In this document: positions 1-64,000 of the stretch, piece after piece
How positions within the stretch are numbered: position 1 is the stretch's first letter
How the letters are laid out: each line of letters starts with the position of its first letter
Virus record (IMG/VR): IMGVR_UViG_3300030099_003764
Length of the DNA: 64,000 nucleotides
Strand: one strand, 5' to 3'
Source: an uncultured virus (IMG/VR IMGVR_UViG_3300030099_003764)
Taxonomy: Duplodnaviria > Heunggongvirae > Uroviricota > Caudoviricetes
Program-made: the position numbers and the translations under genes
The notes under the pieces: model-generated
What the model was told of the DNA's origin: nothing
Database searches by the model: none
What the model saw: only the letters and a program-made list of their open reading frames with translations

Positions 1-600
1 TTCGGTTCTAAGACAACTGCACAGGAAATATGTCACTTAATCAATGAAGAATATCCTGCAAGAACGGCACAATTCACAGGGGCTACAAGGGATAAAGTAT
101 TGACTTCTTCGCCTAATGGATTAAACATCAGTGACTTCTTTTATGCAAGTACAGACCCCGATGATAGTAATAAGATAAATATTTCAAGTCTTTTAGCAGG
201 TGAAGATGGTTCCGCTTGTACTCTTACAATAGCAGATAAAGCCGGACAAGATTCAAGCACTACAATATCCGCATTTACAGATATGCAAGATATGAAGCGT
301 CTTGGTTCATTTTGGTCTATTGGTGATGAAGGTAGAATCTTCTTCCTTAGAGATTATCCTTATCATACACAAAACTCAATCATTGTAACTTATATTGCAG
401 GTAGTGGAAGAGTACCTTCTGCTATTCATAAAGCAACTACTATGTTAGTAGCGGCTGAAATAATACGGCATGACGACCAAAGCATATTAATTGCTGAAAC
501 AGGTAGTAACATAAGTACAAAGGAAAAGTATGATATATTGGTAAAAGAAGCCAATGACATATTAAAAGGCAAAGGCGATATGGTGTTCTTATTGGATTAG
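1..600 (+). CDS. Head-tail connector/head completion-like protein (5' truncated by window)
   Basis: Frame +1 is open from base 1. C-terminal 'VTYIAGSGRVPSAIHKATTMLVA' resembles the Y-x-AG..VP..I..A motif of phage head-tail adaptors; lies upstream of tail genes. Confidence 0.55.
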   Translation, partial: FGSKTTAQEICHLINEEYPARTAQFTGATRDKVLTSSPNGLNISDFFYASTDPDDSNKINISSLLAGEDGSACTLTIADKAGQDSSTTISAFTDMQDMKRLGSFWSIGDEGRIFFLRDYPYHTQNSIIVTYIAGSGRVPSAIHKATTMLVAAEIIRHDDQSILIAETGSNISTKEKYDILVKEANDILKGKGDMVFLLD

Positions 601-608
601 GTGATAAT

Positions 609-1613
609 ATGACTTGGGATTGGTATGATTTAGAAAAACAAACCGGTAGCGGTAATCTTAGACAAAGAACACCGGCTCAACAAAGGCAAGCCGATAAGAA
701 GAATAGACAATTAGCCGAAAGACAAGCCCTTGAAAGAGAATTGCAGAATATTACAGGTAATAGAAATGCAATATTTGATATTAAGGGTAGAGCCACTAAT
801 GAAAGAATAAGGGCTAAAATTGAAGAAGAAAAGAGATTGAATCGTGAAGCCCAAACTAAAGCAAGAAAGGATGCTATTCGACAAGGCAAAGATAAAGCCA
901 TTGCTGGTGCAAAGGCAGGTGCAAAGGCAGGTGCAAAGGCAGTACAAGATGCCACTACTTCCACTGCAAGAGGTATCGGTCAAGCAGGTGCAAAATATAT
1001 TGATAGAGGTTTAGGTGGAGATAAACCAAAAGCAACAATGGCACAACAACAAGCAAGATTTCAACAAATAAAAAGAAGGGCTGAAGAAGCAAAACAACCA
1101 ATTGATTACAAGGCTATTGAAGAAAGAAAAAGGCGAGCATTCAAAGATGGTCGTGACCCTAATTTATATTATAATAAAAAAGGTCAACCTGTGGCCCCTG
1201 TTGCTCAAGCGGCTAAAGACGCAGGTAAAGCCATTGCAGGTAAAACCGTTGCAGCAGGTAAAAAGGCAATTGGCGCAGGTGCTAAAGCAGTAGCCGCACC
1301 ATTCAAATCAGCAGGTAGGGTGGCTTCTCATTTATTTAGGGGAGGTAATAGAATATCATCTACTCATGCAAGTCGTCAATTTGATAGTCAAGGAAAAAGA
1401 AATCCTATTTTTAAGCCCGAAGCAAAGAGAAGAAAAGAACTTGAAGCACAAAAAAATAATCCTAAAACCGGTAAAACATCTTCTAATACAGGAGTATTAG
1501 GAAATAAACCGCCACCACCAAAACCGCCGAAACAACCTGAAAGGACACTATCTCCCAATGTTAAAGACAAATTAAAAAGAACCACTAATCCCGATTTTAT
1601 GATGGATGATTGA
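609..1613 (+). CDS. Basic low-complexity protein (AKAG repeats), possible virion-internal protein
   Basis: 334-aa ORF after GGTGAT RBS; K/R/A/Q rich; N-terminus MTWDWYDLEK resembles the M[ST]WxDxxK tag of the genes at 61-64 kb. Confidence 0.6.
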   Translation: MTWDWYDLEKQTGSGNLRQRTPAQQRQADKKNRQLAERQALERELQNITGNRNAIFDIKGRATNERIRAKIEEEKRLNREAQTKARKDAIRQGKDKAIAGAKAGAKAGAKAVQDATTSTARGIGQAGAKYIDRGLGGDKPKATMAQQQARFQQIKRRAEEAKQPIDYKAIEERKRRAFKDGRDPNLYYNKKGQPVAPVAQAAKDAGKAIAGKTVAAGKKAIGAGAKAVAAPFKSAGRVASHLFRGGNRISSTHASRQFDSQGKRNPIFKPEAKRRKELEAQKNNPKTGKTSSNTGVLGNKPPPPKPPKQPERTLSPNVKDKLKRTTNPDFMMDD

Positions 1614-1830
1614 TATGTTTGACAAAATACCTTTTGCTGAGTTTAAGAAGTATTTACAAATAGAAAAGGAAAGACAGTTAGCGTTACAAGAAGTGTCTGA
1701 AGTATTAGGTATTGATATTGGTTTTAGTGATGAAGAAGTGGTTAAAAACGCAGAAGAAGCATTTGCTAAAGCCATTAGTGAAAAAATGAATAAGGAGATT
1801 AATGAATGGATGAAGTCAGCCTTCTCATAG
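1606..1830 (+). CDS. Hypothetical protein
   Basis: 74-aa ORF overlapping both neighbours in an operon-like arrangement. Confidence 0.6.
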   Translation: MIDMFDKIPFAEFKKYLQIEKERQLALQEVSEVLGIDIGFSDEEVVKNAEEAFAKAISEKMNKEINEWMKSAFS

Positions 1831-2315
1831 ATTTAGTAAGCACTAATTGGGCGAGTTCCGCCACTACTCTACAAAGTGCAGGTACTATTACCGCAGACCA
1901 TGTTGGTACTCCTAATTTTGTTGATGTTAGAACATTAGAGAAGAATAGGGGAGTTAGATATGATTTAACTGCTAAAGATGTAATTATCTTCTTTGAGGAT
2001 TCACAGAATATAGAATATCCAACTACTACATTTGATATTAGAAGTGAAACATATACTTTCACAATGCACATACGCACGATTCACGATGAAAGAGCCGGAA
2101 CAGATGCTAATTTCGGCAAAGATAGGCTAAGGGCTTTATACTTGATTGCCCGTCATGCACTTGAACGGGGTCGAACAGGCTACACTGCATCGGATGGTTC
2201 TAATTTTAATCAAGTATTTGTTGGCTCAAGAAATGAAAGTAATGACCGTTCAAAAAGATTATTTGGATATAAAGTAAGTATTGAAGCAAAAAGATTCGCA
2301 TTAGCACTCCCTTAG
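1806..2315 (+). CDS. Putative tail terminator/completion protein
   Basis: Size (169 aa), alpha/beta pattern and position directly before the tail tube gene. Confidence 0.5.
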   Translation: MDEVSLLIDLVSTNWASSATTLQSAGTITADHVGTPNFVDVRTLEKNRGVRYDLTAKDVIIFFEDSQNIEYPTTTFDIRSETYTFTMHIRTIHDERAGTDANFGKDRLRALYLIARHALERGRTGYTASDGSNFNQVFVGSRNESNDRSKRLFGYKVSIEAKRFALALP

Positions 2316-2344
2316 TAAGTTTGTAAAGGAAAGGAGAGAGTATT

Positions 2345-3925
2345 ATGGCAGTAGAAAACAGTAACATATTTTTAGGCAGTGGCGCATCAATGACATTGGT
2401 TCCCGAAGTGGACTTCTTTTTCAAAGCGCAAGGAACAAGTACAACAGAAATCCAAATTGAAACAACTAATGCAGTTCAATTCCAATTAGTACCCGATATG
2501 TATGTCGGTTGTACTATTGATTGGTACGATGCCGGAGTTTATACTTCAAGTCATACAATTACTTCTAACGACCATGATACCTTTACTATTACACCTGCTA
2601 CTGCTAACGCAGTAGACGCTTCAGCAGATGAGTTTGTATTAAGAGCATATGGCGCACCTTGTCCGGCACCGGATTCAGATAATGACGGAACAGGTAAAAC
2701 AAGACTACATGCTGATAATTGGTTAGGCTTGCTTGAAACTGCAACATTCCCTAATATTGAAGTAGAAATGAAGCAACTAAATCTATCTCTTGGCGGTTCG
2801 AGAAACTTTACTCACCAATACAAAGGTATTGAAACTGCATCCGGTGGTAACTTAGCATTTATGTGTAATCATGTAACTTGGCTTTATTACGCATTAGGCC
2901 TATGTACTGAATTGTCTGCCGCCGGTGCAACTGCCGACCCACCCTCTTCTTATCATACAGGTACTGCGGCTGATAAATTGTATTTCCACAATAAAGATAG
3001 TAACACTTCTCATATTAATGAAGGGCCATTTATTTATCGTGTTAATTCAGTAAGTGGTGCCGACCATATTGTTCCTCCTATTCTAAATACTGTTGAAGAT
3101 ACACCAGCCGATATAGATTCGATGGTATATCCTGTTACAGATTCAAGCCTAATTACATACAAGTTTGCAGAATCTAATACTGCTCATTTGCCATCATTTG
3201 CTCTTGAATATTCACTGAGTAAATTGGCTACAAATCCTTATCAGTCTGATAATGATGCTGATGCTGAAGATTTGAACTTTGTTAGAGTAGCAAGAGGAAA
3301 TAGAGTAAATACTCTAACAATGACCGCTAATGAAAATGAAGAATTAAAAATGACATTAGACCTTAACACAAGAGCAGTTAAGGAAATACCACAGTCTTTG
3401 CCTTCACCAAGTACAGGTTATGAATCAAGAGGCGGTCAAGCAACCAATACAAGTCTATTTAATTTTACAACTGATGAAGGTCACTTGGAACCGTTCTTCT
3501 TTTCAGATGGCTCAATTAGTATATTTGGAAACACTTTCCTAAAGATTACTAACTTTACGCTAACTATCAACAATAATCTACAAGACAAGAGATTTGTTGG
3601 AGTCGGTAATAAGTCTATCAAAGATGGTATTCCAGCACAAAGAACATACGAAATCGCTATCACTGCTTTGGTAACTGATGATACATTATTCACAGAATTA
3701 CTAAATCAAAATGAGAACAACGATACTTCCCAATCTTTGACATTAACATTTAGTAAGGCTAACACCCCTACGGAAACATTTACTTTAGAGTTTGATGATT
3801 ATTTCCTATCCTCTAACACATGGACTGTTCCCGATGATAAAGGGCCGGTTACTGTTGAAGCAACATTAATGCCAAGAACATTAACTACTTGCACTACAAC
3901 AACCCATTGGGTTCTTCAAGGGTGA
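2345..3925 (+). CDS. Major tail tube protein
   Basis: 526 aa, beta-rich and T/S rich; C-terminal 'ITNFTLTINNNL...RTYEIAITALVTD' tube-like pattern; followed by a chaperone/frameshift pair and tape measure. Confidence 0.75.
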   Translation: MAVENSNIFLGSGASMTLVPEVDFFFKAQGTSTTEIQIETTNAVQFQLVPDMYVGCTIDWYDAGVYTSSHTITSNDHDTFTITPATANAVDASADEFVLRAYGAPCPAPDSDNDGTGKTRLHADNWLGLLETATFPNIEVEMKQLNLSLGGSRNFTHQYKGIETASGGNLAFMCNHVTWLYYALGLCTELSAAGATADPPSSYHTGTAADKLYFHNKDSNTSHINEGPFIYRVNSVSGADHIVPPILNTVEDTPADIDSMVYPVTDSSLITYKFAESNTAHLPSFALEYSLSKLATNPYQSDNDADAEDLNFVRVARGNRVNTLTMTANENEELKMTLDLNTRAVKEIPQSLPSPSTGYESRGGQATNTSLFNFTTDEGHLEPFFFSDGSISIFGNTFLKITNFTLTINNNLQDKRFVGVGNKSIKDGIPAQRTYEIAITALVTDDTLFTELLNQNENNDTSQSLTLTFSKANTPTETFTLEFDDYFLSSNTWTVPDDKGPVTVEATLMPRTLTTCTTTTHWVLQG

Positions 3926-3930
3926 TTAAG

Positions 3931-4050
3931 ATGGTTTCATATCACGATAAGTATATTGCTAAATTAGAAAGAATGGCGGCTAAAAAGAAACCTAAAACAG
4001 TTAAGACTGAGGTAAAGAAAGAGGAACCAAAGAAGTCTAAATTAGAATGA
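3931..4050 (+). CDS. Small lysine-rich protein (39 aa, not in ORF track)
   Basis: GGTGAT RBS then ATG; MVSYHDKYIAKLERMAAKKKPKTVKTEVKKEEPKKSKLE. Confidence 0.5.
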   Translation: MVSYHDKYIAKLERMAAKKKPKTVKTEVKKEEPKKSKLE

Positions 4051-4100
4051 TATTCCACCAACACCGTTTGTTTGTTTGTTGGTTTTGAAGGTGGATAATT

Positions 4101-4466
4101 ATGTTAGAAAAAAAAGTTGTAACAGATAAAAAAGTGCTTTTTGCATTAAGTGAATCTACGCTACATTATATCAAAGTAGCACCCGAACAAGAAGAATACC
4201 TAAAGGTATGGATAAAAGAGCCGACTTGGTTAGAAGTCGAAAAGGCTCTCAATTCAGTAATGAAAATTGACTCTCGTACTCAATCTCTCGACCTTGACCT
4301 AAACTCTATGTATAGGTATATGGTTGAAAACTTCATAGAAAAGACAGAACCTTCACTAAGTACAGTGGATATGTTGCGTCTTAGCCCATATGTGGGTAAT
4401 CAAATAAAAGAAATACTCCCTAATCCGATGAATCTGATGCAGGGGGATGAAGAAAAAAACGATTAA
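4101..4466 (+). CDS. Tail assembly chaperone (lambda gpG-like)
   Basis: Between tail tube and tape measure; ends with slippery A-AAA-AAC at 4454-4460. Confidence 0.75.
   Translation: MLEKKVVTDKKVLFALSESTLHYIKVAPEQEEYLKVWIKEPTWLEVEKALNSVMKIDSRTQSLDLDLNSMYRYMVENFIEKTEPSLSTVDMLRLSPYVGNQIKEILPNPMNLMQGDEEKND
4454..4460 (+). other. Programmed -1 ribosomal frameshift site (A AAA AAC)
   Basis: X XXY YYZ heptamer in the correct phase; the -1 frame (CGA TTA ATC GAA GAT GTG...) is open to 4669. Confidence 0.75.
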
Positions 4467-4474
4467 TCGAAGAT

Positions 4475-4669
4475 GTGTTTAAGGGCAGAAAGCAAGACCC
4501 TAAAATATCATCTTTGATTATCGTTTATATTCTTTCAAAGGCATTAGCCATAAGTCCGTTAGAAATATATAAGATGCCAGCAGAGTTAGTTTTAGACTTA
4601 TTAACAATACATTCTATCGCAGAGGATTTTCAAGCAAAGGAATTAGAAAAAATAAAGAATAAAAAGTGA
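4475..4669 (+). CDS. Tail assembly chaperone C-terminal extension (gpT-like, probably made by frameshift from 4101)
   Basis: In the -1 frame of the preceding ORF; 'LAISPLEIYKMP' resembles gpT-like motifs; abuts the tape measure gene. Confidence 0.7.
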   Translation: MFKGRKQDPKISSLIIVYILSKALAISPLEIYKMPAELVLDLLTIHSIAEDFQAKELEKIKNKK

Positions 4670-4670
4670 G

Positions 4671-6563
4671 GTGTTACACATAACCGGAATAGACGATGTA
4701 ACAATGTCACTTAATGACTTGAACACTGCTACACTAAGAAGTGCAGTTGAGTTTAGGGGTTTTACTAAAACTATTACTTCTGCCGCCGCAGGTACAGAAG
4801 GCGCAAGCAAAGCATGGACTACATTTAGTCGTTTAGTTTCCGGTACTCCATTATGGGCTTTTCAAAATAAATTAAGAGCATATCTTTCTATTTTGGCTGG
4901 TTTTGAAAATAGGTCACAGGCTAACATAAAAGCCATGAAAGAAGAGGATAAGTTATTTGTTAAGAGAGTAAAAGGTACAAAAAAAGTAATAGAAGAGTTT
5001 GAATTAATGAATCAAATTATGAATGATAGCATTAATATTACAATGTTATCAAAGGTTAGCCACGAACAGGCTTTAGAAGCACAAGTTAATTCGGGTAAAG
5101 TAACCCGAAAAAATATGGACATGGTAAAAGAAGCCATCACAGATACTAAAGAATATGCTTTAGCAATAAAAGCAGGTGCATCAGAACAGATGGCTATGGC
5201 CGCAGGTACAGTACAACTTAATAAAAGAATGAAAGAGTTTAGAATACAAGATAAAGCCATTACTAGAGCCGCTAAAGAAGCATATGCTTTCGATGAAAAA
5301 AGAGTAAAAACAAGAAAAGTTTTAGCCGGTAAAAAGGCCGAAGCAGAAGGAAAAGGCTACTTTGGTCGAAAATTTGCAGTGAGGAAAGCCGGAAAAAAAG
5401 AAAAAGCACAAATGGATAAAGAACAGACAACCATTATGAGTAAATTAGCCGGAGAAAAGGGTGATGATGCTATTAAAACAATAGGTGACGAATTGGGAAT
5501 GATGATAAAAGGTATCGGTGCGCCTTTATTCGCTATGCACAAATTGGCAAAATCAAGAAGAAAAATGCAAATTAAAATACTCAAGTTCACTAACTCTCTC
5601 AAAGGCGTACTTGATATAGCATTTAGATACTTTATGTTTGGTGTGTTTGCAGTAATAGGATTTATGGCTTTAATACCTGTATTCTTCGCAATTAAAGATA
5701 TGATTAAACCATTTGCAGGTGACATTAAACATTATGGTGGGCGGCTGATAGAGTTTGGTAAAGATATATTTGGGGTAATTAAAGCCTTTGCAGATGGGGG
5801 AATTGATGAGGGTATTAAGCAATTAGGCCCACTATTTGATACAGGACTACAATTGTTAATTGATTTCGGTCAAGGATTACTTGTAATAGGGCAAGCATTG
5901 TTATTCGGATTAATTGATATGGCAATAGAGTTTGTGTATAAGTTTTTCACTGATGAAGAGTTTAGAAAACCAATTATAGATAGATTATTACAAATTGCTA
6001 AGATAGTTTTAGCAGTGTGGTTTATTAAAACATTAGCGGCTAATGCAATACAATTAATAGGAATATATCTACTACCTGCTATGATAGGAATTGTTATTTT
6101 AGCGGTTATTTACAGGGCTTGGAAGTTTTTAGTCCAAAAGAGTGTTGAATTAGCAAGCAAACAACTTACTGCTTTTATTGAATACATTAGAAAAATAGGA
6201 GATTATATTTACGCAGTAGCAGAAGGTTCTATGAAGTTTATGAAGTTCATTAGGGATGGTTGGAATGACCTTATGGATTCGTTAGACTTTGACTTATTAC
6301 ATACAGGAGGCGTTGCTACGGGCGGTGCGACTATTGTTGGAGAAAGAGGGCCGGAATTACTAAATCTACCAAGAGGTTCAAGAGTTTATAATAATCAACA
6401 AACTAAATCAATGGTCGCTAATTCCGGTAGTCAAGTCAATACTTACATTACAATTAATGCAAGAGATACTTCTGATGCAGAGTTAAGAAGAATAGCAGAT
6501 AGAATAGGTAGTATGGTAAATAGTAAAATAAATCGTACTACTTCATCAAGAACATTGGGGTGA
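4671..6563 (+). CDS. Tape measure protein
   Basis: Helical, Ala/Lys-rich with hydrophobic segments; C-terminal 'HTGG...IVGERGPELL' motif typical of tape measure proteins; synteny. Confidence 0.85.
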   Translation: MLHITGIDDVTMSLNDLNTATLRSAVEFRGFTKTITSAAAGTEGASKAWTTFSRLVSGTPLWAFQNKLRAYLSILAGFENRSQANIKAMKEEDKLFVKRVKGTKKVIEEFELMNQIMNDSINITMLSKVSHEQALEAQVNSGKVTRKNMDMVKEAITDTKEYALAIKAGASEQMAMAAGTVQLNKRMKEFRIQDKAITRAAKEAYAFDEKRVKTRKVLAGKKAEAEGKGYFGRKFAVRKAGKKEKAQMDKEQTTIMSKLAGEKGDDAIKTIGDELGMMIKGIGAPLFAMHKLAKSRRKMQIKILKFTNSLKGVLDIAFRYFMFGVFAVIGFMALIPVFFAIKDMIKPFAGDIKHYGGRLIEFGKDIFGVIKAFADGGIDEGIKQLGPLFDTGLQLLIDFGQGLLVIGQALLFGLIDMAIEFVYKFFTDEEFRKPIIDRLLQIAKIVLAVWFIKTLAANAIQLIGIYLLPAMIGIVILAVIYRAWKFLVQKSVELASKQLTAFIEYIRKIGDYIYAVAEGSMKFMKFIRDGWNDLMDSLDFDLLHTGGVATGGATIVGERGPELLNLPRGSRVYNNQQTKSMVANSGSQVNTYITINARDTSDAELRRIADRIGSMVNSKINRTTSSRTLG

Positions 6564-6567
6564 TTAA

Positions 6568-7197
6568 ATGAGTTATGTATATTTGAAGTTTGGTAGATAC
6601 GATTCTGATTCCAATGATTTAACAATAGATACTATTCCTCTAAATGTAACTTCTGTCGGTGTGTCCGTACAGAAAACAATACCTGCATTTCCTATTCCGT
6701 TTTCGGGTGTAGTTACAGGTGAATCCTTAACTGCGGCATTAGACTTAGGTATGGCTACAAAGACAATAGATTTACAAGGATTTATTTCTGAAACTACACT
6801 GAGAAAAACAAGAACCCCTTCTTCCGGTGGAACAGAAACTAACACTGCCCTAACTTATACTGCTCACGAAATAGCACAAATGATTGCATCGGGTGTAGAT
6901 TCCACAGGATTACAAGACAATCAATCCATGAATGAGTTAGTTATTCTTTACCCATCTAAAGTAAGTAATTCCTATACTGCAAGGGCGGAAACTTTAGTGC
7001 CGTTTAATTTTGCATCAAGGGGTAATGCTGGTTTTGGAGATAACTTAGGAGTAGTGCTTAAAAAATCAACATACCCCGATGCACAAACTGATGCTGGTAT
7101 GTCCGGTTTTATTCGTAGTTTTAGTTTTAATTTTGAAGCGGAAAGCATTGACATCAGTTTCAGTATGCAATTTGAAGTAGCGAGTATAGGGCCGTGA
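6568..7197 (+). CDS. Putative distal tail/baseplate hub protein
   Basis: Immediately after the tape measure gene; beta-rich, 209 aa. Confidence 0.5.
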   Translation: MSYVYLKFGRYDSDSNDLTIDTIPLNVTSVGVSVQKTIPAFPIPFSGVVTGESLTAALDLGMATKTIDLQGFISETTLRKTRTPSSGGTETNTALTYTAHEIAQMIASGVDSTGLQDNQSMNELVILYPSKVSNSYTARAETLVPFNFASRGNAGFGDNLGVVLKKSTYPDAQTDAGMSGFIRSFSFNFEAESIDISFSMQFEVASIGP

Positions 7198-7201
7198 TAT
7201 T

Positions 7202-8431
7202 ATGTATGAGGTCTTAACAGGAAAACAACGCTCATTGGTCTTTCCAATTATGTGTAATGCTTTTGTTAAGTTAGATTATTCAGACAATATACCCGATACT
7301 AATAGTAATACAGATACTTCAGATGATGTTGCTTATGGATTATGGGCGCATGAAGGTTCTTTTTCCTTTGAAGCCATAGTAACTCCTTATGATGTGAATG
7401 GCTTTGGTACTCATCAAACAAGAGTTGGTTTTGGTGATACTAATTTAGGTGTAGGTAATACAAAAAACAATAGTAAAAAAATAATGCCAAATCATATACA
7501 AGGGCATGTTACGGCCTTTCCCGATAAATTACAAGACCAATTATATCTATCGAGAACAAATAGATTAACTCACGAAATGATGATTTTTGATAATGATAAT
7601 TTCAAAGTTTCTTTAATCAATTCAACACAACATACGCAGAATAGCCCTGCGGAATATAAAATAAAAATACAACTAACAATAGGTTCAACAACACAAACTG
7701 TAACTTCTGATGCGGTTATACTGCCAAGTATAGGTCACTCTTTTAGATATAATTCCACTAATGGGGCGAGCCTATTAGGTGGATTTAACGATAAAGGAAG
7801 AGTAATGTACGCTAAGGTTGCTGAAGTCGCTACAAGCGGCCATTCAGCCGGTAGTGCTACTATCAATGTTACATCATCTTCTCATCCTGTTTTAGAAAAT
7901 GTGCAGGAGATTTTTATTAAAGATGGGGCTAACTTTACTTCTTTAGGAACAGTCAATAATGTGACAACAGGAACACCACCAACTATCGTTTTATCAAGCG
8001 CATATTCTTCACAATTGGCTGATGCTACTGCTCTATATTTACCAACATACAAATACCCAACATATACAGAACAAATGTTTCACATAGGTTGCACTTTTAA
8101 TAATAAAACAAAAAAGACTTCAATACATCTAAATGGAACTAAAATAAAAGAAGATACTCATACTGATACAGGAGATTTTTCTTTCGCAAGGACTGATATT
8201 TATTTAGGTTCTAATGGATTAAATGATATGACAGTAAGTGGTATCAATGATGCTGTTAATTCCGGCACTGCAACAGGGAAAAGCGGTGCTACAACATGCA
8301 AGCAATTCATGGGGGAAATGCACGAAATAGCAATATCAAATAAAATTAGAGAGTTTGCTGAAGTAGACAACCTTATGCCTAATTATAACAATACTTTACT
8401 TTACTTGAGATTTGAAGAGGTGGATTTATGA
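7202..8431 (+). CDS. Tail protein with LamG/concanavalin-like domain
   Basis: 'FSFEAIVTP', 'FHIGCTFNN...IHLNG', 'IYLG', 'FMGEMHEIAI' match LamG-like motifs. Confidence 0.65.
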   Translation: MYEVLTGKQRSLVFPIMCNAFVKLDYSDNIPDTNSNTDTSDDVAYGLWAHEGSFSFEAIVTPYDVNGFGTHQTRVGFGDTNLGVGNTKNNSKKIMPNHIQGHVTAFPDKLQDQLYLSRTNRLTHEMMIFDNDNFKVSLINSTQHTQNSPAEYKIKIQLTIGSTTQTVTSDAVILPSIGHSFRYNSTNGASLLGGFNDKGRVMYAKVAEVATSGHSAGSATINVTSSSHPVLENVQEIFIKDGANFTSLGTVNNVTTGTPPTIVLSSAYSSQLADATALYLPTYKYPTYTEQMFHIGCTFNNKTKKTSIHLNGTKIKEDTHTDTGDFSFARTDIYLGSNGLNDMTVSGINDAVNSGTATGKSGATTCKQFMGEMHEIAISNKIREFAEVDNLMPNYNNTLLYLRFEEVDL

Positions 8432-11400
8432 CCCGTATTTTTGCTGAATCAAATGAAGTAGTTACTGAAGCAGTAAATACGAATAGTAACACTACACTAT
8501 CCAATGTTGCTGGTGTTTATTATATTGGTATGGGAGTTACAGGAACAGATATTCCCGATAACACATATGTTTCTGCTACCGCTTTAGGTTCAAATCAAGT
8601 AACTATTTCAAATGACGCAACAGACAGTAATCCTATTACTGCTACATTCAATAAAACCAACTACAATGTTCCTACTAATCCTAAGTTTAGAACCTTTGGT
8701 GCCTATTCTGGAAGTGAACGGTTATATACTATTATTTATGGAGATGCCACTAATACAAGTGATACCATTGCCGTACAGGGTTCGGGCAGTACGAGAGAGT
8801 ATTCTAATTTAGAAACAACAGAAGGCTTTAGAATTAAAAACTACCACCCGAATACCTTTACAGGAATAAATCTAAGTACAGTTAATTTGACTACACATAA
8901 TTATTTTGTTCTAATACATTCTGATAACCATTTACTTCACCACTTTGCTAAAGTTACCAAAATTAATACAGACGATTCTTTAGGTGATTCCTTTGAGTTC
9001 ACTCCATCTTTAGGTACTGAAATAGAAGAAGGTACTAAGTTTATGGTGTTCAAAGGGCCATCCGTAAGCAGTAATGTTTTCGCAATATCAGCAGGTATTA
9101 AGCGTGAATTGCAAGATTCATTAGTTTGTGCGGGGCCTCTGTTTTATTTCTTTGATGATGAATTGGATAAAGAAGGACAATTAGACCACAACACAAAATA
9201 CTTTCAAAGATTTATTGGAAGTACATCAGTAACTACAATATCTCCTACTATCCATAATACATTTGTTACTGCTTCGGATAACGGATTCATTATCAAAGAT
9301 TATAGTAAATATACAATGAATGTTAAAATGGTAGATAATCTAAAGGACTTGGATTACCCTGCTTATATAGAAAACTTTGCAAACAATCCTTCTGCTTTAC
9401 CGCAGGAATACGATAGTCCAGATTATACTATATTTACTACTCCAAATGTTTTTACTGATTATAATGATTGTTTTCCTAACGCAAGAAGAGATGGTGATTT
9501 AGATGTTCACCCTCTAAGCGATATATCCTACACAGGGCCAATAAGATATGTTCATTATGATTTTTCACCAACTAAAGCCAATAAAGCATACAATACCTTT
9601 GATTTGGTTTTAGAAGAATCTATTGGTAAAAGAGGGAGTTATGTAGAAGGAAAGGCAGTAGACAATAAAAGAATCCTCAAACAAAAAAACTCTGTATTTG
9701 ATAAGTTAAGGGTTAGACACAGATTACATAGAGGCAACTTCAATGATTGGTTTGCACTAAAAGCCACTGTAAAACAGAATACAACCACTGCGAATGAATA
9801 TACTTTTACTACTGAATATGATTTAAGTGAATTATTAAACGATGGAGATGAAGTTAGAATAGGTTCTCATATCTATATCATTGACAACATTGATGGTATT
9901 AACAATTCAGGAACTACGGGTAAAGAGCAAGATATAACCTTTAGAGCAGAAAGAAGAACAGAAACGGAAACTATCTTTGCTTCGGCTTCTTATACCTTAG
10001 CGGCTAACGCAGTTATTTACAGAAGGGCGTGGAATGTGAATGATTCTACACTATTAACTAACTTTGATATTTTAGAAAATAGAAATAGTAATCTATATGT
10101 TAAGTTAATTTCAGAAGAGTTTGGATTTTTAGAAGCAAGCGTTACCGATTCAGATTCAAATAAACAATTACTCACTCTACAATTCGACAGTGATACACAG
10201 GTTAATAATACAAATAGGTCAATATCTATACTTGATTATATGGATGGTTCTTATTATATAGAAGTAGAGAAGTTTTCTGGTGTTATTGAAAAACTAAAGA
10301 GTTACAAGGACAAAGATACAGGCCAATCATTTTTAGATTATTCGGGTCGTTCTGATATTAGAAAACTTCTCGGCCCTTCTATTAATAAAAATACTTTACA
10401 TTCACAAGACATTATCTATTCTACAAATAGTATGTTTAATATCGGAACTGACTTAAATAGTGGCACTATTACAAAATGCACTTTTGATGATGATGAAGTT
10501 ACATTCACAAACAGTTGTACGGGTGATTTACAAGTCGGAGATAAATTATTTTGTGTGTATGGCGGCCATTTAACCATAGCATACATAGGACAAGTCAAAA
10601 CAATAGATAATGGAACTACTGTTACATTAGAAGAAAATGCAAGAGCAGAAGTAAAAAGTCCGGCAGAAGCAGTATTTTATACAAGAGAAAAGCATTATAT
10701 GTTTAATAAAGCACTATCTCATAATAGATTTATGACTTCTTGCAGTGATTTAAGTGGTGCTTCTGGAAAAGGCCTATTTTTTGATAGCGGAGTAGTTATT
10801 AATTCTGATGGTTCTGAAGGTTCTACTTTGATTAATTCTTCTTCAGTAAATACTCCTAAATCAGTAGGCTACCATTTAGATAATATTATGAAAGTTGATT
10901 CAATTAATTTCAAAAGCATATTTTCTTCTACCCCATCAGGAAAAAATGATGGCTTCTTTCAAGCAAGATTACATAACAATGCTTCATCAAGAACATATAC
11001 AGATATAGACACAATAAATACATTGTTAGATTTCAATATTTTAGGAATCACCACAGAAGAAAAAACAAGCATAATAGAAGTAGCACCACACTTGCCACTT
11101 ACTTTAGGAAGAGTGGATATTAATTATGCTAATACTTTGAATACTATTTTCGATAGTGATTTATTAGGAACAACATCAACTGCTACCACATCAAAGACAT
11201 ATATTCGGGTATCTAATTCAGATACTACTGCTTTATCTTCTACAAGTGCTGAAAGAAAACATTACGGAAAGCCTGTTTATGCAGGTGAAGATGGTGAAGA
11301 GGTTTTCATAGGATTTTTTGTAAATGCTTTTTTGGGCAACAATAGTATAAACTCAGGAAATGGAACTGATGATATTATAATAATGTTAGATAGACCCGTA

Positions 11401-14400
11401 ACTATTGGTTCAAGTGTCGAAGTAAAAATATTAGAAGAAGATACGACTATTGGTACTGCCAAAACAACCCATGAATTAAATCTATTGAACGGGGGGCATT
11501 TACATAGCGGTAAAGTTATTTCATTATTGAGTCCTCATATATCTTCTTCAACAGTAAATAAAACATGCGTGTTTGACTATCCTTTAGTTAGCCATTATTC
11601 TTCTGATACCACTGTGAACGCATTTAGTTACAGTGAAAAGTATGGTTCTTCCTATTACAGAATAATTAATTTAGAGAAAGGAAACTACAATAAAACGGAG
11701 TTACCTATTTCGGACACAACCGTTGAGTCTAAGAATTACTATGCTGATATTCCGAGCAAAATTAAATACTACGCTTCTGCGTTTAAGCCGCCGCCAATGG
11801 CCGCAAAATATTCTTCAGTATATTATGACATAAAAGTGAGAGTAAATAAAACAGACTCAAACACAGAAATACACCCTCTTGTAGAATCAAGAGGATTTAA
11901 GCCTGTTTCGGGTTCTAAGTTTTGGGATAGTACAATACACAAGAAAAACGGAACCGCAGAAAGTGTCTATTTGCCACCTACACCTAAATATGCTGATGCG
12001 ACTGAGTTCTTTTTTCTTGATAGAGCCTCCTTTGGTTTTTATGGAGGGCCTTGGAAAACAAAAGACCTATTAAACTTAATAGACCCTAAAGTAGCAAGAA
12101 TGTTTTTATTTTGCAATTCTGATTTGTTACCATATTCTTCAGAAAGATATGATAGTTTAATGTATAGTGGACAAACAAGAGATGTTTCTAATTATAATTT
12201 GATGCTACTAAAGGAACCGACCAGCGATGGTACTTTTGAAGCAAAAGATACAATCAATGGGACTACAAGAATAACTCAAAATGATTCAGATTATTTATCC
12301 TTAAACATAAAAGCAGGTTCTAAAACATTAAGCGACTTGAAAAGATTCTCTTTGATGCGTTTGACTGAAGTAGTTTATGATTGGTCTTTTAATCAAATAG
12401 ACCCCGAAAATGTTATTTCTGAAGAAAGAGTAATACCAAATGTGCCCCTTTTCGATAATACCATAGTTGCAAGCGGAGTTAATATAACAAGCATTAGCGG
12501 TAAAGTAATAACATTAGATGCAAGTGCCTCAAGTTTCATAGTTTATCAAGAATCCATAATTGTTGATTCAAAAGGAAGATTTATGGGAGAAGTAAATACA
12601 ACGACATCAAGTGCGCCATTTACAATAACCTGTTTTGATGAAGTAATGAAAACAAATGGTAATGCTTACTATACAGGACAGTTGTATTATATTGCTTCAA
12701 AAACCGTAGGGGCAATTGAAGTTCTTCATGGAAGAGGTAAAGAAAAATCATTTAAGGGTGCTGAAGAGATTCACATGCTTAAAGGAGTTATTTCCAACGG
12801 AGTAGACGGTGCTAAGTTTGGTGATTCCGGTTCTGATATTCAGGCTATTGCTAATGCTGATTTAGATAATATTTCGGGAAGTACCAATAGTGAAAGAAGC
12901 GATTATAACATATTTTTACCGCCAACCTTTACAGATAACAATGTCGTAGATGAGAGTTCAAGTTTCGGCTTCTATTATTCAAGAATAATGAAATTAATAG
13001 GGGATATGTCAGCGTCTAATTCTTCTGCGAGTATTGCCGCAAGCGATACATTATACAAAGGGATGCTACCAATCTTCTTCAAAGGATTCAGTATAGAAGA
13101 AGGAAAGGCATCTTTTGAAGATGGTATGGTTGGTGCATACATTAAATCCACAGGTCTTTTAGATGGTTTAACCGCTTGTAATGGTGTTGTTGCAAGTTGT
13201 GGAACGGCTTTTAATGCGTTTGAAAATAAACAATCATCTGCCACTTATTCTACGGATGATTCCGGCGGTGTTTTAATGGGCTTTAAGCCGAGATTATACA
13301 TAGACTCCGCAGAAATATCCGGTGTCGCTACAAATAAGTCAGTTGGTGATAGGAATGTGTATAGGTATAATATCCCAATAGGAACGGGAAGGTCAGTTAA
13401 TAAAAGTATTGGTAGTGGTGGAGATGTGTATAGAACATGGCTAACTATGGTAGACTTAACCGGCTGTTATTTAATAACCGAAAATAGTCAGATTCAACCT
13501 GTTTCTGATGGAGGCGGAAGAACCGGTATTAATTCCTCACCGCTTATTGATGCACAGTCAATAAGCGGTGTGGTTCCAAGTTTAGTGTATGTGGTTTCGC
13601 ATGAAGTCGATACTACCAACACTACTGAAACACACATAATAACTACTGATTCAGCACTTTCCGCAGGTTTTTATAGAATTATGCAACCTAATCATACCTG
13701 CTTTTATGACTATTCTCCTAAAGAAATAGTATTGAATGAGGTTTCCCCTAAATATACTAAAAAACCATTTAGTGATGAAATGTATTCGGCTCATAGCACA
13801 TGGGCTATTAGAGATGGCTATACAGGGCCAAGAGGCTCAAGAGCAACAACAGGAACAGGTGAAGCAATTCTTTCTATGTATGTAGCGATAGATATAGACG
13901 CACAAAGCGACAGTGATTTAGTAGTATTGAGAGATGTAACTAAAATGTCCTCTCTATTAGACCAAACAAGTTACTCTATGGCTATTTCAGATGGTGACAA
14001 TACTATCAAAAGCGTAGTAAATTATTCAGTAGATGATGTTAATACTAACTTAAAGTTTAGTGAAATAAAAGAAATGTTAGGTGTCGTTTCTATTTCTGAA
14101 ATAATGACCTTAACTGTTGATAATCCTAATGAAGATTTATCGGGTTATAAAAGAGGTTTAATTGGTAGTGTTGTTAATATTTGTGATGAAGCAGATACTT
14201 TAATTAATAATCTATTAGAAGAAAACGACATAGTTTTCGACAATACAGAAAATACTACCGACTCCGTATTCTTAGCACCTAATTTCCAAGAAACAGATTT
14301 AATGGCAGCAATTAACTATGTGGCAGAGAGAAAGGATAAAACATTTATTTTTGAAGATGGCACTTTTAAAATCAAAGATAAAAGTAGTGACGATTTCAAA

Positions 14401-15084
14401 ACAGGTTATTTCATTAATGATGTTGGAGATATAGAATTATACGGCTATGATAAAGAAGAAGATATGCTTAATTTCTATAATGAAATAGTAGTAAATGGTA
14501 AAAAACACAAATCAAGAAGAAAAGATGATTCAAGTATTAAAGCAATAGGAAGAAAAACTTTAGTGGTCTATGATACAAAACTCACAACAAAGGATGAAGT
14601 AGACCAAAAAGCAAACTCTTTACTTGCTTTGCATACTTCTCAAAATACAATGATAACAATTGAAATAGGACATAAGAATATTTCTCAACTAAAATCAGGA
14701 GATATTGTTGAATTAGAAATAGATAGAGAAGATATTCCAAGAAACGCCTACATAGTATTACAGATAAAGCATCTTCTTACAGGTAACATGGAAGTACAAT
14801 TAGGAAGATATAGTCTAAACATAGAGGATAGATTAGCGGATTTAGCCATATCCATAAAAGACCTAAATGCAGATAATTCACAGACTGAAGATGAATCTAC
14901 ATTAACTCATACTGAAATAAATCAAATAAAAATAAAACCTATTAGATTGTTAATTAGAGAAAGAAAAAGCAACGGAGGGGTTGTGTTTGGATTTGGGGCA
15001 ACTCTAAATACCAACAGTCGCCCATTAGGATTCGGGCAAAGCATCGGTGTGACGCACACAACATTATTGGAGGAAGAGTATTGA
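8428..15084 (+). CDS. Very large tail/baseplate protein (2218 aa)
   Basis: S/T/D/N-rich beta protein; C-terminal 'NEIVVNG...SIKAIGRK...LKSGDIVEL...YIVLQIKH' resembles tail hub (Tal/gp27-like) domains. Confidence 0.7.
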   Translation: MTRIFAESNEVVTEAVNTNSNTTLSNVAGVYYIGMGVTGTDIPDNTYVSATALGSNQVTISNDATDSNPITATFNKTNYNVPTNPKFRTFGAYSGSERLYTIIYGDATNTSDTIAVQGSGSTREYSNLETTEGFRIKNYHPNTFTGINLSTVNLTTHNYFVLIHSDNHLLHHFAKVTKINTDDSLGDSFEFTPSLGTEIEEGTKFMVFKGPSVSSNVFAISAGIKRELQDSLVCAGPLFYFFDDELDKEGQLDHNTKYFQRFIGSTSVTTISPTIHNTFVTASDNGFIIKDYSKYTMNVKMVDNLKDLDYPAYIENFANNPSALPQEYDSPDYTIFTTPNVFTDYNDCFPNARRDGDLDVHPLSDISYTGPIRYVHYDFSPTKANKAYNTFDLVLEESIGKRGSYVEGKAVDNKRILKQKNSVFDKLRVRHRLHRGNFNDWFALKATVKQNTTTANEYTFTTEYDLSELLNDGDEVRIGSHIYIIDNIDGINNSGTTGKEQDITFRAERRTETETIFASASYTLAANAVIYRRAWNVNDSTLLTNFDILENRNSNLYVKLISEEFGFLEASVTDSDSNKQLLTLQFDSDTQVNNTNRSISILDYMDGSYYIEVEKFSGVIEKLKSYKDKDTGQSFLDYSGRSDIRKLLGPSINKNTLHSQDIIYSTNSMFNIGTDLNSGTITKCTFDDDEVTFTNSCTGDLQVGDKLFCVYGGHLTIAYIGQVKTIDNGTTVTLEENARAEVKSPAEAVFYTREKHYMFNKALSHNRFMTSCSDLSGASGKGLFFDSGVVINSDGSEGSTLINSSSVNTPKSVGYHLDNIMKVDSINFKSIFSSTPSGKNDGFFQARLHNNASSRTYTDIDTINTLLDFNILGITTEEKTSIIEVAPHLPLTLGRVDINYANTLNTIFDSDLLGTTSTATTSKTYIRVSNSDTTALSSTSAERKHYGKPVYAGEDGEEVFIGFFVNAFLGNNSINSGNGTDDIIIMLDRPVTIGSSVEVKILEEDTTIGTAKTTHELNLLNGGHLHSGKVISLLSPHISSSTVNKTCVFDYPLVSHYSSDTTVNAFSYSEKYGSSYYRIINLEKGNYNKTELPISDTTVESKNYYADIPSKIKYYASAFKPPPMAAKYSSVYYDIKVRVNKTDSNTEIHPLVESRGFKPVSGSKFWDSTIHKKNGTAESVYLPPTPKYADATEFFFLDRASFGFYGGPWKTKDLLNLIDPKVARMFLFCNSDLLPYSSERYDSLMYSGQTRDVSNYNLMLLKEPTSDGTFEAKDTINGTTRITQNDSDYLSLNIKAGSKTLSDLKRFSLMRLTEVVYDWSFNQIDPENVISEERVIPNVPLFDNTIVASGVNITSISGKVITLDASASSFIVYQESIIVDSKGRFMGEVNTTTSSAPFTITCFDEVMKTNGNAYYTGQLYYIASKTVGAIEVLHGRGKEKSFKGAEEIHMLKGVISNGVDGAKFGDSGSDIQAIANADLDNISGSTNSERSDYNIFLPPTFTDNNVVDESSSFGFYYSRIMKLIGDMSASNSSASIAASDTLYKGMLPIFFKGFSIEEGKASFEDGMVGAYIKSTGLLDGLTACNGVVASCGTAFNAFENKQSSATYSTDDSGGVLMGFKPRLYIDSAEISGVATNKSVGDRNVYRYNIPIGTGRSVNKSIGSGGDVYRTWLTMVDLTGCYLITENSQIQPVSDGGGRTGINSSPLIDAQSISGVVPSLVYVVSHEVDTTNTTETHIITTDSALSAGFYRIMQPNHTCFYDYSPKEIVLNEVSPKYTKKPFSDEMYSAHSTWAIRDGYTGPRGSRATTGTGEAILSMYVAIDIDAQSDSDLVVLRDVTKMSSLLDQTSYSMAISDGDNTIKSVVNYSVDDVNTNLKFSEIKEMLGVVSISEIMTLTVDNPNEDLSGYKRGLIGSVVNICDEADTLINNLLEENDIVFDNTENTTDSVFLAPNFQETDLMAAINYVAERKDKTFIFEDGTFKIKDKSSDDFKTGYFINDVGDIELYGYDKEEDMLNFYNEIVVNGKKHKSRRKDDSSIKAIGRKTLVVYDTKLTTKDEVDQKANSLLALHTSQNTMITIEIGHKNISQLKSGDIVELEIDREDIPRNAYIVLQIKHLLTGNMEVQLGRYSLNIEDRLADLAISIKDLNADNSQTEDESTLTHTEINQIKIKPIRLLIRERKSNGGVVFGFGATLNTNSRPLGFGQSIGVTHTTLLEEEY

Positions 15085-15434
15085 TTACAGATAAGTTCAA
15101 GTCATTAATTGCAGAAGAATTAGTTTCTTTGCTGGCTAATGGAAGAGTAGGTCAAGGAGGAAACTCAACAAATCCATCGGCTACTGATTTAGATGTAGAT
15201 ATAGGTGCAAGTGATTCAGCATACACTACATCAGCAATTAAATCCGGTGAAAATACTGTTGAGTACAGTCTAAAGATAGCAGGGTCAAATAGCAACTTAA
15301 ATGGTAAGAGCATTAGAGAGGCGGCATTTTTTGATTCAAATGACAATATGTTAGCAAGACTAAACTTTGACGCATTAGGGCCGGTTGCTAACACAAGTGA
15401 TTTAGAAATATTCTTTATTTTGGAGTTTGAGTGA
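15081..15434 (+). CDS. Putative tail/baseplate protein
   Basis: 'IREAAFFDSNDNMLAR' resembles tail-fibre attachment domains (IxExGLFDxxGxLxAR). Confidence 0.55.
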   Translation: MITDKFKSLIAEELVSLLANGRVGQGGNSTNPSATDLDVDIGASDSAYTTSAIKSGENTVEYSLKIAGSNSNLNGKSIREAAFFDSNDNMLARLNFDALGPVANTSDLEIFFILEFE

Positions 15435-17475
15435 TATGGGAACAGTAAATAATCCACACAATTATAGCACTACTTCGGGCACAACCCCAACTGCACAGAT
15501 TACTGATGATGTTGATTATCCACATACAGGATTAATCAAATCCCTAAGTCAAGGTATTAGGGGGAATTATGCAATTAAGGGTAGTGCCACTGATTTTGAT
15601 ATTACTTTCGCTGATGGTGGTTCTTTTACTACTATTGCAGTAACAGCAGGTAAAGCATATAGAGATGGTAAATTAGAAACAATTACTGCTTTAAGTGCTA
15701 CTAATATGGACACTTCATATAATTCCGGCACAGGTGCAGTGGATATTACGCCTGTTACGGATAATGTCTATTTAATGCTTGTTGCTAAATCAGATAATAC
15801 TATGGTACTAAGAGGCTCTAATGCAGTAACAAATAGAATACCGGATTATGAACCGGATGATATTCCTATTGCTATCATTAAAGTTGTAGGGGGTTCTGCT
15901 GATGATTCAGCCGCTACTTCTGATAGATTGGTTCAATTCTTAACTACTGATAAAGTTGGTAATGATTTAAGCATTGGTTATGATGATTCGGGATATACTG
16001 AAGCATTATCAGTAAGTGCAAATGCCGGAGATACTACCATAGAAAATAAGGTTTCAAATAAAGATATTATTTTCAAAGTAAATGATGGTGGAACTCCGAC
16101 TGAAGTAGCGAGAATTGATGGTGAACATGCAAGAGTTGGTATTGGGACAGATACCCCAACTACTAAATTAGAAGTCAAAGGAGATACAACAATTTCAAGA
16201 AGTGCGGATTCGGGGCAAACGAGAACGCTAAGCATAGAAGGGGCAAGAAACGCAACGGGAACTGATTACGCTAGAATTGATTTAGAAAATTATGATTCTC
16301 ACGGCCCTACTTCTTATGTTGGTGCAAGAATTAGCGCAGTTAATGAAGCAGATGGAGTTAATGATGGAAGTTTAGTATTTTCAACTAATAACGCAAATGC
16401 AGGAATAACAGAGAGAATGAGAATTAATGATGCAGGAAATGTTGGTATTGGAACAGATAGTCCTGAAACAACGCTTCACTTGAAATCTTCTTCAACATTA
16501 CAACCTAGATTATTAATTGAAAATACTAATACTAATGTTGAAGAACCTATGCTTATTTTTAGAAAAAACAGCGCAACTCCTAATGCTTTAACGAATCCTG
16601 CATCATTCACTGACGCTACTTGCGATACTAACCATACAACGGGATTATCTGATGGCGCAAGCACAAGTGTTAGACATATTACACATAATGCCAATGCCAA
16701 TATTGTTGTAGGTTTGACCGTTTCGGGAACAGGTATTCCTTCGGGTGCTACCATTGTAGCAATAAATAACTCTACTTGTTTTACATTAAGTGCTGATACT
16801 ACCGCTACAAATACAAACACAACTCTAACTTTTGTGAGTGCAGAAGTTGATGATTTAGGAATTATTAGATTTGAGGGAGAAGATAGCGTAGGGTCAAATA
16901 CTCTTTATGCTCATATTCTTGCAGAATCAAGAGGTGTAACAAATACACAAGAAGCAGGTAAATTAAATTTTAATGTAATGCACCAAGGCACTTCAAGACG
17001 ATTACTGTTAGTTCAAGGAAATACTACTGCTGGTGCATCAGTAATGGTAAATGACGGGCAGCAAGATTGTGATTTTGTCGTGGAGGGAGTAGGGAATGCT
17101 CATCTATTAAGAACCGATGCGGCTAATGATAGAGTAGCAATAGGCCATAATAGCCCTACTGCTACATTAGATATGCTTACGGGTGGAACATTCAGAAATA
17201 CAAGATTATTAACAGTTTCAGTTTCAGCAAGCACTACTTTAACTGAAGCGGCAAATGCTGGAAGATACAACATATGTGCTGGAAATGTAACATTACCTTC
17301 AACTTCAACTGCTGGTGAACATTATGCTATTCTAAATACAACAGGTGGAGATATTACTATTGGTCGTAATGGAAATAATATCAATGGTGCTGGTTCTGAT
17401 GCTACTTTAGGAACATTCAAAGCCGCTACTTGTATTGCTATTGGTTCTAATAATTGGATGGTAATTGGTGTTTGA
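15427..17475 (+). CDS. Tail fibre protein
   Basis: Repeated RVGIGTDTP / NVGIGTDSP / RVAIGHNSP and 'TERMRI' motifs typical of phage fibres. Start may be the ATG at 15436. Confidence 0.8.
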   Translation: MSDMGTVNNPHNYSTTSGTTPTAQITDDVDYPHTGLIKSLSQGIRGNYAIKGSATDFDITFADGGSFTTIAVTAGKAYRDGKLETITALSATNMDTSYNSGTGAVDITPVTDNVYLMLVAKSDNTMVLRGSNAVTNRIPDYEPDDIPIAIIKVVGGSADDSAATSDRLVQFLTTDKVGNDLSIGYDDSGYTEALSVSANAGDTTIENKVSNKDIIFKVNDGGTPTEVARIDGEHARVGIGTDTPTTKLEVKGDTTISRSADSGQTRTLSIEGARNATGTDYARIDLENYDSHGPTSYVGARISAVNEADGVNDGSLVFSTNNANAGITERMRINDAGNVGIGTDSPETTLHLKSSSTLQPRLLIENTNTNVEEPMLIFRKNSATPNALTNPASFTDATCDTNHTTGLSDGASTSVRHITHNANANIVVGLTVSGTGIPSGATIVAINNSTCFTLSADTTATNTNTTLTFVSAEVDDLGIIRFEGEDSVGSNTLYAHILAESRGVTNTQEAGKLNFNVMHQGTSRRLLLVQGNTTAGASVMVNDGQQDCDFVVEGVGNAHLLRTDAANDRVAIGHNSPTATLDMLTGGTFRNTRLLTVSVSASTTLTEAANAGRYNICAGNVTLPSTSTAGEHYAILNTTGGDITIGRNGNNINGAGSDATLGTFKAATCIAIGSNNWMVIGV

Positions 17476-17905
17476 TATGTATATTATTTTAACCGGTTGT
17501 GCCCAACAAGGCGCATCACCGCCTTTTGCCGCATCATTAGATGTTTCTTCATTACAAGATATTGCTGATATGTCGGCGGTAGGAACAGGCTCAATTGTTA
17601 CATTTACAACACCGATAGGAGTATTAGATGCAACAGTGGTTCCAAGTGGAGGAAGCGGTAATTATACCTTTTCTTGGGCCGTAACTAAAACATTTGAAAA
17701 CTCTGATACAGGAAGTAGGTTTTCTGTTGCTTCAACAGGAAGCACTAATGGCCCAACTTATAATAGTTTAACAATTAATGGTGCAAGACCGGCAGGTGGA
17801 GGGCAAGTTTTTGATGCAGAGTTTAATATGGCTTGTACTGCAAGTGATGGTGTAACTAATATTGTTGTCAATGTCCCAATAAGAGTTATAGCCGCAGGGT
17901 TCTGA
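17465..17905 (+). CDS. Putative tail fibre-associated Ig/PKD-like protein
   Basis: 'SGGSGNYTFSW', 'CTASDG' Ig-like motifs; last gene of the + strand module. Confidence 0.5.
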   Translation: MVFDMYIILTGCAQQGASPPFAASLDVSSLQDIADMSAVGTGSIVTFTTPIGVLDATVVPSGGSGNYTFSWAVTKTFENSDTGSRFSVASTGSTNGPTYNSLTINGARPAGGGQVFDAEFNMACTASDGVTNIVVNVPIRVIAAGF

Positions 17906-17952
17906 TTAAAAAATAATCCATTTTAAGCGGAAAAAAGAACGAAAAAAAATCC

Positions 17953-17984
17953 AAAAAAAAAGGAGGGAGGCCGAAGCCTCCCTC
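17953..17984 (-). terminator. Hairpin + T-tract terminator at the convergence of structural and replication modules
   Basis: Minus strand GAGGGAGGC-TTCG-GCCTCCCTC followed by a T-run (A-run 17953-17961 on +). Confidence 0.8.
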
Positions 17985-18131
17985 TCAATTTTTCGTTTTA
18001 ATAGACCAAATACCGCCGCATTCTCGGCATTCCCATAAATTAACTCTATCGTTTGAACCTACATAATATCCTACTAAACGCTTCGCTAATGTGCGTTTAG
18101 TACAATATTTGCAAGTTTGTTTCAAACTCAT
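17985..18131 (-). CDS. Small zinc-ribbon protein (48 aa, not in ORF track)
   Basis: MSLKQTCKYC...WECRECGGIW; CxxC-CxxC; overlapping start/stop with upstream ORF. Confidence 0.6.
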   Translation of the reverse strand: MSLKQTCKYCTKRTLAKRLVGYYVGSNDRVNLWECRECGGIWSIKTKN

Positions 18132-18283
18132 TGCTTCTTGTCACCTTCTGATTCTCCAATCAATCTTCTCATATAGTCCTCTACGCTTTGGTCTGTAATA
18201 TTATTACCACCAAAAGCCGCAAAGAATAATAGAGTGATTATGATTAGAAATACCAAAAGGCCAAACCATTCTGCTGTACTCAT
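18128..18283 (-). CDS. Small membrane protein (51 aa, not in ORF track)
   Basis: MSTAEWFGLLVFLIIITLLFFAAFGG...; single hydrophobic segment; coupled to neighbours. Confidence 0.55.
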   Translation of the reverse strand: MSTAEWFGLLVFLIIITLLFFAAFGGNNITDQSVEDYMRRLIGESEGDKKQ

Positions 18284-18885
18284 TACCAATCAACTCCTAA
18301 TTCTACAAATTGCTCCTTTTCAATAGAAAATGCTTTAACAATACCATTATTTTGTCCATACTTCCAAAGGTCATATACTAATTGAGTATCTTTCATACAA
18401 TACTCTACTACTTCATCGTATCTTCCCATTTTCCATAGTTTAGGTGCATCAGCACTATCCATTAGTTTAGCATCATCTAAAGAACACTTCACAAGATTCT
18501 TTAGTTGCATTCTTTCTCCATGTTCTTTTAGAATGTATTTGCTTGTATCAATATATCTTTCATTACCTAAATACTTATGAATGCAATAAATATCCATAGC
18601 ATCTCTCAATACAGGCAAATCAAACGCTGCAATGTTATGTCCTAACAAAGAGCCGCCTTTCTGAAAATGATTGTCTAAATCGTATTTTAGTTCGGAAAGG
18701 GGCTTTATTACATGACCCGACTTAGCAAAGAAATCAACGGGTTCATCAACATAAACGGTTCCATTAGAACCATCCCATGTAGCAACTGTTGATACTTGAA
18801 ACATATGAGTATTAGAAAACCCACCTATGTCATGCGACATATTCTTGGTTTCAATATCCAATGCTAATACAGACATTATAATCAC
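18283..18885 (-). CDS. DEDD/RNase H-fold 3'-5' exonuclease
   Basis: 'LDIET', 'GHNIAAFDL', 'YCMKD' exonuclease motifs I-III. Confidence 0.8.
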   Translation of the reverse strand: MIIMSVLALDIETKNMSHDIGGFSNTHMFQVSTVATWDGSNGTVYVDEPVDFFAKSGHVIKPLSELKYDLDNHFQKGGSLLGHNIAAFDLPVLRDAMDIYCIHKYLGNERYIDTSKYILKEHGERMQLKNLVKCSLDDAKLMDSADAPKLWKMGRYDEVVEYCMKDTQLVYDLWKYGQNNGIVKAFSIEKEQFVELGVDW

Positions 18886-19109
18886 TCAGAGCCGTTAGAC
18901 CACAATTTAGAGATTTTTTTCGCTTCTGCATCTTCAGTCGGTTCTTCGCCACCAATCTTTCTTTTTAAGAAAGCGACGATGTTTGCACCTGCAATACTTA
19001 GCATGGAACAACATTCCCAACCTTCATCTCCATAGGTGTCTAAAGTTTCTATAATTACTTTTGGCCCTTTTGTTACATCAAACACTACATATGTGTTTTC
19101 CCATTTCAT
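18882..19109 (-). CDS. DUF4177-like small protein
   Basis: 'KWEN...LDTYGDEGWECC...FLKRK' pattern. Confidence 0.55.
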   Translation of the reverse strand: MKWENTYVVFDVTKGPKVIIETLDTYGDEGWECCSMLSIAGANIVAFLKRKIGGEEPTEDAEAKKISKLWSNGSE

Positions 19110-20626
19110 TTCTTTTCCCCCTTTAGTCTAATAAATACTGAACGACCTTGTTTATCTGTTTCAAAGTGATGTTCATTTTCATTCCATAAAACATAAATCC
19201 TTGCCTTTTTTAGTCCAAGTTTATCCATAAGAGTATCTAAGAATAATTTCTTACTAACATAACCTTCTTCATCTTTATCCATTTCTGTGAATACTTTGAG
19301 AAATGCTGATTCTTGATTCTTTTCAGCCATGCTTCTACGCCTTACTCTTAGGCTTCGTTCCAACCAATCTACCAATGTCATATAACACTGTCGCACGATA
19401 GAGGCCGCTTGCCGTACATTATACCCCGTAACCAAGAAGCGGTCTTGCTTGTTGGTAATAGAACGGCTTTGGGCGACACTGCAAAGAACAGACATTTTGA
19501 ATAGTATTTTCAATAAACGGGTAGTAAAATTAGATGCAATCTTTCTAACTTCGGGAGATGCTGATTGAATATATGCTTCCATACCCTCATATTCAAACTC
19601 CAATACATCATTAAACTCCGGTGAAAACTTCATCACTTTAAGTCCGTCTTTCTCTACTTCTTCCCATCTTTCCTTAACCATACAGTATATCTTAAATAAA
19701 GCATTAGCGTGTTTATCAATAGGCATGTCAATATCTACAATCTTACCAGCATAAGAGATTTGTTTTCTTCTCATCTTATCTTGAATAAAATGCGGAACAT
19801 CCCAAATAAACAATAACATTCTTTGAAGAACGCCCTTTTCTGTCATTACTGATTCTAACTTATGTGGAGGATATGTCATAGCCAAAACAGAACGCTCACA
19901 AAAACACATCATTGTATCGCCTTCTTTCAACTTTTTAGATACAACCCAATTTTCACCATGTAATGTATTCATAAAAGTATTAAGCATAACAATAGCATCT
20001 TGTTTGTGTTGGCTTTCCTTAAATACACCAGAATATTCAAACTCATCCCAATGCGCTAAACCACTGCCTTCTAATTCACCAGCAACCCTTTTTTGCCTAA
20101 ACTCACCTTTAGTTTCACTATCTTCGCCTCTATCTAATTCTTCTTTATAGTGCCCTATTAATGCCGCATCTGTATAAAGAGTAGTAGAAAACACATTGAA
20201 ATCTTTTGGTTTCTTAGGAACAAAATCACCTTCAAACTCAGGAGGAATTAATTCTGCTAATGGATGGCTATTTGTATCATTAATCTTTTTGAATACACTT
20301 TTTGCTACCGGCCCTACAAAATTATACAATGTAGATTTACCCGTACCGGAAGTCTGTATTTGACAGAAATGTATTCTTGAATCTTCAATACTGAAACCAT
20401 TAGGTATCTTAATGTAGTCTTTACAGATTTGCCCCAATATAACAAAATACGATACTGCCGCAGGTATTTCATTATAATGCGCTACATTCACTGCATCTTT
20501 CTGAAACTCTTGTACGATTCTCGGTAATGTACCAGCAAACGCTTGAGTATTTTCTTCGTATATTTCCATATACTTTTCTTCATCTTCTCCCTCATACATT
20601 TGAGAGGTTCTCATTTCTTCATTCAT
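19106..20626 (-). CDS. AAA+ ATPase, putative replicative (MCM-like) helicase
   Basis: Walker A 'TSGTGKS', Walker B 'HWDEFE', 'VLQRM' arginine-finger-like motif, C-terminal wHTH-like segment; located near the primase. Confidence 0.6.
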   Translation of the reverse strand: MNEEMRTSQMYEGEDEEKYMEIYEENTQAFAGTLPRIVQEFQKDAVNVAHYNEIPAAVSYFVILGQICKDYIKIPNGFSIEDSRIHFCQIQTSGTGKSTLYNFVGPVAKSVFKKINDTNSHPLAELIPPEFEGDFVPKKPKDFNVFSTTLYTDAALIGHYKEELDRGEDSETKGEFRQKRVAGELEGSGLAHWDEFEYSGVFKESQHKQDAIVMLNTFMNTLHGENWVVSKKLKEGDTMMCFCERSVLAMTYPPHKLESVMTEKGVLQRMLLFIWDVPHFIQDKMRRKQISYAGKIVDIDMPIDKHANALFKIYCMVKERWEEVEKDGLKVMKFSPEFNDVLEFEYEGMEAYIQSASPEVRKIASNFTTRLLKILFKMSVLCSVAQSRSITNKQDRFLVTGYNVRQAASIVRQCYMTLVDWLERSLRVRRRSMAEKNQESAFLKVFTEMDKDEEGYVSKKLFLDTLMDKLGLKKARIYVLWNENEHHFETDKQGRSVFIRLKGEKK

Positions 20627-21327
20627 ATTTTCACCTTGTCCTCACTGTTTAATGTGTCTAATATTCTTTTGGCGGTCTTTTCGCCTATTCCATCCATGTG
20701 ACACAATTCATGGACTTTTTGTTCTCCTATTTCCATAATGCAACCATACTCTTTGATTAGAGCCTTTGCTTTCTTATATGAAACTCCCTTAATACTTGTT
20801 AGTACATCTAATCTTAAATCATCAGTAGTAACTCTCTTGAATACTTCAGGTCTAATTACATCTCTAACAATAGGTTTCATTTTGCATATGCTACTTATTA
20901 TTAAAGCCGCTTCTTCTTCTGAAGGAACCCAAAATGCTTTTACATCAGTATCTAATGTAATTCTTCCTATTCCTCCTAAAAACTTATTATTCAACATCAT
21001 TGTTCTTGCAGGTTCTTGAATGTTAGATTTACCGTATTCTTTTATATTATAAATTGCTTCTTCTAATGAACCGTAAATAATTACAATGTTAGTTTTGTAG
21101 TGCCTATCCATGTTATCTATTTGAGTCCATATTCTTTTACTCATAACTGAACCCAAAAAGTCTGTTGATGATTTTGCTTCAAAACAAACATCATCAAAAA
21201 CATAGTCGCCAATTTCAAGCCATTTCTTTTCTGTCTTTATTCCTAAACTCTTACACTTTAATTCAACCAAGCGCACTAACTTAGAACCTTGTTTTTCTCT
21301 ACTATCTATTATTAACATATTACTCAC
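20623..21327 (-). CDS. ERCC4/XPF-family nuclease with HhH motifs
   Basis: 'IIDSRE', 'LEIGDY', 'FEAKSSTDF'; HhH 'IKGVSYKKA' and 'MDGIGEKTA'. Confidence 0.85.
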   Translation of the reverse strand: MSNMLIIDSREKQGSKLVRLVELKCKSLGIKTEKKWLEIGDYVFDDVCFEAKSSTDFLGSVMSKRIWTQIDNMDRHYKTNIVIIYGSLEEAIYNIKEYGKSNIQEPARTMMLNNKFLGGIGRITLDTDVKAFWVPSEEEAALIISSICKMKPIVRDVIRPEVFKRVTTDDLRLDVLTSIKGVSYKKAKALIKEYGCIMEIGEQKVHELCHMDGIGEKTAKRILDTLNSEDKVKI

Positions 21328-22363
21328 CTATATAGTCTGGATAACGCCAGCACTTTCCTACACAATAACCATCAGAAATTAATTTATCACAAAAAGGAGT
21401 TTTATAATTACCAAATACAGTAAACTTTGCATGTTTTCTTGTAGTTCCCTCATCCCAATCTAACCATATCTCATCATTAGATTCTACTAACTGTTTGATT
21501 TCAGCAACAATCAAATCCAAGACTTCTTGTTTTTCCTTCAAAGAATTGATAGGTTGCCTCCCCGTCAGTAAATCTCTGTACCAAGAAACAAGGTATGCTC
21601 TCGCCATATGCGAAGGATTCTCCGTCATAATAGCACTATGCAAACACGGCAATATAGGTAATTTACCGGTGTATTTTGGGACACTGATTTCACCCCCCAC
21701 AGTATCAATAGGAGGGGCTTTCGGAAAAACTACCAAGTTATTACCGCCCATTTGGAACGGTAAATGGCGTGGTTCTGATGCTAATGAAAGAATATGCTCA
21801 AGATTGAAAGAAAGGTCATTCTTAGTTAGTGGAATACAATAATATGGATTACCTTCATTATCAGAAGATGACATATTAACTGTATTAGGAACCCTTCTCA
21901 ATCTTGTTGGTTGTCCAACTCTATCGTCTAAAGTATTCTTTCCGCCGAAGTTTTCCTTGAGGACTTTTTTCATTTCCCTAAAGAAAGATTGAATATCTCT
22001 AATGTTATCGGTTCTTTCACCAAATAGGAATAAATGAAAACCCCTGCCGGAAAAAAACATTGTATGTTTCCAATCGTTATCAATAACCTTTTGCATTATC
22101 ATTTTCAAATCTCTCCAAGCCATTTCTAAATCATTATCATGCCCGTCAAAATCTAAAAAGATTCTATCGAGAATAACTGATGATTCTATCTTTGCCGTTT
22201 CCGAAAAATGTTCAAAGTCATAAACGGTTGTATAAACATTTGTCCTATTATTTTGAGCATTAACAAACTTAGCATATTCATTCCTCGATAAGACTACTCT
22301 TCTTTTCATTTGCGGGGCGTTCTTTATGTGACTCCCCGCCCAAACTTCCCTCGGATATTTCAT
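21320..22363 (-). CDS. Archaeo-eukaryotic primase, catalytic domain fused to a PriL-like Fe-S C-terminal domain
   Basis: AEP motifs 'FLDFD', 'SGRGFH', 'RLRRVPNT'; C-terminal 'LPCL...HMAR...PFCDKL..GYCVGKC'. Start set at the ATG after a GGAGG RBS. Confidence 0.85.
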   Translation of the reverse strand: MKYPREVWAGSHIKNAPQMKRRVVLSRNEYAKFVNAQNNRTNVYTTVYDFEHFSETAKIESSVILDRIFLDFDGHDNDLEMAWRDLKMIMQKVIDNDWKHTMFFSGRGFHLFLFGERTDNIRDIQSFFREMKKVLKENFGGKNTLDDRVGQPTRLRRVPNTVNMSSSDNEGNPYYCIPLTKNDLSFNLEHILSLASEPRHLPFQMGGNNLVVFPKAPPIDTVGGEISVPKYTGKLPILPCLHSAIMTENPSHMARAYLVSWYRDLLTGRQPINSLKEKQEVLDLIVAEIKQLVESNDEIWLDWDEGTTRKHAKFTVFGNYKTPFCDKLISDGYCVGKCWRYPDYIGE

Positions 22364-22652
22364 TATTTTTACCTCCAAAATTAACTGTTGCATTGTTTAA
22401 CATATTCCTTATGACACCGGCTATTTCACCGGATAGTTTAGTATGTATTGCTTCTCTCATTACATCTTCAAATGTATGGCCTACGAAGTTTTCGTTTATT
22501 CTTACTTCCCTAACCAAATCAAATCTTTCAATTAGTTTTGACTCCGAATAGATTTCGTTACAAAGTTTATTGATAGTATCTTTTAGGTTAGAAATCTCTG
22601 TAAAAGTCCAATCTCTCGCAAGGACTTTTTCCTTTATCATATCTTCATTCAA
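22278..22652 (-). CDS. Hypothetical protein
   Basis: 124-aa ORF in the operon. Confidence 0.55.
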   Translation of the reverse strand: MNEDMIKEKVLARDWTFTEISNLKDTINKLCNEIYSESKLIERFDLVREVRINENFVGHTFEDVMREAIHTKLSGEIAGVIRNMLNNATVNFGGKNNEISEGSLGGESHKERPANEKKSSLIEE

Positions 22653-22786
22653 TAGTGAACCCCCTTTAATCTTGCAGGTAATACTATTGTGTAATTACAA
22701 GCATCACAACAATACCATTCACCATTCCCTTTTGTTAGCATATGACCGTGACCTTCTATTTCTTCTTTACATAATTTACATTTCAT
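22649..22786 (-). CDS. Small zinc-finger protein (45 aa, not in ORF track)
   Basis: MKCKLCKEEIEGHGH...YCCDACNYTIVLPARL. Confidence 0.6.
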   Translation of the reverse strand: MKCKLCKEEIEGHGHMLTKGNGEWYCCDACNYTIVLPARLKGVHY

Positions 22787-22977
22787 TAATAGTCACCACC
22801 TTCGTTTAATATTTCTAAAGCCTTTACTAAGTGTTCTCTAGCATCTAATAGACTTTGTTTAGGTGTCATATTATTATTTTTTAAGTAAGTGAGTTCCCAA
22901 TCTATATTATGTATTACTCTTTCTATTAAATCATCACCTTCATACGGGACAAATCCCTCAAACATTCCTTTAACCAT
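22786..22977 (-). CDS. Hypothetical protein
   Basis: 63-aa ORF, coupled to neighbours. Confidence 0.5.
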   Translation of the reverse strand: MVKGMFEGFVPYEGDDLIERVIHNIDWELTYLKNNNMTPKQSLLDAREHLVKALEILNEGGDY

Positions 22978-22981
22978 TCAA

Positions 22982-23887
22982 TCACAACCATGTATCAGTT
23001 TGTGCGGCATCACAAATGCCGAAATAAGAACAATGTGAACAAGTCTTATAGAAAAACTTCGCAGGGAAATGCGAGTTTTCATAAGACCAAATCAACTTAG
23101 CAATGTTATTCATTACAGAAGTCATTGTTCTTTTCTTTACTTCTTGAGAAAAGACATAATTAGATACAGGATAGTACCAACCCCAATGAGTTACTTTCTT
23201 ATTAGGGTCTAATCCGTTTTTAATCAACACTTCATCTTCAGCATTTTCAATAAGTAATTGATAGAAAGCCATTTCCTTTCTCATACTTGTTGCTTTGTAG
23301 TCTTTCCAAGCACCTGTCTTATACTCAAAAGGAATATACCCGCCATTTTCCTCAAAGATTCTATCAATAATACCTTGAATGTGTATTTTGTAATCTCTCT
23401 TTAGAGGAAACTTAGGGTTTGTATCTTTATCAATAACAATTTCTGCATCAAACTTGCCTTCATTACAAACAGGTAGATATTCATGCAGTTTGTTTTCCGC
23501 CCTTGCTTCAATAAATCTCTCCGCTTCAAAGGCTGACATTGTGATGTATATGTCTAAGTAATCATCAATAGGATGAAGGCTTTGACAATACTCATAGATT
23601 TCTGTACTGTTCATTGATTCTGCTTTCTTAATATCAAACTCATTAAAAAAGTTTTCTCTTGCATTGTGACAAACCGTTCCCTTCAACATTGCGTCTGTTT
23701 GGTCTTGAGGAAGTCTTTGTATGTAAGAGAAATCGTACTTTTTAGGACACCAATCAAAAGAACCTAATGAAGATTTAGTTATTTTCAGTATAGGTTTGCT
23801 TGGGTCGTCAAAGTTTTCGGGCTTAAAGTCATAAGTAAAATCTTGCATTGAAGAAATTACCGCATTATATTTTTCATCTATATTCAT
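22982..23887 (-). CDS. Cas4/RecB-like PD-(D/E)XK exonuclease
   Basis: 'WCPKKY', 'GIIDRI', 'EYKTG', 'FYQLL', C-terminal 'CSHCSYFGIC' (split Cys cluster ligands). Confidence 0.85.
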   Translation of the reverse strand: MNIDEKYNAVISSMQDFTYDFKPENFDDPSKPILKITKSSLGSFDWCPKKYDFSYIQRLPQDQTDAMLKGTVCHNARENFFNEFDIKKAESMNSTEIYEYCQSLHPIDDYLDIYITMSAFEAERFIEARAENKLHEYLPVCNEGKFDAEIVIDKDTNPKFPLKRDYKIHIQGIIDRIFEENGGYIPFEYKTGAWKDYKATSMRKEMAFYQLLIENAEDEVLIKNGLDPNKKVTHWGWYYPVSNYVFSQEVKKRTMTSVMNNIAKLIWSYENSHFPAKFFYKTCSHCSYFGICDAAQTDTWL

Positions 23888-23888
23888 A

Positions 23889-24770
23889 TTACCACCAATC
23901 GTCTAAGTTTTTCTGTATTTTACCGGTTCTTATGCTTGACAAATCCCACTCCATAGCCTTGTAAATAGGCTTTGCCTTCTCTACTACCTGTTCGGCGTAG
24001 TGCTTCCAATCGGGTACATAACCCTTGAAATCTGCGTAGGTTGTGCCGGAAACATATTCTGCATTTCTCTTCTCTCCTGTTAATGGATGAGTATATGTTT
24101 TATGCAAATGCTTTGCTTTTAGAAATAAATAGGAATCATCAAACTCCACATTAGTATGTTCCCAAGCATAAAGCATACCTGCAATACCTTCACCAAGAGA
24201 AGGTTTTTTGTTTTCTAAGGTAACAAATAATTTACCTTCTGTGCCACATTTTTTGCACCATTTGATAGGCTCTTTGATGTGATGTTTTAATCCGCAATCG
24301 GGACACTTAACAGTCAAACGATTGCTTCTTAGTCTTGCTCTTTTGATAATGGATTCAATATCTATTTTACCTTCTAATACAGAAACATAAGTATCGTGCA
24401 GATACCTATTGATTTCTTCTTTAGATTTCTGCTGAACCCACATCTTCAAAGCAGTAGTTTGAACATCTTTTGCTAATTTAGTTTCACTAACTCTTTTAGC
24501 AGTAAAACCTGTCATAGTGAACTTTTGTTCATCCAGCCACTCTCCATCATCCCATGATACTAAACCAGCATTGCGATTTTTTGTAGTACCAACACCTAAT
24601 GCTGAGAAGTATTTTTCAAACTCCAAAACGACAGGGTGTTCGTCTAAACCTAATACATTAGGAAAATGTTCTCTAACACTTGCTTCTATTTCTTTGATAG
24701 CAGTTTGAGCCTTTTCAACTGAATCAATCTGAACATAGATTGAGTCTGTATGCCCATAAACTACTTTCAT
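23889..24770 (-). CDS. polB: Family B DNA polymerase, C-terminal subunit (motif C + thumb) of a split enzyme
   Basis: Begins 'YGHTDSIYV' (motif C variant), 'LEFEK', 'KNRNAG'; contains a CPDC...CKKC insertion. Confidence 0.85.
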   Translation of the reverse strand: MKVVYGHTDSIYVQIDSVEKAQTAIKEIEASVREHFPNVLGLDEHPVVLEFEKYFSALGVGTTKNRNAGLVSWDDGEWLDEQKFTMTGFTAKRVSETKLAKDVQTTALKMWVQQKSKEEINRYLHDTYVSVLEGKIDIESIIKRARLRSNRLTVKCPDCGLKHHIKEPIKWCKKCGTEGKLFVTLENKKPSLGEGIAGMLYAWEHTNVEFDDSYLFLKAKHLHKTYTHPLTGEKRNAEYVSGTTYADFKGYVPDWKHYAEQVVEKAKPIYKAMEWDLSSIRTGKIQKNLDDWW

Positions 24771-25051
24771 ACTCCGCCCACCTTATCGGGTGCGTATATT
24801 AGATTATTGAATGTTAATTCAGGATGCAACTTTTGTAGGTCGCTTTGTAATTCATGTACTGCTTTTGCTACATTGTATGTTTGCGAATCCTCATTATATT
24901 GCCTATCCAACTCTATTTCCAATCTCTCGATTGTATTTTGCAGTTTTTCAATCTTCTCATCCAATTTATCTATTCTATTAGCAAGACCCTCATTCTCCAT
25001 AGTCAGTCTTTTGATTTCTTCATTTAATTTATCTAATTCATATCTATTCAT
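24767..25051 (-). CDS. Coiled-coil protein
   Basis: Heptad-rich 94-aa ORF between the PolB halves. Confidence 0.6.
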   Translation of the reverse strand: MNRYELDKLNEEIKRLTMENEGLANRIDKLDEKIEKLQNTIERLEIELDRQYNEDSQTYNVAKAVHELQSDLQKLHPELTFNNLIYAPDKVGGV

Positions 25052-25179
25052 AATATCACCGTTACTATTGTTAGGATGGTTGCTATGTTCACGATATTTA
25101 CCATCATTAATATCCTATTTGATTTTGCTATCATAGCCAGCAGTTCTTCTAATAACTCATTCGTCTTGTCCATCATCAT
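25048..25179 (-). CDS. Small membrane protein (not in ORF track)
   Basis: MMMDKTNELLEELLAMIAKSNRILMMVNIVNIATILTIVTVIL; hydrophobic C-terminus. Confidence 0.45.
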   Translation of the reverse strand: MMMDKTNELLEELLAMIAKSNRILMMVNIVNIATILTIVTVIL

Positions 25180-25327
25180 AATTAGCACCTTGCTCTATGT
25201 CTACAATGATAGCGTGACGCTTTAAGTTGTTCATCATTTGAAATAACTCCTTTACTTCTTGCAAGGTAGTTTCCCAAGTTTCTTCGGTATCATAAGATAC
25301 CTTGACTGTTACATATTTAGTCATCAT
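25157..25327 (-). CDS. Small hypothetical protein (56 aa, not in ORF track)
   Basis: MMTKYVTVKVSYDTEETWETTLQEVKELF...; coupled to upstream stop. Confidence 0.5.
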   Translation of the reverse strand: MMTKYVTVKVSYDTEETWETTLQEVKELFQMMNNLKRHAIIVDIEQGANYDDGQDE

Positions 25328-25527
25328 TATTTTCTCCCCTTATACAAATTAACATCGCTTCTTTTACCAACGACATGAAATGTTCTTTTCAGAAATACTC
25401 CTATTGAAGAAGTACAGGGTTGTCTCGTTCCATGTTTTTGAATTAGCATTTCACGCATACCACTTGCAGTAAATGGTTCTTCGCATTCTTCCGCTATTTT
25501 CATAATCCATCTATGACTGTGTTTCAA
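25327..25527 (-). CDS. Small protein, possible winged-helix
   Basis: 'PFTASGMREML...TSSIGVFLKR' helix-turn-helix-like pattern. Confidence 0.5.
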   Translation of the reverse strand: MKHSHRWIMKIAEECEEPFTASGMREMLIQKHGTRQPCTSSIGVFLKRTFHVVGKRSDVNLYKGRK

Positions 25528-25661
25528 TCAAACACCTCCCTATATCCGCAAGAATCACATTCTAATACTCCTTTGTCATTGATAAACTTAGAGTAGAGAT
25601 TCGTTACTTTTCTGTGGGATTTCATTTTCATTTTACCTTCTTCGCAATTGGGACATTTCAT
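25524..25661 (-). CDS. Small zinc-ribbon protein
   Basis: MKCPNCEEG...LECDSCGY; start reassigned to the ATG at 25661 after a GGAGG RBS. Confidence 0.6.
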   Translation of the reverse strand: MKCPNCEEGKMKMKSHRKVTNLYSKFINDKGVLECDSCGYREVFD

Positions 25662-25763
25662 TTTTTTTCCTCCTTTCCATATATTTAATTTTTCTACAAC
25701 AATTTGCACAAGCATTTTGTATAGGGTGTAATACACCCACTTCTCTTTGACAAAGGCGACATT

Positions 25764-27416
25764 TCATATTTTCATCTCCTTTGCCTTAAATGCGGCTAAT
25801 CTGATTGCTTCTCTAGCACTTGCAGTAATAGAAGCCGCTAATTTAGGATTAGCCCAACTAAAGCCGGTATATCCGATAATGCCATAAAAAGATGCAGATA
25901 GCCTTTTTACTGCCATTTGGTTATTATACCATTTTCTAAACTCATCTTCAGTTTGAGCATTCTTCATATTGCTCTTGTAAGAGTTTCTTAACTCCTTCAA
26001 TTCTAATACTGCTCTTGGCAAAACGCCTAATTTATCAGTCTTGAAATAAACCATATCTTCTGCCACAGGCTCGCTGAAATCTCTTGGTGTTAAGATATTT
26101 ACTGCAAACTCTGTTGGTTTGTCTGAAATGGTTTCCCAACTAATATTCCTTGCAATCATCATTGAAGGATATAGGCCAGCAAAATCAAAAGCGGCTACAT
26201 TAAGATGTAGCCCGTTTGTATCTTCACTTAACGGGTCATAAATCATAGCCCCTTGATATGATTGCTTCTTCTCATTTTTGTTTCCTGTTGGTGCTTTCCA
26301 ATAGGCATTTCTCATAAAGTAAATACTACCCATATGCGAAGCATAGAAACAAGCATCAAATGGTGCTTTCAATAATCGTTGTAGAGCAATAATCGCTTCA
26401 CTACAATAATTAGTTTCATCTATTTCAACAATCAATTCTACATCTTTTAGAGCATACTGTGAATAAGTTTCTGAATCTTCTAACCAACCTCTACGGTAAA
26501 ACTCGTTAGGGTCAGGAAACTTTTCTGAAACTAACTTCTTCTTATTAAGTAAAGATTCAGATACATAATCCAAAGATAGAGAAGGCAATGTTCCTCTTTG
26601 CGAGTCATTCCATTGTCTTTCAAAAGCCATGTCTAATGAGAGGGTTATGCGACCCCCTATGGGCTGTTCTATTGGCGAGAATCCTTTTTCACCTCTATTG
26701 TATTTGTAGCCATCCTTAGTCTTTTTTAGACCATCTACACGGTTAATCGGTGACATTCTATTAGGGTTAATTCCTAACGCACAACATCTTTCAAGAAGTT
26801 TAGGTATATCTGCAAAGTTACCGAACCAAGCAATTAGCATGTCAGGGTCTTTGTCTATCATAGTATTAATGAAATGTTCAAGCATTTCTTTTTCAGAATT
26901 AAAAGCATACATTTGTTTATATTGTAAAGTGGAGAATCCGTTAGATTTTCCATTAGGAAACCAAATCCATTGGTAATACTTCTCATCATAATTATCATAC
27001 ATTACAATAGTAGTAATTTCATTATGGTGTTCTCCGCCTTGTTGCCATTCCATATCCCAATACCATTTACGCATTTTATACTCCGGCATTTCGTGTATTT
27101 CATCTACTGCGTATCTGAATGTATATGGTACATCAGCCTCATAAGTCTTAGAAAACTTAGATTTTGCTTTTCTAATATCAAAGGAGTTTTCAACATAAAC
27201 CTTCTTCAATCGTTCACCATCTATATTTACCCAATCACCCGTTTCATACTCAAACTCACGCTCAATGTATTTGTTAGGTGCATAGGTACGATGTTCAGTT
27301 TCACTGTTATTAACAAAAAAGTACGGTCTGAAAGGAATTAATTCAAACTTCTTTTCACCGTTCTCTCTCCATGATTTGTATATATGTTTGCCATCTAAAC
27401 ATCTACTGATTATCAA
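25764..27416 (-). CDS. polB: Family B DNA polymerase, N-terminal subunit (3'-5' exonuclease, motifs A and B) of a split enzyme
   Basis: Exo 'WDME', 'YALKD'; motif A 'DFAGLYPS'; motif B 'KRLSASFYG'; ends just before motif C. Likely TTG start at 27416 (ORF track extends to 27470). Confidence 0.9.
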   Translation of the reverse strand: MIISRCLDGKHIYKSWRENGEKKFELIPFRPYFFVNNSETEHRTYAPNKYIEREFEYETGDWVNIDGERLKKVYVENSFDIRKAKSKFSKTYEADVPYTFRYAVDEIHEMPEYKMRKWYWDMEWQQGGEHHNEITTIVMYDNYDEKYYQWIWFPNGKSNGFSTLQYKQMYAFNSEKEMLEHFINTMIDKDPDMLIAWFGNFADIPKLLERCCALGINPNRMSPINRVDGLKKTKDGYKYNRGEKGFSPIEQPIGGRITLSLDMAFERQWNDSQRGTLPSLSLDYVSESLLNKKKLVSEKFPDPNEFYRRGWLEDSETYSQYALKDVELIVEIDETNYCSEAIIALQRLLKAPFDACFYASHMGSIYFMRNAYWKAPTGNKNEKKQSYQGAMIYDPLSEDTNGLHLNVAAFDFAGLYPSMMIARNISWETISDKPTEFAVNILTPRDFSEPVAEDMVYFKTDKLGVLPRAVLELKELRNSYKSNMKNAQTEDEFRKWYNNQMAVKRLSASFYGIIGYTGFSWANPKLAASITASAREAIRLAAFKAKEMKI

Positions 27417-27417
27417 T

Positions 27418-28218
27418 TCAATCTCCCCTTGTATAAGGTGCTTTAACTGCCACCTTAGAATGACCCACAATCAATAGCGGAAAATCATCCTTAACATAGA
27501 AATTAATCAAAGGCTGGTCTTTGAAAAACTTATGAAGTGGCCCACTATATTGCAATGTAGCAGGTTCTCCTAAGCCATGAAGAGGCCTAATTGATTGACA
27601 AAAACTGTTAGCAGTACCGTTATTACTATCAACTTGCAATGCACATTGAAGTCCTTTTTCTTCATCCGGCGGGAAATAATCTAAAAGATAAACTCCACTC
27701 TTGACTAATTCACAACCGCTAATTGCATCATCAAATACTTCTGATGTTAGTTGAAAAGCCCCCTCAAAGGACTTAGAACCAAAATCAGGAATTGTTCGAG
27801 GAACAGTTTCAAACTCTATGCCTTTAATCATCTGCCTAATTCTTGTTATTGCATCAATGTTAGGATGCTGAACCGCCGCAGGTATAGTGGCGGTTTTATA
27901 ACCGCTACCAACATGCAAACAATCCTCATATGCTACTGATATTGAATCACCACTAAACTTCTTTAGATAAGGTACGATAGTTTCTGCACTGCCTGTAAAT
28001 GAACCATTACTATGTCCTTCTACTTCAAGACTTAATTTAAGTCCACAGGTAGTATCTCCATTCCATAATGTTAAATCATTACCTTCTAATTCCATATATA
28101 CATACGGGCTAAGTTTAGAATTGGAAAATCCTTTGTCTCCCAAATACATACCTTTACCTTGTATGTCCTCTAATGCTTTTGTCAATACCTTTGGTGCTAC
28201 ATTAAAACTCATATTCAT
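27418..28218 (-). CDS. Putative sliding clamp (PCNA-like)
   Basis: ~265 aa with a two-domain repeat pattern, C-terminal 'DDFPLLIV...VAVKAP'; adjacent to PolB and near RFC. Confidence 0.6.
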   Translation of the reverse strand: MNMSFNVAPKVLTKALEDIQGKGMYLGDKGFSNSKLSPYVYMELEGNDLTLWNGDTTCGLKLSLEVEGHSNGSFTGSAETIVPYLKKFSGDSISVAYEDCLHVGSGYKTATIPAAVQHPNIDAITRIRQMIKGIEFETVPRTIPDFGSKSFEGAFQLTSEVFDDAISGCELVKSGVYLLDYFPPDEEKGLQCALQVDSNNGTANSFCQSIRPLHGLGEPATLQYSGPLHKFFKDQPLINFYVKDDFPLLIVGHSKVAVKAPYTRGD

Positions 28219-29033
28219 ATTGTTCCCTCTCTTAATTCTTTAATACCATTCCAAGTAATGTTAGGTGGCGTACCTTGTCTAATAGTCCAAGTAGTGCCGA
28301 CTAAATTACCATTAGTGCGACTACCGACTAATTCAGCCAAATAGTGCATTTCACCTTTTACCTTCTTTCTTGAGCAGTGAATCTCCTGTTCCAATTTACC
28401 GCCCCAATCTTTCCAATTGGCAATCATACCAACAGGAGAACCGTCTTGATACTTTTCTGTTTCGTGAGTAATATAAATTACATCACAATCAAGAAGGTAT
28501 ATTGAATCCAATAGGTGATAGAAAGTCTTGTTCCTTGCACCATATTGATACGGCATAACCTTTGTAACTAAAGTCGGGTTAGGATTAATTTTTAGAATAC
28601 AAGAGTCGAGCCAAGTATCAACGCCATCCAGCACAAATACAGGCTTTTCTCCTTCTTCAATCTTAGACCTAACATACTTGATAAACATATGCGAATTATC
28701 CTCGCTTTTTGTTATATCAATTACATTGTCTTTATTCATTTCAATAGGACAATACACCTGTATTCGCTCAGTTGCTTCGTGATGTTCACGCCATGTTGAT
28801 TCAACACCCTTATCCCAATCTAAAACATAAATTGGTCTATCGGGAAAATCTAAAGCGATACCCGTCTTTCCTGTTTTTGGGTGGCCCCAAACACCTAACA
28901 CCAATCTTGAATTAACTTGCTTTCGCTTTTCAGCCATCATCTGCTGAAACTTATTGTTAAAATCTTCTTGTGCTTTACCAAAACTCATACTATTTGCTTG
29001 TCCTTGCTTACTCGTCAAACTCATTTTCTTCAC
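28215..29033 (-). CDS. RecA-fold ATPase (Sak4/AAA_24/RadB-like recombination protein)
   Basis: Walker A 'GHPKTGKT', 'VLDWDKG', Walker B 'FVLDG', 'YITHE'. Confidence 0.7.
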   Translation of the reverse strand: MKKMSLTSKQGQANSMSFGKAQEDFNNKFQQMMAEKRKQVNSRLVLGVWGHPKTGKTGIALDFPDRPIYVLDWDKGVESTWREHHEATERIQVYCPIEMNKDNVIDITKSEDNSHMFIKYVRSKIEEGEKPVFVLDGVDTWLDSCILKINPNPTLVTKVMPYQYGARNKTFYHLLDSIYLLDCDVIYITHETEKYQDGSPVGMIANWKDWGGKLEQEIHCSRKKVKGEMHYLAELVGSRTNGNLVGTTWTIRQGTPPNITWNGIKELREGTI

Positions 29034-29274
29034 CTAATTCTTCTATATCTATTTCTATTTTATTTCCATGAACCCTTGTCCATTCTTCTACTATCATTTT
29101 TAATTCTTCAAGTGAACACACATATCTTGCTTCTTTAGAACCAATGTGCATCTTCAACCAATATGTTCCATATTCAGTTGCGTTTTCTTTCCAAGTTAGA
29201 AAGTCTACATTGATTAAATCAACAATGTAACTTCCACCCTTGAGAAGAAATCTATTCTCTATAATTCCATTCAT
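29008..29274 (-). CDS. Hypothetical protein
   Basis: 88-aa ORF in the operon. Confidence 0.55.
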   Translation of the reverse strand: MNGIIENRFLLKGGSYIVDLINVDFLTWKENATEYGTYWLKMHIGSKEARYVCSLEELKMIVEEWTRVHGNKIEIDIEELGEENEFDE

Positions 29275-29465
29275 CTTTATTCCTCTTAAATCTAATTAGG
29301 GCTTTGCACCCATTTGAATGTCAATTTCTCCACAAGTCACATTTACCTTGCAATGTCCTAATCCCGACATGAATTATGTAATGTCGCCAACTCATCATAC
29401 CCACCTCATAAAGTCAAACACTAAAGACTACGACATTTCTTGGGGGGATTAGCGGGAGTTTTACT

Positions 29466-30677
29466 TCAAAACCAATCAAAATCCTCTTCAATTGGTTGAG
29501 ATACTTCAACCGGTGAACCACGCTTTTCAGTAACATAAAGTCCTGAAACATTAATGGTTACAGGTTCCGGCCCTTCTTCAGTAATTCTTTGTGATGTTCT
29601 ACCAATCACAATAACTGATGAACCGATACCAAAGTCCAATTCAACATTAGATGGAACCCAACAAGTAGTCATGTTCGTATCATTGTCATAATCAAACTCT
29701 GCATTCAAATCAGTAATGTTCAAAATACGGTTGCCGTTCTTAGTCGGCATCATATTCATATTACAAACTGTTCCATCTGTAATAACAAATCTTTCAGAAG
29801 TTGGAAGTGTTTGTCTTGTAATGTGTGCCCTGTCAATTTCAACAAGTGGCACCAAATGGTTACTGAAATTGTTAGCAAGACATTCTTCAAAGTCAAACAT
29901 TTCCATGTTTCTATAATCAGAATTATCTGGATTCAATTCAGCATTTCTAATCAATGTAGACTTAGTTACATCAGTCATACCATAGATGTTGTTGCCATCA
30001 TCACTCGGAATACCTCTAAAGTGAACAAAGTCATAAGTATCGGGAGTAAAGTCTACTCCACCTTGATTCTTATATGAGAAGTTATACTTCTTCATTTCTC
30101 CACCTTCGACGCTACCAAAGAATACACCGCTTCTTCTGAATTGTTGCAAAGGAAGTGGTTTTCCAAAGTTACGGTTTTCACCGCCATTTTGGTATCTTTC
30201 TGTACTATCCAAAGGAATAATCCATACTCCATCATCCATTTCTTCAGCAGTAGCAGGTCTTTCTGTTACTTGCTTTTGTTGCATTTCACCCTTGTAGTAA
30301 CGGGTAATTTGCCAACCGGTAGCATTCTCTTCAGCATTAGCAATAATTCCTTCTTGCAAAGCATTATCAGCATCTCTGTAATACTCTTCTTTGGCCTTAT
30401 TTCTATTCCAAGACATCATATCTCTCGGTTCTTCTAAAGATACAAAGAACCCGAATACCGGCTTTACAAGTGAATTACCTCCACTTGAACCTGCATTTGG
30501 CTTGTTGGTTCTTCTGACTTGTGCAACATAGTTACGCCAAAGTCCCTTAGCCAATGGGTCATTTGTTTCTATACCATTTTCAGCACAAATATCATTAAAC
30601 TTAGCAGTCGCATCTTCAACGCTCATATTGATATACTGTGCAGATTTCTCTATTTCATTTTTCATTTCTTCGTTCAT
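29466..30677 (-). CDS. RPA/SSB-like OB-fold ssDNA-binding protein
   Basis: C-terminal OB-like 'ITDGTV...RILNITD...CW...GSSVIVIGRT' and acidic/aromatic tail 'EEDFDWF'. Confidence 0.6.
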   Translation of the reverse strand: MNEEMKNEIEKSAQYINMSVEDATAKFNDICAENGIETNDPLAKGLWRNYVAQVRRTNKPNAGSSGGNSLVKPVFGFFVSLEEPRDMMSWNRNKAKEEYYRDADNALQEGIIANAEENATGWQITRYYKGEMQQKQVTERPATAEEMDDGVWIIPLDSTERYQNGGENRNFGKPLPLQQFRRSGVFFGSVEGGEMKKYNFSYKNQGGVDFTPDTYDFVHFRGIPSDDGNNIYGMTDVTKSTLIRNAELNPDNSDYRNMEMFDFEECLANNFSNHLVPLVEIDRAHITRQTLPTSERFVITDGTVCNMNMMPTKNGNRILNITDLNAEFDYDNDTNMTTCWVPSNVELDFGIGSSVIVIGRTSQRITEEGPEPVTINVSGLYVTEKRGSPVEVSQPIEEDFDWF

Positions 30678-30699
30678 ATTTTTCCCTCATTATTTTTTC

Positions 30700-31614
30700 T
30701 TAAATTAATTGACCTACCATCCAAGATAGTAATACCTTTGGTGTCATGGTAGTGGAACGCCATTCGCTTTCTCCTATTGTTCTTAGTAGTTTGAATTTTA
30801 ACAGATTATCTAATCCTTCTGAATTAATTACTGCATTGTGAAGTCCTAAACAAATCTCCTTTACATTACGACCTTCATAAATTAAATTATGAAGTTGGTT
30901 AAGAGATTCATTTGGTTTTTTATCAAGTATTAGCATTAGTATTTTATTATATTCTTGTAGTGACGATTCTATTTGTTTTGATAGTGAATACCCCGATGAT
31001 TTAGCGGCCTGTATTTCCGTAATCGCTCTACGCATATCACCGTCTAATGAATATATAAGCCGAGTCAAGTCCTCATCACTAAAAACTTCAACCTTTTCAT
31101 TTTGAAGTATTTCCTTGATTACATCTAAGATAACTTCATTTGAAAGTGGCTTGAAATGATAGTTAGCACAACGACTTTGCAGTGGATGAATAATCTTACT
31201 TTTGTCATTACAAGTAATGATAAATCGTATGTTGCTTGAGTATCTTTCCATAATTCTTTTCAGTGCGTTTTGTGCATCTTTCGTCATACCATCCATCTCA
31301 TCTAACAGACATATTCTAAATGGTACATTTCCTATTGTGCCGCTTTGTGCTACGGTTTTGATTGTAGTCCTTATCACTTCTAATCGTCTATCATCAGAAG
31401 CATTTACTTCTACAAAATTGTCCTTAGCACCTTCACCAAGAATACTTCTTGCTAACGCTAAACCTGCGCCTGTCTTACCTGTACCTGCATTACCATAAAG
31501 CAATACATTAGGCATATTTCTTTCTTCTACCCAAACTTCTGCATCCATTACAAAGGCTTCTTGCCCCTTAATATCTCGCAGTGTTTTAGGTCTATATTTT
31601 TCAGTCCATAACAT
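30700..31614 (-). CDS. rfcS: Replication factor C small subunit (clamp loader)
   Basis: 'WTEKYRPKTL', Walker A 'GNAGTGKT', 'EVNASDDR', 'LDEMD', 'LQSRC', 'GDMRRAI'. Confidence 0.95.
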   Translation of the reverse strand: MLWTEKYRPKTLRDIKGQEAFVMDAEVWVEERNMPNVLLYGNAGTGKTGAGLALARSILGEGAKDNFVEVNASDDRRLEVIRTTIKTVAQSGTIGNVPFRICLLDEMDGMTKDAQNALKRIMERYSSNIRFIITCNDKSKIIHPLQSRCANYHFKPLSNEVILDVIKEILQNEKVEVFSDEDLTRLIYSLDGDMRRAITEIQAAKSSGYSLSKQIESSLQEYNKILMLILDKKPNESLNQLHNLIYEGRNVKEICLGLHNAVINSEGLDNLLKFKLLRTIGESEWRSTTMTPKVLLSWMVGQLI

Positions 31615-31888
31615 TTTTATTTCTCCTTATTCTTCTATTTTCATTTGCACGAATCCTTCTATCTTCAGTATTCCATATAGTAATTACATCAAAAAAATGT
31701 TGATATAATCCAGCATCTATCAAAGATTGCATTACAATAAATCTTGGTTCAGATATATCATTCTCCCAAAACTTCATCATCATGAAGTTTTTTGGTCTTG
31801 TTGTAATAGTGCAGATATGCTTTGTTGTCACCAAATCAATATCAAATAACTCTATCAACATTCTTTGTGTATCAATCATAATAATCAC
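31601..31888 (-). CDS. Hypothetical protein
   Basis: 95-aa ORF between the RFC genes. Confidence 0.45.
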   Translation of the reverse strand: MIIMIDTQRMLIELFDIDLVTTKHICTITTRPKNFMMMKFWENDISEPRFIVMQSLIDAGLYQHFFDVITIWNTEDRRIRANENRRIRRNKNVMD

Positions 31889-32726
31889 TCAACCTGTTTA
31901 TTTTTACTTTAATCGGTTCTGTTTTCTTCCTACGCTTCTTTTCACCTAACATTAGAATCCTACAATCAGAATTATTGTATTTGGTTTTGGCGTATTTTAC
32001 AAACTCATCGTCTTGCTTTAATTGAAGGAAGATTCTTTTGTCTGCATTTCTAATACCTATTCTTCTAAGAAGGCTTGGTATTTTAGAATAAGAACCACGC
32101 TTCGGCATATTTACTCTACCACGAACATTACCACTATGACAAAACGCAAGCAATTCATAGAAGTAGTCTTGACTCCATCTTCGCTTAACAACACCGTCAA
32201 TAAATAGAATCTTATTCGGGTGAATGTTTTCAGCAATCCATGAAAGTATTTGTGTATCTGATGGTTTGTTATGTTTTAACAACTCACAAACCAACTCTCT
32301 ATCAGTTTCTTTTAGAAACATACTAACCAATGAATAGGTATCTTTGTCTAAGGAAAATGGCTCGGCACTATGCGGTGCCATTTCCCTAATAGACTCAAAG
32401 AGATAGTTATGAGAACCGGCTCTTTTAATCTGACACATATTCTTAATTTGCTTAGGAACATCTTTTTCATTCAAAGAAGTAAGAATGATGTCGCCCTTAT
32501 ATCTTCTAATAACATTCAAAATAGAATCTGTCTTTGCTTTGTAATGAGCATCTTCTATTATGATACCATCCTCTTTAGGATGAGAACCTAAGTCCTGTAT
32601 ATTCATTTCATCAGCATACACTACCAAAGCATTAGGTAATGTTTCCTTTGCTTTTGTTGTCTTTCCGGTTCCTGTTTTTCCTGTTATTAGTATTGGTCTT
32701 TTTTTATTCAAATTAGTCATTCCCAT
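31872..32726 (-). CDS. Divergent RFC large-subunit-like AAA+ protein
   Basis: Walker A 'GKTGTGKTT', 'IIIED', 'LSWIAEN' (RFC-L-like WIxEN); next to RFC-S. Confidence 0.6.
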   Translation of the reverse strand: MGMTNLNKKRPILITGKTGTGKTTKAKETLPNALVVYADEMNIQDLGSHPKEDGIIIEDAHYKAKTDSILNVIRRYKGDIILTSLNEKDVPKQIKNMCQIKRAGSHNYLFESIREMAPHSAEPFSLDKDTYSLVSMFLKETDRELVCELLKHNKPSDTQILSWIAENIHPNKILFIDGVVKRRWSQDYFYELLAFCHSGNVRGRVNMPKRGSYSKIPSLLRRIGIRNADKRIFLQLKQDDEFVKYAKTKYNNSDCRILMLGEKKRRKKTEPIKVKINRLSDYYD

Positions 32727-33130
32727 TATATCAATCCCTTGATTGCGAAAAGATTCTCTAACCCCTCCAAAGTTAGATGCTCTCCATTTGAAACTATACC
32801 TATGGCTTCTCTAAACTCCGGCCATAGATTGTTTCTATCCCAAATGCCTATATCAATTAGACCATTTAGTTTGTAAATATTTTTAATTCCACCAATTCTA
32901 AGAATTGGTTTTGGTCTTGCCTTTGATTCTTTTAAGGCAAGTGAAGAAGTTATTTCATGCTGAAGTAGGCTTCTTTTAATCGCTTTGAGAAAGTTTTCTC
33001 TTCCTCGGATAATAACTTTCAATCTAACTCTATATCCTATGTTAGAATTATCATCTCTAATAATTTGTATTTCGGGTCTTGCTGAAGCAAGAAGAATGCC
33101 TATGAGCATATCTTTACTATACATACTCAT
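32726..33130 (-). CDS. Degenerate LAGLIDADG homing-endonuclease-fold protein
   Basis: 'GYRVRLKVII' and 'GEHLTLEGLENL' are typical of single-motif LAGLIDADG proteins; the motif reads LIGILLASA with no acidic catalytic residue. Confidence 0.6.
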   Translation of the reverse strand: MSMYSKDMLIGILLASARPEIQIIRDDNSNIGYRVRLKVIIRGRENFLKAIKRSLLQHEITSSLALKESKARPKPILRIGGIKNIYKLNGLIDIGIWDRNNLWPEFREAIGIVSNGEHLTLEGLENLFAIKGLI

Positions 33131-33494
33131 CCCTCACTACTCCACCAACAAATCTGTGTTTTAATTTCAAATAGTCTAAACCTTCTGAAACCGTATCAAC
33201 AACCAAATCATGCAGGTTTGTATTATCTCCACGAAAAACAAGATTAACTTGTATTCCCCTAAATATACCTAAAGCATTCGCTAATTCTTCAGTGACTTTC
33301 TCTTCGATGAATAGCATGTTTGCATCTTCGCCTCTATGCAACAATCTTAGAGATAAACCCTGTTGAATCATAACTAAATCAGTATCTTCAAGAGGGCCAT
33401 ATACGATGAAAGAATACGATGTCACTTCTCCATAATCTCTAATCCATTCTTGAACATGAGAATCTTGAAGCACAGAATCACCTTTCCTTAACAT
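33117..33494 (-). CDS. Hypothetical protein
   Basis: 125-aa ORF in the operon. Confidence 0.55.
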   Translation of the reverse strand: MLRKGDSVLQDSHVQEWIRDYGEVTSYSFIVYGPLEDTDLVMIQQGLSLRLLHRGEDANMLFIEEKVTEELANALGIFRGIQVNLVFRGDNTNLHDLVVDTVSEGLDYLKLKHRFVGGVVRDEYV

Positions 33495-33924
33495 AGTCCT
33501 CTTGCATCGGCCACAAACCGTTAGGGTCTTGTTGTTGTCCTAACTGCCACCAATACAAATGTTGCGCTGAAATCTTCTTGTGATTGCGTTCTTTTGCATT
33601 CTCTTCAGCCCATGCGACCATATCAGAAATAGACGATTCTATCCATTCGTGCAACAGTGCTGAGAAGGTTCTGCTTATCGGCATATCAGTTGTTGCTCTA
33701 ACCAATTGATTAAGATGGATTCTTGAATAATTCTTCTTTATCTTTGGTTGTTCGGGAACATGGAAAACCCCTTCATCATCAAAATAAGGCACTAACGCTA
33801 ACTTGACTTTTTTAGGTCTACCCTGTTCATGTAATACATTTTTCAAATAAGCATATCCATCCTTAATATCAACACAAGTATATGTCTGATAATCCATCAC
33901 TGTTAATGCGCCTTTCTTAATCAA
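33478..33924 (-). CDS. Protein with C-terminal histone fold
   Basis: 'LNQLVRATTDMPISRTFSALLHEWIESSISDMVAWAEENAKERNHKKISAQHL' follows the a1-L1-a2-L2-a3 histone pattern. Confidence 0.6.
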   Translation of the reverse strand: MIKKGALTVMDYQTYTCVDIKDGYAYLKNVLHEQGRPKKVKLALVPYFDDEGVFHVPEQPKIKKNYSRIHLNQLVRATTDMPISRTFSALLHEWIESSISDMVAWAEENAKERNHKKISAQHLYWWQLGQQQDPNGLWPMQEDYVKER

Positions 33925-34370
33925 GATTCATCACCCGTAATATTCCAATCATCTAATAAACATTGTTTCAATAACTGAATAATTACACCTTTTTCAGCAC
34001 CATTCACTAATTGAAGAATAGCCATATTGACAACTAACTGATGCCGAGTAACCTTTTCGTATTGCTCCGTTATATCATCTAACTTCTTGAAATGATTCTG
34101 CACATTTTCATCAATAACCATACCTAACTCTTTGGTGATTTTCTTCATTATTTCAAGACGGCGCATTTCAGCATACTTTGGCATAGTCCTTGCCTCTATG
34201 TTGTAGAGTTGGTGATACAATGCTCTCATTTTAGAAATACTAATTCTACCTCTTTTTTTATACTCACCTATCAGTTTCGCAGTTTGCTTTTTATTCAAGT
34301 CTTTAATCTTGAAAACATTACCTTTTGAATCTTCAATATATCCTAATTCTGGTGTTCCGTGTTCTTTCAT
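33921..34370 (-). CDS. Hypothetical protein
   Basis: 149-aa ORF, coupled to neighbours. Confidence 0.55.
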   Translation of the reverse strand: MKEHGTPELGYIEDSKGNVFKIKDLNKKQTAKLIGEYKKRGRISISKMRALYHQLYNIEARTMPKYAEMRRLEIMKKITKELGMVIDENVQNHFKKLDDITEQYEKVTRHQLVVNMAILQLVNGAEKGVIIQLLKQCLLDDWNITGDES

Positions 34371-35908
34371 TATATCATCTCCATTACATCTTCTAATGTA
34401 TTTATGTCTGCTACAAACTTATCATCACGAATGCGAACAAGTCTTGGGAATCTTAATCCCCAATTCCCTTGTGCATCTTGTGTAATTAAATCAGCAGTTA
34501 CTTCTAAAACTACTCTTGGTAGGAAATAGAATACTCCATCTTTGTGACTATCAACCTGTCTTCTCAATTCATTAGTTAATCTAACTAATTGTGAATCACT
34601 AAAGCCACTGCCAATAGAACCTAAATTAACATAGCCTCTATCTTCAGTCCTTACTCCTATTCCATAAGAACCGAATACATTTGCTCTTTTGCCTTCGCCA
34701 TATTTAGCATTTAGAATGACTACATCTAAGTTTATTCTTGGCGGCTTATACTTAGCCCAACCAAGACTTCTTTTACCTGCTTCATAAGGTAAAGAAGCAT
34801 CCTTAACTATAATACCCTCAAAGCCATCATTGATTGCTCTATTGTAAAACGCTAAAGTATCTCCGCCTTCGGCCATTCTATGTGCTTGGTCTGGTAATGT
34901 CTTGATTGCTATTACTCTATCAGAATAAGGTAAATCCATAATAGTGTCTTTACCAAACTTTAGACAATCAAATATAACCCATTTGACCTTTACTTTCTCC
35001 CTTGCTTCTTCATGGTTTTTAGAGTGTACTCTTGTCGCCATTAGTTTATGTTCAGCAGGGGAACCATCTTCATTGATAGGATATATTTCTCCATCAAGAA
35101 TACAAGTGTGAACATCATATTTTCTAACCTGTTCAACAACATCTTGAAACTGTGGAGTAACTATATTCCCTTTGCGATTAAAGATGATTACACTATCTCC
35201 TTCTTTGTGAATCTGATACCTGTTACCATCGTATTTGTAATCTACAATTCTATTTGTAGGCCACTTATTCATAGGTACTTCTTTTGCTAACATAGGCGCA
35301 ACAAACGAACCATGTTCAAGATTCATTGGTGGTTCTGAATTAGTTTCATAATACATAGATACATTAGAAATAGAATTAAAGTTGCAATGTTTTTTTACAT
35401 CTGCTAACTTTTTGTCGTATGCTTTTGCTAGTATCTTTTTTACTACTCCTTCATTAATTCCGTTTCTAGGTGTTCTCAACCAATATCGAATAAACCACTT
35501 GCACTCTAAAGCACCCATATTGAGAAAGGCATGTCTAATAATATTAAATGAATTAGAGTCAATCCCACTGCAATCCATAGAAAGTAGCCCTAACACACCT
35601 TGCAATGTAATTTCCTCCTTATTCTCTGCGGAGGAATCTAAATAATACACTGCTTCTCCTAAATCGTCATGTGCTGAACAAGCCATGTCTAACTCATCAT
35701 CATGGATATTATAGATATGGCTAATCCATTTCTTAGCCTTCGCTAATCCAATATTATTTGACGGAAACTCTTGTGATAAGATAGCAAATAGGCTACGCTT
35801 ATCTTGAAAGTGTATCAGTTCCGTTGTAATTCTCGCTACTTGTTGTGTTGGTGTTAGTCCGTCTGTGGACTCCAATAATCTTGCTAAACTCTTCATTGTC
35901 ATTTTCAA
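34370..35908 (-). CDS. lig: ATP-dependent DNA ligase
   Basis: 'PMLA', 'KYDGNR', 'LDGE', 'EGIIVK', 'WAKYK', 'LRFPR..RIRDDK'. Confidence 0.95.
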   Translation of the reverse strand: MKMTMKSLARLLESTDGLTPTQQVARITTELIHFQDKRSLFAILSQEFPSNNIGLAKAKKWISHIYNIHDDELDMACSAHDDLGEAVYYLDSSAENKEEITLQGVLGLLSMDCSGIDSNSFNIIRHAFLNMGALECKWFIRYWLRTPRNGINEGVVKKILAKAYDKKLADVKKHCNFNSISNVSMYYETNSEPPMNLEHGSFVAPMLAKEVPMNKWPTNRIVDYKYDGNRYQIHKEGDSVIIFNRKGNIVTPQFQDVVEQVRKYDVHTCILDGEIYPINEDGSPAEHKLMATRVHSKNHEEAREKVKVKWVIFDCLKFGKDTIMDLPYSDRVIAIKTLPDQAHRMAEGGDTLAFYNRAINDGFEGIIVKDASLPYEAGKRSLGWAKYKPPRINLDVVILNAKYGEGKRANVFGSYGIGVRTEDRGYVNLGSIGSGFSDSQLVRLTNELRRQVDSHKDGVFYFLPRVVLEVTADLITQDAQGNWGLRFPRLVRIRDDKFVADINTLEDVMEMI

Positions 35909-36021
35909 TCATCTCCATATTCATATTACATTTAATTACTAATTCTTTAATTAGAAGACCCATTTTACCACCTTCTAATTTGACCGCATGTTTCCACAAG
36001 TGGTTTGCGAGTCTATTCCAT

Positions 36022-36390
36022 TCACTCTTCTTCATCAGGTACAGCCCCTTGCTCTATACTATTCATTAACCTAACAAAGTTAATCATCATAGTTTGAATT
36101 AAAGAGGCTTCTTCATTTTTATTCTGTTCCATCAAACGATGTAACATATGAATCATAGAAGCCTGTGTAATGGCTGGTGCCATTCTTGCTAAGTTATCAC
36201 TTTGGTACATTTCCCAATACATCACAAATGATGCTCTTGGTAGAAACATACCGTTTCTAACTACTACATAATTGCTCTCGAAATGGCCCAATGCAGCAGG
36301 GTTGTTCTTAATTTTCTTTTTCATGGCTTTTGCCCATTCAACAAATCTTTTATCATTTGTTACATCTAAAAATATCTTATTTAGGTTCAT
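36022..36390 (-). CDS. Hypothetical protein
   Basis: 122-aa ORF. Confidence 0.55.
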   Translation of the reverse strand: MNLNKIFLDVTNDKRFVEWAKAMKKKIKNNPAALGHFESNYVVVRNGMFLPRASFVMYWEMYQSDNLARMAPAITQASMIHMLHRLMEQNKNEEASLIQTMMINFVRLMNSIEQGAVPDEEE

Positions 36391-36659
36391 TCTTCTTCAT
36401 CTCCATTTGGTAATTCTAACATGGCCTTCAATATGATATTCTGAAACTTATTCCAACATATCTCAATATGTTCTTTTGTTACTCTTGAACCCCTACCATG
36501 CCTTGCAGGTACTTCCATGCTCAATTCAACAAAAGAAGCCCATAAGTCTATCAATTCAGATGTTCTCTTACGATGCCTTCCTAAAGCACCCATTTCATAC
36601 TGCCGCCATTCATTCGCTTTTCTTACGCTCTTTTTCATTTGTACTTCACTTATTCTCAT
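36387..36659 (-). CDS. Putative divergent histone-fold protein
   Basis: 'ARHGRGSRVTKEHIEICWNKF' parallels the archaeal histone L2-a3 pattern ARHAGRKTIKAEDIELA. Confidence 0.4.
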   Translation of the reverse strand: MRISEVQMKKSVRKANEWRQYEMGALGRHRKRTSELIDLWASFVELSMEVPARHGRGSRVTKEHIEICWNKFQNIILKAMLELPNGDEEE

Positions 36660-36850
36660 TCTAATTCCCTCTTTAGTATATTCATAAGGTTCCTCGCTTC
36701 TTCTATATTCAAACGAATACCTTTTGTTGGTTTGTCATTCTTATGCCATCTAATGTCAATGACTTCTATATTCCAATAGGTTCCTCTTTTAATTAGAACC
36801 TCATCAGTAGTATTTCTAACAATCCGTCCTTTAATTTCAAAATCACTCAC
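36656..36850 (-). CDS. PC4-like ssDNA-binding protein
   Basis: 'IDIRW...PTKGIRLNIEE' PC4/YdbC signature. Confidence 0.7.
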   Translation of the reverse strand: MSDFEIKGRIVRNTTDEVLIKRGTYWNIEVIDIRWHKNDKPTKGIRLNIEEARNLMNILKRELE

Positions 36851-37244
36851 TGAACCATCCCTCCTTAAACTTAGTCAATTCTTTTCTTGAAGTAAAGTAT
36901 CTTGGAGTATCTAATTCATCTAAACGATTCACCACCCAACAAGCACCACCTAAAGATGATACTTGCACTATTTCATATTGGCCTCCATTTATTTCGATTA
37001 CTTCAATAGTATTTACTTCAGGTACTAAACCGTATGTCTTAGTCACTTCATTAGCAACATCATGTATATTCTCTACAACATACTTGATGATATGCGCTCT
37101 TTGAATAGGTATCTTAGGTGCCACTTGAATAGATAATTTGCCCGTCATTTTACAGACATGGCACCTGTTTCCTTCACAAATAGGACATTTAACTTCTGCC
37201 GCATGTGGGGCAGGTAAAGTCACAGTTACGGCTCTTTTCTTCAT
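36843..37244 (-). CDS. Protein with DnaJ-type zinc finger
   Basis: 'CPICEG..CHVCKMTG'. Confidence 0.55.
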   Translation of the reverse strand: MKKRAVTVTLPAPHAAEVKCPICEGNRCHVCKMTGKLSIQVAPKIPIQRAHIIKYVVENIHDVANEVTKTYGLVPEVNTIEVIEINGGQYEIVQVSSLGGACWVVNRLDELDTPRYFTSRKELTKFKEGWFSE

Positions 37245-37359
37245 TACTTTTCTCTCCTTTGTACTGCTAAAGTCCCATCATCATTCTTAGTTAAAATAGT
37301 CATAGAACCATCTTCATAAACAATAGTCATTCTTACAATTGTCTTATCATCAAACATAT

Positions 37360-38880
37360 CTATTCCTCTCTCAAAACTGCTACTTCAGTAGTTAGGAAAA
37401 GTTTTGCTATTGACATAGCCGCAAGGAAACTGTTCCTTGTTACCTTTACAGGGTCTACAATACCCAATTCAAACATATCCCCTACTTCACCGGTCATTGC
37501 ATTAAGGGATTCATTCTCCTTTAGCCTATGAATGATGTCAGCATAATAGATACTACTATTATCACATAATACCTCAAGTGGTGCTTGAAGTGAATCATAA
37601 ACAATATGTTGTCCTTTCTTTGCTACATCTAAATAGTTTCTTGCATTAAGAAGTGCTTTACCGCCACCGATTACAATACCCTCATCAAGTGCCGCTTTAG
37701 TAGCATTAAGGGCATCGTCAAGTCTTTCTTTGGTTTCACGCATTTCCATTTGTGAAGATGCGCCAACTTGAATAGTAGCAATACCGCCATTCAATCTTGC
37801 AATACGCTTTTTGTATCGCATCTTGTCAAACTTGTCATCTGATGATTCGTACAACTCTTTCAAGGATAGCACTTTGTTTTGCTTAGAATCAGAACCAGCA
37901 TTACCGCCGCCAATGATAACTGTATTATCTTTGGAAATAATTACTTTATCAGCAGTGCCTAACTCATCTAATGTTGTCATTGATGGGTCGTCCTTGCTTT
38001 CCTCATTAAACATCTTTCCACCACAAACAGTTACGATGTCGTCTAACTCATCCAATTGAGCATCACCGAAGTTTGGTGCTTTTACCACCGCTACTTCAAT
38101 TGTCTTTTGAAGCACATTCATGATTACATTACTTAATGCAGTGCCTTCCATGCCACGACAAATGATTACTAACGGTTTCTTATTCTTAGCACACAACTCC
38201 AACAACGGCAGTATGTCTTGGAAATGCCTAATGTTTAGATTAGATGAAAAGATAACAGGATTATCAAATGTTACTTTACCATCATCCCCATTACACATCA
38301 TATGACTTAGATAACCTTCATCAAACTCTAAACCACTTCTTGTAACTATTTGTGTTTTATGAGTTTTAGATTCTTCAACCGTAATGATGCCGTCACGCCC
38401 TACTGCACTAATAGCCTCTTGAATTAGAGAACCTAACTCATTATCATTATTAGCCGCAATAGTAGCAACATTTAGAATATCATCATCAAGAATAGGAGTC
38501 GCATTATCTATTAGATAAGCGGCAATAATTTCTTGAGCCTCTTCTAATTCATTCTGAAGGACTCTGATATTGTAATTCTCCTGTTTTTGAATATTATCAA
38601 CAAGTGCTTGAGCAATAATACAAGCAGTTGTTGTACCATCACCGGAATTATCTTGTGCTTTGCTTGCTAAGTTTTGAACCATTTGTACTCCCATCTGAAC
38701 ATACGGGTCATTACTTGATACATACTTAGTGATAGTAACTCCGTCATTAATCACAACGGGAGGATTACCTTGTAGAATTACCGTCTTTGCCTGTGGCCCT
38801 AATGTGGGCTTAACTGTATTTGCTACCAAATCAATTCCTTCTTTCAGTTTTTCCTTTACTTCTTCTCCATTAATTATCAT
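37360..38880 (-). CDS. groEL: Group I chaperonin GroEL
   Basis: 'TLGP', 'NDGVTI', 'GDGTTTA', 'KAPNFGD', 'DALNATKAA', 'GIVDPVKV'. Confidence 0.95.
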   Translation of the reverse strand: MIINGEEVKEKLKEGIDLVANTVKPTLGPQAKTVILQGNPPVVINDGVTITKYVSSNDPYVQMGVQMVQNLASKAQDNSGDGTTTACIIAQALVDNIQKQENYNIRVLQNELEEAQEIIAAYLIDNATPILDDDILNVATIAANNDNELGSLIQEAISAVGRDGIITVEESKTHKTQIVTRSGLEFDEGYLSHMMCNGDDGKVTFDNPVIFSSNLNIRHFQDILPLLELCAKNKKPLVIICRGMEGTALSNVIMNVLQKTIEVAVVKAPNFGDAQLDELDDIVTVCGGKMFNEESKDDPSMTTLDELGTADKVIISKDNTVIIGGGNAGSDSKQNKVLSLKELYESSDDKFDKMRYKKRIARLNGGIATIQVGASSQMEMRETKERLDDALNATKAALDEGIVIGGGKALLNARNYLDVAKKGQHIVYDSLQAPLEVLCDNSSIYYADIIHRLKENESLNAMTGEVGDMFELGIVDPVKVTRNSFLAAMSIAKLFLTTEVAVLREE

Positions 38881-39043
38881 CTTTATCTCTCCCTTTGTCT
38901 ATGGTTTCTGCTAAAACTAAAATTGCCGCTACACTATAACACCAATCTTTAATCTCAAAGACACCTCTTCTATCAGTGCCATCTAACTTTATGTATGTTT
39001 CTTTAATATCATCTAATACTTCTTTCCAACGATTTACTATCAT

Positions 39044-39259
39044 TCATACCACCGCCAAGATAAACTCATAGGGAATAAAGAGTAATTCATTTCTCTTAGT
39101 ATATTCCCTACTATCATTAAAGGCAACCACTTTACCATTCAGTGACTTGTCACATTGACAATCAACCACTCTACCTTCATTGGTTGCCTTAGTTAAGATA
39201 CCACTTTCGCTCTTTGTTTCTTCTATTTTTACAATAACATAATCTCCTACTGCTCTCAT
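39044..39259 (-). CDS. groES: Co-chaperonin GroES-like
   Basis: 'AVGDYVIVK...SESGIL...GRVV...ILAVV'; upstream of GroEL. Confidence 0.7.
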   Translation of the reverse strand: MRAVGDYVIVKIEETKSESGILTKATNEGRVVDCQCDKSLNGKVVAFNDSREYTKRNELLFIPYEFILAVV

Positions 39260-39522
39260 TTTTTCACCTCAAACTTATTCTGCCTTGCTATTTGACAACA
39301 TACTCTGATTTTGTCTGTTGAATGAAGAGTCCAAAACTCATCATTCTCCCAACCAAACTTATGTTCAATATAGCGGCACAACTGCTTACGATTCATCTTT
39401 TCAAAATCATCATCAATGTCTATTCCGAGGATAGGGCCGCCCTCGTTCTTTAGGAATGAATCAAGGATAACATAAACTCGACCCATACCATTGATTGTCT
39501 TTCTAAGTAACCATTGAATCAT
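39256..39522 (-). CDS. Hypothetical protein
   Basis: 88-aa ORF, coupled to neighbours. Confidence 0.55.
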   Translation of the reverse strand: MIQWLLRKTINGMGRVYVILDSFLKNEGGPILGIDIDDDFEKMNRKQLCRYIEHKFGWENDEFWTLHSTDKIRVCCQIARQNKFEVKK

Positions 39523-39797
39523 TCTTCTTCACCGTTGATATTAACCCATCCTTTATTCATATCTGAATCAATGAAAGTCCAAATGTGATTCTTGTGAAAC
39601 TCCATTAGGTCATTGTAGGAATTACCTTTCTTACCATTAATCACACCTCTAACTTTAGATTCATTCTTATCGTTAGGATGCCTTTGCGAATGAAGTTTCC
39701 TTCTCATGCGTAAAGGCATTCTTTCAGAAGTATTCAATGCTCTTTCTTGATATTTTCTCATAGTGCTTTGACCTGTTTTTATTCTTCTAATTCTCAT
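39519..39797 (-). CDS. Hypothetical basic protein
   Basis: 92-aa ORF, coupled to neighbours. Confidence 0.5.
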   Translation of the reverse strand: MRIRRIKTGQSTMRKYQERALNTSERMPLRMRRKLHSQRHPNDKNESKVRGVINGKKGNSYNDLMEFHKNHIWTFIDSDMNKGWVNINGEEE

Positions 39798-40285
39798 TCT
39801 TCTTCACTACTCCATCTTTGCGTTTGCCATAATCTGTATTCTTTGTAGATAGTTAGTTGTTTAGGGTTCTTATTATCCCATATACCGTGATGGCCCCTAC
39901 CACCCAATACTACTGCATTGTGCATTAGTGGTTCCCAAATAGAAACTGTCCCAATATCAGTACCACTAAAATAAGCGGCACCAAACGGATGAGTATGAAT
40001 CCAGCATACAATAGGTAATTTCATACCAACAGGGTCTACCTTGAAATCGACATAACCTGCGGTTCCCGATGAAATATGTAGATTGTCTTTAGCATCAATT
40101 ACTACTTGCACTTCAAGCCCATTTAGGACTTGAGTAGATGCAAACCAAATAGAATCCCAAAAACTCTTGCACGACCAATCACCAGCATATGCTTCAGTTA
40201 TAATTTCTTTAACCAAATTATCTTTTGCTGACCTTTCCCATATTTCCAATTCTTCTCTTGCTTCAGTCCAATCAAAATCACTCAC
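39794..40285 (-). CDS. JAB/MPN+ metalloprotease (deubiquitinase-like)
   Basis: 'LEVQVV' ... 'WIHTHPFGAAYFSGTD' = E...HxH-x7-S-x2-D JAMM motif. Confidence 0.8.
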   Translation of the reverse strand: MSDFDWTEAREELEIWERSAKDNLVKEIITEAYAGDWSCKSFWDSIWFASTQVLNGLEVQVVIDAKDNLHISSGTAGYVDFKVDPVGMKLPIVCWIHTHPFGAAYFSGTDIGTVSIWEPLMHNAVVLGGRGHHGIWDNKNPKQLTIYKEYRLWQTQRWSSEEE

Positions 40286-41283
40286 TGTTTCACTTCCATC
40301 TTCTTTAGTTTCTTCTTAGTCCTATCAATCTTCTTTTGAAGTTTCTTTGACTTTCTATCGCTTCTTCTATCTTTCCATCTTTGCAATAAAGACTTCTTTA
40401 CAGGTAGCGATTGAGTTTTCATATTATTCTTAATTTCAGTAGCCCTTCTCATAATGGTTTCACTTGTATCATAATAAAAGTCATAGTGCTTTTCTACATG
40501 CTTTGCTATCACCCAATAAGGACGGCCAAACTTCTGTCTTGCTTCATCAATAGGTAGACTATGCCACATAACCATAGCCTCTAATGATTCATTATAAGTC
40601 CAAGCCTTGTGTGTATTAGGATAACTAACAGTTGCAATACCCATTGTTACAGGCTTATCCTCTTTCGTATGATTATTTACATATTCAGCCCTTGTACCGT
40701 TAAGGTTACGCTTGCTCAATACTCTATTCCAACGAGCGACGATAGCCTTGTATGTTCGGCCCTTGAATAAAGTAGGAGGCGGATATTTTCCTTTAGTGGT
40801 TTTCCACTCAATAACAATATCATCCTCATCAGAAGTCCATCTCTTGTGATTAGTCTTTTTAGACTTAGACTTTTTCCTTTCTTTATAGGCAGTTTCTTCA
40901 GCCTTATTCGCATCTCCCTCTAAAGCATTAATCATTTCAGTTGCCTGTTCTTTAGTAAAATCTCCCTTATTAGCAGAAGTAATTAGTTGATTAGTTAATC
41001 TTTCTAATTCCTTCTTAGTGCCATTCGTTAGAGTTAAACCTGCAATATACTTGCATTGCTTTCTTGTAGCAGGGTCGTCTTTCCAATGAGGCGCACTTGT
41101 GGTTTTAACATCATATTCCTTTTGGATTCTTCTGATTGTTCCACTAACATTAGGGCCACTTCTTCTCTTATATCCCGCTTCTACTAATGCGTCAGCCACT
41201 TTAGCCCAAGACATCCCTTCTTCTCTGCATTTTATTGCAAGTCCTATTTCTTCTGTTGACCAATTACTATATACCATAATCAT
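40282..41283 (-). CDS. Basic protein with Myb/SANT-like HTH repeats
   Basis: Three W[ST]xxE repeats ('WSTEE', 'WTSDED', 'WTYNES'). Confidence 0.55.
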   Translation of the reverse strand: MIMVYSNWSTEEIGLAIKCREEGMSWAKVADALVEAGYKRRSGPNVSGTIRRIQKEYDVKTTSAPHWKDDPATRKQCKYIAGLTLTNGTKKELERLTNQLITSANKGDFTKEQATEMINALEGDANKAEETAYKERKKSKSKKTNHKRWTSDEDDIVIEWKTTKGKYPPPTLFKGRTYKAIVARWNRVLSKRNLNGTRAEYVNNHTKEDKPVTMGIATVSYPNTHKAWTYNESLEAMVMWHSLPIDEARQKFGRPYWVIAKHVEKHYDFYYDTSETIMRRATEIKNNMKTQSLPVKKSLLQRWKDRRSDRKSKKLQKKIDRTKKKLKKMEVKQ

Positions 41284-41289
41284 TCCTCC

Positions 41290-41850
41290 TTATACATTTA
41301 ACATCATAAATGACTTTACTTGTTCGTCATTAAACCATCTTTGAATCCATTGTGCGCCAATTCCGGCGATTGCAGTTTGCATGAAATGAACGCCACTATT
41401 GCTACCATCCCATGAATCTCCTTGACAACTGAATGAGCCTTCCGGCCCTGCTAATAATGTATCGTACATTTTAGGGTCAGCGTCATAAGTTACAAAAGCC
41501 GCATTGCGGCCTTGTGCCCTCAAGTCAAGCCACTTAATATCTGAATTGTATAGTGTTCTTCTAACTGATAAGTTATCAACACAACATACAACTAAATCAT
41601 ATCCTTGCATTTGTTTTGCAGTTAGTATAGGAAACTTAGAACCGCCATTAATACTGCGATACCTATTTCCCATAACCGATGCTTTGTTTTCTCCTACATC
41701 TTCTTCACTAAAGTTTTGATACGGCAGATTCTTTGTTTCTACCTTATCGGGGTCTGCTACTGTAATAGCATATAATCCCACTTTATCCAATATAGGTACT
41801 AAGAAACTCCCAATACCACCTACTCCTATAATCAATATTTTTCTTTTCAT
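41290..41850 (-). CDS. E1/ThiF/MoeB-family adenylyltransferase
   Basis: 'IIGVGGIGS', 'DPDKVETKNLPYQ', 'NKA', 'CVDNLSVR', candidate catalytic Cys in 'SFSCQ'; start reassigned to MKRKILIIG. Confidence 0.85.
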   Translation of the reverse strand: MKRKILIIGVGGIGSFLVPILDKVGLYAITVADPDKVETKNLPYQNFSEEDVGENKASVMGNRYRSINGGSKFPILTAKQMQGYDLVVCCVDNLSVRRTLYNSDIKWLDLRAQGRNAAFVTYDADPKMYDTLLAGPEGSFSCQGDSWDGSNSGVHFMQTAIAGIGAQWIQRWFNDEQVKSFMMLNV

Positions 41851-42482
41851 TCTAATCTCTCCAAATTTGCATTCCATCTTTTATTATACGAATCTATTTC
41901 TTGATTGTATTTGTTTTTGTAATGGTCTTTAGGCCACCATTCGGGCATTCTGTTTTTTCTCCATTCGGCAAACTTCCATTTGCCTTCAAGGTAATAATGA
42001 CGATATTGTTCGATTACAAACTCCCACATATCTATGTCATTATTGTAGTCTAATCTGTACTTATCATCCATAGCAATAGTTACAGGTGTAGCATCTCTCC
42101 ATCTACCGTCACTTGGTAGATATTGTGTTGTATCTAATATCCTCTCTTGCGAGCCATGCTTCTTTCCGTAGCGATGTGTATATTCAGTACAAAGAGCCAA
42201 CCCATGCGTGTATAACCATAGAGTATTGTTAGGGTTCTGTCTTGCCCATATTGTTGAAGGATGATTCAACATAGCGGGTTTCATTAGATTTGAACCAATA
42301 TCTCTGTGAAATACTTTTAATTGAGCAAGTGTAGGTTCTTCACCATAATGTTCAATGTACTCAAAAAATAAAGCATTTGTATGTAACATTTGGCAAGTTT
42401 CTGTTGGCATTTTAACCACATGCTTGTCTAACATTTGAATTGCCGCTTCTGTCGGATTTTTTGATAATGCAAATATATTCAT
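41847..42482 (-). CDS. Pyrimidine-dimer DNA glycosylase (DenV-like family)
   Basis: 'MNIFAL...DKHVVKM..E..QML...NHP..IWAR...EYTHRYGKKH'. Confidence 0.7.
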   Translation of the reverse strand: MNIFALSKNPTEAAIQMLDKHVVKMPTETCQMLHTNALFFEYIEHYGEEPTLAQLKVFHRDIGSNLMKPAMLNHPSTIWARQNPNNTLWLYTHGLALCTEYTHRYGKKHGSQERILDTTQYLPSDGRWRDATPVTIAMDDKYRLDYNNDIDMWEFVIEQYRHYYLEGKWKFAEWRKNRMPEWWPKDHYKNKYNQEIDSYNKRWNANLERLE

Positions 42483-42761
42483 GTTAAATCCTCCATAGGA
42501 TATGGGACATTAAACTTGAAAACATAGTATTTGCGCTTTTTGCCTGTTACATATTCCCAATTAGTGTGTCCGAAAAAATCCATGCTGATTTTATCTAATG
42601 CTTCAGAAAACTCTTTCTCATCAAAATAAAACGGACTTTCTCTCATTTTTCTGCCTCCGTCAAACCTAATCCTAATTTTTTATACAACCAATCAATAAAA
42701 TGTTTATTATTCATATTTTGTTGTACGCATTCTATACATGCTATTGCTTTTTTATTATGAT

Positions 42762-42977
42762 TCATTGTTCTCCCGCCTTTTCTAAAGCAATAATTGTTCC
42801 CATTATGGTTTCTCTTGCTTTGTCAATATCGCCATTATCTATATGCGCTATTGCTACTGAGCATAACCCAACAATAGACATTCGTAGGGTTTTAGCCACA
42901 TCATCTACTGTTACTTGTGGCATTTCGTTCAATCTTTTTTGAAACTCCTTTAGGTTTTTATAATCGTCTATATTCAT
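42762..42977 (-). CDS. Hypothetical protein
   Basis: 71-aa ORF with GGAGG RBS. Confidence 0.5.
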   Translation of the reverse strand: MNIDDYKNLKEFQKRLNEMPQVTVDDVAKTLRMSIVGLCSVAIAHIDNGDIDKARETIMGTIIALEKAGEQ

Positions 42978-43109
42978 CTAAACTTCCTCCTTGCTTCTTC
43001 ATACATCTTAAATGTGTCTTTACGACCCAAAAGAGTTTGTTGCTTAACATACTCTTTTCTTTTCTTAATAGTGGTTACATAGGTATTCAGAAAGTCTCTT
43101 TTCCAATAT

Positions 43110-44015
43110 CTATGCTCGCTCACCGGTATCACATCTTTCATTCTTATTGTCATTTATATTCACTCCTTTTATTTCGGACATCTTACTATATCCTAACATT
43201 TCTATTATTTTCTTACTTGTCTTTCCTATTGCAGACAAGGAAACATCAGTGTTTTCTGATATTTCTGATTTAGTAATTCCTGTATATCTACACATATTTA
43301 CTGCTACCCAACATATACTTGCGTAGTATGCTCTTGGCTTATTGTAGCAGTGATATTCAATAATAGGTTCCATCTTCAACAGTAAATCAACTGCGTTAGA
43401 ATAGAACATAATATCATCAGTTATTTTACTACAAGTTTGCTTGAGCAAAAAGGTAGGGTCTGCACCATACAAGATATTCTTATTCTTGAAATGATGAACC
43501 ATTCTTTGAACCAACCTATTTACTATCTTAGTAGAACAAGAATACTCTGAACATAGTTTCTTCATTTCTACCGGAGTCCTGTTCTCTTTGAGAACATAAC
43601 ATACAGTAGCAGTACATCTTGTTTCTAACTTAATGTTACCAAACAAACCCTTTCTTTGTGCTTGCATATAACATTCTTCTACTCTATCCTTGAGAGGATG
43701 GTTTATCTGAATAGAAGATAATATCATATTGCATGTCTGTAATGCTTGAGTAATGTGTCTTGGTATTGCTAAGTTATTTCCTCTAACATTAAACTTAGAA
43801 GAACCTTTACCACTAATTATAGAACCCAATTTACCCTTATCGGCACTATGGATAACATTACCTTCATCAACCATTCTCACGGTTTCTTCAAACAATTCTG
43901 TAACTACTACTAAACCACATTCACTGCATTCAGTTTCGCCCATTCTTTCATTGTAATTAAATATCAGACTTCCACATTCCACACATTTCATTTTCATTCC
44001 TTCCTTCATTTTCAT
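43110..44015 (-). CDS. tfb: Transcription initiation factor B (TFIIB/TFB) homolog
   Basis: N-terminal Zn ribbon 'CVECGS...GETECSECGLVV', followed by two cyclin-like repeats ending in an HTH; true start probably near 43991. Confidence 0.8.
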   Translation of the reverse strand: MKMKEGMKMKCVECGSLIFNYNERMGETECSECGLVVVTELFEETVRMVDEGNVIHSADKGKLGSIISGKGSSKFNVRGNNLAIPRHITQALQTCNMILSSIQINHPLKDRVEECYMQAQRKGLFGNIKLETRCTATVCYVLKENRTPVEMKKLCSEYSCSTKIVNRLVQRMVHHFKNKNILYGADPTFLLKQTCSKITDDIMFYSNAVDLLLKMEPIIEYHCYNKPRAYYASICWVAVNMCRYTGITKSEISENTDVSLSAIGKTSKKIIEMLGYSKMSEIKGVNINDNKNERCDTGERA

Positions 44016-45312
44016 TGGTTTTGATATAGCCTCTAATTGTATTTACTAATGCTACCGTCATTGTGTCATTTAATAAAGCCAACGCCCTTGCTACGAATTG
44101 GTCGCCAACAGAAGAACCTGCTGACATATTATCAATACATATTGGGCCTTTCCATCTTGCTTTATTAGTAGGTTTTTGTGGCACTGTTATAAGTTGGCCT
44201 AATACTTGGTCGGTTAAGTCTTCTCCGCCTTGTTTAAGGTATGACTTTTTATCAACGACATCATCAAAAATCTCATATCCAGCATTTATCAAAACCTCTC
44301 TATTATGCTCAACAGTTTCATTATGTGAATCAATCCACTTTAATTCTGCTTCAGCAAACTCGGAATCGGTCTTATCGGTACTCCAAACATAGGTAGATAC
44401 TGCTTGAATATCTGACTTGTATTGGTTGTCTGTTATCTTCCAATCCCAACCTTTACCACGAATATACATAGCATCGGGTTCACCTTTCTTATTCCATGTT
44501 ACCTTGATTTTATCAGGGTATCTTTGTTCGACTTCTTTAACCAATTCTCTTGCTCTTTTCTCAACAATGTCTTGTTGCCTATTTTGCTTCATAAACTCTT
44601 TCATAACCTTAACATCAGATATTTTGGGCGTTACACCCATAGTCCTTTCATACAGGATTTCCGGTGAAGTAAAAGCCCACTTCTTGCTTCTTCTACGATT
44701 ATGCAAGTAGAAGGAACAAAACGATTCTAACTCTTTAGCAGTTAATGTTCCCCAAACACCATCAGCAACTTCAATGGCGATTTCATTATCCCCGATTTGT
44801 TGGCAGTTTAACCTAACACTAATTCTATCGAAATCATCAAAGAAGTGATAAGGTACTCTATTCTCTAAACAATACTTTACATCTTCGGGTAGTGCCAATG
44901 AAGCATACAATGATTTCATTAATTTACCTGCATCCTTTTCTGTAACTGACTTGAATACTAATCTTGCTAAAGCAGAGGCGATAGTATTCAAACTCTCAGT
45001 TTTACCATTAAGACTTAATCTATTGTTAGTTCTACCAAGTGCTATGAAACACCCACCGATATTAAGCACTATTTGATAATCTCCCGAATACGGGAAATCT
45101 ATGAAGGTGCCATGACTGTTCCTTCGATAAGAAGTATTTTTCTTTAATTGACTTCTCATAAACTTAAACAGTGTATCGTGAACAGGGTCTTTTGCATTCC
45201 TGTTACCATGTAGCGTAGCAACGGCATTATGACAATTATCTCCCTCGATTGTTGTTTCCCAATATTTTCCACTATCATTCGGTTGTCTTATTCTTATTCT
45301 TAATACTCCCAT
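43957..45312 (-). CDS. Hypothetical protein; C-terminal segment possibly E2 (UBC)-like
   Basis: 451-aa ORF; 'GPICIDNM...ARALALLND' resembles the E2 active-site GxICLD followed by a helix ending LLxD. The fold call is weak. Confidence 0.35.
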   Translation of the reverse strand: MGVLRIRIRQPNDSGKYWETTIEGDNCHNAVATLHGNRNAKDPVHDTLFKFMRSQLKKNTSYRRNSHGTFIDFPYSGDYQIVLNIGGCFIALGRTNNRLSLNGKTESLNTIASALARLVFKSVTEKDAGKLMKSLYASLALPEDVKYCLENRVPYHFFDDFDRISVRLNCQQIGDNEIAIEVADGVWGTLTAKELESFCSFYLHNRRRSKKWAFTSPEILYERTMGVTPKISDVKVMKEFMKQNRQQDIVEKRARELVKEVEQRYPDKIKVTWNKKGEPDAMYIRGKGWDWKITDNQYKSDIQAVSTYVWSTDKTDSEFAEAELKWIDSHNETVEHNREVLINAGYEIFDDVVDKKSYLKQGGEDLTDQVLGQLITVPQKPTNKARWKGPICIDNMSAGSSVGDQFVARALALLNDTMTVALVNTIRGYIKTNENEGRNENEMCGMWKSDI

Positions 45313-45437
45313 TTTATCACATCATATATGTATTATCATCTAATTTTTCTAAACAGGCTAAATGAGCCTCTTTCTTCATTTCTTCAGGCAACAATAATTG
45401 CCCTCCACAAATCCTACATTTGGTCGCTATTCTTTCT

Positions 45438-45806
45438 TTATACGACCAATGGCTCTTTGTGTATTCTGGATTCTTTTCCTTCATTGTTCCACCTCTCTAA
45501 TTTTGCACATACTTCACAATACTCATTACAATTTTTATCGTGGTAATGTAAGGCATCAAGTCTTTCATTAAAATGTTGTCTTGCAAACTTTCTGAAACCC
45601 ATATCAACGGCTTCTCTATTTTCCCACAAAACTATTTTCAGACTTTGCCATAATCTAAATCGCTTGTCCTTTTCTTCAGAAAGCGAATCACAAACATTGA
45701 ATGTTTGTCTTAATCTTTTTCTTGCTTTTTTAGACCAATCAAAAGTTGTCACTACTCTTTTCATATCCTCATAGGACATATTACGGAGTCGTGGCAACCT
45801 ATACAT
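45438..45806 (-). CDS. Hypothetical protein
   Basis: 122-aa ORF after a GGTGA RBS. Confidence 0.55.
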   Translation of the reverse strand: MYRLPRLRNMSYEDMKRVVTTFDWSKKARKRLRQTFNVCDSLSEEKDKRFRLWQSLKIVLWENREAVDMGFRKFARQHFNERLDALHYHDKNCNEYCEVCAKLERWNNEGKESRIHKEPLVV

Positions 45807-45814
45807 TATTTCAC

Positions 45815-47674
45815 CTATACTTCACAAGCACCGCCAGCACAAGCCAATTCGCCTGTTAAGTCGGTATTATCTTCGGTTTCTATAACCTGTGTTAAATCAA
45901 TATTCTTTAGATTCTTAGACATAGTTAGATAAGTTTCCTCATCAATCGTTTCAAACGGTGCCTGTTTGTATGTTCCTCCATCATAAGGTAATACAGACAA
46001 ACCGTTGTAATAGTGTCTATTCATCCAAAGCCATTCACCAACATCATCCCATTCATCTTCTTTTACGGATATTGTTGCTGAAACATTATGGGTATTCAGA
46101 CCATCTATATGACCTTCTCTAACCCAACGAATACTGAAGTTTTTCACACGCTCTAATAAATCAAATACTGATTCATGTCGTGTAATAGAACCGGCAGGTG
46201 CTTTCTGTGGTATAGAAATAACTGCCTGTTCATCGGGATTAAAGTATTCATCTTCAACCAATTCCGGTTGATTCTTCAGTAGATAAGAATAAATTGCTTC
46301 ATTCTTACCAACTCTAATCCTACGAATATAATAATTATCATGCCAAGCATGAATACCACTACTTGTACCTAATACAAGCGAAGTGGTTCCCGCAGGTTTT
46401 ACACAAGTAATTCTTGCGGCAGGTTTTACTCCAATGAGTTTAGCAATACGCTTATTTTCCTGTTTAGCGGCAAACGCCGCCATTTCCAAATCTAAACCTT
46501 CAACAACATTAGAAGCAATACCTGTCATAGATACACCAAGCAAAGAATCCTTTTCGGTATTCTTTCTCCATACTTCTCTAAGATAGTGGAAATCTGTATA
46601 ACCTGCTTGTAGTGTTCCTAAGAACGAAGCGGCTTTTACCCTCGCTTCTAAATCTGCTTGGTCTTTTACATTAGAAGCGTTTACTTCTGTGAGATTACAA
46701 AACTGATATGGTCGAAGTGCTATTTCACAACATGGATTAGTACCCCAATCTTTGTCATTACTGAAATAAACTGCTGGTTCACCGCTACCACTATGTTGTA
46801 TTCTTTCCCATAGACCCATAAAGAAGTCTTTAGTTACTCTATGTCTAAGAATAACTGCTGAATTATTTGCACGGCCTCTCTGTGGGTTATTCTCCCACCA
46901 ATTACCGGACTTACAACTAATCATCTTTGAATCATCAGCACTGAATAAACTAATCATAGCGGCTCTACGAATACCACCGGCTAATACTGCATCTGCTAAA
47001 TAACACATAATGTCATGTGCTTCAATAGATTCTAATTTAGAGCCATTAGTTTTATTTTGAAGTATTCCTTCTATTTTAACTAAACATTCCCTTAATGGCT
47101 GAGAACCCGGTGCTTTACCGCCACTTGTCTTTAATAGCGTTCCTTTCGGTCTAATATCAGAATAATCAAAAATAGGACTACTACTCCTATTTCCGGTATA
47201 ACACTCCAAAAGGATTTTAATTGAATCAGCCCATCCCTCGATAGAATCGCTAATAAGATACCTGCGTTTTCTTTCGGGATTAGGTTGTATGATTTCTGGT
47301 AATTTATCAATATGATGTCTTTGGACTGAATATCCAACTCCCGTTCCACCGAGAAGCAAGAACATAGCCTCGCTAAAAGATAAAACGGAATCAATAGGCA
47401 TATAAGCACAATTATACACCCTATTTGGACTAATTTCAATAGGCTTGCCCCCAAATTGCATAGAACGCATAGAAGGGAGGATTTTCTTTGTTTTGACATA
47501 TTGCTCATATATTTCACCGATTTCTTTTGTTAATTCAGGATATTTTTTAATGTGCATATTTCTATTTCTTATCCATATCCCATCCCAAGTTTCTCTTCTT
47601 TTGTGTGCAGGTAAATACCTTGCATACTTCATATGTACTGTAATATCCGATAATGTTTCAATTTCATTCGACAT
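45815..47674 (-). CDS. nrdJ: Class II (adenosylcobalamin) ribonucleotide reductase
   Basis: 'YNCAY', 'GTGVGYSV', 'GGIRRAAMI', 'TNPCCEI', 'CNLTE', 'VKPAGT', C-terminal 'CAGGACE'; no class I beta subunit in the window. Confidence 0.9.
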   Translation of the reverse strand: MSNEIETLSDITVHMKYARYLPAHKRRETWDGIWIRNRNMHIKKYPELTKEIGEIYEQYVKTKKILPSMRSMQFGGKPIEISPNRVYNCAYMPIDSVLSFSEAMFLLLGGTGVGYSVQRHHIDKLPEIIQPNPERKRRYLISDSIEGWADSIKILLECYTGNRSSSPIFDYSDIRPKGTLLKTSGGKAPGSQPLRECLVKIEGILQNKTNGSKLESIEAHDIMCYLADAVLAGGIRRAAMISLFSADDSKMISCKSGNWWENNPQRGRANNSAVILRHRVTKDFFMGLWERIQHSGSGEPAVYFSNDKDWGTNPCCEIALRPYQFCNLTEVNASNVKDQADLEARVKAASFLGTLQAGYTDFHYLREVWRKNTEKDSLLGVSMTGIASNVVEGLDLEMAAFAAKQENKRIAKLIGVKPAARITCVKPAGTTSLVLGTSSGIHAWHDNYYIRRIRVGKNEAIYSYLLKNQPELVEDEYFNPDEQAVISIPQKAPAGSITRHESVFDLLERVKNFSIRWVREGHIDGLNTHNVSATISVKEDEWDDVGEWLWMNRHYYNGLSVLPYDGGTYKQAPFETIDEETYLTMSKNLKNIDLTQVIETEDNTDLTGELACAGGACEV

Positions 47675-47692
47675 TCTAAAACCTCATAACGC

Positions 47693-47739
47693 AAAAAAAA
47701 GGGGAGAGAACGGGTGCCCAAAAAACCCGTTCTCCCCCC
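47693..47739 (-). terminator. Hairpin + T-tract terminator downstream of the Ubl gene
   Basis: GGGGAGAGAACGGGT...ACCCGTTCTCCCCC with an adjacent A8 on + (T-run on -). Confidence 0.75.
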
Positions 47740-47769
47740 AAAAGAGCAGACTAACTCTACTTAATGAAA

Positions 47770-47970
47770 TTAACCGCCTACAATAGCAGGTGTCAAATCC
47801 ACCATTTCTACATCGTCCCAATTAACTTCACTGATTGCTTCTCTTGCTACCAATTCGCCGTTGATAAATACCCAATGTGTAGGGTGTGTATCAATTTGCT
47901 CGATAACTTCTTCAGAAGCCATAACCAATTCAGTATGTCCTGTTTCGTTCAAAATAGTAATCTTAATCAT
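47770..47970 (-). CDS. Ubiquitin-like beta-grasp protein (ThiS/MoaD/SAMP-like) ending in Gly-Gly
   Basis: 66 aa; 'VFINGE', 'DDVEMVDLTPAIVGG*' matches the ThiS/MoaD C-terminal D..V.L.P...GG. Confidence 0.8.
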   Translation of the reverse strand: MIKITILNETGHTELVMASEEVIEQIDTHPTHWVFINGELVAREAISEVNWDDVEMVDLTPAIVGG

Positions 47971-48005
47971 CCTATCATCTCCTTAATTTCTCTATGTTCT
48001 CCCTC

Positions 48006-48020
48006 TATATAAGCCGAGTC
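48006..48020 (-). promoter_or_regulatory. TATA-containing promoter candidate GACTCGGCTTATATA
   Basis: ~36 nt upstream of the Ubl start; exact 15-bp copy at 31052-31066. Confidence 0.55.
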
Positions 48021-48122
48021 CATCATTCCCAACCACCGCCATAGTCATCGTCACCGAATAAACCGGCCAGCCATATAATCGGGAATGCGAAGAACGCCGC
48101 ACCTATCAAACTTCCTAATAAT

Positions 48123-49412
48123 CTAAACATTTTCATTTCTCTCCTTTAATTCTTTAATTTTTTCACTTGCTTTTTTTCTACTAATTTTTGGGCCTTCATA
48201 GCCTAAATTGGCTAAGTATTTCATTTGGGCTTCTGTCGCTGTTTTTAGAACAATCTCTCGCAATGTTTCTAATTGTCTATCTGTCAAGGGTCTTTTTTGG
48301 CGCATCTGATTCTTGATATTATTCAAGAAGTTTGCCTCCCATCTACTGTTTGCTATTTCAACACCAAACGGTTCAATACCGTAATACAAACACATTTGTC
48401 TAAACTCAGGACTATCACTATTATTTGAGAGATTCTGTTTAGCAATCTCAAATTGTCTTGCTTCTCTTTCCTCCCGTTCTCGTCTTAATTGCTCTTGTCT
48501 TTCACGCTTTTTTCTTTCGGCTTCTTCGGCCTCTATTCTACGCTTTTCAACATTTTCCGGTAGATTGTAAATACGCAATCTTTCGGCTTCTTCTTCTTCA
48601 CGCCTTACTCTTGCGATTCTTTGCCTTTCCATGCGCTCATTGTGTTCGACAGTCCTTTCTCTTGCTTTGAGCATCATTCTATCGTATCTTTCTTTATGTC
48701 CTAAAAGACACTTAGCATCAAAAATAATCATATCTTGCCATAACTTATCAGTTGGATAACCTCTTGTTATTGATTGTGCTTTACTATTTTCGGGGTGTTC
48801 CCATCTCCAAACAATAGAAGCCATTTGATAATAAGAATCAGTCGGCTGATACTTTGATTTCTTTCTTAGGTGTGAACCATAACGGTATCTTTTATCAGTT
48901 CTATCATAATACATGTAGGTTTCCTTTGCATTGATTAGAACATCAATCTCCTTGATTCTCTCATAGATGTCATTGAACATTTTACCGTTTTTGTGCATCC
49001 ATGCTTCAGCAATCATGCTCTTGGTTCTTTCTTGAATCCAAGTATCAATTTCACCATCACTAATATCAGAAATATCTCTACCTGTTCTTACTGAAATCTC
49101 TTTCATAATAAGATAGGTATTGATGTGGTCTGAACCTACGCATTCAATAGTACCATTCTCTAAGTTTCTAATCTCAAAGTGATAAACAACATTATGGCCG
49201 CAAAGACATTTACCAACTCCTTGTTGTGAATTAGTAACCCATTCGGGCGCATCATCATTACCACCCCACCAAACACTACCGGTAGCAATCCATTCTTCTT
49301 TAGCATCTTCATAGTTATCAGCAACGGATAATTCAACCATCCGTTCCATTAGTTTTCTATCCCAATGTCCTTCTCCTAAACTTCTTTTTGCTACAATAGT
49401 TTCAGCCATCAT
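48123..49412 (-). CDS. Hypothetical protein (N-terminal CxCGH...VGSxH metal motif, central charged coiled coil)
   Basis: 429-aa ORF. Confidence 0.6.
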   Translation of the reverse strand: MMAETIVAKRSLGEGHWDRKLMERMVELSVADNYEDAKEEWIATGSVWWGGNDDAPEWVTNSQQGVGKCLCGHNVVYHFEIRNLENGTIECVGSDHINTYLIMKEISVRTGRDISDISDGEIDTWIQERTKSMIAEAWMHKNGKMFNDIYERIKEIDVLINAKETYMYYDRTDKRYRYGSHLRKKSKYQPTDSYYQMASIVWRWEHPENSKAQSITRGYPTDKLWQDMIIFDAKCLLGHKERYDRMMLKARERTVEHNERMERQRIARVRREEEEAERLRIYNLPENVEKRRIEAEEAERKKRERQEQLRREREEREARQFEIAKQNLSNNSDSPEFRQMCLYYGIEPFGVEIANSRWEANFLNNIKNQMRQKRPLTDRQLETLREIVLKTATEAQMKYLANLGYEGPKISRKKASEKIKELKERNENV

Positions 49413-49653
49413 TCATCATCTCCAAATCATCTATCTCAAACCTGCGTTGTTCTTGTAGATAACCTGTAAGAATGGTATCAATCTTTTCCGGTAGATTATC
49501 AATTATACCGGCGATTAATCGTCTGTTAAGACTAATCCATATTCTATGATAGGTATTTAGTACAACTTTTGGTTCATCATTTTCATTCTGCGATATTACA
49601 ATAGGCGGTAAATCCGCCGTATTTATTACTCTAAACTCTACATTAGTTTTCAT
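49402..49653 (-). CDS. Hypothetical protein
   Basis: 83-aa ORF. Confidence 0.55.
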   Translation of the reverse strand: MKTNVEFRVINTADLPPIVISQNENDEPKVVLNTYHRIWISLNRRLIAGIIDNLPEKIDTILTGYLQEQRRFEIDDLEMMNDG

Positions 49654-49959
49654 TCATATTCCCCCTGCCACTGCGAACAGACTTGCTATATTTTTATGGG
49701 CTATAAACCCTTCAACGGTATGCAAATAATCCTGTGGATTGCTGATGTATTTACTGTGATTCACCAACAAACACGCTAAGGTTTGTGCTAACTTTTGATT
49801 ACTCAAACCTGTGAATAACTTAGCCAATTCAAAGGATAAGTGTTCTCTATAATTATCATCCATCATACAAGTAATACATTCCTTCTTAACCATACAATCG
49901 TGATGTTCGTCAGGTTCTATCACATACCCTTTACCTTTACACTCTAAACATTCCGTCAT
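49654..49959 (-). CDS. Zinc-finger protein
   Basis: 'CLECKGKG...ECITC'. Confidence 0.55.
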   Translation of the reverse strand: MTECLECKGKGYVIEPDEHHDCMVKKECITCMMDDNYREHLSFELAKLFTGLSNQKLAQTLACLLVNHSKYISNPQDYLHTVEGFIAHKNIASLFAVAGGI

Positions 49960-50192
49960 ACTGCTTTCTCTCCTTTTACTTCAAAAAACTCTTCTGAAGA
50001 CACCCAATCACTGTATGTTACTACAAGTGTTTTAACATTGGCTTCCCAACGACCTTCATCATCTTCTTTTCTACTTACCCAAAATTGTTCTAAGTCGTTA
50101 AGACTATCAAACTTAAACTCTGTGTATCTTGCTATTCTATTATCAGCATATATTGTATTTCCATAACTTATATCTATATTCATATTAATCAC
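49956..50192 (-). CDS. Hypothetical protein
   Basis: 78-aa ORF. Confidence 0.5.
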   Translation of the reverse strand: MINMNIDISYGNTIYADNRIARYTEFKFDSLNDLEQFWVSRKEDDEGRWEANVKTLVVTYSDWVSSEEFFEVKGEKAV

Positions 50193-50342
50193 TCCAAATC
50201 ATCAGGATAGTATTCCATATCTCTCCAAACACCATCTATTAGTTCATAACCACAACCATTTAGTAAATCCGTAGCATCTCTTAGTTGTGCTTCTAATTCA
50301 ATAATTCTTTCTTTTAATTTTTCAATTTTTTCATCCATATTA

Positions 50343-50561
50343 TTATTCCTCCTTTTTTATAGGTGGCGGAATCCACCGTGAATTGTACTGAGCATTATAA
50401 TCTTCTAAACATGGTTCACACAATTTGAAATCTATTACTACTTCATCATAAGTAGTTACCAAATCATATGATGCTCTTAAACCACATTTAGCACATTTTG
50501 GCACCGGTATTTCCGGCACTCTCTTTATTTTATTTCTTAACCAATTGAACATCTTAATCAC
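50343..50561 (-). CDS. Small zinc-finger protein
   Basis: 'CAKC...LCEPC'. Confidence 0.5.
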   Translation of the reverse strand: MIKMFNWLRNKIKRVPEIPVPKCAKCGLRASYDLVTTYDEVVIDFKLCEPCLEDYNAQYNSRWIPPPIKKEE

Positions 50562-50565
50562 CTAA

Positions 50566-50883
50566 AGGTTGGGGAAAATAGATTCGTGGGTAACAAACCC
50601 CACTATTTCATGACGAAACCTGTAAAAGTTCGGCTTTTTACAGGATGAACATATGCTTTTCTATTTTTACTTGAAAAACCCCTAAATTGGAAAAAGGACT
50701 TATGCTCGCTCAAGATTATTTTTGAGAGAAGATAGAGATGCGCCGGAGGCACAGTATCTCTCTAATCCTTTGCCAGCCAAAGATAACACCCGCTAAGTAG
50801 TCCTTTTTTATTAGCAAACCGTTTCCACAAATCAGTTCAAGAGATTTTGGAGCATCTCTCTACCTAACCCTTTTCGTGTGGAA
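50566..50883 (-). ncRNA. Candidate cluster of structured non-coding RNA domains
   Basis: ORF-free; closing helices AAAAAGGACT(50691-50700)/AGTCCTTTTT(50799-50808) and TTCCACA/TGTGGAA (50823/50877); hairpin CCTGTAAAAG...TTTTACAGG. Strand inferred from context. Confidence 0.4.
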
Positions 50884-51027
50884 TCATATCTTTTGATAGG
50901 TAATAATACCTACCAACTTGCCATTTACAGTTAATCTTATTACCTCTCCTTTTATTTCTAAATCAGTAACATCATCAATATATTGTGAAGCCCATCCGAT
51001 TAAATACTCTTTGTGTAATTTATGCAC
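50884..51027 (-). CDS. Small hypothetical protein (47 aa, not in ORF track)
   Basis: GAGGTGA RBS, GTG start, HKLHKEYLIGWASQYIDD... Confidence 0.45.
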   Translation of the reverse strand: MHKLHKEYLIGWASQYIDDVTDLEIKGEVIRLTVNGKLVGIITYQKI

Positions 51028-51036
51028 AATATCACC

Positions 51037-51381
51037 TCAAAAGGTCTTGCCGTGCATAAACTCACGGCTTTCGTTATATTCCATCTTAGCAACAATAGCA
51101 CCTGCGACATCTAAGTCTTTACCAAAGGCATAATCCATAATGCGGATTACTGCGTCTGCTAATTCTTCTTCGAGATTACTAAACTCCATAATCTTATTTG
51201 AAGAAGGATTGCCTTCACGCAACGCCTCCAATGCTTCAGAAATCTCTGCATGAATCAGAGCCATTCTTTCACCATCATTTACTTCTTCTTTCCAAAAACC
51301 ATGATTAACTGCATTCCTATAAACCTTCTTTGCCTTCTTATTCCATTCTTTTTCAAAACTCAAACTCAACACCTCTCTCAA
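51037..51381 (-). CDS. MazG-like nucleotide pyrophosphohydrolase
   Basis: 'LIHAEISEALEA...EEELADAVIRIMD...KMEYN'. Confidence 0.85.
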   Translation of the reverse strand: MREVLSLSFEKEWNKKAKKVYRNAVNHGFWKEEVNDGERMALIHAEISEALEALREGNPSSNKIMEFSNLEEELADAVIRIMDYAFGKDLDVAGAIVAKMEYNESREFMHGKTF

Positions 51382-51649
51382 TTGCTAATTTTTCTAATTT
51401 AGCCACATGCCTTTTTGGTGCATGTTTTTTGGCTACTATTTGAATCAATGATTCCGACAAGTTTTCTGATACCGGTATGATAGTAGCACAACTACTACAT
51501 ACCGGCTTGTGTGATTTATCACATCTTGTCACTGATTTGATTTTGCCACAAAAATTACATGTTTCATTTTTAGTTTCCATATGTCTTAATCCTACCATAT
51601 TCATGCCTCCTTTTCTAATTCTATTCGTAGTGTGTTGAACGCATACCAA
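51353..51649 (-). CDS. Small zinc-binding protein
   Basis: 'CNFC...C...VCSSC'; true start probably near 51598. Confidence 0.5.
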   Translation of the reverse strand: MVCVQHTTNRIRKGGMNMVGLRHMETKNETCNFCGKIKSVTRCDKSHKPVCSSCATIIPVSENLSESLIQIVAKKHAPKRHVAKLEKLAIERGVEFEF

Positions 51650-51886
51650 GAAACGCCCATCATATTCTCTAACTCATCGTTAGGGCAATTCAGCCATGAA
51701 GCCAAACTTAGTATTATCGTCTTCATTCTGTTGTATCTATCTTCATCCATATTCATTCCTCCTTACAAGTACATCTTGCTTCTAAAGTGCGGTGTGCATC
51801 AACAAAACCAACACTACATTCAACATTATATCTTGCAGTTGCACCACACTTACATTCCATTATTTCTATTCTTACTAATCTTCCAT

Positions 51887-52087
51887 TCATCTAAAATCAC
51901 CACTTAGAAACTTACTCGCCCAATCGGAATACCGAGAGAATACAGTAATATCATCACTACTGATTCCCTCGATATTCGTTTCGGGGTCTGTCAGAAATAT
52001 AACTCTCCTTCGGTCATTATGCCAAAGGACTTCTTTAGTTACACTCCATTCGTCCAACGCTTTTGTCATTATTGTATATTTATTCAT
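51887..52087 (-). CDS. Hypothetical protein
   Basis: 66-aa ORF after the helicase. Confidence 0.5.
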   Translation of the reverse strand: MNKYTIMTKALDEWSVTKEVLWHNDRRRVIFLTDPETNIEGISSDDITVFSRYSDWASKFLSGDFR

Positions 52088-52091
52088 ATTA

Positions 52092-53525
52092 TCAACTCTT
52101 TGGTCTTGGCCCGCAAAAGAATAGATTCTTCTTTGCTCTTGTAATTGCTACATAGCAAATGTTTCTTTCTTCTTTAGGATTTGTAGCCTTTGGATGCGGC
52201 ATCCTGTCTGTGGCTAAGATATATACATTGTCAGCCTCAAGACCTTTAGCCTTGTGAACAGTAGACAACATAATCTCTCCTTTGTCATTGTTATCGAATA
52301 CTCTCTTGATTTCATTTACAATTCCACCAACAGTAGTAGCCATAGTAGAGAAAATCTTCAGACACTCAAACTTATCTTCAAGGTTGTTTGCTTGATTGAC
52401 TTTATCAGCCGCAATCAACTTATCATAAGTGAATCTAAAGTCCTGTGTGAGTAATTCTCTAAACTCTTCAGCACCCATATTATCATTCTTGGTAATCTTT
52501 CTAACACCATTAATTAGTCCTTTAGTCATATCACGACCAAGAACATATGCTGATTTGCCTTGTAGAATCAAATCGTAAAACGCTGAAACCAAAGGCGCAT
52601 TGTATCTACATAGAACCATATCACCCTCTTGAGGATTAAACGGTGCATTTTCAACAACCATTCCAACATCAGCAGTTGGAGGACAACTAAAGTTTTTGAC
52701 ATATCTATTTGCTTCAGAAACAACACTTTTAGGACATCTCCAAGTTAGACTTAGAGAAAAACGCTTGATTTCTTTGTCACCCTTTTCTAATCTCTTAACA
52801 AATATGTCCATTGAATTAGAATCAGCACCACGAAAACCATAAATCGCTTGATTTGGGTCGCCCACAATAATACACCTGCCGTTTCCAACACATCTTGAAA
52901 TCAACTCTCTTTGCATTTCATTGAAGTCTTGTGCTTCATCAACAAATAGAGTATCAAAGGTTGGTAATGGCATATCTAATACCAAGGGTAGCCAAATCAT
53001 ATCATCAAAATCAATCAATGAAGTATTTTGCTTGCATTGATTTAAGATTGCTGGAATACTATCAATTGCTATTACTTCTTCACGGTCTGAATTAAACTCA
53101 ATATTGTATTCATCAATTAGTGAATAAATACCCTTTGTGTCGTTTTCATCAATCATTGAACCCTTGATTAAACTAATCAACTTAATTAGTGGTTGAGCAT
53201 AAAAGTCACGACCAAGTATATCATCAATAATATTCTTAACTTTGAAGTTATTGACCTTTGTTCTGATACCTGCTGCTCTCAATGCTGCAAAGCCCAATGC
53301 GTGAAATGTTTTTACTTCAACATCATCCGGTAGTCTTTCTGCTAATTCTAACTGAATAGATTTGTTAAATGCTAAGAATGCTTTCTTTACACCACTATCT
53401 CTATTTGCGCCCTCTACAATTGTGAATGTTTTACCAACACCTGCGCCAGCATTAACTATAATGTGACCTGTACCGTTTTCGATTTCATTCCATATTGCGT
53501 CTTGTTCTTTTGTTCCTGTTATCAT
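52092..53525 (-). CDS. UvrD/Rep-like superfamily 1 helicase
   Basis: 'AGAGVGKT', 'LAFN', 'DEAQD', 'VGDPNQAIYGFRGA', 'STVHKAKGLE', 'YVAITRAK'. Confidence 0.92.
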   Translation of the reverse strand: MITGTKEQDAIWNEIENGTGHIIVNAGAGVGKTFTIVEGANRDSGVKKAFLAFNKSIQLELAERLPDDVEVKTFHALGFAALRAAGIRTKVNNFKVKNIIDDILGRDFYAQPLIKLISLIKGSMIDENDTKGIYSLIDEYNIEFNSDREEVIAIDSIPAILNQCKQNTSLIDFDDMIWLPLVLDMPLPTFDTLFVDEAQDFNEMQRELISRCVGNGRCIIVGDPNQAIYGFRGADSNSMDIFVKRLEKGDKEIKRFSLSLTWRCPKSVVSEANRYVKNFSCPPTADVGMVVENAPFNPQEGDMVLCRYNAPLVSAFYDLILQGKSAYVLGRDMTKGLINGVRKITKNDNMGAEEFRELLTQDFRFTYDKLIAADKVNQANNLEDKFECLKIFSTMATTVGGIVNEIKRVFDNNDKGEIMLSTVHKAKGLEADNVYILATDRMPHPKATNPKEERNICYVAITRAKKNLFFCGPRPKS

Positions 53526-53941
53526 ATTTATTCCTCATTTTTATTTTTATTGCTTTTTGGAAAGGCCCACTTTTTCAGAGGCCCGAATCGTGTAATTTTT
53601 TACACTTGAATAGGTGGGAGAAGGAGGACGATATAATTGTTTAATAATAAACGGTAATATCAATACCTCTTTTGTAGCCCTTGTCCTCAACTTCTCCCGT
53701 TGTTGATGAAAAGCATCACAATTGCGTGTGAAACCCCAATAACACACCATTACTTTTTCATCGGTACTATGGGGTGGGGGAGTATATAAAGGGGTGACAC
53801 CTCGCCCCCCTCCCCCTTGATTGAGTAAGAAATGTCTAACAATAGGGCTACAATCTACAATAAAAGAAGCCCCTCACCACTCCGAAGAATGATGAGGGGC
53901 AAAATCCCGTTAGGGCGAAACGATAGTGTCAAAAGACAATA

Positions 53942-54418
53942 TCACTCTTCAGTATCAGAACCAAGAAGTGACTCTATTGAGCCATCCCAAGCACCGGTCT
54001 TGAATTGCTTTGAAAGAGCATTTCGCACTTTCTTAGATTGTGCCTTAGCATAATCTTCAGCCGATTCAAAAGTTCCGCCGCCGGACTTAGCATGTTTTAG
54101 CGTAACTGCGCTAATAATGCCATCGTAGTTGTAATACGCCATTGACGCTTCTTCTACGACATTACAAATCCTGTCAATTGCTACTCTAATAGCGGCAGGT
54201 ACAGCACTTCTTTGTCCTCTTCGCCCAAGTGGAGAACCGTCACGGCCCTTTAGTAATGCCTTTAGAGCATTAGCCGCAGCATCTCTTTCATTTGGGTTAT
54301 CTTGTCCGACTTGAAGATGCAATTCAACAACTTGTTTCAAAGCACCATCAAGGCTTTCATCTGCATTTAGGTAATCTGTGACCTCGATAACGAGGCTATC
54401 CCACTTTACTTCATCCAT
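53942..54418 (-). CDS. Paralog family member 1 ('WDG' family, unknown function)
   Basis: Shares 'KW...ER...SP...KHxKSGGG...WDG' with 58183 and 59838; start reassigned to MDEVKW. Confidence 0.7.
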   Translation of the reverse strand: MDEVKWDSLVIEVTDYLNADESLDGALKQVVELHLQVGQDNPNERDAAANALKALLKGRDGSPLGRRGQRSAVPAAIRVAIDRICNVVEEASMAYYNYDGIISAVTLKHAKSGGGTFESAEDYAKAQSKKVRNALSKQFKTGAWDGSIESLLGSDTEE

Positions 54419-54578
54419 ATTATCATATCCTAACCCCCGACATAGGGGGCACAAACTCTCTATGTTCCACCCATATATAAGGAGAGGGAAATGCTTTTTC
54501 AGATATTAGATTCCATTTTGAAAGTGCTTGAAATCGGGGGTTTATGTTTTTATTACTAAATTAATTGCTTATTTTCAA

Positions 54579-54903
54579 CAGTGGAAACATTATTCCACCG
54601 GAAAAAAAACCGGAAAAAAAATCTATCGAGAAACTCAAGGGCTATGCGACACAACCATGAAGATTCTTAGGGTTTTGACATTATTCCATTATTCCACTGT
54701 AAATACCCCCCCTACTCTCTCTATAAATCTGACATAGCCCTAAAGAAACAAAGGGGAAATGCGAGGGGGTGTGTGAGATTGTATTAGAATAGAATAGAAT
54801 AATAGAATAATAGAATATTATTAAAACTAAGGGGTTGTGTTACACAACCCTCCAATTTCTCAAAGTTTAGTCTACTATGAAGTGGAAACTTCAGTGGAAA
54901 CAT
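54579..54903. repeat. Non-coding region with short direct/inverted repeats; candidate replication origin
   Basis: CAGTGGAAACAT x2 (54579, 54892); ATTATTCCA x3 facing tandem TAGAA(TAA) repeats (54785-54816); perfect palindrome GGGTTGTGT-T-ACACAACCC (54832-54850). Confidence 0.4.
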
Positions 54904-55057
54904 CTTTTGGATTATATATTATACTGTATAACATATGTATATGGTATGATTATAACTTATATTATACGGCCAATTGAAAGACATACTTACAAACATAGTC
55001 ATTTTATGGTAGTTAAAAATTAATACCAAACAATCGCTCGATAAGACTATTGTTCTT

Positions 55058-55088
55058 GGTTATTCCCGCTTTGTTAAACGGAATAACC
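55058..55088. repeat. Cassette boundary half-site (right hairpin only)
   Basis: GGTTATTCC-cgCTTTGttaaac-GGAATAACC. Confidence 0.7.
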
Positions 55089-55091
55089 TTG

Positions 55092-55132
55092 AAAAAAAGG
55101 AGGCAAATGGGGTTTTACCCCCATTTACCCCC
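55092..55132 (-). terminator. Hairpin + T-tract terminator
   Basis: AAATGGGG...CCCCATTT with A-run 55092-55098. Confidence 0.6.
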
Positions 55133-55159
55133 TATTAGCCGCCGTATTTACACCACCTC

Positions 55160-55552
55160 CTATTCGTCATTCATTTTCTTTCCTTTAGTAAAATGCTCTT
55201 TGTACTCTTCAGAATAGTTTCCGTGATAAACTGCTTGCTCGTATTCATCTTGTGATATGAGCATGTTTTTGATATATTCAGCAATCTCTTCAAATCTCTC
55301 CGATTCGACACACCATATATTCGCTATTGTTTCACAGTATTCTAAATAATTGAATATGCTGGTAAAGTCCTTGATTGACTTATTCTCCATACCGCCCTCT
55401 CTACTTCTACCCATGTGATTAGTTGGTACTATGTGACAGCCGAACTTATCAGTAGGAAAGTCCTCTTCATAGCATTCACAATTCAGTCCCGCTTCTTTAC
55501 TGCATTTCTCACAATCTGTCTTATCTCCAAATGTTCTATTCATGTCTTTCAC
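55160..55552 (-). CDS. Hypothetical acidic protein (cassette 1)
   Basis: 130-aa ORF with its own TATA-like element (~55642) and terminator. Confidence 0.6.
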   Translation of the reverse strand: MKDMNRTFGDKTDCEKCSKEAGLNCECYEEDFPTDKFGCHIVPTNHMGRSREGGMENKSIKDFTSIFNYLEYCETIANIWCVESERFEEIAEYIKNMLISQDEYEQAVYHGNYSEEYKEHFTKGKKMNDE

Positions 55553-55650
55553 CTTTCTCTAAAGTGCCCCGTTCAGAAGAATCCGATTATTTTCCGTAAT
55601 TTTCCGATAATTTTCCGAACTGTTATTATCAAAAATATGGGTATATGCAA

Positions 55651-55707
55651 GGTAGTCAAAGTAACTACCATATGGTTGGTAGTGTTCTTTGAAGGAACGG
55701 TACGACC
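55651..55707. repeat. Double-hairpin cassette boundary element 1
   Basis: GGTAGT-CAAAGTA-ACTACC ATAT GGT...CTTTG...ACC. Confidence 0.85.
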
Positions 55708-55736
55708 ATAAAAAAATGGAACAGGTGATGGCCGAT

Positions 55737-56132
55737 TTACTCGGCCACCACCTTTACTCCATCAGGTACCATTTTCAATATAACATGAATTGCATGTAGA
55801 AATCTTTGCTTCATGTCAAATGTTGATGCTGCTTTCCATGCCTCAATATTATGTAGTAGCAATTGCTTGAAGTCACCAACATTATCAAAATCAATCACAT
55901 TCATAATTCCTTCATTTTCCACTCTTGATTGAAAGTCGTTAAACTCGGTTTCCCTCTGTTCTTCTTCTTCTTCTCTACTCGGAATGCCCTTCTTTTCACG
56001 AATACATGCACCACATGTAGCAATAATCTCATAATCAGCATATTCGTCCTCATAGTCACCTAGTCCATAATGGCCGATTGTTACTTGTTCACCGCATCCG
56101 TCTTCACTGCATGTTATATAATCCCATGTCAT
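55737..56132 (-). CDS. Acidic zinc-finger protein (cassette 2)
   Basis: 'CSEDGC...CGAC'; promoter ACCTTATAT abutting boundary element 2. Confidence 0.65.
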   Translation of the reverse strand: MTWDYITCSEDGCGEQVTIGHYGLGDYEDEYADYEIIATCGACIREKKGIPSREEEEEQRETEFNDFQSRVENEGIMNVIDFDNVGDFKQLLLHNIEAWKAASTFDMKQRFLHAIHVILKMVPDGVKVVAE

Positions 56133-56159
56133 ACTAATACGGAATAATTCTACATATAA

Positions 56160-56218
56160 GGTAACATCAAAGTTAATGTTACCATATGGTTGTAATCACT
56201 TTGAATAGCATTACAACC
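56160..56218. repeat. Double-hairpin cassette boundary element 2
   Basis: GGTAACAT-CAAAGTTA-ATGTTACC ATAT GGTTGTAAT-caCTTTGaatagc-ATTACAACC. Confidence 0.9.
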
Positions 56219-56234
56219 TTGAAAAAAAATAATG

Positions 56235-56679
56235 AAAAAACGCCGCCTACTTTGAATCTCGGACTCACAACGCTCAATCATCGTTTGTGGCTGAAGTCAT
56301 CCTCTTGACCGGTACCAGAGGATAAGGTTTCAGAACCGCACTAAACCTATGAGCGAATAACTGCCTTTTTCGTTTCGGCTTTGTTTCTTCATATGAGAAT
56401 GTGAAAGGTGGTGAATCGGATTGTGTACCGATAACATTGATAGGACTAACTCCCACTGATTTAACAACGCTCGCTTTATTCAATTGAGCCAATGTACCAC
56501 GATTATCCATGTTATCAGTAAATAACACCCCTTTTGAGGTTGAAGGACTTTCTTAGAGGCAACTCCTAATCCATTTGGACATCAGAATGTGCATAAGCCG
56601 AAACTACTCGGAACCGTGTGCGTTATCCCCGTTGTAAAAGGATATTCCGCCATCACCGTGTCGAGGTGCCCCCCGACAT
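56235..56679 (-). ncRNA. Candidate ~440-nt structured non-coding RNA (cassette 3)
   Basis: Minus-strand TATA (ACCCTATATA 56701-56710) and T-runs at 56222-56240; no credible ORF; 10-bp long-range helix 56372-56381/56595-56604 plus several local hairpins. Confidence 0.55.
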
Positions 56680-56707
56680 TAATTTATGACGGTAATAGGA
56701 TATATAG

Positions 56708-56748
56708 GGTCTTCAAAGTTAAGACCATATGGTTGTACTTTGAAAACC
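56708..56748. repeat. Double-hairpin cassette boundary element 3
   Basis: GGTCTT-CAAAGTT-AAGACC ATAT GGTT-gtaCTTTGaa-AACC, flanked by divergent TATA elements. Confidence 0.9.
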
Positions 56749-56778
56749 CTATTATAACCCCCTACATCGTATATTAAC

Positions 56779-57255
56779 ATGGTAAAAGTAACAACTACGA
56801 CTAACCCACATGTGCATGATGATAATACAGTGAGCAAAACAACAACTTTCGAGTGTGAAACGAAAGAAGAGTTTGTGAAAGTCTGGAATGATAGAAAATA
56901 CATCCCAAAGTCAAGGAAAATCAAGTGGTCGGCAAATATTGACAAACTTGAAGTGTATTCGGAAGAATGGATTAATTTTGAAGATGTCTTATTTCCTCCT
57001 GAAGTTAAAGAATACATTCCTACTGAAGTAGATAAGAGGGCGGCTAAGATTCTTCAAATCGAAACATGGATGGAAAACAACCCTCAATTTCACGAAACCG
57101 AGAATTGGCCTATTATTGAATACTGCATTAGCAGAATGAATGTCGTTAGTTGTAATGATAGTAGTGAATTGTTTGATAATTTGATGAGTCTATTTATTCT
57201 CAATTCAAGACACTATGAACCTGCATGTTTCTACAGGGGGGATGAAGAAGAATGA
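56779..57255 (+). CDS. Hypothetical protein (cassette 4, probably leaderless)
   Basis: 158-aa ORF starting ~25 nt after TATTATAA (56750-56757). Confidence 0.65.
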   Translation: MVKVTTTTNPHVHDDNTVSKTTTFECETKEEFVKVWNDRKYIPKSRKIKWSANIDKLEVYSEEWINFEDVLFPPEVKEYIPTEVDKRAAKILQIETWMENNPQFHETENWPIIEYCISRMNVVSCNDSSELFDNLMSLFILNSRHYEPACFYRGDEEE

Positions 57256-57401
57256 CCTGTGATGATTGTGGCAGTTCAAATACTGAAATCGAAGAAGGAC
57301 ATTGGGGCCAATGGTGGATTTGTTGTAATGAATGCGATTGGGTTATGTTGTATAACACTTATGTTAAGGATAATGAACCGGATAACTATGGAGATGATTG
57401 A
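57252..57401 (+). CDS. Small zinc-ribbon protein (49 aa, not in ORF track)
   Basis: MTCDDCGS...ICCNECDW; ATGA overlap with upstream stop. Confidence 0.55.
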   Translation: MTCDDCGSSNTEIEEGHWGQWWICCNECDWVMLYNTYVKDNEPDNYGDD

Positions 57402-57587
57402 ATGATAAAGGACGATTATGTATTGAAGAAGAAGTATGATGAAAGAGTTGCTGAAGGTAACGCATGGTGGCACAATTATTGTGTTACAATGAATAAGTTC
57501 ATGAAAGCCAACGGGCACAAGGTTGCCATTGGTTGTGCTTTGAATCCAAATGAGCCTTTGACATCTGAAAGAAGATATGTTGAGTAA
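57402..57587 (+). CDS. Hypothetical protein
   Basis: 61-aa ORF followed by a terminator. Confidence 0.55.
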   Translation: MIKDDYVLKKKYDERVAEGNAWWHNYCVTMNKFMKANGHKVAIGCALNPNEPLTSERRYVE

Positions 57588-57589
57588 AG

Positions 57590-57623
57590 GGGGTAGGGGC
57601 GAAAGCCCCACCCCTATTTTTTT
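57590..57623 (+). terminator. Hairpin (GAAA loop) + T-tract terminator
   Basis: GGGGTAGGGGC-GAAA-GCCCCACCCC then T7. Confidence 0.75.
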
Positions 57624-57631
57624 AGGAACGG

Positions 57632-57690
57632 GGTATTTCAAAGTACATACCATATGGTTTGAGAGATACTTTGAATAATTCTCTCAAACC
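57632..57690. repeat. Double-hairpin cassette boundary element 4 (between convergent units)
   Basis: GGTAT-ttCAAAGtac-ATACC ATAT GGTTTGAGAGA-taCTTTGaataat-TCTCTCAAACC. Confidence 0.9.
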
Positions 57691-57702
57691 CCAAAAAAAT
57701 AG

Positions 57703-57744
57703 AAAAAACCGGATAGGGGCCAATGTAAGTCACCCCTATCCGGT
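57703..57744 (-). terminator. Hairpin + T-tract terminator
   Basis: ACCGGATAGGGG...CCCCTATCCGGT with A-run on +. Confidence 0.7.
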
Positions 57745-57756
57745 AGTAAATCCAAC

Positions 57757-58017
57757 TTACTTGTCGGATTCATCAATTAATGCACGAATCTTCTTCGCTT
57801 CAGTCTTGAATGCCTTCATTGCTGGCATTACTTGACCTAATACTCTGAATCTGCAAGTACCGTCCAAATCTAGTTGGTCAACTCTTAGACTGTATTTGTC
57901 GGTCATTTTCGCTAAGAATCTAAGGATTCTTGGTGCTTCTTCTGCTGCTTGCCCACAAAACTCGGCATAAATCCTACCGTGCCCTGTTTCTATGTCTACA
58001 TCCATCTTTAACGACAT
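57757..58017 (-). CDS. Hypothetical protein (cassette 5)
   Basis: Start reassigned to MSLKMDVD after a GAGGT RBS; the longer ORF-track version runs through boundary element 5. Confidence 0.6.
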   Translation of the reverse strand: MSLKMDVDIETGHGRIYAEFCGQAAEEAPRILRFLAKMTDKYSLRVDQLDLDGTCRFRVLGQVMPAMKAFKTEAKKIRALIDESDK

Positions 58018-58061
58018 GTTACTACCTCTTGGTACTATTATGGGATGATAGGCCTTATATC

Positions 58062-58118
58062 GGGCCTTCAAAGTTAAGCCCATATGGTTGTAACTTTGTT
58101 CATGCGAAGCACTTGACC
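58062..58118. repeat. Double-hairpin cassette boundary element 5 (between divergent units)
   Basis: GGGCCTT-CAAAGTT-AAGCCC ATAT GGT-tgtaaCTTTG...ACC. Confidence 0.85.
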
Positions 58119-58182
58119 CTATATAGGCAAATGGACTCAATATTAATACCTCAAGGGGATTGAGGATAGTAACGGAGAATAG

Positions 58183-58707
58183 GTGATTACTATGATTATG
58201 GACGAAGATAAGTGGACTGAAAGGTCAACAGAGATAAGAGCATGGCTTGAGCATAATGACGCTGGCGCAATGAACGCACTAATTGAGCAGACATTGAACG
58301 CTGGTGATGCAGCAAGTAGTGATGATGAAAGAAACCGTTTTTGGGAAGCAGTGAGAGCAATTTGCAAGACTCTCCCAAACTCGCCAATAAAAAAGGGTCG
58401 TGGCTCAACATTAGAACCTGCGATTCAAGCGTGTGTGGATGGTGTAGTGAATCGCATTCAAAATGCCTTTGCAACCATTTCTGACGCTGGACTAATACTC
58501 GAAGTAATGCTACCACACGGTAAAACCGGTGGCGCATATGCTGACATTGACGCATTCTCAAAGGATATGGCAATGAAGGCACAAAGAGTCCTAAAGGCAG
58601 CATTGAAAGATGGCCGTTGGGACGGAACAATGAACGAAGATAACTTGACCGGTTTAACTCCACCTGTCAAGGAATCTGACAGTGAATCTAAGGAGGAAAC
58701 TGTCTGA
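58183..58707 (+). CDS. Paralog family member 2 (cassette 6)
   Basis: Close paralog of 59838-60326; GGTGAT RBS suggests the start is the ATG at 58192 or 58198. Confidence 0.75.
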   Translation: MITMIMDEDKWTERSTEIRAWLEHNDAGAMNALIEQTLNAGDAASSDDERNRFWEAVRAICKTLPNSPIKKGRGSTLEPAIQACVDGVVNRIQNAFATISDAGLILEVMLPHGKTGGAYADIDAFSKDMAMKAQRVLKAALKDGRWDGTMNEDNLTGLTPPVKESDSESKEETV

Positions 58708-58813
58708 TGCTATCCACAATCCCCTTGTAGGCCCATTACATTCATTTCGGCGGGCAACTCATACCAATTAAAATTAGAATACCTGAATTGTGTCAATGTG
58801 TAGGCCGGTAAAT

Positions 58814-58876
58814 CGCATGAGAATTAAGCAGAAGAATGAAACCTCGCTTAATTCTCATGCGGTAGCCCTTTTTTTT
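58814..58876 (+). terminator. Long hairpin + T-tract terminator
   Basis: CGCATGAGAATTAAGC/GCTTAATTCTCATGCG 16-bp stem followed by a T-run. Confidence 0.7.
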
Positions 58877-58882
58877 ATTCAA

Positions 58883-58949
58883 GGTTGAGCCAAATGCTAC
58901 GCATTATCCAAAGTGTGTCACAACCATATGGTTTGCTTTGTAACAAACC
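58883..58949. repeat. Double-hairpin cassette boundary element 6 (between convergent units)
   Basis: GGTTG...CAAAGT...CAACC ATAT GGTTTG-CTTTGtaa-CAAACC. Confidence 0.85.
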
Positions 58950-58960
58950 CGATAGCCATT

Positions 58961-59008
58961 AAAAAAAAGGAAAAGGGGGAAAACGCCGTTTTTTCAGCGT
59001 TTTCCCCC
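58961..59008 (-). terminator. Hairpin + T-tract terminator
   Basis: GGGGGAAAACGC...GCGTTTTCCCCC with A-run on +. Confidence 0.7.
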
Positions 59009-59017
59009 GATTTCTAT

Positions 59018-59614
59018 TCATGCACGGTCAAACTCGTACATATCTACTAATTTTGGTGGCTGGATAGGGTGATATGCACCGCTATACTTGATACCTTCAA
59101 TTGTGCCATCCCAAACACCGTTCTTCAGAGAATCGACTAATCTCTTCTCTAATTTGTCACAGTATCTCTTTAGCCATCTATCAAACAATACCGCCTCATC
59201 CCAATCCTGAGTATCAAACTCACTTATGCGCCTACGGTTTATGATAAATGGATTAAATGCCAAATTGTGTAAATTGATATTCGCCCATGTTTCCATTGAT
59301 TCTCTGAATTGTTGAATCATATCATCAATAGTGGCTTTGACATCTGCTGGAATAATAGTATGCCTTCTAGTTACCAAATAATAGAAAGGTGTTGCTTTCA
59401 TTAGGTTTTGTAGAGCAAGCCAATTACATTGGACTTGGTAATCTACTCTTCTCGTCCAATCAGCCATGTCATTCAATGAATCTTGGATAATTGTCATTAG
59501 GGTCAAAACGAGTTCTGCCCTCCAATCCTGTATTTCATCAAATAGCCCTGTTTTGTGAGCATGGGCTAATGCGTCTATCTTTTTCATCAGTGCTTGTGGT
59601 GTTATGTTCTTCAT
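59018..59614 (-). CDS. Divergent paralog family member 3 (cassette 7)
   Basis: C-terminal 'LKNGVWDGT' and 'IPADVKATIDD' segments resemble the family. Confidence 0.6.
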   Translation of the reverse strand: MKNITPQALMKKIDALAHAHKTGLFDEIQDWRAELVLTLMTIIQDSLNDMADWTRRVDYQVQCNWLALQNLMKATPFYYLVTRRHTIIPADVKATIDDMIQQFRESMETWANINLHNLAFNPFIINRRRISEFDTQDWDEAVLFDRWLKRYCDKLEKRLVDSLKNGVWDGTIEGIKYSGAYHPIQPPKLVDMYEFDRA

Positions 59615-59653
59615 AATACTCCCTTAGTAATATGCGAAAAATCGGCATATTAG

Positions 59654-59724
59654 GGTAGTTCAAAGTACACTACCATATGGTAATAAAATATTTATGAAAT
59701 AAATACGCTTTGTGTTTTACTACC
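59654..59724. repeat. Double-hairpin cassette boundary element 7
   Basis: GGTAGT-tCAAAGtac-ACTACC ATAT GGTAATAAAA...CTTTG...TTTTACTACC. Confidence 0.85.
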
Positions 59725-59837
59725 ATAAAAAAATAAGACTACAAAGCGGCACAAACTGAAATCAGATATTGTTATTGGTATTGTTATTTCAGTTTGTACC
59801 GCTTTGGGTGAATATAAGGCTACGGGGGAAATCAGCA

Positions 59838-60326
59838 TCATTCTTCTTCTTCAGCCTCCATGCCGAAGTTTTGTGTGGCTAAACCGGTACGAGTACCGTC
59901 CCACACATTATCTTTCAAACGCCTCTTGAGCGAGTTCACAATAGTAGAAGCCATGTATGCCGAATATTCATCAGCATCACTGAATAGGCCTCCGCCGGAT
60001 TTACCGTGCTTAGTTAGTAACATCGAAATGTTACCAGAAGCAAAAAAATCGGATGCGGCTTGTGAAACTTCATCCGATATTGAATCTAGTACGGCTTGAA
60101 TCTCAGGTGGGAGTTGGGAACCCCTACCTTTCTTAATTGGTGAATTAGGCAAGGTCTTACAAATAGCCCTTACTGCCTCCCAAAATCTTTCTCTTTCTTC
60201 ATCACTTGAAGCAACTTTACCTGCTTCAAGTGTTTGAAGAATCAAATCATTCATAGCACCTGCATCATTTTCCTTTAACCATGATACAATCATAGTTACC
60301 TTTTCATTCCATTTTGTCATATCCAT
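59838..60326 (-). CDS. Paralog family member 4 (cassette 8)
   Basis: Shares the identical 24-aa block RFWEAVRAICKTLPNSPIKKGRGS with 58183-58707. Confidence 0.75.
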   Translation of the reverse strand: MDMTKWNEKVTMIVSWLKENDAGAMNDLILQTLEAGKVASSDEERERFWEAVRAICKTLPNSPIKKGRGSQLPPEIQAVLDSISDEVSQAASDFFASGNISMLLTKHGKSGGGLFSDADEYSAYMASTIVNSLKRRLKDNVWDGTRTGLATQNFGMEAEEEE

Positions 60327-60394
60327 AAGTAATCAACTCCTTGAATAATACTTCATTCCCCCGAAGCAATACTATGATGTCAATTTGCCTATAA

Positions 60395-60635
60395 GGTAGA
60401 CCATTCGTACCTCATTCTCCAAAGTTCGCTTACCATATGGTTGTGTAGTAATTCATCTATATAGATGGGCTTGTATTAAAATACAATGTAAGATTACAAT
60501 ATTAAAAGATAACACTTTAATTGAGTTGAAGGGATTATTTAGATGATTTTTGCTTGTGTTCGATTAAATCTATATATTTTAAATTGATTCTATATAGACC
60601 CATATAGCAGATTATACAACCATATGGCTTTGTCC
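60395..60635. repeat. Boundary elements 8 and 9 enclosing an AT-rich ORF-less unit
   Basis: GGTA...CAAAGT...TACC ATAT GGTTGTGTA (60395-60447) and TATACAACC ATAT GG-CTTTGT-CC (60613-60635); the two cores are inverted relative to each other. Confidence 0.8.
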
Positions 60636-60780
60636 AAATTTTTATTTTAGTGTATTAACATTAAAATGTCTGCTTTTATGTATAAATCATCGAATATCAG
60701 CATTTGAATATTAAAGATTTCGCCATTAGGCCGCCATTATTATGTACTATGGCATACTCGGTTAATACGGGATAAGAATA

Positions 60781-61008
60781 ATGACGGCTGAAACTGTTGA
60801 TGATATACTAAGTAGTATTGTCAGCATTATTGCAGAACTAAGTAAGGATATTAAATCAAATACAGGTAAAAAGAATATACAAACAAGTCAAGATAATAAG
60901 GTTAAATTAAAAGAAATAGCCAAGAAACTTAAATCAATTAAAACTAAATTAATAGAATTATATCAGCCAAAGAAAACAATTCAAACTACATTAGATATTA
61001 ATGAATAA
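60781..61008 (+). CDS. Hypothetical basic protein
   Basis: 75-aa ORF; C-terminal 'QTTLD' could be a PIP-like motif (weak). Confidence 0.5.
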   Translation: MTAETVDDILSSIVSIIAELSKDIKSNTGKKNIQTSQDNKVKLKEIAKKLKSIKTKLIELYQPKKTIQTTLDINE

Positions 61009-61139
61009 TTAAATGTTATATTTTTATCGTGGGAATAATAAAGTTAATAAAAAAAAGTTGACGCTAGTGCCAAAAAAATTCCGCCACAATTTTTGAAAAA
61101 TCGTTTTTATTTTAAGCAATAAACAGGAAAAGGATTATT

Positions 61140-61409
61140 ATGACATGGAAAGATGAGATTAAAAAAAGAAAACTACATATTAGGGGTGGTTTAGCAAAAG
61201 AAGCCAAAATGTTTCTAAAAGATGTTGAATCACATTTAGACAGTATTTTGCCTTCTATTAAACAAGAGTTTGGTAATTATCCTGAATATGATAGAAAGCA
61301 AATAGAAAAGGTCATATTATCCACATTAAAAGAAGATATTGATAATATTAAAAGAAGCCTAAAGTCCGAACAAGTTATTTTGGCTGGCCTTGAAAGGTTT
61401 GGATTATGA
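61140..61409 (+). CDS. M[ST]WxDxxK-tagged small protein
   Basis: Starts MTWKDEIKK. Confidence 0.65.
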   Translation: MTWKDEIKKRKLHIRGGLAKEAKMFLKDVESHLDSILPSIKQEFGNYPEYDRKQIEKVILSTLKEDIDNIKRSLKSEQVILAGLERFGL

Positions 61410-61421
61410 AGGGTGATTATT

Positions 61422-61682
61422 ATGACATGGAAAGATGAGATTAGAAAAGCCAAAAGATATACCGCACAACAGTCTGATTTAGATACTGATGAGGCAGAAG
61501 AAATATTAGATGATTTACAATTATTAATTGAACGAATGGAAAAAAATTATGATGAATTAGTTTCTGTAACATCTTATGTTAAAACAGAAGAAGAACAGTC
61601 TCAGAAAAAAATTACCGAGTTTATTGATAGATTAAAAAACTTTGTTGACTTTTTAGAAAATAACGCCATGAGCGAAATGTGA
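61422..61682 (+). CDS. M[ST]WxDxxK-tagged small protein
   Basis: Starts MTWKDEIRK after a GGTGAT RBS; 29-bp start region identical to that of the previous gene. Confidence 0.65.
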   Translation: MTWKDEIRKAKRYTAQQSDLDTDEAEEILDDLQLLIERMEKNYDELVSVTSYVKTEEEQSQKKITEFIDRLKNFVDFLENNAMSEM

Positions 61683-61797
61683 AGTTGATTAATATGACAA
61701 GATGCACATTACTTGACACTTGGTTTGATGCTAAGTCTAAGGAATTGGATAAGGCAGAAAAAGAGAAGAATAGGGATTTGATTACAGGTGAGAAAAG

Positions 61798-62010
61798 ATG
61801 ACTTGGCAAGATATAATGAAAAAGAAAAAAGGCACACCTTTTCCTAAAAAAATATTTAAGAATAAAAAAGCCTATCATTATGTCAGTCAGAAAAAAGGTA
61901 AAGGTACTTATAGAATAGATAATAGTTATTTACGATACCCCGATAGAGATAAGTCCAAAGATGTAATTAAAGTCTGGAAAGAAGATGCTCTTAGAATGAC
62001 AAGGTGGTAA
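61798..62010 (+). CDS. M[ST]WxDxxK-tagged small basic protein
   Basis: Starts MTWQDIMKK. Confidence 0.65.
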   Translation: MTWQDIMKKKKGTPFPKKIFKNKKAYHYVSQKKGKGTYRIDNSYLRYPDRDKSKDVIKVWKEDALRMTRW

Positions 62011-62011
62011 T

Positions 62012-62338
62012 ATGTCTTGGGAAGATATAATGAAAAAAGACTATGTAAATGTAGATGAAGAACTAGAAGATTTAGAAAATCAAGCAGAAGAGTATCAGCG
62101 ATTAGCACTCGCTCTCGGTCAAATAGCCAAAATCGCAATACAAGGTCATACCTATGCTAACATGCCTGAAGACAAAAGAGAAGTATTTGATAAGGCGATA
62201 GCGGGAATGGAAGAGATGGAAAAACAAGCGGAAAAAGCCAAAAAAGCATATAATGACGCAATAAAAAATATGGCTAAATTATTAGGTACTGAAAATACTG
62301 CTAAAGATGTAAAGGACTTTATTCAGAATAATATGTGA
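62012..62338 (+). CDS. M[ST]WxDxxK-tagged coiled-coil protein
   Basis: Starts MSWEDIMKK. Confidence 0.65.
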   Translation: MSWEDIMKKDYVNVDEELEDLENQAEEYQRLALALGQIAKIAIQGHTYANMPEDKREVFDKAIAGMEEMEKQAEKAKKAYNDAIKNMAKLLGTENTAKDVKDFIQNNM

Positions 62339-62347
62339 GATGATGCT

Positions 62348-62716
62348 ATGACATGGTTTGATGTAGTTAAGATTCTAACTCCAAGACAGTTTCTTGAGTC
62401 TTTAGAGATAGATGGTATCATTAAAGGTAAAGCCGGTAAATACGGTACTAACATGGAATTAGTTAGTGATGATATTGTTATCAAGATTAGACAAGACAAG
62501 TACGGGATGAACAGTGTTAATGTCAATGAAAAGAGGTTTGCATCCCATGACCTAAACAAGATATTAGTAGCGGTAAAGAAGGAATTGAAAGAAGATTCTT
62601 ATACCGATGCTTTACTAAGAGAAGCAGGGGTAGTGGATTCCGGCAAGGCCGGTATCATTAATGTGAGATATTCACCAAAAAAGGAGGATGAAGAAGATGG
62701 CGAAAAAGAAGACTAA
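62348..62716 (+). CDS. M[ST]WxDxxK-tagged protein
   Basis: Starts MTWFDVVK. Confidence 0.65.
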   Translation: MTWFDVVKILTPRQFLESLEIDGIIKGKAGKYGTNMELVSDDIVIKIRQDKYGMNSVNVNEKRFASHDLNKILVAVKKELKEDSYTDALLREAGVVDSGKAGIINVRYSPKKEDEEDGEKED

Positions 62717-63806
62717 GAAGAGTCCTTCGGGGGATGGCTATGGTAATACCATAGAATCAGAACCTTTGACATTTAGAAAAGCATACTTAGAGTGGGAAAA
62801 TAAGTGTAAGGGTATCAGTGCTAAAGAGATACAATCAGAAGGTAGAAAGGGAGTAAGAAGTGTTCCTCCTAATTTATTTGAACAGATTCAAGAGCATGTG
62901 ACGGCGGCATTTAGACGACCCGAATCAAGCAATGATGGTACTAAAGGTGCCTATGTTTTGATAGATGATATAATCAAAGCACTCAAAGATGATAAGTTGT
63001 TTTTGGAAAATGAGAGAGATAATCTTGAAAAGTTTCAGAAGGATATGGGAGTATTCCTCAAGGCTAACAGTAAATTAAATCCAAGTAATATTGAGTTTAA
63101 TAGGCCGGAAACATACGATGTAGTGAACGGCAAAGTAGTCAATGAAAGTGAAGACACAATCACCATTTACGGGCATTATGTTGATAAGTATTTTATAGAT
63201 AAATACCCTAAGAAAAAGTATAAGGTAATGCCAAGTTGGTCGAGTAGAAATAAAAATGAATCTAATCCACCATACAAGCAAGCATTGTTTGGTGGTGGCG
63301 ATTTACTCGGAGAAGGTGAAGGTCTTTTAGATGTAATAGAATTAGCACTAAAAGAGTTAGATGAGAAGGTTATCGAACTTTATACTATTGGAATTAAAAG
63401 AGCATCTGCTTTAGCAAGACTACCTTCGGTTCAATCATGGGTTAGACGCAATATCAAAAAGAAACAATTCTATCCTTCTAATAGTGGTAAAATCAATTTG
63501 CGCCAAATAGGTGAAGCACTACTAACTCAAGAGTTTCCTATCAAGAACGATATAGAACAAAGAATGGTAACTATAGCGGCTACAAATAAAGACATTGAGT
63601 TTGCACAAAAAATAGAGAGATTCAAAGTCGGGCGAATAAGCAATCAAGTTATGGCTACTCTGATTAGAGAAGTTATTTCAAGAGGCAAAGAAGAAAACAT
63701 TAGAGTTAAAAATGGCTACTATCTACAATTAAGGGGATTATCTGACCCTCCTTCTGAAACATGGAAAGAAATCAAAAAGAGTTGGATGCAACATTTATGG
63801 GCGTGA
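62688..63806 (+). CDS. Hypothetical protein
   Basis: 372-aa ORF; C-terminus 'TWKEIKKSWMQHLWA' carries the tag-like motif. Confidence 0.65.
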   Translation: MKKMAKKKTKKSPSGDGYGNTIESEPLTFRKAYLEWENKCKGISAKEIQSEGRKGVRSVPPNLFEQIQEHVTAAFRRPESSNDGTKGAYVLIDDIIKALKDDKLFLENERDNLEKFQKDMGVFLKANSKLNPSNIEFNRPETYDVVNGKVVNESEDTITIYGHYVDKYFIDKYPKKKYKVMPSWSSRNKNESNPPYKQALFGGGDLLGEGEGLLDVIELALKELDEKVIELYTIGIKRASALARLPSVQSWVRRNIKKKQFYPSNSGKINLRQIGEALLTQEFPIKNDIEQRMVTIAATNKDIEFAQKIERFKVGRISNQVMATLIREVISRGKEENIRVKNGYYLQLRGLSDPPSETWKEIKKSWMQHLWA

Positions 63807-63810
63807 TTAA

Positions 63811-64000
63811 ATGAGTTGGGAAGATATAATGAAAGATAATAAAATGTTAAAGTCACTTATAGATAAGTATGAGAAAAAGATGGATTTAGAGAAACCAATA
63901 CAGTATCTTAATGAAAACATATTTGAAGCCTATCAACAGTTTCAAGGGGATTTACCAGACGAAATCCTAAATGAAAAGGAATTGATTGGCTTATTTAGAG
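63811..64000 (+). CDS. M[ST]WxDxxK-tagged protein (3' truncated by window)
   Basis: Starts MSWEDIMKD; open to the end of the window. Confidence 0.6.
   Translation, partial: MSWEDIMKDNKMLKSLIDKYEKKMDLEKPIQYLNENIFEAYQQFQGDLPDEILNEKELIGLFR

Follow-up and report, generated by a model that had tools for sequence, protein, structure and literature searches.

Could a virus of marine archaea run a protein-tagging pathway of its own? The question is raised by a stretch of DNA of 64,000 nucleotides (the window), a magrovirus-like genome from an ocean virus of marine group II archaea. A preliminary description of this sequence had noted a ubiquitin-like (Ubl) protein, an E1/ThiF enzyme, a JAMM (JAB) protease and a possible E2, and had proposed that the virus tags proteins with them. 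We consider it fairly likely that the virus encodes a self-contained Ubl protein-modification pathway, a diverged copy of a pathway of its Poseidoniales host. The folds, motifs, gene linkage, fusions and predicted E1-tag geometry reported below were computed.

Gene arrangement in the window

The genes for the tag, the E1, the JAB protease and a Cys-domain protein lie dispersed across 8 kb, interspersed with genes of replication and transcription, and the 3' end of the Cys-domain gene overlaps the TFB gene (Table 1). The reading frames of the tag, the E1 and the protease were recovered where they had been described, all on the minus strand. The E1 start at 41850 was likewise upheld, as 14 of 14 viral homologues begin at the corresponding methionine. 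Among the interleaved genes named earlier, the pyrimidine-dimer glycosylase (5.5e-8) and RNR (3.3e-8) were recognized by Pfam, whereas TFB showed a TFIIB zinc ribbon with an E-value of 1.5e-4, below the Pfam cut-off, and the supposed Myb-repeat gene, here listed as the Lys-rich protein, matched zero Pfam families at E ≤ 0.1.

Public records add little to this picture. A DNA search of public phage records matched the RNR part only, the viral E1 protein had zero matches in these records, and the public clusters looked up name the proteins only as 'hypothetical protein'. The magrovirus literature searched does not mention them.

Table 1 Positions of the Ubl gene set and of one neighbouring gene in the window
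Feature	Position	Strand	Length	Remarks
Ubl tag	47770-47970	minus	66 aa	C-terminus LTPAIVGG, stop codon directly after; G65-G66 at 47773-47778
E1/ThiF	41290-41850	minus	186 aa	ORF open back to 41877; C142 codon at 41425-41427
JAMM/JAB protease	39794-40285	minus	163 aa	HxH...D part of the motif at 39956-39997
Cys-domain protein	43957-45312	minus	451 aa	C-terminal domain with the invariant G-P-I-C392-I-D-N; Cys codon at 44137-44139
Lys-rich protein	40282-41283	minus	333 aa	between E1 and JAB; context only

The ubiquitin-like tag

The small protein is predicted to have a beta-grasp fold, as had been suspected; its model reached a pLDDT of 91.6, and the nearest structures were ubiquitin, NEDD8, MoaD and ThiS. 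No Pfam family, including ubiquitin, ThiS and MoaD, matched the tag at E ≤ 0.1, and the tag family profile found single ubiquitin weakly (E 0.4-1.5); where polyubiquitin scored low E-values, nine weak repeats had been summed. The Gly-Gly was invariant in 24/24 sequences. Among 120 close relatives, 49 end directly at Gly-Gly and 66 carry 1-4 variable residues after it, so that a conserved Gly-Gly is followed by hypervariable positions. The tag family thus has an exposed or exposable C-terminal Gly-Gly, and the window copy stops at it. The tag holds a single lysine (K3), and polyubiquitin-like chains are therefore unlikely.

More distant relatives show the tag in other contexts. In three proteins it occurs as three tandem copies, each ending in VGG, and several proteins carry two copies. 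The alignment of the two-copy tags is highly variable. In two relatives the tag is fused to an E1, which matches the viral E1 at 2.5e-21 and 1.4e-22, and fusions of the tag to a Cys domain also occur. Single-protein scans of viral contigs with a tandem-tag protein (P0126), a tag-E1 fusion (P0162) and a tag-Cys-domain fusion (P0176) gave zero matches.

The E1-like enzyme and its predicted complex with the tag

The E1 matched the Pfam ThiF family (PF00899) with 68.5 bits (cut-off 28.1, E 6.3e-19). As first described, it has the nucleotide-binding loop: GxGGxGS and the metal-binding Asp D92 were invariant in 14/14 sequences, distant fused forms included. Also invariant across the viral and fused relatives were D33, D35, E38, N41, Q45, K56 and R97, together with WLDLR107-111, S141-C142-Q143 and GAQW. 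In other respects the enzyme is atypical, having neither a CxxC zinc site nor a rhodanese domain at its short length. E1 enzymes usually carry the motif NxxRQ with a conserved Arg; at this position the viral E1s have Tyr, and the fused relatives and the listed host ORFs have His. All NCBIfam matches lay far under their cut-offs (UbaA, NF047750, 30.4 bits vs 450), and in PADLOC (2023) the Cap2-type E1-E2 models matched only residues 2-103, the Rossmann part. The best PDB matches were 9egb-9egd, for which the searchable literature yielded no describing paper; MccB was also among the matches. Longer, fused forms of the E1 did not turn up in a word search, which is weak evidence.

The earlier claim of a candidate catalytic cysteine fared less clearly than that of the loop. 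C142 is the sole invariant Cys of the E1 and sits inside the predicted tag interface, yet in the HMMER alignment it falls on the leading Cys of the CxxC zinc motif of UBA5 rather than on a catalytic Cys.

Co-folding of the E1 with the tag, suggested earlier as a check, gave an ipSAE of 0.63 compared with 0.02 for the best control. This mark was reached by 116/157 solved complexes and by 2/215 mismatched pairs. The runs agreed in at least 97% of contacts, with a pLDDT of at least 83 for both partners. In the predicted complex, tag residues 60-66 lie against E1 residues 11-13, 90-92, 110-118 and 140-142. Gly66 is placed in the nucleotide pocket, in contact with loop residue 13, with residue 90 beside Asp92 and with R111. 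This modelled geometry fits activation of the tag, although the pass may reflect mere likeness to solved E1-Ubl complexes, a textbook family pair.

The JAMM protease

The complete JAMM motif reported earlier was borne out, with E58 and H97-x-H99-x7-S107-x2-D110 invariant in 24/24 aligned homologues. The match to Pfam Prok-JAB (PF14464) covered only residues 90-114 and, at 19.3 bits, lay under the cut-off of 25. The family profile reached AMSH-LP (2.7e-3), AMSH (0.01) and an Rpn11-like protein (0.055) in the PDB. A structural model (pLDDT 87.5) was compared by Foldseek, and the matches listed (ranks 1-50) were all JAMM/MPN chains, with E-values of 1.7e-3 to 2.3e-2, probabilities up to 1.00 and TM scores of 0.23-0.42; they comprised AMSH, Sst2, CSN5, AfJAMM, Rpn11, PfJAMM1, BubCD and RadC. 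The modelled fold is thus that of the JAMM/MPN family.

A candidate carrier

The possible E2, to which the preliminary description had given no position, is probably the Cys-domain protein, the sole candidate found. It has an invariant cysteine and a counterpart in host operons, but no likeness to UBC enzymes in sequence. Cys392 and the flanking pattern GDQ..RA.AL.ND were invariant in 9/9 aligned sequences, and both recur in every listed locus ORF of this protein. In hhalign, the viral Cys domain aligned with the host proteins whose genes directly precede Ubl-E1-JAB (probability 82%, E 1.1e-5). This alignment has the Cys at its centre, and the host homologues carry a Cys aligned with Cys392. 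The host proteins in turn aligned with the domain fused behind Ubl copies (probability 74%, E 2.7e-5). A direct comparison of the viral Cys domain with this tag-fused domain fell short of significance (probability 2.6%, E 0.017), and the link between the two therefore runs solely through the host proteins. On this sequence evidence, the protein may be the carrier of the activated tag.

The protein matched nothing in Pfam (the UBC/E2 families UQ_con and Prok-E2 included), PADLOC or NCBIfam, its profile had 0 matches in the PDB at E ≤ 10, and the Atlas held no named cluster for it. Against 17 real Thermoplasmatota UBC proteins, hhalign gave a probability of 0.2% with the viral profile and 0.2% with the host profile. 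In UBC enzymes an HPN motif precedes the Cys, as is also visible in the alignment of these 17 proteins. The Cys-domain protein has no His-Pro-Asn before Cys392; an Asn stands 8-9 residues before the Cys in some sequences and is missing in others. The nearest related record, a 12,951-base fragment, had no UQ_con match.

Two other proteins were considered as E2 and set aside. A zinc-ribbon protein (36843-37244) is present in 14/14 loci, but its only non-ribbon Cys is lost in locus L014; searches of Pfam, PADLOC, NCBIfam and the Atlas provided no family or lead for it. The Lys-rich protein belongs to no family and is poorly conserved.

Linkage among related viruses

Co-occurrence of the genes in related viruses was found with two different anchors. 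In loci anchored on the E1, JAB lies downstream in 14/14, and the tag is present in 8/8 of those that include its usual upstream place. In viral loci anchored on the unrelated gene o133, JAB was found in 58/58, the E1 in 50/50, the Cys-domain protein in 44/44 (the loci holding enough DNA) and the tag in 30/43. In the window the tag lies 10.7 kb from the o133 anchor, beyond the 10-kb flank, and this distance may account for some of the 13 tag misses.

We regard it as very improbable that the genes have nothing to do with one another beyond their position, or are remnants in decay, and share no function, a reading to which their interleaving with TFB, RNR, the glycosylase and other genes across 8 kb would lend itself, but which the strict co-occurrence in viral loci, the invariant catalytic residues, the fusion relatives and the compact operons of the host all contradict.

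A homologous operon in the host order

Diverged homologues of the viral set form an operon on Poseidoniales (marine group II) chromosomes, a fact of which the preliminary description was unaware. The E1 family occurs in 85/151 genomes of the host order. It marks 45 cellular loci: a same-strand gene of the same JAB family accompanies it in 39, E1 and JAB share a single frame in 7, the tag is present in 21, and a Cys-domain protein stands just upstream of the tag in 8. Because the host order has this homologous chromosomal operon, the viral kit can be read as a copy of a host pathway.

The same operon permits a different reading, which we think unlikely, namely that the viral copies disturb the host pathway: host tags would be removed from viral proteins by the JAMM protease, with the viral tag or E1 serving as a decoy or sink. 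Bacterial Bil systems are antiviral, and if the host system were so as well, such interference would amount to counter-defence. The spread of the operon through the host order speaks for this reading, and the identity of 28-36% between viral and host E1 would fit divergence under conflict. The multicopy JAMM 'deSAMPylases' of Borg elements point the same way, in that the available part of the report has its authors reading them as a response to SAMP-based host defence (PMC12660748). However, the E1 and the Cys-domain protein are kept in the o133-anchored loci as strictly as the protease, and pure removal would need neither these nor a tag. Moreover, the seven host operons examined have housekeeping neighbours (CoA mutase, RNR, aminotransferase, glycosyltransferases) and lie outside recognisable defence islands, and PADLOC, which matched the Rossmann part of the E1, had zero matches for the tag, JAB and the Cys-domain protein.

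Somewhat less probable still is a role in sulfur transfer, in which the E1 would adenylate the small protein, the resulting thiocarboxylate would be the sulfur donor for a cofactor, tRNA or modified nucleotide, and the JAMM protease would only mature the carrier. CysO/Mec+ and QbsE/QbsD are precedents: sulfur carriers matured by JAMM proteases, which share with the present set a Gly-Gly-ended beta-grasp protein whose extra C-terminal residues are removed by a JAMM protease, and activation by a ThiF-family E1. In contrast to these systems, no sulfur-transfer partner lies in the window or beside the host operons. The reported absence of thiamine, molybdopterin and thiolation families held in Pfam searches of 18 proteins of the region at E ≤ 0.1 and of 64 other window proteins at E ≤ 0.001, and neither the window nor the 33 ORFs that flank the seven host operons yielded a sulfurtransferase, rhodanese, PP-loop, MoaE or ThiG family. 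The E1 itself carries no rhodanese domain, and 4/4 host genomes checked encode, separately, a full-length gene of the ThiF/MoeB type (E 1e-76 to 1e-80). Tandem tags and fusions of the tag to the E1 and to the Cys domain, which again set these relatives apart from CysO and QbsE, are features of conjugation-type operons according to the part available of Iyer et al. 2006 (PMC1779556).

It is improbable, more so than sulfur transfer, that the Gly-Gly is activated for attachment to something besides a protein lysine, whether lipid, polyamine, peptide or nucleic-acid end, with the Cys-domain protein as the transferase. The minimal E1, the non-UBC carrier, the single lysine of the tag and the position among replication and transcription genes would all suit such chemistry, and E1-like enzymes such as MccB do perform non-protein chemistry. 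Nevertheless, nothing points positively to any particular acceptor, and the structures nearest in fold to the JAMM protease among the matches listed are all protein isopeptidases.

Proposed pathway

The proposal that the virus runs its own tagging pathway thus gains from the folds, the linkage, the fusions, the variable tails and the co-fold, whereas the conjugation to protein is presumed and the E2 is not a recognisable UBC enzyme. What we infer are the chemical steps, namely adenylation, formation of a thioester and transfer, as well as which protein carries the tag and what it is joined to. In such a pathway, the JAMM protease would expose the C-terminal Gly-Gly of a tailed or tandem tag, a step for which the window tag, already ending in Gly-Gly, would be ready-made. 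The E1 would bind the tag and adenylate Gly66. The activated tag would then pass to a cysteine, which could be C142 of the E1, Cys392 of the Cys-domain protein or both in turn, and would be joined to amino groups of host or viral target proteins, from which the JAMM protease could also remove it again.

A broader form of this reading is possible, and we put it forward tentatively: magroviruses and their hosts would share an undescribed four-part Ubl system, made up of a single, tailed or tandem tag, a mini-E1 of 186 aa without a zinc site, a Cys carrier that is not UBC by sequence, and a JAMM protease, and the virus would run a complete copy of it during infection, tagging host or viral proteins.

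Comparison with known systems

Archaeal sampylation in Haloferax volcanii employs SAMP1-3, the E1 UbaA and HvJAMM1. Common to both systems are a small Gly-Gly-ended beta-grasp tag, a ThiF-family E1, a tag-removing JAMM protease, the lack of a canonical E2 and the archaeal setting. They differ in that the viral E1 is short, lacks the zinc motif and the rhodanese domain and reaches only 30 bits with the UbaA model (cut-off 450), and in that the viral tag matches no ThiS or MoaD Pfam model. Further differences are the tandem precursors and fusions among the tag relatives, the conserved Cys-domain protein accompanying the viral set, the separate canonical ThiF/MoeB kept by the host, and the presence of the set on a virus.

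The class 6 Ubl-E2-JAB-E1 clusters of bacteria are, we presume, the systems now called Bil. Compared with these, the viral carrier is undetectable as UBC or Prok-E2, the viral genes are scattered over 8 kb, and the set belongs to a virus and to the archaea that host it instead of to a bacterial defence island. PADLOC in its 2023 version, which may predate Bil models, matched only Cap2-type models on the first 70-100 residues of the E1. As far as the available text goes, these bacterial operons were defined as class 6 by Iyer, Burroughs and Aravind in 2006 (PMC1779556).

E1-family genes have been reported in archaeal viruses before. A ThiF/MoeB 'auxiliary metabolic gene' is already in print in the RaFAH paper (PMC8276007), and three E1-like genes are described in Nidhogg Asgard viruses (bioRxiv 10.1101/2021.07.29.454249). 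The accessible parts of both reports link these genes to Ubl modification and treat the E1 only, with no mention of a viral tag, a JAMM protease, a carrier candidate or a homologous host operon. Borg elements of archaea encode the multicopy deSAMPylases together with one SAMP (PMC12660748). In the available portion of that report, they resemble the present case as archaeal mobile elements with a JAMM protease and a Gly-Gly-ended beta-grasp tag whose function was inferred by co-folding. There the protease is multiplied and the E1 in the authors' example is that of the host, whereas here a single protease accompanies its own E1, tag and Cys-domain protein, and the bearer is a tailed virus of another order of archaea.

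If the proposed reading is correct, the four-part set would be a first for archaea, a complete Ubl cascade encoded by a virus, and the carrier would possibly represent an enzyme family of independent origin. Tagging by a virus whose host has the counterpart would open a new way for archaeal viruses and their hosts to act on each other. An E1 and tag as small as these (186 + 66 aa), with a Cys partner that is not a UBC, should be easy to express and could show a minimal Ubl cascade.

Expression and the Lys-rich neighbour

In an RNA library (one sample from one study), short contigs matched pieces of JAB, the E1, the Cys-domain gene and the tag without differences. This is weak evidence of expression, DNA carry-over being a possible source.

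The Lys-rich protein matched no family in Pfam, PHROGs, PADLOC or NCBIfam, and we treat it as context only with regard to the tagging system. By tblastn, it had no relatives in loci L011-L014, and relatives of 26-83% identity lie between E1 and JAB in 10/14 loci. In L014 an unmatched ORF of 260 aa takes its place.

Genomic setting of the gene set

The window reads as a magrovirus-type genome, from a tailed virus of archaea. Tail genes (Phage_tube_2) lie on one arm, and the minus-strand arm holds a replication block with a family B polymerase, an RFC-like clamp loader, an ATP-dependent ligase, ERCC4 and Cas4-like nucleases and a UvrD helicase, together with GroEL, a class II-like ribonucleotide reductase (RNR), a TFB-like protein and a pyrimidine-dimer glycosylase. 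GroEL and RNR are traits given for magrovirus group B in the first magrovirus paper (PMC5434244), a passage of which expects no co-chaperonin. The GroES-like ORF scored below the Pfam Cpn10 cut-off (18.6 against 21.1 bits) and 12 of 14 viral loci contained a relative. No tRNA was predicted in the window by ARAGORN.

The three genes named in the preliminary description, encoding a ubiquitin-like protein ending in GG (the tag), an E1/ThiF enzyme (E1) and a JAMM protease (JAB), were all confirmed on the minus strand. The same description saw no thiamine, molybdopterin or thiolation enzymes, in agreement with our scan of 82 window proteins, which contained no such family.

Positions of the features discussed, in window coordinates
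Feature	Position	Strand	Remarks
Tag, 66 aa	47770-47970	-	ends LTPAIVGG
Cys-domain protein, 451 aa	43957-45312	-	candidate carrier, invariant Cys392
E1, 186 aa	41290-41850	-	ThiF family
Lys-rich gene	40282-41283	-	between E1 and JAB
JAMM protein (JAB), 163 aa	39794-40285	-	E58, H97-x-H99, S107, D110
GroES-like ORF, 71 aa	39044-39259	-	just upstream of GroEL; Pfam Cpn10 E 0.002
GroEL	37360-38880	-	
133-aa protein (anchor gene)	36843-37244	-	N-terminal CxxC...CxxC ribbon; beside GroEL
Family B DNA polymerase, two ORFs ~1 kb apart	23889-24770 and 25764-27470	-	small ORFs in between
ORF, 98 aa	51353-51649	-	

The tag resembles a cleavable beta-grasp modifier

We counted 476 relatives of the tag in a large protein collection, and one relative is filed at NCBI as a hypothetical protein of 'Poseidoniales virus YSH_150918'. 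The motif A-[IV]-[IV]-G-G was kept in 115 of the 120 closest cluster representatives, 49 of which end at GG and 66 of which extend 1-4 residues beyond it; the tails were of at least 29 different kinds. The other five comprised three with a Ser variant before GG and two lacking one Gly. As a sequence pattern, a constant GG with a freely varying tail has the look of a cleaved precursor. A search of 1.84 billion representatives yielded 72 distant relatives, including three with three tandem copies, every copy ending VGG, and several with two copies. Several others were fused to an additional domain of ~250-300 aa, and two were tag-E1 fusions (with one or two tag copies) whose E1 part matched the window E1 at 2.5e-21 and 1.4e-22.

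In the AlphaFold2 model of the tag (pLDDT 91.6), strands and helices follow one another as in a beta-grasp, as the preliminary description had anticipated, and the C-terminal tail is loose. Foldseek returned nothing for this model at E≤0.001; the matches listed (ranks 1-50) were all ubiquitin, NEDD8 or ISG15, with E 5e-3 to 1.7e-2 and TM 0.27-0.49. The family profile reached single ubiquitin only at E 0.4-1.5. Based on the model, the predicted fold is a beta-grasp, which by itself does not discriminate between a modifier and a sulfur carrier.

A short E1 predicted to hold the tag terminus, and a JAMM protease

The E1 ORF is open from 41877, and we assigned it 186 aa because the Met equivalent to 41850 is the start of each of the 14 viral homologues. 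It exceeded the Pfam ThiF cut-off (68.5 vs 28.1 bits) and scored far below the NCBIfam cut-offs for ThiF (55.6 vs 275), PRTRC ThiF (46.6 vs 145) and UbaA (30.4 vs 450). Its closest relatives in the PDB were the ThiF-type protein 9egb-d (undescribed), followed by UBA5 and Uba4. Across viral and distant fused forms, the nucleotide loop, D33, D35, E38, N41, Q45, K56, D92, R97, WLDLR, S141-C142-Q143 and GAQW were invariant. The protein is atypical in being short and without CxxC pairs, and has Tyr or His in place of the Arg in NxxRQ that is usual in E1 enzymes. Since HMMER aligned C142 with the first zinc Cys of UBA5, C142 is a candidate rather than an established thioester Cys.

Co-folding of two E1 copies with one tag gave a score of 0.63, compared with 0.02 for the best control. 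Of 157 solved complexes, 116 reached that mark, as did 2 of 215 mismatches; because solved structures include many E1-Ubl complexes, the pass means likeness to known complexes and not proof of binding. Contacts agreed to at least 97% between runs, with a partner pLDDT of at least 83. Tag residues 60-66 lay against E1 residues 11-13, 90-92, 110-118, 140-142 and 158, an arrangement that would place Gly66 in the adenylation pocket.

The five JAMM residues of the protease were invariant in 24/24 homologues, and its Pfam Prok-JAB score (19.3 bits) fell below the cut-off of 25. Along the HxH...S..D stretch, the family profile matched chains of AMSH-LP, AMSH, Sst2 and Rpn11-like type (E 2.7e-3 to 0.055); a WD40 match ranking above the AMSH-type chains was rejected as a repeat artefact. 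With the protein model (pLDDT 87.5), the Foldseek matches listed (ranks 1-50) were JAMM/MPN chains only. JGI labels two relatives of JAB 'proteasome lid subunit RPN8/RPN11'.

A candidate carrier protein with an invariant cysteine

The preliminary description had also mentioned a possible E2, giving no position for it. The 451-aa protein, whose gene overlaps the TFB gene, fits this proposal in part: it has an invariant Cys and a constant place in the set, and shows no UBC likeness by sequence. Its C-terminal motif G-P-I-C-I-D-N ... G-D-Q ... R-A-x-A-L-x-N-D was invariant in all nine aligned relatives. It had no Pfam, PADLOC or NCBIfam family, no PDB sequence match at E≤10 and no named Atlas cluster, and hhalign against 17 genuine UBC proteins from Thermoplasmatota genomes gave no likeness (probability 0.2%). 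In 8 of 45 host loci, proteins of 400-440 aa are encoded directly upstream of tag-E1-JAB (own profile E ≤ 2.4e-51). These aligned with the viral protein around the Cys (hhalign probability 82%, E 1.1e-5) and with the domain fused behind tag copies (74%, E 2.7e-5); compared directly, the viral protein and the tag-fused domain gave no significant alignment. Context and the invariant Cys thus make the 451-aa protein a candidate carrier, which by sequence we do not count in the UBC family.

Five host loci (L031, L037, L050, L054, L069) encode a second free-standing protein between tag and E1. As this protein matches the tag-fused domain (E 2e-7 to 2e-4), such operons may hold two paralogous Cys-domain proteins. 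Separately, of 301 genomes sampled from the host phylum, Thermoplasmatota (G156-G391; loci L186-L205), 77 had genuine UBC-type E2 genes, defined by Pfam UQ_con above cut-off plus HPN...C; among the no-match rows listed were three known host-order genomes.

Linkage in related viruses and expression

JAB followed E1 in all 14 E1-anchored viral loci, and the tag lay 3.0-6.3 kb upstream in eight; the remaining six, lacking a tag match, have just 169-4,176 bases upstream. To avoid anchoring on the system itself, we fetched 80 further loci with the unrelated, highly conserved 133-aa protein gene. This protein showed 56-98% identity in 14/14 loci, occurred in 104 viral stretches, and had no family match, no Atlas lead and a single NCBIfam match far below cut-off. 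Given enough upstream DNA, the anchored loci contained JAB in 58/58, E1 in 50/50, the 451-aa protein in 44/44 and the tag in 30/43 cases, so that co-occurrence in related viruses was borne out. The 13 loci without tag include the nearest relative of the window; in the window layout, the tag is 10.7 kb from the anchor, outside the 10-kb flank. With anchor genes 73-98% identical, these loci sample this viral lineage and not all magroviruses.

In one marine RNA library, comprising two runs from a single sample of a single study, short contigs matched the window without differences and covered parts of JAB, the Lys-rich gene, E1, the Cys-domain gene, RNR and the tag. They hint weakly at expression, as DNA carry-over is possible and the sample is perhaps the window's own source.

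A homologous operon in Poseidoniales hosts

Using the E1 alignment to scan species-representative genomes, we confirmed 241 places and kept 80 of them. The three best cellular matches (L017, L018, L019; 53-54% identity) were contigs in Maricaulis and Altibacter MAGs, with a magrovirus-type Cys-domain gene, E1 and JAB; because this gene order is viral, they are probably viral contigs mis-binned into bacterial MAGs. The next best, at 28-36% identity, were mostly Poseidoniales, Thalassarchaeaceae or 'Euryarchaeota' MAGs.

We analyzed the 45 cellular loci with an E1 profile match at E≤1e-30. JAB of this family was on the same strand in 39, being adjacent, overlapping or in-frame in 37, and E1 and JAB shared a single open frame in seven. 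The six loci without JAB belonged to Micrarchaeota (1), Methanosarcinales (1), Methanoperedens (2), an end-cut locus (1) and locus L061. The tag was present in 21/45. Host arrangements included a 429-aa E1-JAB fusion preceded by one or two tag genes that end VGG plus one residue; two tag copies fused to E1; and two tag copies fused to a further domain, with E1 and JAB coming next. All four whole host genomes checked contained the tag, one with a two-copy frame apart from the operon and one with a three-copy frame. Among 151 genomes of the order to which one host belongs (record titled Thalassarchaeaceae, a Poseidoniales family), 85 had the E1 family; incomplete genomes may hide further cases.

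The 33 ORFs flanking seven host loci were housekeeping genes or unknowns, with no sulfur-transfer family among them. In each of the four host genomes, a full-length gene of ThiF/MoeB type exists separately (E 1e-76 to 1e-80), which makes the short E1 an additional paralogue, distinct from the housekeeping enzyme for sulfur carriers.

In three Poseidoniales-type loci (L043, L044, L057), a class II ribonucleotide reductase lies ~1.1 kb from E1-JAB. The viral RNR sits between the tag gene and that of the Cys-domain protein, a parallel that is perhaps coincidence.

Proposed function and earlier reports

The best reading of the set, and in our judgment probably the correct one, is a tagging pathway without a canonical E2, like sampylation or Bil. 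The JAMM protease would mature the tag and remove it again, the mini-E1 would adenylate Gly66, and a Cys of E1, of the 451-aa protein or of both would carry the tag on to targets. The preliminary interpretation is thereby partly supported: the genes, the predicted beta-grasp and the co-occurrence stand, and an E2 recognisable as UBC by sequence does not. That the viral set instead interferes with the homologous host pathway seems unlikely; the host does own the system, and Borg elements are described as multiplying JAMM enzymes (PMC12660748), yet the strict retention of tag, E1 and Cys protein, equal to that of the protease, would be left unexplained. We give rather less credence to the tag being a sulfur carrier: the fold and the ThiF-like scores are compatible with this, but sulfur partners are missing, the host ThiF/MoeB gene is separate and the tag occurs in tandem and fused forms. 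Joining of the tag to a non-protein acceptor appears improbable, and genes without a joint function very improbable indeed.

The kind of system is already known and viral E1 genes have already been noticed, since the RaFAH paper (PMC8276007) counts a MoeB/ThiF gene with the most prevalent auxiliary genes that archaeal viruses carry and connects it with ubiquitination, three E1-like genes are reported from Asgard viruses in a preprint (bioRxiv 10.1101/2021.07.29.454249), and Iyer et al. 2006 (PMC1779556) present Ubl domains in tandem, fusions of Ubl with ThiF and E1/E2/JAB/Ubl operons from bacteria, and also Ubl-JAB pairs of phage tails. ThiF, JAB, ubiquitin and MoeB go unmentioned in the main text of three magrovirus papers (PMC5434244, PMC10160649, PMC11706807), whose supplements may list them. 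We found no literature pairing magrovirus with ubiquitin, and that pairing Poseidoniales with ubiquitin concerns other subjects, going by titles and abstracts. The full viral set, the candidate carrier and the homologous host operon were not found in print; public cluster names of the proteins are 'hypothetical protein'.

Additional observations

Nine of the 85 predicted window proteins end EE or EEE, for example 39519-39797, 39794-40285, 36022-36390 and 36387-36659 (all minus strand), and such endings recur in ORFs of locus L014 and in JAB homologues. At the one gene end inspected, that of JAB, the codons GAA GAA GAA stand right before the stop. The 98-aa ORF matched the PADLOC Cas10a (E 1.6e-5) and Cas10 (1.7e-4) models over a ~60-residue part, and could encode a shared zinc module or a CRISPR-related viral protein.

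Follow-up and report, generated by a model that had tools for sequence, protein, structure and literature searches.

The 64-kb stretch of DNA analysed here, which we refer to as the window, is magrovirus-like, from a marine archaeal virus, and at a strand and GC-skew switch it contains an array of short units that hold small accessory genes and are separated by a repeated element, the joint. The units in the window array are 187–925 bp in size, and each joint has a palindromic core, CCATATGG, flanked to a varying extent by hairpin arms. The core occurs nine times in the window (starting at 55668, 56182, 56725, 57650, 58080, 58924, 59673, 60433 and 60620), all within 55668–60627 and none elsewhere, against an expectation of 0.67; shuffled windows contain a mean of 0.67 and a maximum of 4, and a count of nine was reached in 0 of 100. 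These are the nine places that the initial annotation had given for it. The perfect 10-mer ACCATATGGT is present at seven of the nine cores, and the other two have a single outer-base mismatch. No decayed copies were found in the window, variants with one or two mismatches elsewhere being near chance (45 versus 31.9 in all).

The left border of the array (55058–55088) is a terminator-side arm with a 9-bp stem and CTTTG in its loop, and has no adjoining palindrome. Units 1 to 3 are all on the minus strand. Unit 1 (55089–55650) has an ORF for a 127-aa protein with a Cys-rich N-terminus (55160–55543), a predicted hairpin-plus-T-run terminator (55098–55133) and a TATA-like promoter near 55625–55640; the related stretch L015 has a diverged homologue, with two additional ORFs after it. 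Joint 1 (55651–55707) has a left arm at 55651–55669 (6-bp stem), its core at 55668–55675 and a weak right arm extending to 55707. Unit 2 (55708–56159) contains a 131-aa ORF (55737–56132) and a terminator hairpin (55723–55753), and L015 carries an unrelated 94-aa ORF in place of this cargo. Joint 2 (56160–56218), with a left arm at 56160–56183 (8-bp stem), its core at 56182–56189 and a right arm at 56188–56218 (9-bp stem), leads to the non-coding RNA unit 3 (56219–56707), in which 56405–56678 aligns to the full Rfam manA RNA model with 52 bits, the gathering score being 55.2 (E-value 2e-11).

The central part of the array alternates in orientation. Joint 3 (56708–56759) is divergent, with a left arm at 56708–56726 (6-bp stem), its core at 56725–56732 and a right arm that continues into the TATA of unit 4 (56760–57631, plus strand); this unit has three ORFs (56779–57255, 57252–57401 and 57402–57587) and a hairpin plus T-run at 57590–57623, and has a 225-bp deletion in L015. 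Joint 4 (57632–57690) is convergent and lies between two predicted terminators with no promoter; its left arm is at 57632–57651 (5-bp stem), its core at 57650–57657 and its right arm at 57656–57690 (11-bp stem). Unit 5 (57691–58061, minus strand) has an 86-aa ORF (57757–58017). Divergent joint 5 (58062–58117) has a left arm with one bulge, a core (58080–58087) in which an outer base is C rather than A, and a right arm that leads to a TATA at 58118–58128. Unit 6 (58118–58882, plus strand) has an ORF of an 'LPNSPI..GRG' family (58192–58707), a long 3' region and a hairpin plus T-run near 58813–58878, and joint 6 (58883–58949), which is convergent, has a left arm with a large loop and a 5-bp stem, its core at 58924–58931 and a right arm at 58930–58949 (6-bp stem).

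The last two gene-bearing units are again on the minus strand. Unit 7 (58950–59653) has a 198-aa ORF (59018–59614) and a terminator at 58975–59008; joint 7 (59654–59724) has a left arm at 59654–59674 (6-bp stem), its core at 59673–59680 and a long, imperfect right arm reaching 59724; and unit 8 (59725–60414) carries a second LPNSPI-family paralogue (59838–60326) and a non-coding hairpin region at about 59740–59810. Joint 8 (60415–60440) is a CAAAG box and a core (60433–60440) with weak arms (stems of 4 bp or less). Between this core and the next is an AT-rich, gene-less unit of 179 bp (60441–60619), where a second relative, L029, has about 28 bp. Joint 9 (60620–60632), the right border, is a core (60620–60627) followed directly by CTTTG, without arms. 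Unit contents of one to three ORFs or an RNA, and the order of orientations (−, −, −, +, −, +, −, −), are as first annotated.

Most cores carry GGT...ACC hairpins with CAAAGT or ACTTTG in the loop, and all eight hairpins of this form in the window whose loop has CAAAG or CTTTG and whose stem is at least 6 bp fall within 55058–59674. All of the stems listed in the initial annotation were recovered, namely GGTAGT/ACTACC, GGTAACAT/ATGTTACC, GGTCTT/AAGACC, GGTAT/ATACC, GGTTGTAAT/ATTACAACC, GGTTTGAGAGA/TCTCTCAAACC and GGTTATTCC/GGAATAACC, the last being the core-less half-site at 55058–55088. The double hairpin that it placed at every boundary is not uniform: core-anchored perfect stems of at least 5 bp are found in 6/9 left and 3/9 right arms in the window, and core copies 8 and 9 are essentially armless.

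The pairing within arms is site-specific. Across 378 sites, 226 of 756 arms have stems of at least 5 bp, compared with a mean of 52.7 and a maximum of 70 in 300 partner swaps; stems of at least 6 bp are present in 132 arms, compared with 17.1 in the partner-swapped null, and these use 27 different stem halves, with CAAAG in 114 of their 132 loops. Between the window and L029, orthologous arms show compensatory changes, and stems do keep their pairing while their sequence varies, as had been proposed. Both arms have stems of at least 5 bp at only 41 of 378 sites and neither does at 193, so hairpins are not obligatory. Some sites consist of two cores with one hairpin between them. The spacing between core and CAAAG box is 0–23 nt among the 479 of 732 arms with a box within 30 nt; such a variable distance is a misfit for a rigid duplex-binding site.

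At least 160 contig stretches in IMG/VR contain the joint, and within a virus genome it is confined to one region of 3.5–5.5 kb. In four related records that are 92–100% complete, the cores form one cluster per genome (6/6, 8/8, 12/12 and 21/22). A logo of 384 unique sites, TACWA-CCATATGG-TWGTA (A at −1 in 90%, T at +1 in 88%), is palindromic over 18 bp, and the 10-mer is invariant even between viruses that share only about 70% identity in their cargo or have unrelated cargo. This invariance argues for a specific protein, which could be a nuclease or recombinase and not a regulator. Of 316 ORFs within arrays, 176 are singletons. We found no description of this joint in the literature searched.

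Predicted transcription signals accompany the joints. A CTTTG...ACC...TATA layout is found at six places in the array and as five scattered matches only in the rest of the window, and hairpin-plus-T-run sites are enriched in the window (14 versus 4.1 ± 1.9 in shuffles), with sigma-70-like sites at chance level (22 versus 22.8). The two contigs from RNA runs that lie near predicted promoters have ends about 20 nt downstream of the TATA (58148 and 55605), a weak hint given that contigs cannot define transcript ends. Of the 133 junctions with both sides classifiable, 85 are tandem, 32 divergent and 16 convergent; the initial annotation had reported all three types, and its view of the element as the border of self-contained units is upheld. 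Convergent junctions without a promoter, such as joints 4 and 6, are not needed by a pure promoter site.

If the hairpins worked in the transcript, stabilising 3' ends or marking processing sites as RNase III sites do between T7 early genes, their longest stems (9–11 bp) might be expected where they are, directly after T-runs on the terminator side, and two RNA runs show high abundance of the manA-like unit, with contigs over unit 3 at depths of 672 and 100 and coding units at 3–24. The promoter-side arms, however, lie upstream of TATA, the pairing is symmetric on both strands, and among 59 single-mismatch stems G-T (11) is not in excess over A-C (14), and we consider RNA-level signals very improbable.

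Unit content, order and orientation vary among relatives, in support of the initial annotation. Units 2 and 6 are inverted in L029 against the sequence on either side, each bounded there by cores, and units 5 and 7 have no blastn match within the 8.8 kb of L029 and L030 compared. Homology blocks stop just beyond the palindrome: of 263 HSP ends within arrays, 58 fall 4–20 nt past the core centre (8.5 expected), although the core, as the final stretch of conservation, can by itself attract HSP ends. Where neighbours are non-homologous (80 unit ends), identity is 0.51–0.52 in the inner arm (background 0.31–0.33) and 0.36–0.42 in the outer arm (background 0.29–0.32). A unit retains its neighbour in only 18 of 79 comparisons, and for 10 of the 79 the neighbour lies at another place in the other contig.

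These rearrangements bear on the proposal that the joint is a purely regulatory site (operator, roadblock or insulator) with no role in recombination, for which the breakpoints would be an artefact of the core as last conserved stretch between fast-diverging neighbours. In its favour, a palindromic logo of 18 bp is what a dimeric DNA-binding protein typically gives, the site lies 17–32 nt upstream of the TATA-like boxes of an array-confined promoter class, a TFIIB-type zinc ribbon protein (43110–44015) is conserved in 4/4 array-bearing genomes, and recent events in the closest relative, discussed below, are not at the core. A regulatory role alone does not account for units inverted against both flanks with cores at both ends, for neighbours relocated within the other contig, or for the element at convergent junctions that have no promoter, and we think it improbable, slightly more so than the enzymatic system considered next.

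A dedicated system would require a putative viral or host enzyme that recognises ACCATATGGT, perhaps with its arms extruded, and cuts or exchanges strands within ATAT so that units are excised, inserted or inverted; a staggered cut would leave self-complementary ends, which the viral ligase could rejoin in either orientation. Consistent with this are the invariant palindrome without decayed copies, its presence at convergent junctions (which a half-site at the end of every unit would predict), the movement of inner arms with their cargo and the fall in identity across the core, and sites with two cores and a single hairpin. A ligase and nucleases of the structure-specific kind are encoded as well. 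Against it, no recombinase family was recognised among the 83 window ORFs, as first noted, and searches of related records (4 and 5 records) recovered neither tyrosine nor serine recombinases. All three places where the window departs from its closest relative (82–92% identical) are inside units and none is at ATAT; in one, an ORF and its terminator hairpin are replaced between a T-run, arms, cores and promoter that are about 97% identical. Contigs with population variants have their points of divergence in an arm loop (56203, two runs), a T-run (57708) and a gene end (59830, two DNA runs), and none has a breakpoint at ATAT. The borders, the pairing and the rearrangement proposed in the initial annotation stand; its idea that units are exchanged or inverted by a special system, with ATAT as the crossover point, is not supported, and we regard a dedicated system as unlikely.

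The hairpin, 4-nt linker, hairpin layout, with structure conserved over sequence, and the repeated intergenic occurrence of the element also recall single-stranded DNA mobile elements of the IS200/IS605 or REP/RAYT kind, in which an HUH enzyme would read hairpins on one strand with ATAT as cleavage site or target tetranucleotide. This is the least probable of the readings: no Y1 HUH match exceeds the cut-off in five records (one record reaches 15 bits, cut-off 23) and the window has none, the element is two-fold symmetric whereas transposon ends are strand-specific with left unlike right, and the units have predicted promoters and terminators in place of transposon ends.

We favour, with somewhat better than even confidence, the reading of the joint as a composite terminator, control-site and promoter element that marks gene boundaries of a special promoter class in the hypervariable, ORFan-rich region of magroviruses, and whose palindromic symmetry would let ordinary recombination shuffle units there. 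A unit begins with a half-palindrome, an arm (GGT-stem, ACTTTG loop, stem-ACC) and a TATA, followed by its gene(s) or RNA, and ends with a predicted terminator hairpin and T-run, a second arm and another half-palindrome. With a half-palindrome at each unit end, ACCATATGGT is re-formed between two arms whenever two units abut. The palindrome and ACTTTG box together are probably a shared upstream control site of the array-confined promoters, one likely bound by a dimeric factor, and the arms may act as extruded DNA hairpins. Since the same short two-fold symmetric sequence is at both unit ends, the virus's replication and recombination machinery could recombine any two joints in either orientation, which would delete, insert, replace or invert whole units with genes intact. 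Shuffling would then be a by-product of the design, possibly selected, and a dedicated recombinase would not be needed. General recombination genes are present, namely a PD-(D/E)XK nuclease, a UvrD-like helicase, an ERCC4/XPF-HhH nuclease and an ATP-dependent ligase.

Several known systems share features with this array. Stoperators of Cluster A mycobacteriophages are short conserved protein-binding sites repeated intergenically, also at positions without promoters, but they are asymmetric, genome-wide and have no hairpin arms. REP/BIME/REPIN elements and IS200/IS605 ends are repeated intergenic palindromes, with paired inverted hairpin modules whose stems vary while pairing is kept; the joints differ in having no Y1 or RAYT gene, in their restriction to one virus region and in their ties to promoters and terminators. 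Integron gene cassettes with attC sites are likewise small units, each bounded by a recombination-prone site that conserves structure more than sequence, and are rich in ORFan cargo. The comparison with integrons made in the initial annotation nevertheless fails, since individual units bring their own predicted promoters and terminators and do not share one orientation; there is also no IntI integrase, and the joint is symmetric with an invariant palindromic core. Its other comparison, with the promoter-early stem-loops (PeSLs) of T4-type phages, fits.

PeSLs are mobile regulatory cassettes (Arbiol et al. 2010, PMC2839356; Comeau et al. 2014, PMC4122927). Each is a small motif of promoter and stem-loop or terminator between non-essential ORFan genes of a hyperplastic region, in which insertions, deletions and replacements among relatives end, and where recombination, perhaps with a helper protein, is thought to need short homology only (PMC2839356). 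The joint is similarly a composite promoter/stem-loop motif between ORFan genes in which rearrangements end; it differs in belonging to an archaeal virus with TATA-type promoters and only chance-level sigma-70-like sites, in having an invariant 10-bp perfect palindrome between two hairpins and thus two-fold symmetry, in its divergent and convergent positions and in the inversion of whole units, and the two have no sequence relation. The haloarchaeal myovirus HGTV-1 has a TATA-like box and inverted repeat before many small ORFs on one side of its genome, which its authors likened to PeSLs (PMC3950731). It resembles the joint as a TATA-like box with an inverted repeat in an archaeal tailed virus, and the review passage describing it contains no palindromic core, double hairpin or unit inversion (PMC3950731). 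The joint is best read, in our analysis, as an archaeal-virus counterpart of the PeSLs and not as an integron.

The 64-kb window contains nine copies of the palindromic 8-mer CCATATGG, all of them within 55668-60627; shuffled windows have a mean of 0.67 copies and a maximum of 4. Seven of the nine are the perfect 10-mer ACCATATGGT, and the other two differ from it by one outer base. These positions agree exactly with the nine coordinates of the initial annotation, which had described the region as an array of gene cassettes bounded by double hairpins. Near-matches to the palindrome outside the array are at chance level in a window-wide scan, and decayed copies are therefore absent from the window. 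We refer to the palindrome as the core and to the core with its flanking hairpin arms as a joint; joints 1-9 delimit units 1-8 of the array (55058-60632). The joint is a genuine feature, conserved across the virus family and beyond chance.

IMG/VR contigs were searched with a 16-base pattern consisting of CAAAGT, a gap of 5-10 nt, and CCATATGGTT, which was found in at least 160 contig stretches; among the matches listed, many contigs are 70-100 kb in length with several copies, and 159 loci contain 566 cores. The logo of 384 unique sites is TACWA-CCATATGG-TWGTA; the base at -1 is A in 90% of sites and that at +1 is T in 88%. Four related records that are 92-100% complete each have a single cluster of cores, containing 6/6, 8/8, 12/12, and 21/22 of them. 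The same pattern matches at least 120 loci in cellular genomes, of which, among the matches listed, 114 have one core, five have two, and one has three; as nearly all are single cores, these matches are chance-like and were rejected as copies of the element, and the scan is uninformative on Poseidoniales hosts.

Some relatives carry dense arrays with gene-less units of 104-176 bp, such as L056 (20 cores in 4 kb) and L037 (13 cores in 2.6 kb). The gene-less arrays, at L056 129-4003 and L037 3485-6040, consist of palindrome-bounded units with recurring internal motifs, among them TTAATGTAATTAAAT-like boxes and a conserved box resembling ACTAAGCGTG; such units may be either empty or small RNA genes. 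Pairs of cores only 29-50 bp apart are also seen in several relatives (L017, 904/933; L043, 1502/1534; L010, 1907/1957), with a single hairpin or an AT-rich stretch between them as minimal 'empty' units.

The arms have GGT...ACC stems and ACTTTG loops in the hairpin scan. The window has eight GGT...ACC hairpins whose stem is at least 6 bp and whose loop contains CAAAG or CTTTG, and all eight are within 55058-59674. A hairpin lacking an adjacent palindrome (55058-55088) forms the left border of the array, and core 9 (60620), which lacks arms, forms the right border. Every stem listed in the initial annotation was recovered by sequence reading and by the hairpin scan; the double hairpin claimed for each core is present at some cores but is not uniform, with perfect core-anchored stems of at least 5 bp in six of nine left arms and three of nine right arms. 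The spacing of the CAAAGT boxes from the core is variable. An alternative fold is available at joint 1 (55664-55683), where GGTAGT of the right arm can also pair across the core with the left arm's 3' half.

The pairing was evaluated by partner swapping in 756 arms of 378 unique sites, in which the own upstream part of each arm was compared with that of another arm in 300 permutations, a procedure that keeps position-specific composition and breaks site-specific pairing. Core-anchored perfect stems of at least 5 bp are present in 226 arms (null mean 52.7, null maximum 70), of at least 6 bp in 132 (17.1 and 28), and of at least 7 bp in 65 (4.8 and 13). The 132 arms with stems of at least 6 bp contain 27 different stem halves, and 114 of the 132 have CAAAG in the loop. 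Compensatory changes distinguish arms of the window from their orthologues in L029/L030, a complete relative of 96 kb with approximately 70-77% identity to the window: GGTAACAT/ATGTTACC in the window corresponds to GGTATGT/ACATACC in L029, and GGTAGT/ACTACC to GGTTGC/GCAACC. The stems thus vary yet keep their pairing, as had been noted from the window alone; covariation was addressed here by partner swapping, which does not require an alignment to be fitted to a structure. Stems of at least 5 bp are present in both arms of 41 of the 378 sites, in one arm of 144, and in neither of 193, and hairpin structure is non-obligatory at the joints. Among 59 single-mismatch stems the mismatch is G-T in 11 and A-C in 14, and this lack of a G-T excess provides no indication that the arms are constrained on one strand, at the RNA level.

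Read in the sense of its gene or genes, a unit begins with a core and an arm (GGT-stem, ACTTTG loop, stem ending in ACC), followed by a TATA-like box and the coding region, and ends with a terminator hairpin and its T-run, a second arm whose loop contains CAAAGT, and the next core. The TATA-like box is usually 7-9 nt past ACTTTG, with the core 17-32 nt upstream of it, and on sequence grounds these boxes are the putative promoters of the units. The CTTTG...ACC...TATA layout is present at six places inside the array with only five scattered matches elsewhere in the window, and this near confinement predicts a separate promoter class. Hairpin-plus-T-run sites are enriched (14, compared with 4.1 +/- 1.9 expected), and sigma-70-like sites are no more frequent in the window than expected by chance (22, compared with 22.8 +/- 5.1). 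Units 1-8 are oriented -,-,-,+,-,+,-,-. At joints 4 and 6 two terminators converge and neither side has a promoter, so the joint is not simply a promoter element, in agreement with the initial annotation. Among 133 cores classed on both sides, 85 are at tandem, 32 at divergent, and 16 at convergent junctions; 30 of 289 cores are inside an ORF of at least 60 aa.

Each unit contains 1-3 ORFs or, in one case, an RNA, and none of the unit ORFs matches Pfam or PHROG above the curated cut-off. The RNA unit is a match to the full manA RNA model (RF01745) at 56405-56678 (- strand), a stand-alone RNA gene scoring 52 bits (E 2e-11), just under the gathering score of 55.2; no Rfam match at gathering level and no tRNA was found in the window. 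Five of eight related loci have a manA-like RNA (32-50 bits), always between two cores, at L015 1712-1984, L037 4062-4298, L069 4181-4415, L056 2110-2338, and L009 3723-3961. In assembled contigs from two public metatranscriptome runs, where array parts without RNA cover are not readable as silent, the depth of the manA-like unit is 672 and 100, compared with 3-24 for coding units. The manA RNA is presented in PMC2864571 as a riboswitch candidate from marine metagenomes and T4-like cyanophages; here it resides in an archaeal virus, with its own predicted promoter and terminator.

The signature cargo of the arrays is a family of approximately 160-175 aa with the motifs LPNSPI.KGRG, HGK(S/T)GG, and WDG and an acidic tail. 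Three paralogues are in the window, at 53942-54418 (-), 58192-58707 (+), and 59838-60326 (-), and with related loci merged into 39 contig segments, the window counted as one, the family has 58 members in 31 segments, 50 of them inside arrays. Neither Pfam nor PHROG has a match for the family, no PDB fold matched at E <= 0.001, the predicted model is all-helical (pLDDT 79), and as neither searches nor model gave a clue the protein was set aside as a binder of the joint. Other common cargo families (approximately 65, 246, 60, and 97 aa) have no DNA-binding motif recognizable by eye.

Past the array, 61140-64000 (+) is occupied by a row of small paralogous genes starting at 61140, 61422, 61798, 62012, 62348, and 63811, whose products all begin M(T/S)W(K/E/Q/F)D(E/I/V)... 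and have no family match. In L029 a tRNA match at 1011-1172 (-) adjoins the array; its length of 162 nt against the 71-nt model suggests an intron-containing tRNA gene. L009 and L069 likewise have tRNA genes near their arrays.

The Pfam content of the window is that of a magrovirus-like genome. It includes a split family-B DNA polymerase in two separate ORFs (23889-24770 and 25764-27089, both -), RFC-like AAA+ proteins, an ATP-dependent ligase, a thermosome-type chaperonin, ribonucleotide reductase, a UvrD-like helicase, a PD-(D/E)XK nuclease (22982-23887), and an ERCC4/XPF-HhH nuclease (20623-21318). Three small ORFs, one of them encoding a zinc-ribbon protein, lie between the polymerase ORFs. 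The array separates two divergent gene blocks, leftward at 18-54 kb and rightward from 60.7 kb, and cumulative GC skew has its minimum there. A TFIIB-type zinc-ribbon protein is encoded at 43110-44015 and is conserved in all four array-bearing genomes compared; it is one candidate binder of the core, and its conservation does not tie the protein to the site.

Unit content, order, and orientation were compared among relatives, beginning with 8.8 kb of L029/L030. Unit 2 (55667-56204) and unit 6 (58150-58932) each match there in reverse orientation between two cores, unit 8 matches in direct orientation, and units 5 and 7 are unmatched in the 8.8 kb compared. Base-level alignment of unit 2 between the window and L029 shows that the inside arms follow the cargo (approximately 80% alike) and that sequences past the core are unrelated. 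Among the 39 segments, 58 of 263 distinct HSP ends within arrays fall 4-20 nt past a core centre, compared with 8.5 expected, and none falls in the 20 nt before it, compared with 10.4 expected; this supports the element as a border of units, as in the initial annotation. At 80 unit ends with non-homologous neighbours, ungapped identity is 0.51-0.52 in the inner arm, on the unit's own side of the core (background 0.31-0.33), and 0.36-0.42 in the outer arm beyond it (background 0.29-0.32). The 249 core-to-core units have a median length of 514 bp and form 53 homologous pairs between contigs. In 79 neighbour comparisons the same-orientation neighbour is kept in 18, is elsewhere in the other contig in 10, and has no match in 51.

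Only one usefully close genome pair is present among the 39 segments. L015 is 82-92% identical to the window and has the same nine cores, and its three differences are all within units: in L015 unit 1 has two additional ORFs, unit 4 has a deletion of 225 bp, and unit 2 has a 94-aa ORF of unrelated sequence together with that ORF's own terminator hairpin. Around the unit 2 ORF, identity remains approximately 97% in the arms and cores on both sides, in the T-run, and in the promoter and its leader, and the replacement has its break points at the start codon and at the border of hairpin and T-run. In assembled contigs from two public DNA runs, variants diverge at 56203, in the arm loop just after the CTTTG box (two runs), at 57708 within a T-run, near core 9, and at 59830 (two runs), which is a gene end far from any core. 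A deletion variant joining 56203 to 60616 in one DNA contig was discarded, since its shorter side is only 23 letters. These positions speak against the earlier suggestion that crossover occurs precisely at ATAT.

We propose that the joint would act as a standard connector of conserved boxes: palindrome, ACTTTG box, ACC-TATA box, and T-run. An invariant 18-bp palindromic logo points to recognition by a dimeric protein. Since the core precedes the TATA-like boxes by 17-32 nt, in promoters of a class restricted to this region, it may be a control site common to them, which could serve an early or otherwise co-regulated gene set. As both ends of a unit carry the same two-fold symmetric sequence, short-homology recombination can join any two joints in either orientation, which would explain why distant relatives have exchanged, lost, and inverted whole units, and would also account for the presence of a full joint at convergent junctions. 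In recent events the other conserved boxes would serve as break points.

A dedicated enzyme acting at ATAT is, in our estimation, unlikely. It would form part of a true cassette exchange in magroviruses with no known recombinase family, in which an unrecognized viral or host enzyme would bind ACCATATGGT with the flanking arms extruded as hairpins and cut within ATAT to leave self-complementary ends, and units would be excised, circularized, inverted, or re-inserted either way before the viral ATP-dependent ligase reseals the DNA. We regard this scheme as improbable; if true, it would give archaeal viruses the equivalent of an integron that works in either orientation. Among the 83 window ORFs no recombinase was recognized, in agreement with the initial annotation: searches for an integrase, a resolvase, a transposase, and an HUH protein all gave nothing, and no tyrosine or serine recombinase was detected in the related records searched. 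Serine recombinases (PF00239) have no match in the window or in any of five related records, on which grounds serine invertase or resolvase sites (hix, gix, res) were rejected; an IS200/IS605 or REP/RAYT element was likewise rejected, as the Y1 HUH transposase (PF01797) has no match in the window and none above the cut-off in the five records. A sub-threshold Y1_Tnp match in G004, one of the related records (C1:75760-75942, +; 15 bits against a cut-off of 23; 66-aa open frame; approximately 3.5 kb beyond the array), is probably due to chance.

Magroviruses are among the most abundant surface-ocean viruses, and to our knowledge almost none of their accessory genes has an assigned function. The family-wide joint provides a sequence handle with which the hypervariable region can be found and delimited in any magrovirus contig, supplies a defined promoter class and a 10-bp site for fishing the regulator, and offers a concrete, testable mechanism for the gain, loss, and flipping of ORFan genes in archaeal viruses. 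The element is not mentioned in the main texts of two magrovirus papers (PMC5434244 and PMC11706807); the latter states that an integrase is absent, and in the passages concerned uses 'repeat' of assembly and terminal repeats. A full-text literature search for the 8-mer gave, among the matches listed, only unrelated occurrences, mostly primers and cloning sites.

The tests run place the joint outside integrons, IS200/IS605-type elements, and invertase systems. Integrons have the IntI tyrosine recombinase and an attI site beside the array, whereas PF00589 has no match in the 83 window ORFs or in any of four related near-complete genomes; and integron cassettes are promoter-less and in one orientation under a common promoter, whereas the units have mixed orientations, each with its own TATA-like box and terminator, so that the integron-like interpretation in the initial annotation does not hold. 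Integron attC sites are imperfect palindromes of variable sequence and length recognized as a folded single strand; the joints have variable stems with conserved pairing, and an invariant 10-bp palindrome and two-fold symmetry that are unlike attC. An operator of a dimeric transcription factor fits the 18-bp palindromic logo; the variable CAAAGT spacing differs from the fixed half-site spacing of that class.

The closest likeness is to the promoter-early stem-loops (PeSLs) of T4-type phages, a class in which recombination between neighbouring motifs yields excised mini-circles. Shared with PeSLs are a composite of predicted promoter and stem-loop placed between small ORFan genes in a hypervariable region (176 of 316 in-array ORFs are singletons), and indels and replacements among relatives that end in the motif, although the closest pair, the window and L015, differs inside units; in these respects the PeSL comparison first made from the window is borne out. 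The same shuffling proposal is made for T4-type phages in PMC2839356 and PMC4122927, and a PeSL-like motif is mentioned for the haloarchaeal virus HGTV-1 in PMC3950731. PeSLs have a sigma-70-type early promoter and a GGGG...CCCC stem-loop, whereas the joints have GGT...ACC stems, ACTTTG loops, and sigma-70-like sites at chance level. The joint is PeSL-like in its working and not a member of the class by descent, and would carry the PeSL concept beyond T4-type phages, to archaeal viruses. Its own features beyond those of PeSLs are the perfect palindrome, the paired hairpin arms, and orientation-free shuffling, with the two-fold symmetry making inversion possible in addition to exchange.

Follow-up and report, generated by a model that had tools for sequence, protein, structure and literature searches.

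The manA RNA was proposed as a riboswitch candidate, usually located in 5' UTRs (Weinberg et al. 2010, PMC2864571), and it has remained an orphan candidate of this kind since 2010. More recently, cryo-EM assemblies made of manA RNA only have been reported, homo-oligomers that take the form of a pentamer-based decamer or a 60-mer cage (bioRxiv 10.64898/2026.07.01.735769); this 2026 preprint presents the cages as in vitro assemblies without a biological context. Group B magroviruses, which the virus considered here resembles, have been reported to combine a replication module matching that of this virus with ribonucleotide reductase (RNR) and GroEL (Philosof et al. 2017, PMC5434244). The magrovirus literature examined does not speak of non-coding RNAs, and the manA literature found by searching includes nothing on magroviruses.

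The DNA analysed here is a stretch of 64,000 nucleotides from an uncultured virus, referred to as the window. A sequence-only reading had proposed that, in one of its cassettes, the place of a protein gene is taken by a structured, multi-domain RNA of ~440 nt, and this proposal is borne out by covariation among homologs and by contigs from RNA libraries. The preferred reading, to which a probability of roughly 0.7 is given, is a free-standing structured-RNA gene on the minus strand, whose product would self-assemble by analogy with described manA RNAs and whose carrier would be a group B magrovirus-like virus.

Cassette layout and carrier virus

The pattern CAAAGT-N4-12-CCATATGG occurs in 12 copies at 55657-60440, against 0.00 expected from 100 shuffles, and boundary elements at 56168-56203 and 56714-56742 bracket the structured-RNA stretch. 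The features of the cassette are the following:

56712-56745, no strand: boundary element 3, a palindrome TTCAAAGT..AACCATATGGTT..ACTTTGAA with pattern matches on both strands at 56714 and 56725
56700-56714, minus strand: predicted promoter of the RNA, archaeal in type and made up of a purine-rich stretch and ACCC-TATATAT
56405-56678, minus strand: manA-type core RNA, comprising P1, the pseudoknot, P2, a multi-stem junction whose inserts are enlarged, and the terminal hairpin
56659-56678, minus strand: P1 hairpin (TGTCG..CGACA), helix 1, with 93.0% of cells paired and 3/4 pairs changed on both sides
56653-56657, minus strand: 5' strand of the pseudoknot, GGUGA, matched at the homologous 3' position by an exact reverse complement
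56498-56618, minus strand: junction-closing helix, CACGGUU (56612-56618) with AAUCGUG (56498-56504), enclosing the enlarged insert, which has three hairpins
56415-56432, minus strand: terminal hairpin (ATCGG..CCGAT), helix 12, with 96.6% paired and 4/5 pairs compensated
56410-56414, minus strand: 3' strand of the pseudoknot, UCACC, helix 2, with 92.9% of cells paired
56274-56528, minus strand: 84-aa ORF with a GTG start (78 aa from the ATG at 56510), considered non-coding
56232-56392, minus strand: conserved 3' domain, AUGAAGAAAC (56383-56392) pairing with GUUUUUUCAU (56232-56241), interior variable
56299-56323, minus strand: apical hairpin of the 3' domain (ATCCTC..GAGGAT), its loop holding the self-complementary GGUACC and ACCGGU, with the tip palindrome at 56306-56316
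56222-56240, minus strand: oligo-T runs at the cassette end, T6 at 56235-56240 and T8 at 56222-56229, read from the sequence
56160-56216, no strand: boundary element 2, heading the next cassette (131-aa ORF, 55737-56132)

The minus-strand TATA and the T-runs that had been noted between boundary elements 2 and 3 are present. The TATA-like box lies at 56700-56706 on the minus strand, its centre ~25 nt upstream of P1, and a regular expression for (A)ACC(N)TATA(T/C) locates the same signal in 17 of 19 homologs, at a distance of 50-55 nt ahead of the 5' pseudoknot strand, having landed on the central palindrome instead in the other two. The ACCC-TATATAT at 56700-56714 is thus a putative promoter. 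A scan for sigma-70 promoters was uninformative (25 found against 21.7 expected). Boundary element 3 is common to the RNA cassette and to a divergent plus-strand operon (56779-57587). At the other end, the T6 and T8 runs come ahead of the next cassette, whose separate boundary element includes a TATA box. Oligo-T suffices for termination of transcription in archaea, and these runs are the likely terminator of a long form of the RNA. The boundary elements are nearly identical between the window and its closest relative (L002), whereas the cargo to the left of the RNA, that is, the gene that follows it, is an ORF of 131 aa in the window and of 94 aa in the relative. Some copies of the boundary repeat sit between convergent terminators (57639, 58909).

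With respect to the virus, the window encodes a family-B polymerase split into two ORFs (DNA_pol_B, 25764-27470 and 23889-24770), together with Rep_fac_C (RFC), DNA_ligase_A (an ATP-dependent ligase), an ERCC4 nuclease, RNR and GroEL (Cpn60), and holds the combination of archaeal-type replication module, RNR and GroEL described for group B magroviruses. These viruses also carry tRNA-Leu and tRNA-Arg genes (PMC5434244); the 64-kb window contains neither, but the related contig L194 has both and contig L214 has tRNA-Leu. Of the halovirus-like capsid, portal, terminase, archaeo-eukaryotic primase and MCM helicase of magroviruses, most need profile-profile searches to be recognized (PMC5434244), and in the window only a tail-tube match was seen. 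The gene content suggests a virus of the group B magrovirus kind, with marine group II archaea as its host. In tblastn against cultured phages its helicase reaches at most 35% identity, so that no cultured relative is found among them; blastn of 55000-58000 against a phage collection returned zero matches, and the nearest of the virus records compared (G001), a 12.9-kb fragment, gave no match. A Bacteroidota host was considered on the likeness of the boundary-element arms to the TAnnTTTG box and on one exact-motif match in a 14.7-kb contig binned with an Altibacter MAG, and was dropped because the gene content fits magroviruses. The core in the Altibacter-binned contig is identical to that of the viral contig L214, so this contig is probably mis-binned.

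The manA-type core and the 3' domain

The 5' 274 nt of the RNA (56405-56678, minus strand) match the Rfam manA family (RF01745) with 52.0 bits and an E-value of 2e-12, over model positions 1-192 of 192, just missing the gathering score of 55.2. A search of Rfam, which the sequence-only reading had called for, thus returned a known family, although below its gathering score. This is the sole Rfam match across the whole 64-kb window at E<=0.01; at gathering thresholds no family is found in the window, and manA appears only in a permissive search. Homologous cassettes came from 18 viral contigs besides the window and from 23 metagenome contigs. Full-model scores range from 41.9 to 53.3 bits in 7/11 loci of one set of relatives and from 47.4 to 52.4 bits in 4/8 loci of a second, the two sets overlapping in some loci; three relatives reach only ~20 bits and one (L031) has no match. 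The window and every relative scored stay below the gathering score. When four related records were scanned with the manA model, three gave just this sub-threshold site and none had a match above the cut-off. Judged by sequence comparison, the RNA is an enlarged, divergent branch of the known manA class and not a new class.

In the core, P1 is followed by a strand that pairs with the 3' tail, and P2 holds the internal loop GGAAUA ... GGGGAUAAC in the Rfam alignment, the corresponding manA feature being GAAUA ... UAAG with a G-C-rich distal stem. The multi-stem junction is closed by the 6-7-bp helix expected of manA (helix 5), and the terminal hairpin has a GGUA...AAUCC loop followed by a CCACC tail. 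The two short junction hairpins of the manA consensus are absent, the Rfam alignment marking both as non-pairs: inserts of 81 and 46 nt replace them, and three other covarying hairpins (helices 6-8) stand in their place. A conserved internal loop, UGAUG/UGAG, is also present, and a k-turn reading of it was dropped. The two pseudoknot strands are exactly complementary in 19/19 homologs, in three types (GGUGA/UCACC, GGGAU/AUCCC and GUUGG/CCAAC), which provides extra covariation support for the manA pseudoknot that the original paper marked with a question mark.

Covariation was evaluated over 18 distinct cores, with the pseudoknot added for a test of 60 pairs. RNAalifold reports compensatory changes in 40/58 pairs. 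With the pseudoknot included, 93.0% of 1061 cells pair, against 42.5-46.2% when the partners are slid; both-side changes occur in 42/60 pairs, against 16-23 in slid controls; and the covariation score of 0.558 compares with 0.085-0.133 for slid partners and is reached by 0/500 shuffles. P2 contributes helices 3 and 4 (100% and 93.5% paired), and all 7/7 pairs of the junction-closing helix are changed on both sides. The paired columns contain 117 G-U cells against 14 A-C cells, an excess that fits RNA from the minus strand only; in the same way, a T>C variant at 56512 in RNA-library contigs turns an A-U into a G-U pair only in the minus-strand sense. Single-sequence folding of the minus strand is weakly better than chance (z -2.16, with 3/100 shuffles as good), with a z of -1.38 for the plus strand and folding energies of -133.7 kcal/mol for the minus against -116.4 kcal/mol for the plus strand. 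The reality of the RNA structure is shown by the comparison of homologs and not by folding energy.

The five pairings named in the sequence-only reading all exist in the window at the places given for them, with different fates among the homologs. TGTCG..CGACA corresponds to P1 of manA and ATCGG..CCGAT to the last hairpin of the manA core, and both are kept and covary. The 10-bp long-range stem (56372-81/56595-604) pairs at 10/10 positions only in the window and in L002, at 8/10 in L198 and at 2-3/10 in the 10 other homologs with both segments, and a search for its exact pattern matched only the L002 contig. ACTGAT/ATCAGT pairs 6/6 in the window alone, with 0-5/6 in the 17 others. Neither of these two is conserved. 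CGCTCA/TGAGCG is confined to the window and L002, in a segment that is variable. Among other candidates, a hammerhead was rejected, since L002 has CUGAUGA but the window CUGAUAA and Rfam gave no match; RNase P-like words (GAAAGUCC, GGCUUAU) were rejected as not conserved among homologs.

Behind the core, the 3' domain is closed by a second pairing, GCC (56377-56379) with GGC (56245-56247). In an alignment of 17 sequences (A4), 96.4% of its cells pair, against 33-53% when slid, and GCC/GGC is flipped to GGC/GCC in five sequences. A search of Rfam found no match for this domain, which represents a second conserved RNA module absent from the catalogues. In 15/17 of the 3' domains, the longest perfect palindrome lies near the centre of the variable interior, in ten different sequences. 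Most of these tip palindromes are 6-mers, not significant alone (they arise in about 80% of shuffles, with a range of ~64-92%); 14-mers are rare (3 and 10 of 2000 shuffles), and a 10-mer and 8-mers arise in ~9-20%. The domain is present in 13/18 core-bearing homologs, three others (L214, L042 and L180) having a different 3' extension, and it also trails ORFs without any manA core in L199, L044, L183 and L201. Its presence behind protein genes in other contigs indicates a separable module.

In RNA libraries, the core is covered by contigs from four metatranscriptome runs of three studies with 95-100% likeness (56409-56657, 56457-56677, 56410-56668 and 56387-56604), and the 3' domain by one contig (56250-56399). 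The transcription that the sequence-only reading had expected is supported insofar as these contigs cover the core, although their strand, ends and level are not readable and DNA may be present in libraries of this kind. Core and 3' domain form separate contigs in run X12, with the break at 56399/56409, and contigs of two studies end cleanly at 56409 and 56410, which is a weak hint of an RNA end at this site. The four runs gave no contig on 55700-56239 or 56726-57103, and depth differed from contig to contig; neither missing cover nor contig depth is countable as evidence.

Alternative explanations and proposed mechanism

If the cassette held a protein gene, the cargo would be the 84-aa (or 78-aa) ORF, the only sizeable one in the stretch, preceded by a long 5' leader. 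The ORF is open in the window, and a back-translated search with it found 68% identity over residues 1-55 in a single contig, that of the closest relative. However, a 2-nt deletion shifts the frame in this same relative (L002) and in one RNA-library contig, the spacing from a possible ribosome-binding site to the ATG is poor, no Pfam or PHROG family matches, the 19 homologous cassettes compared have no ORF in common, and substitutions arrive as compensatory helix pairs. The conservation of codon pattern that the sequence-only reading had named as the finding to speak against its RNA is therefore absent, and on this sequence evidence a coding role appears close to refuted. A DNA-level element (an origin, a packaging or recombination site, or inverted repeats acting in DNA) or a plus-strand RNA is also highly improbable. 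The palindromic boundary elements around the cassette and the tips of the 3' domains, perfect palindromes that are identical on both strands, would suit such an element, but the balance of G-U over A-C cells, the full-length manA match on the minus strand, the greater stability of the minus-strand fold and the RNA-library contigs over the stretch all argue for a minus-strand RNA.

The two remaining alternatives accept this RNA and differ in what it does or where it ends. As a cis-regulatory leader or riboswitch, a ligand-sensing core would control read-through, either at the U-tract behind the pseudoknot or at the T6/T8 runs, and the regulated part would be the 3' domain and the gene of the next cassette. 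The proposal of manA as a riboswitch candidate usually in 5' UTRs (PMC2864571), the U3-U5 into which the 3' pseudoknot strand runs straight in most homologs, and the RNA-library contigs of two studies that end at this tract are consistent with such a leader. A same-strand gene usually follows the RNA cassette as well, most arrays being co-oriented, and one protein family lies directly behind the RNA in 6/17 loci. This family, though, is multi-copy in the arrays, with three paralogs in the window, none of them adjoining the RNA. The position in a 5' UTR typical of manA, which Rfam types as Cis-reg, is not found here: the stretch from the core to the T6/T8 runs contains no ORF, the downstream genes vary even between closest relatives, and the next gene has a boundary element with a TATA box to itself. 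The RNA cassette, moreover, occurs on either strand relative to the helicase, depending on the contig, and the 3' domain, being found also after protein genes, is not core-specific. Leader regulation is for these reasons judged improbable, and regulation of a bacterial style is an unlikely role in an apparent archaeal virus. A much stronger contender, to which somewhat less than even odds are given, is that the 3' domain serves the cassette system as a generic module for 3' ends or termination, so that the mature RNA would be the core alone. The ORFs without a core that this domain trails, its termination in U-rich sequence, the separate assembly of core and 3' domain in run X12 and the other 3' extension of three cores point in this direction, whereas its conserved sequence (GAAACAAAGCCGAAAC, GAGUAGGCGGCGUUU) and structure far exceed the needs of oligo-T termination, and it accompanies the core in most core-bearing homologs.

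The free-standing, self-assembling RNA is favoured over the riboswitch, the assembly being argued from analogy. Under this favoured reading, transcription would start at ~56678, ~25 nt downstream of the TATA box in boundary element 3, so that the RNA would begin with the opening base of helix P1. Its initial 274 nt (56678 to 56405) fold in a manA-like manner, as the comparison of homologs shows, into P1, a 5-bp pseudoknot that links the 3' tail to the base following P1, a P2 that keeps the GAAUA/UAA internal loop, the multi-stem junction and the terminal hairpin. A short U-rich linker leads into the 3' domain (56392 to 56232), where GAAAC/GUUUC and GCC/GGC pairings close a long arm that has a self-complementary motif at its tip; the T6 and T8 runs behind it probably stop transcription. 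A short form, comprising only the core, and the long form probably both exist, as weakly hinted by the contig ends. The product would act as a free RNA and not as the leader of the next gene, and it probably self-assembles into a multimer, by analogy with the manA decamers and the 60-mer cage. Kissing contacts such as those of loops L5/L7 and L8/L9 in previously described manA RNAs need not be retained by the enlarged loops of this core. The decoy, anti-defence RNA, ribozyme and guide named in the sequence-only reading are hypothetical candidates for its role. A more specific and rather doubtful extension of this analogy is that, in infected cells of marine group II archaea, the enlarged manA-type RNA assembles into an RNA-only shell or ring, in which the separable 3' arm, through its self-complementary tip, would link protomers or particles.

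This divergent manA branch appears as a gene of its own, with predicted promoter and terminator, that is present in ocean RNA libraries, and a manA gene borne by an apparent archaeal virus offers a natural setting for asking what the assemblies are for. If such an RNA-only shell or ring does form in infected cells, viruses of bacteria and of archaea would have RNA cages in common as a working device, and the label of riboswitch candidate would be wrong for at least this branch of manA.

Comparison with known RNA and cassette systems

The likeness to manA consists of a full-length covariance-model match, a marine and viral origin, and the shared P1, pseudoknot, P2 with GAAUA...UAA, junction-closing helix, GGUA...AAUCC hairpin loop and CCACC tail. 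Despite these similarities, clear differences exist. The window RNA, like every relative scored, falls below the gathering cut-off; its core measures 274 nt against the 192 positions of the model, owing to the 81- and 46-nt inserts, and it adds a conserved 3' domain. It seems to constitute its own gene, whereas published manA RNAs usually lie in 5' UTRs, and its carrier is an apparent archaeal virus instead of a cyanophage or a gamma-proteobacterium. Oligomers, finally, have been reported for other members of the class and would be a prediction for the window RNA.

A second parallel is offered by GOLLD, ROOL and OLE, non-coding RNAs of large size and ornate structure, described as having no known function and as assembling into homo-oligomeric complexes made of RNA only (PMC12286853). 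These families are in Rfam, yet none gives a sequence or model match to the window, and they are bacterial or phage RNAs in contrast to an RNA of an archaeal virus, so that the likeness concerns only the kind of explanation.

On the other hand, the layout of the array recalls the PeSL promoter-terminator cassettes of T4-type phages, in which short conserved regulatory repeats flank small, variable and mostly unknown genes (PMC2839356, PMC4122927). As in those cassettes, close relatives keep the repeats constant but carry different neighbouring cargo, exemplified by the 131-aa and 94-aa ORFs of the window and L002. Unlike PeSL, the window repeat has a palindromic form built around CCATATGG, its TATA-type arms fitting archaeal promoters, and some of its copies lie between convergent terminators; the likeness rests on layout and not on recombination at the repeats.

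The cassette, its relatives and its array

The gene-free cassette 56235..56679, for which the sequence-only reading had proposed a structured non-coding RNA, holds on its minus strand a conserved, covarying fold of the manA type, which lacks coding capacity and is present in RNA libraries. The features of the region are as follows.

56714-56742 and 56168-56203: boundary elements on either side
56700-56706, minus strand: TATATAT box
56405-56678, minus strand: manA-type core
56274..56528, minus strand: sole sizeable ORF of the stretch, 84 aa with GTG as start or 78 aa with the ATG at 56510
56232-56392, minus strand: 3' domain
56383-56392 with 56232-56241, minus strand: closing helix of the 3' domain, AUGAAGAAAC with GUUUUUUCAU
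56235-56240, minus strand: T6 run
56222-56229, minus strand: T8 run

The translation of the 84-aa ORF (56274..56528) matches no Pfam or PHROG family. Conservation of this ORF among homologs, which would have spoken for a protein gene, was not observed: the closest relative carries a frame-breaking deletion of 2 nt within it, and no ORF is common to the homologous cassettes when all frames are compared. Folding of the single sequence is not convincing evidence of structure, with -133.7 kcal/mol for the minus strand (z -2.16; 3 of 100 shuffles equally good) and -116.4 kcal/mol for the plus strand (z -1.38).

Searches with the flanking proteins and the ORF translation retrieved one closely related viral contig (loci L002, L004, L005 and L203), whose cassette shows 92% column identity to that of the window. 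In this relative, the hairpin ATCGG..CCGAT becomes ATTGG..CCAAT, and one segment is swapped for unrelated sequence that again folds into a stem; when both sequences were folded with RNAalifold, 7 of 119 pairs differed at both positions. A wider set comprised 79 loci gathered around relatives of the adjacent UvrD-type helicase, plus loci with the boundary-element motif. Homologous cassettes were found in 19 distinct contigs with a profile from three sequences, in two more (L259 and L261) with a later profile, and in 23 further metagenome contigs by an exact-motif scan. All of these 23 are matched by the profile, and the 19 of sufficient length carry the 3' strand of the pseudoknot at the distance expected. 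The cassette is accessory, since its core is present in 14 of the 79 helicase-anchored loci (15 counting L177, from an earlier profile), and its orientation with respect to the helicase gene varies between contigs. A core identical to that of the viral contig L214 also occurs in L262, a 14.7-kb contig binned with a MAG labelled Altibacter sp.; because of this identity, L262 is probably a viral contig mis-binned with a bacterial genome.

The cassette belongs to an array of small cassettes (55650 to 60450) with a palindromic element between them, TTCAAAGT..AACCATATGGTT..ACTTTGAA; 12 copies of its half-site pattern are present, where 100 shuffles give an expectation of 0.00. At least eight palindromic boundary elements centred on CCATATGG lie within 55657-60440, with ACC(N)TATA boxes at their arm ends. 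The elements at 57639-57673 and 58909-58931, placed between convergent terminator hairpins, lack TATA arms, and therefore not all copies are working promoters. Two AT-rich gene-free stretches at the array edges (54430-55050 and 60440-60780) contain short words in tandem (repeats of aatagaat; two copies of ccggaaaaaaaa) and further CCATATGG-like sites, and could mark the ends of the array or serve as signals for replication or packaging. In the leader of a 127-aa gene (55160-55543), words resembling TTTTCCG(T/A)A are repeated three times (attttccgtaattttccgataattttccgaac; 55575-55625), an arrangement preserved in L002 at 2880-2920. A 49-aa Cys-rich ORF (57252-57401, plus strand) shows a weak match, below the cut-off (E 0.0057), to Lar, a restriction-alleviation protein.

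The manA-type core and the 3' domain

No Rfam family matches the window at gathering thresholds. In a permissive search, 56405-56678 (minus strand) aligns with all 192 positions of the manA model (RF01745), with 52.0 bits vs a gathering score of 55.2 (E 2e-12 in a 631-nt search; E 2.1e-10 for the whole window, where it is the sole Rfam match at E<=0.01). The alignment places inserts of 81 and 46 nt in the core, and both small junction hairpins of consensus manA appear in it as non-pairs. Two overlapping sets of related loci, some of them the same contigs, were scored against the model: 4 of 8 reached 47.4-52.4 bits in the first, where L031, L051, L044 and L199 gave no match at E<=0.001, and 7 of 11 reached 41.9-53.3 bits in the second, where three scored about 20 bits and L031 none. 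No relative scored attains the gathering cut-off, and the model found no additional manA copy in four whole related records.

The fold was examined in an alignment of 18 distinct cores (A3), from which L262 was removed as identical to L214, and L183, L199, L201 and L044 are missing because the core is absent there. Of the 58 pairs predicted by RNAalifold, 40 show compensatory changes. After manual addition of the pseudoknot, standard pairs fill 93.0% of 1061 cells vs 42.5-46.2% when pairing partners are displaced by 1-3 columns, both sides change in 42 of 60 pairs (16-23 in this slid control), and the covariation score is 0.558 vs 0.085-0.133; none of 500 shuffles attains any of these measures. 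The MAFFT alignment sets the window and L002 one column off at the first hairpin (P1) and the pseudoknot, a bias that runs against the structure. The pseudoknot was given a question mark in the manA figure legend of Weinberg et al. (PMC2864571). In all 19 sequences, the five bases after P1 are matched at the homologous 3' site by their exact reverse complement, the two strands being GGUGA/UCACC in three, GGGAU/AUCCC in 15 and GUUGG/CCAAC in one. Paired columns hold 117 G-U vs 14 A-C cells, which identifies the minus strand as the RNA and makes a structure at the DNA level unlikely.

All five pairings of the sequence-only reading exist in the window at the positions it gave, but they fare differently among homologs. 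TGTCG..CGACA, which is P1, and the terminal hairpin ATCGG..CCGAT covary in the core alignment. In contrast, the 10-bp long-range stem, complete in the window and L002, drops to 8/10 without compensation in L198 and to 2-3/10 in 10 others, its partners being a core hairpin strand exclusive to the nearest kin of the window and the sequence AAGCCGAAAC, which is conserved in the 3' domain. Likewise, ACTGAT/ATCAGT keeps 0-5 of 6 pairs outside the window, and CGCTCA/TGAGCG occurs only in the window and L002.

Within an enlarged junction arm, next to a small covarying hairpin, the window and its homologs conserve an internal loop of UGAUG opposite UGAG (window 56570-56590, minus strand; A3 columns 113-135), which may correspond to one of the known RNA turn motifs.

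Past the core tail (..CACCACC UUU) lies a second conserved domain, without an Rfam match even in a permissive search. It was aligned in the 17 sequences having both signature motifs; these are absent from L214, L042, L180, L218 and L177, and L111 and L187 have no row. RNAalifold closes the domain by pairing GAAAC with GUUUC/GUUUU and GCC with GGC, the latter switched to GGC/GCC in five sequences. Including a 5' hairpin, which is missing in the window, L002 and L212 and has UGGCCA in its loop in the other 14, 96.4% of cells are paired vs 33-53% in the slid control, with a covariation score of 0.292 vs <=0.073. In 15 of the 17 domains, the longest perfect palindrome is located close to the middle of the variable interior, with ten different sequences (GGUACC/ACCGGU in the loop 56306-56316 of the window); these palindromes are a lead rather than a result, because most are 6-mers that shuffles reproduce. 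The 3' domain (GAAAC..AAGGCGAAAG ... GAGUAGCCGGAGUUUC) also follows protein ORFs, in the absence of a manA core, in four loci:

L199, 7402-7601
L044, 2051-2254
L183, 5805-6009
L201, 5956-6159

It is therefore a separable module, behaving like a self-contained RNA or terminator unit.

Expression and putative mode of action

In 17 of 19 homologs, a regular expression places the motif (A)ACC(N)TATA(T/C) 50-55 nt ahead of the 5' strand of the pseudoknot; in the other two it landed on the central palindrome. The centre of the TATA box is thereby about 25 nt upstream of where P1 begins, which is the spacing between TATA box and transcription start in archaeal promoters. Six RNA libraries contain part of 55700-57300, and contigs of four of them, from three studies, were placed on the window:

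X12, 56409-56657 and 56250-56399
X13, 56457-56677
X17, 56410-56668
X18, 56387-56604, with the 2-nt deletion of L002

One contig end, at 56677, is one base off the predicted start, and the ends at 56409 and 56410, from two studies and without loose ends, are a weak hint of an RNA end. Such contigs are uninformative on strand or level, and RNA libraries may contain DNA; expression is therefore partly shown.

Transcription would start at P1, driven by the TATA box, and terminate at the T6/T8 runs, with a shorter form possibly ending past the pseudoknot. The product is predicted to act as a free RNA, because the terminator is reached without an intervening ORF, a separate promoter element heads the next cassette, the closest relatives differ in the gene that follows (131 aa vs 94 aa), and the cassette occurs in both orientations. 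In 12 of 17 related loci, a member of a protein family of ~160-186 aa is encoded within 1.5 kb downstream of the RNA. The window encodes three paralogs, none adjacent to the RNA (58192-58707, plus strand; 59838-60326 and 53942-54421, minus strand), which argues for array make-up and not linkage. These paralogs have no Pfam or PHROG match; their relatives carry the motifs LRSTYWTAIRSIG and PHGRTGG. As for the free RNA, manA RNAs have been reported to form decamers, octamers and a 60-mer cage via kissing loops (bioRxiv 10.64898/2026.07.01.735769), and by analogy self-assembly would be its most likely mode of action.

Comparison with magroviruses and known manA RNAs

The carrier is apparently an archaeal virus. 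Its family-B DNA polymerase is split in two ORFs about 1 kb apart (23889-24770 and 25764-27470, minus strand), as described for group B1 magroviruses (PMC5434244), and it also encodes RFC, an ATP-dependent ligase, an ERCC4 nuclease, a class II ribonucleotide reductase and GroEL; tRNA-Leu and tRNA-Arg are both found in the related contig L194. Group B magroviruses hold the same gene set, including the split polymerase, the reductase, GroEL and both tRNAs (Philosof et al. 2017, PMC5434244). A 2218-aa ORF adjoining a tail-tube gene (8428-15084, plus strand) has no Pfam match.

The magrovirus papers examined make no mention of Rfam, non-coding, ncRNA, riboswitch or manA, and none of the articles retrieved in literature searches for manA deals with magroviruses. 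The original marine manA sequences of 2010 may already come in part from such viruses. As the fold is already known, this is not a new RNA class; what is new with respect to the print found is a manA branch below the Rfam threshold with enlarged junction arms, a second 3' domain absent from catalogues, and the occurrence of the RNA as a gene of its own in what is apparently a virus of archaea.
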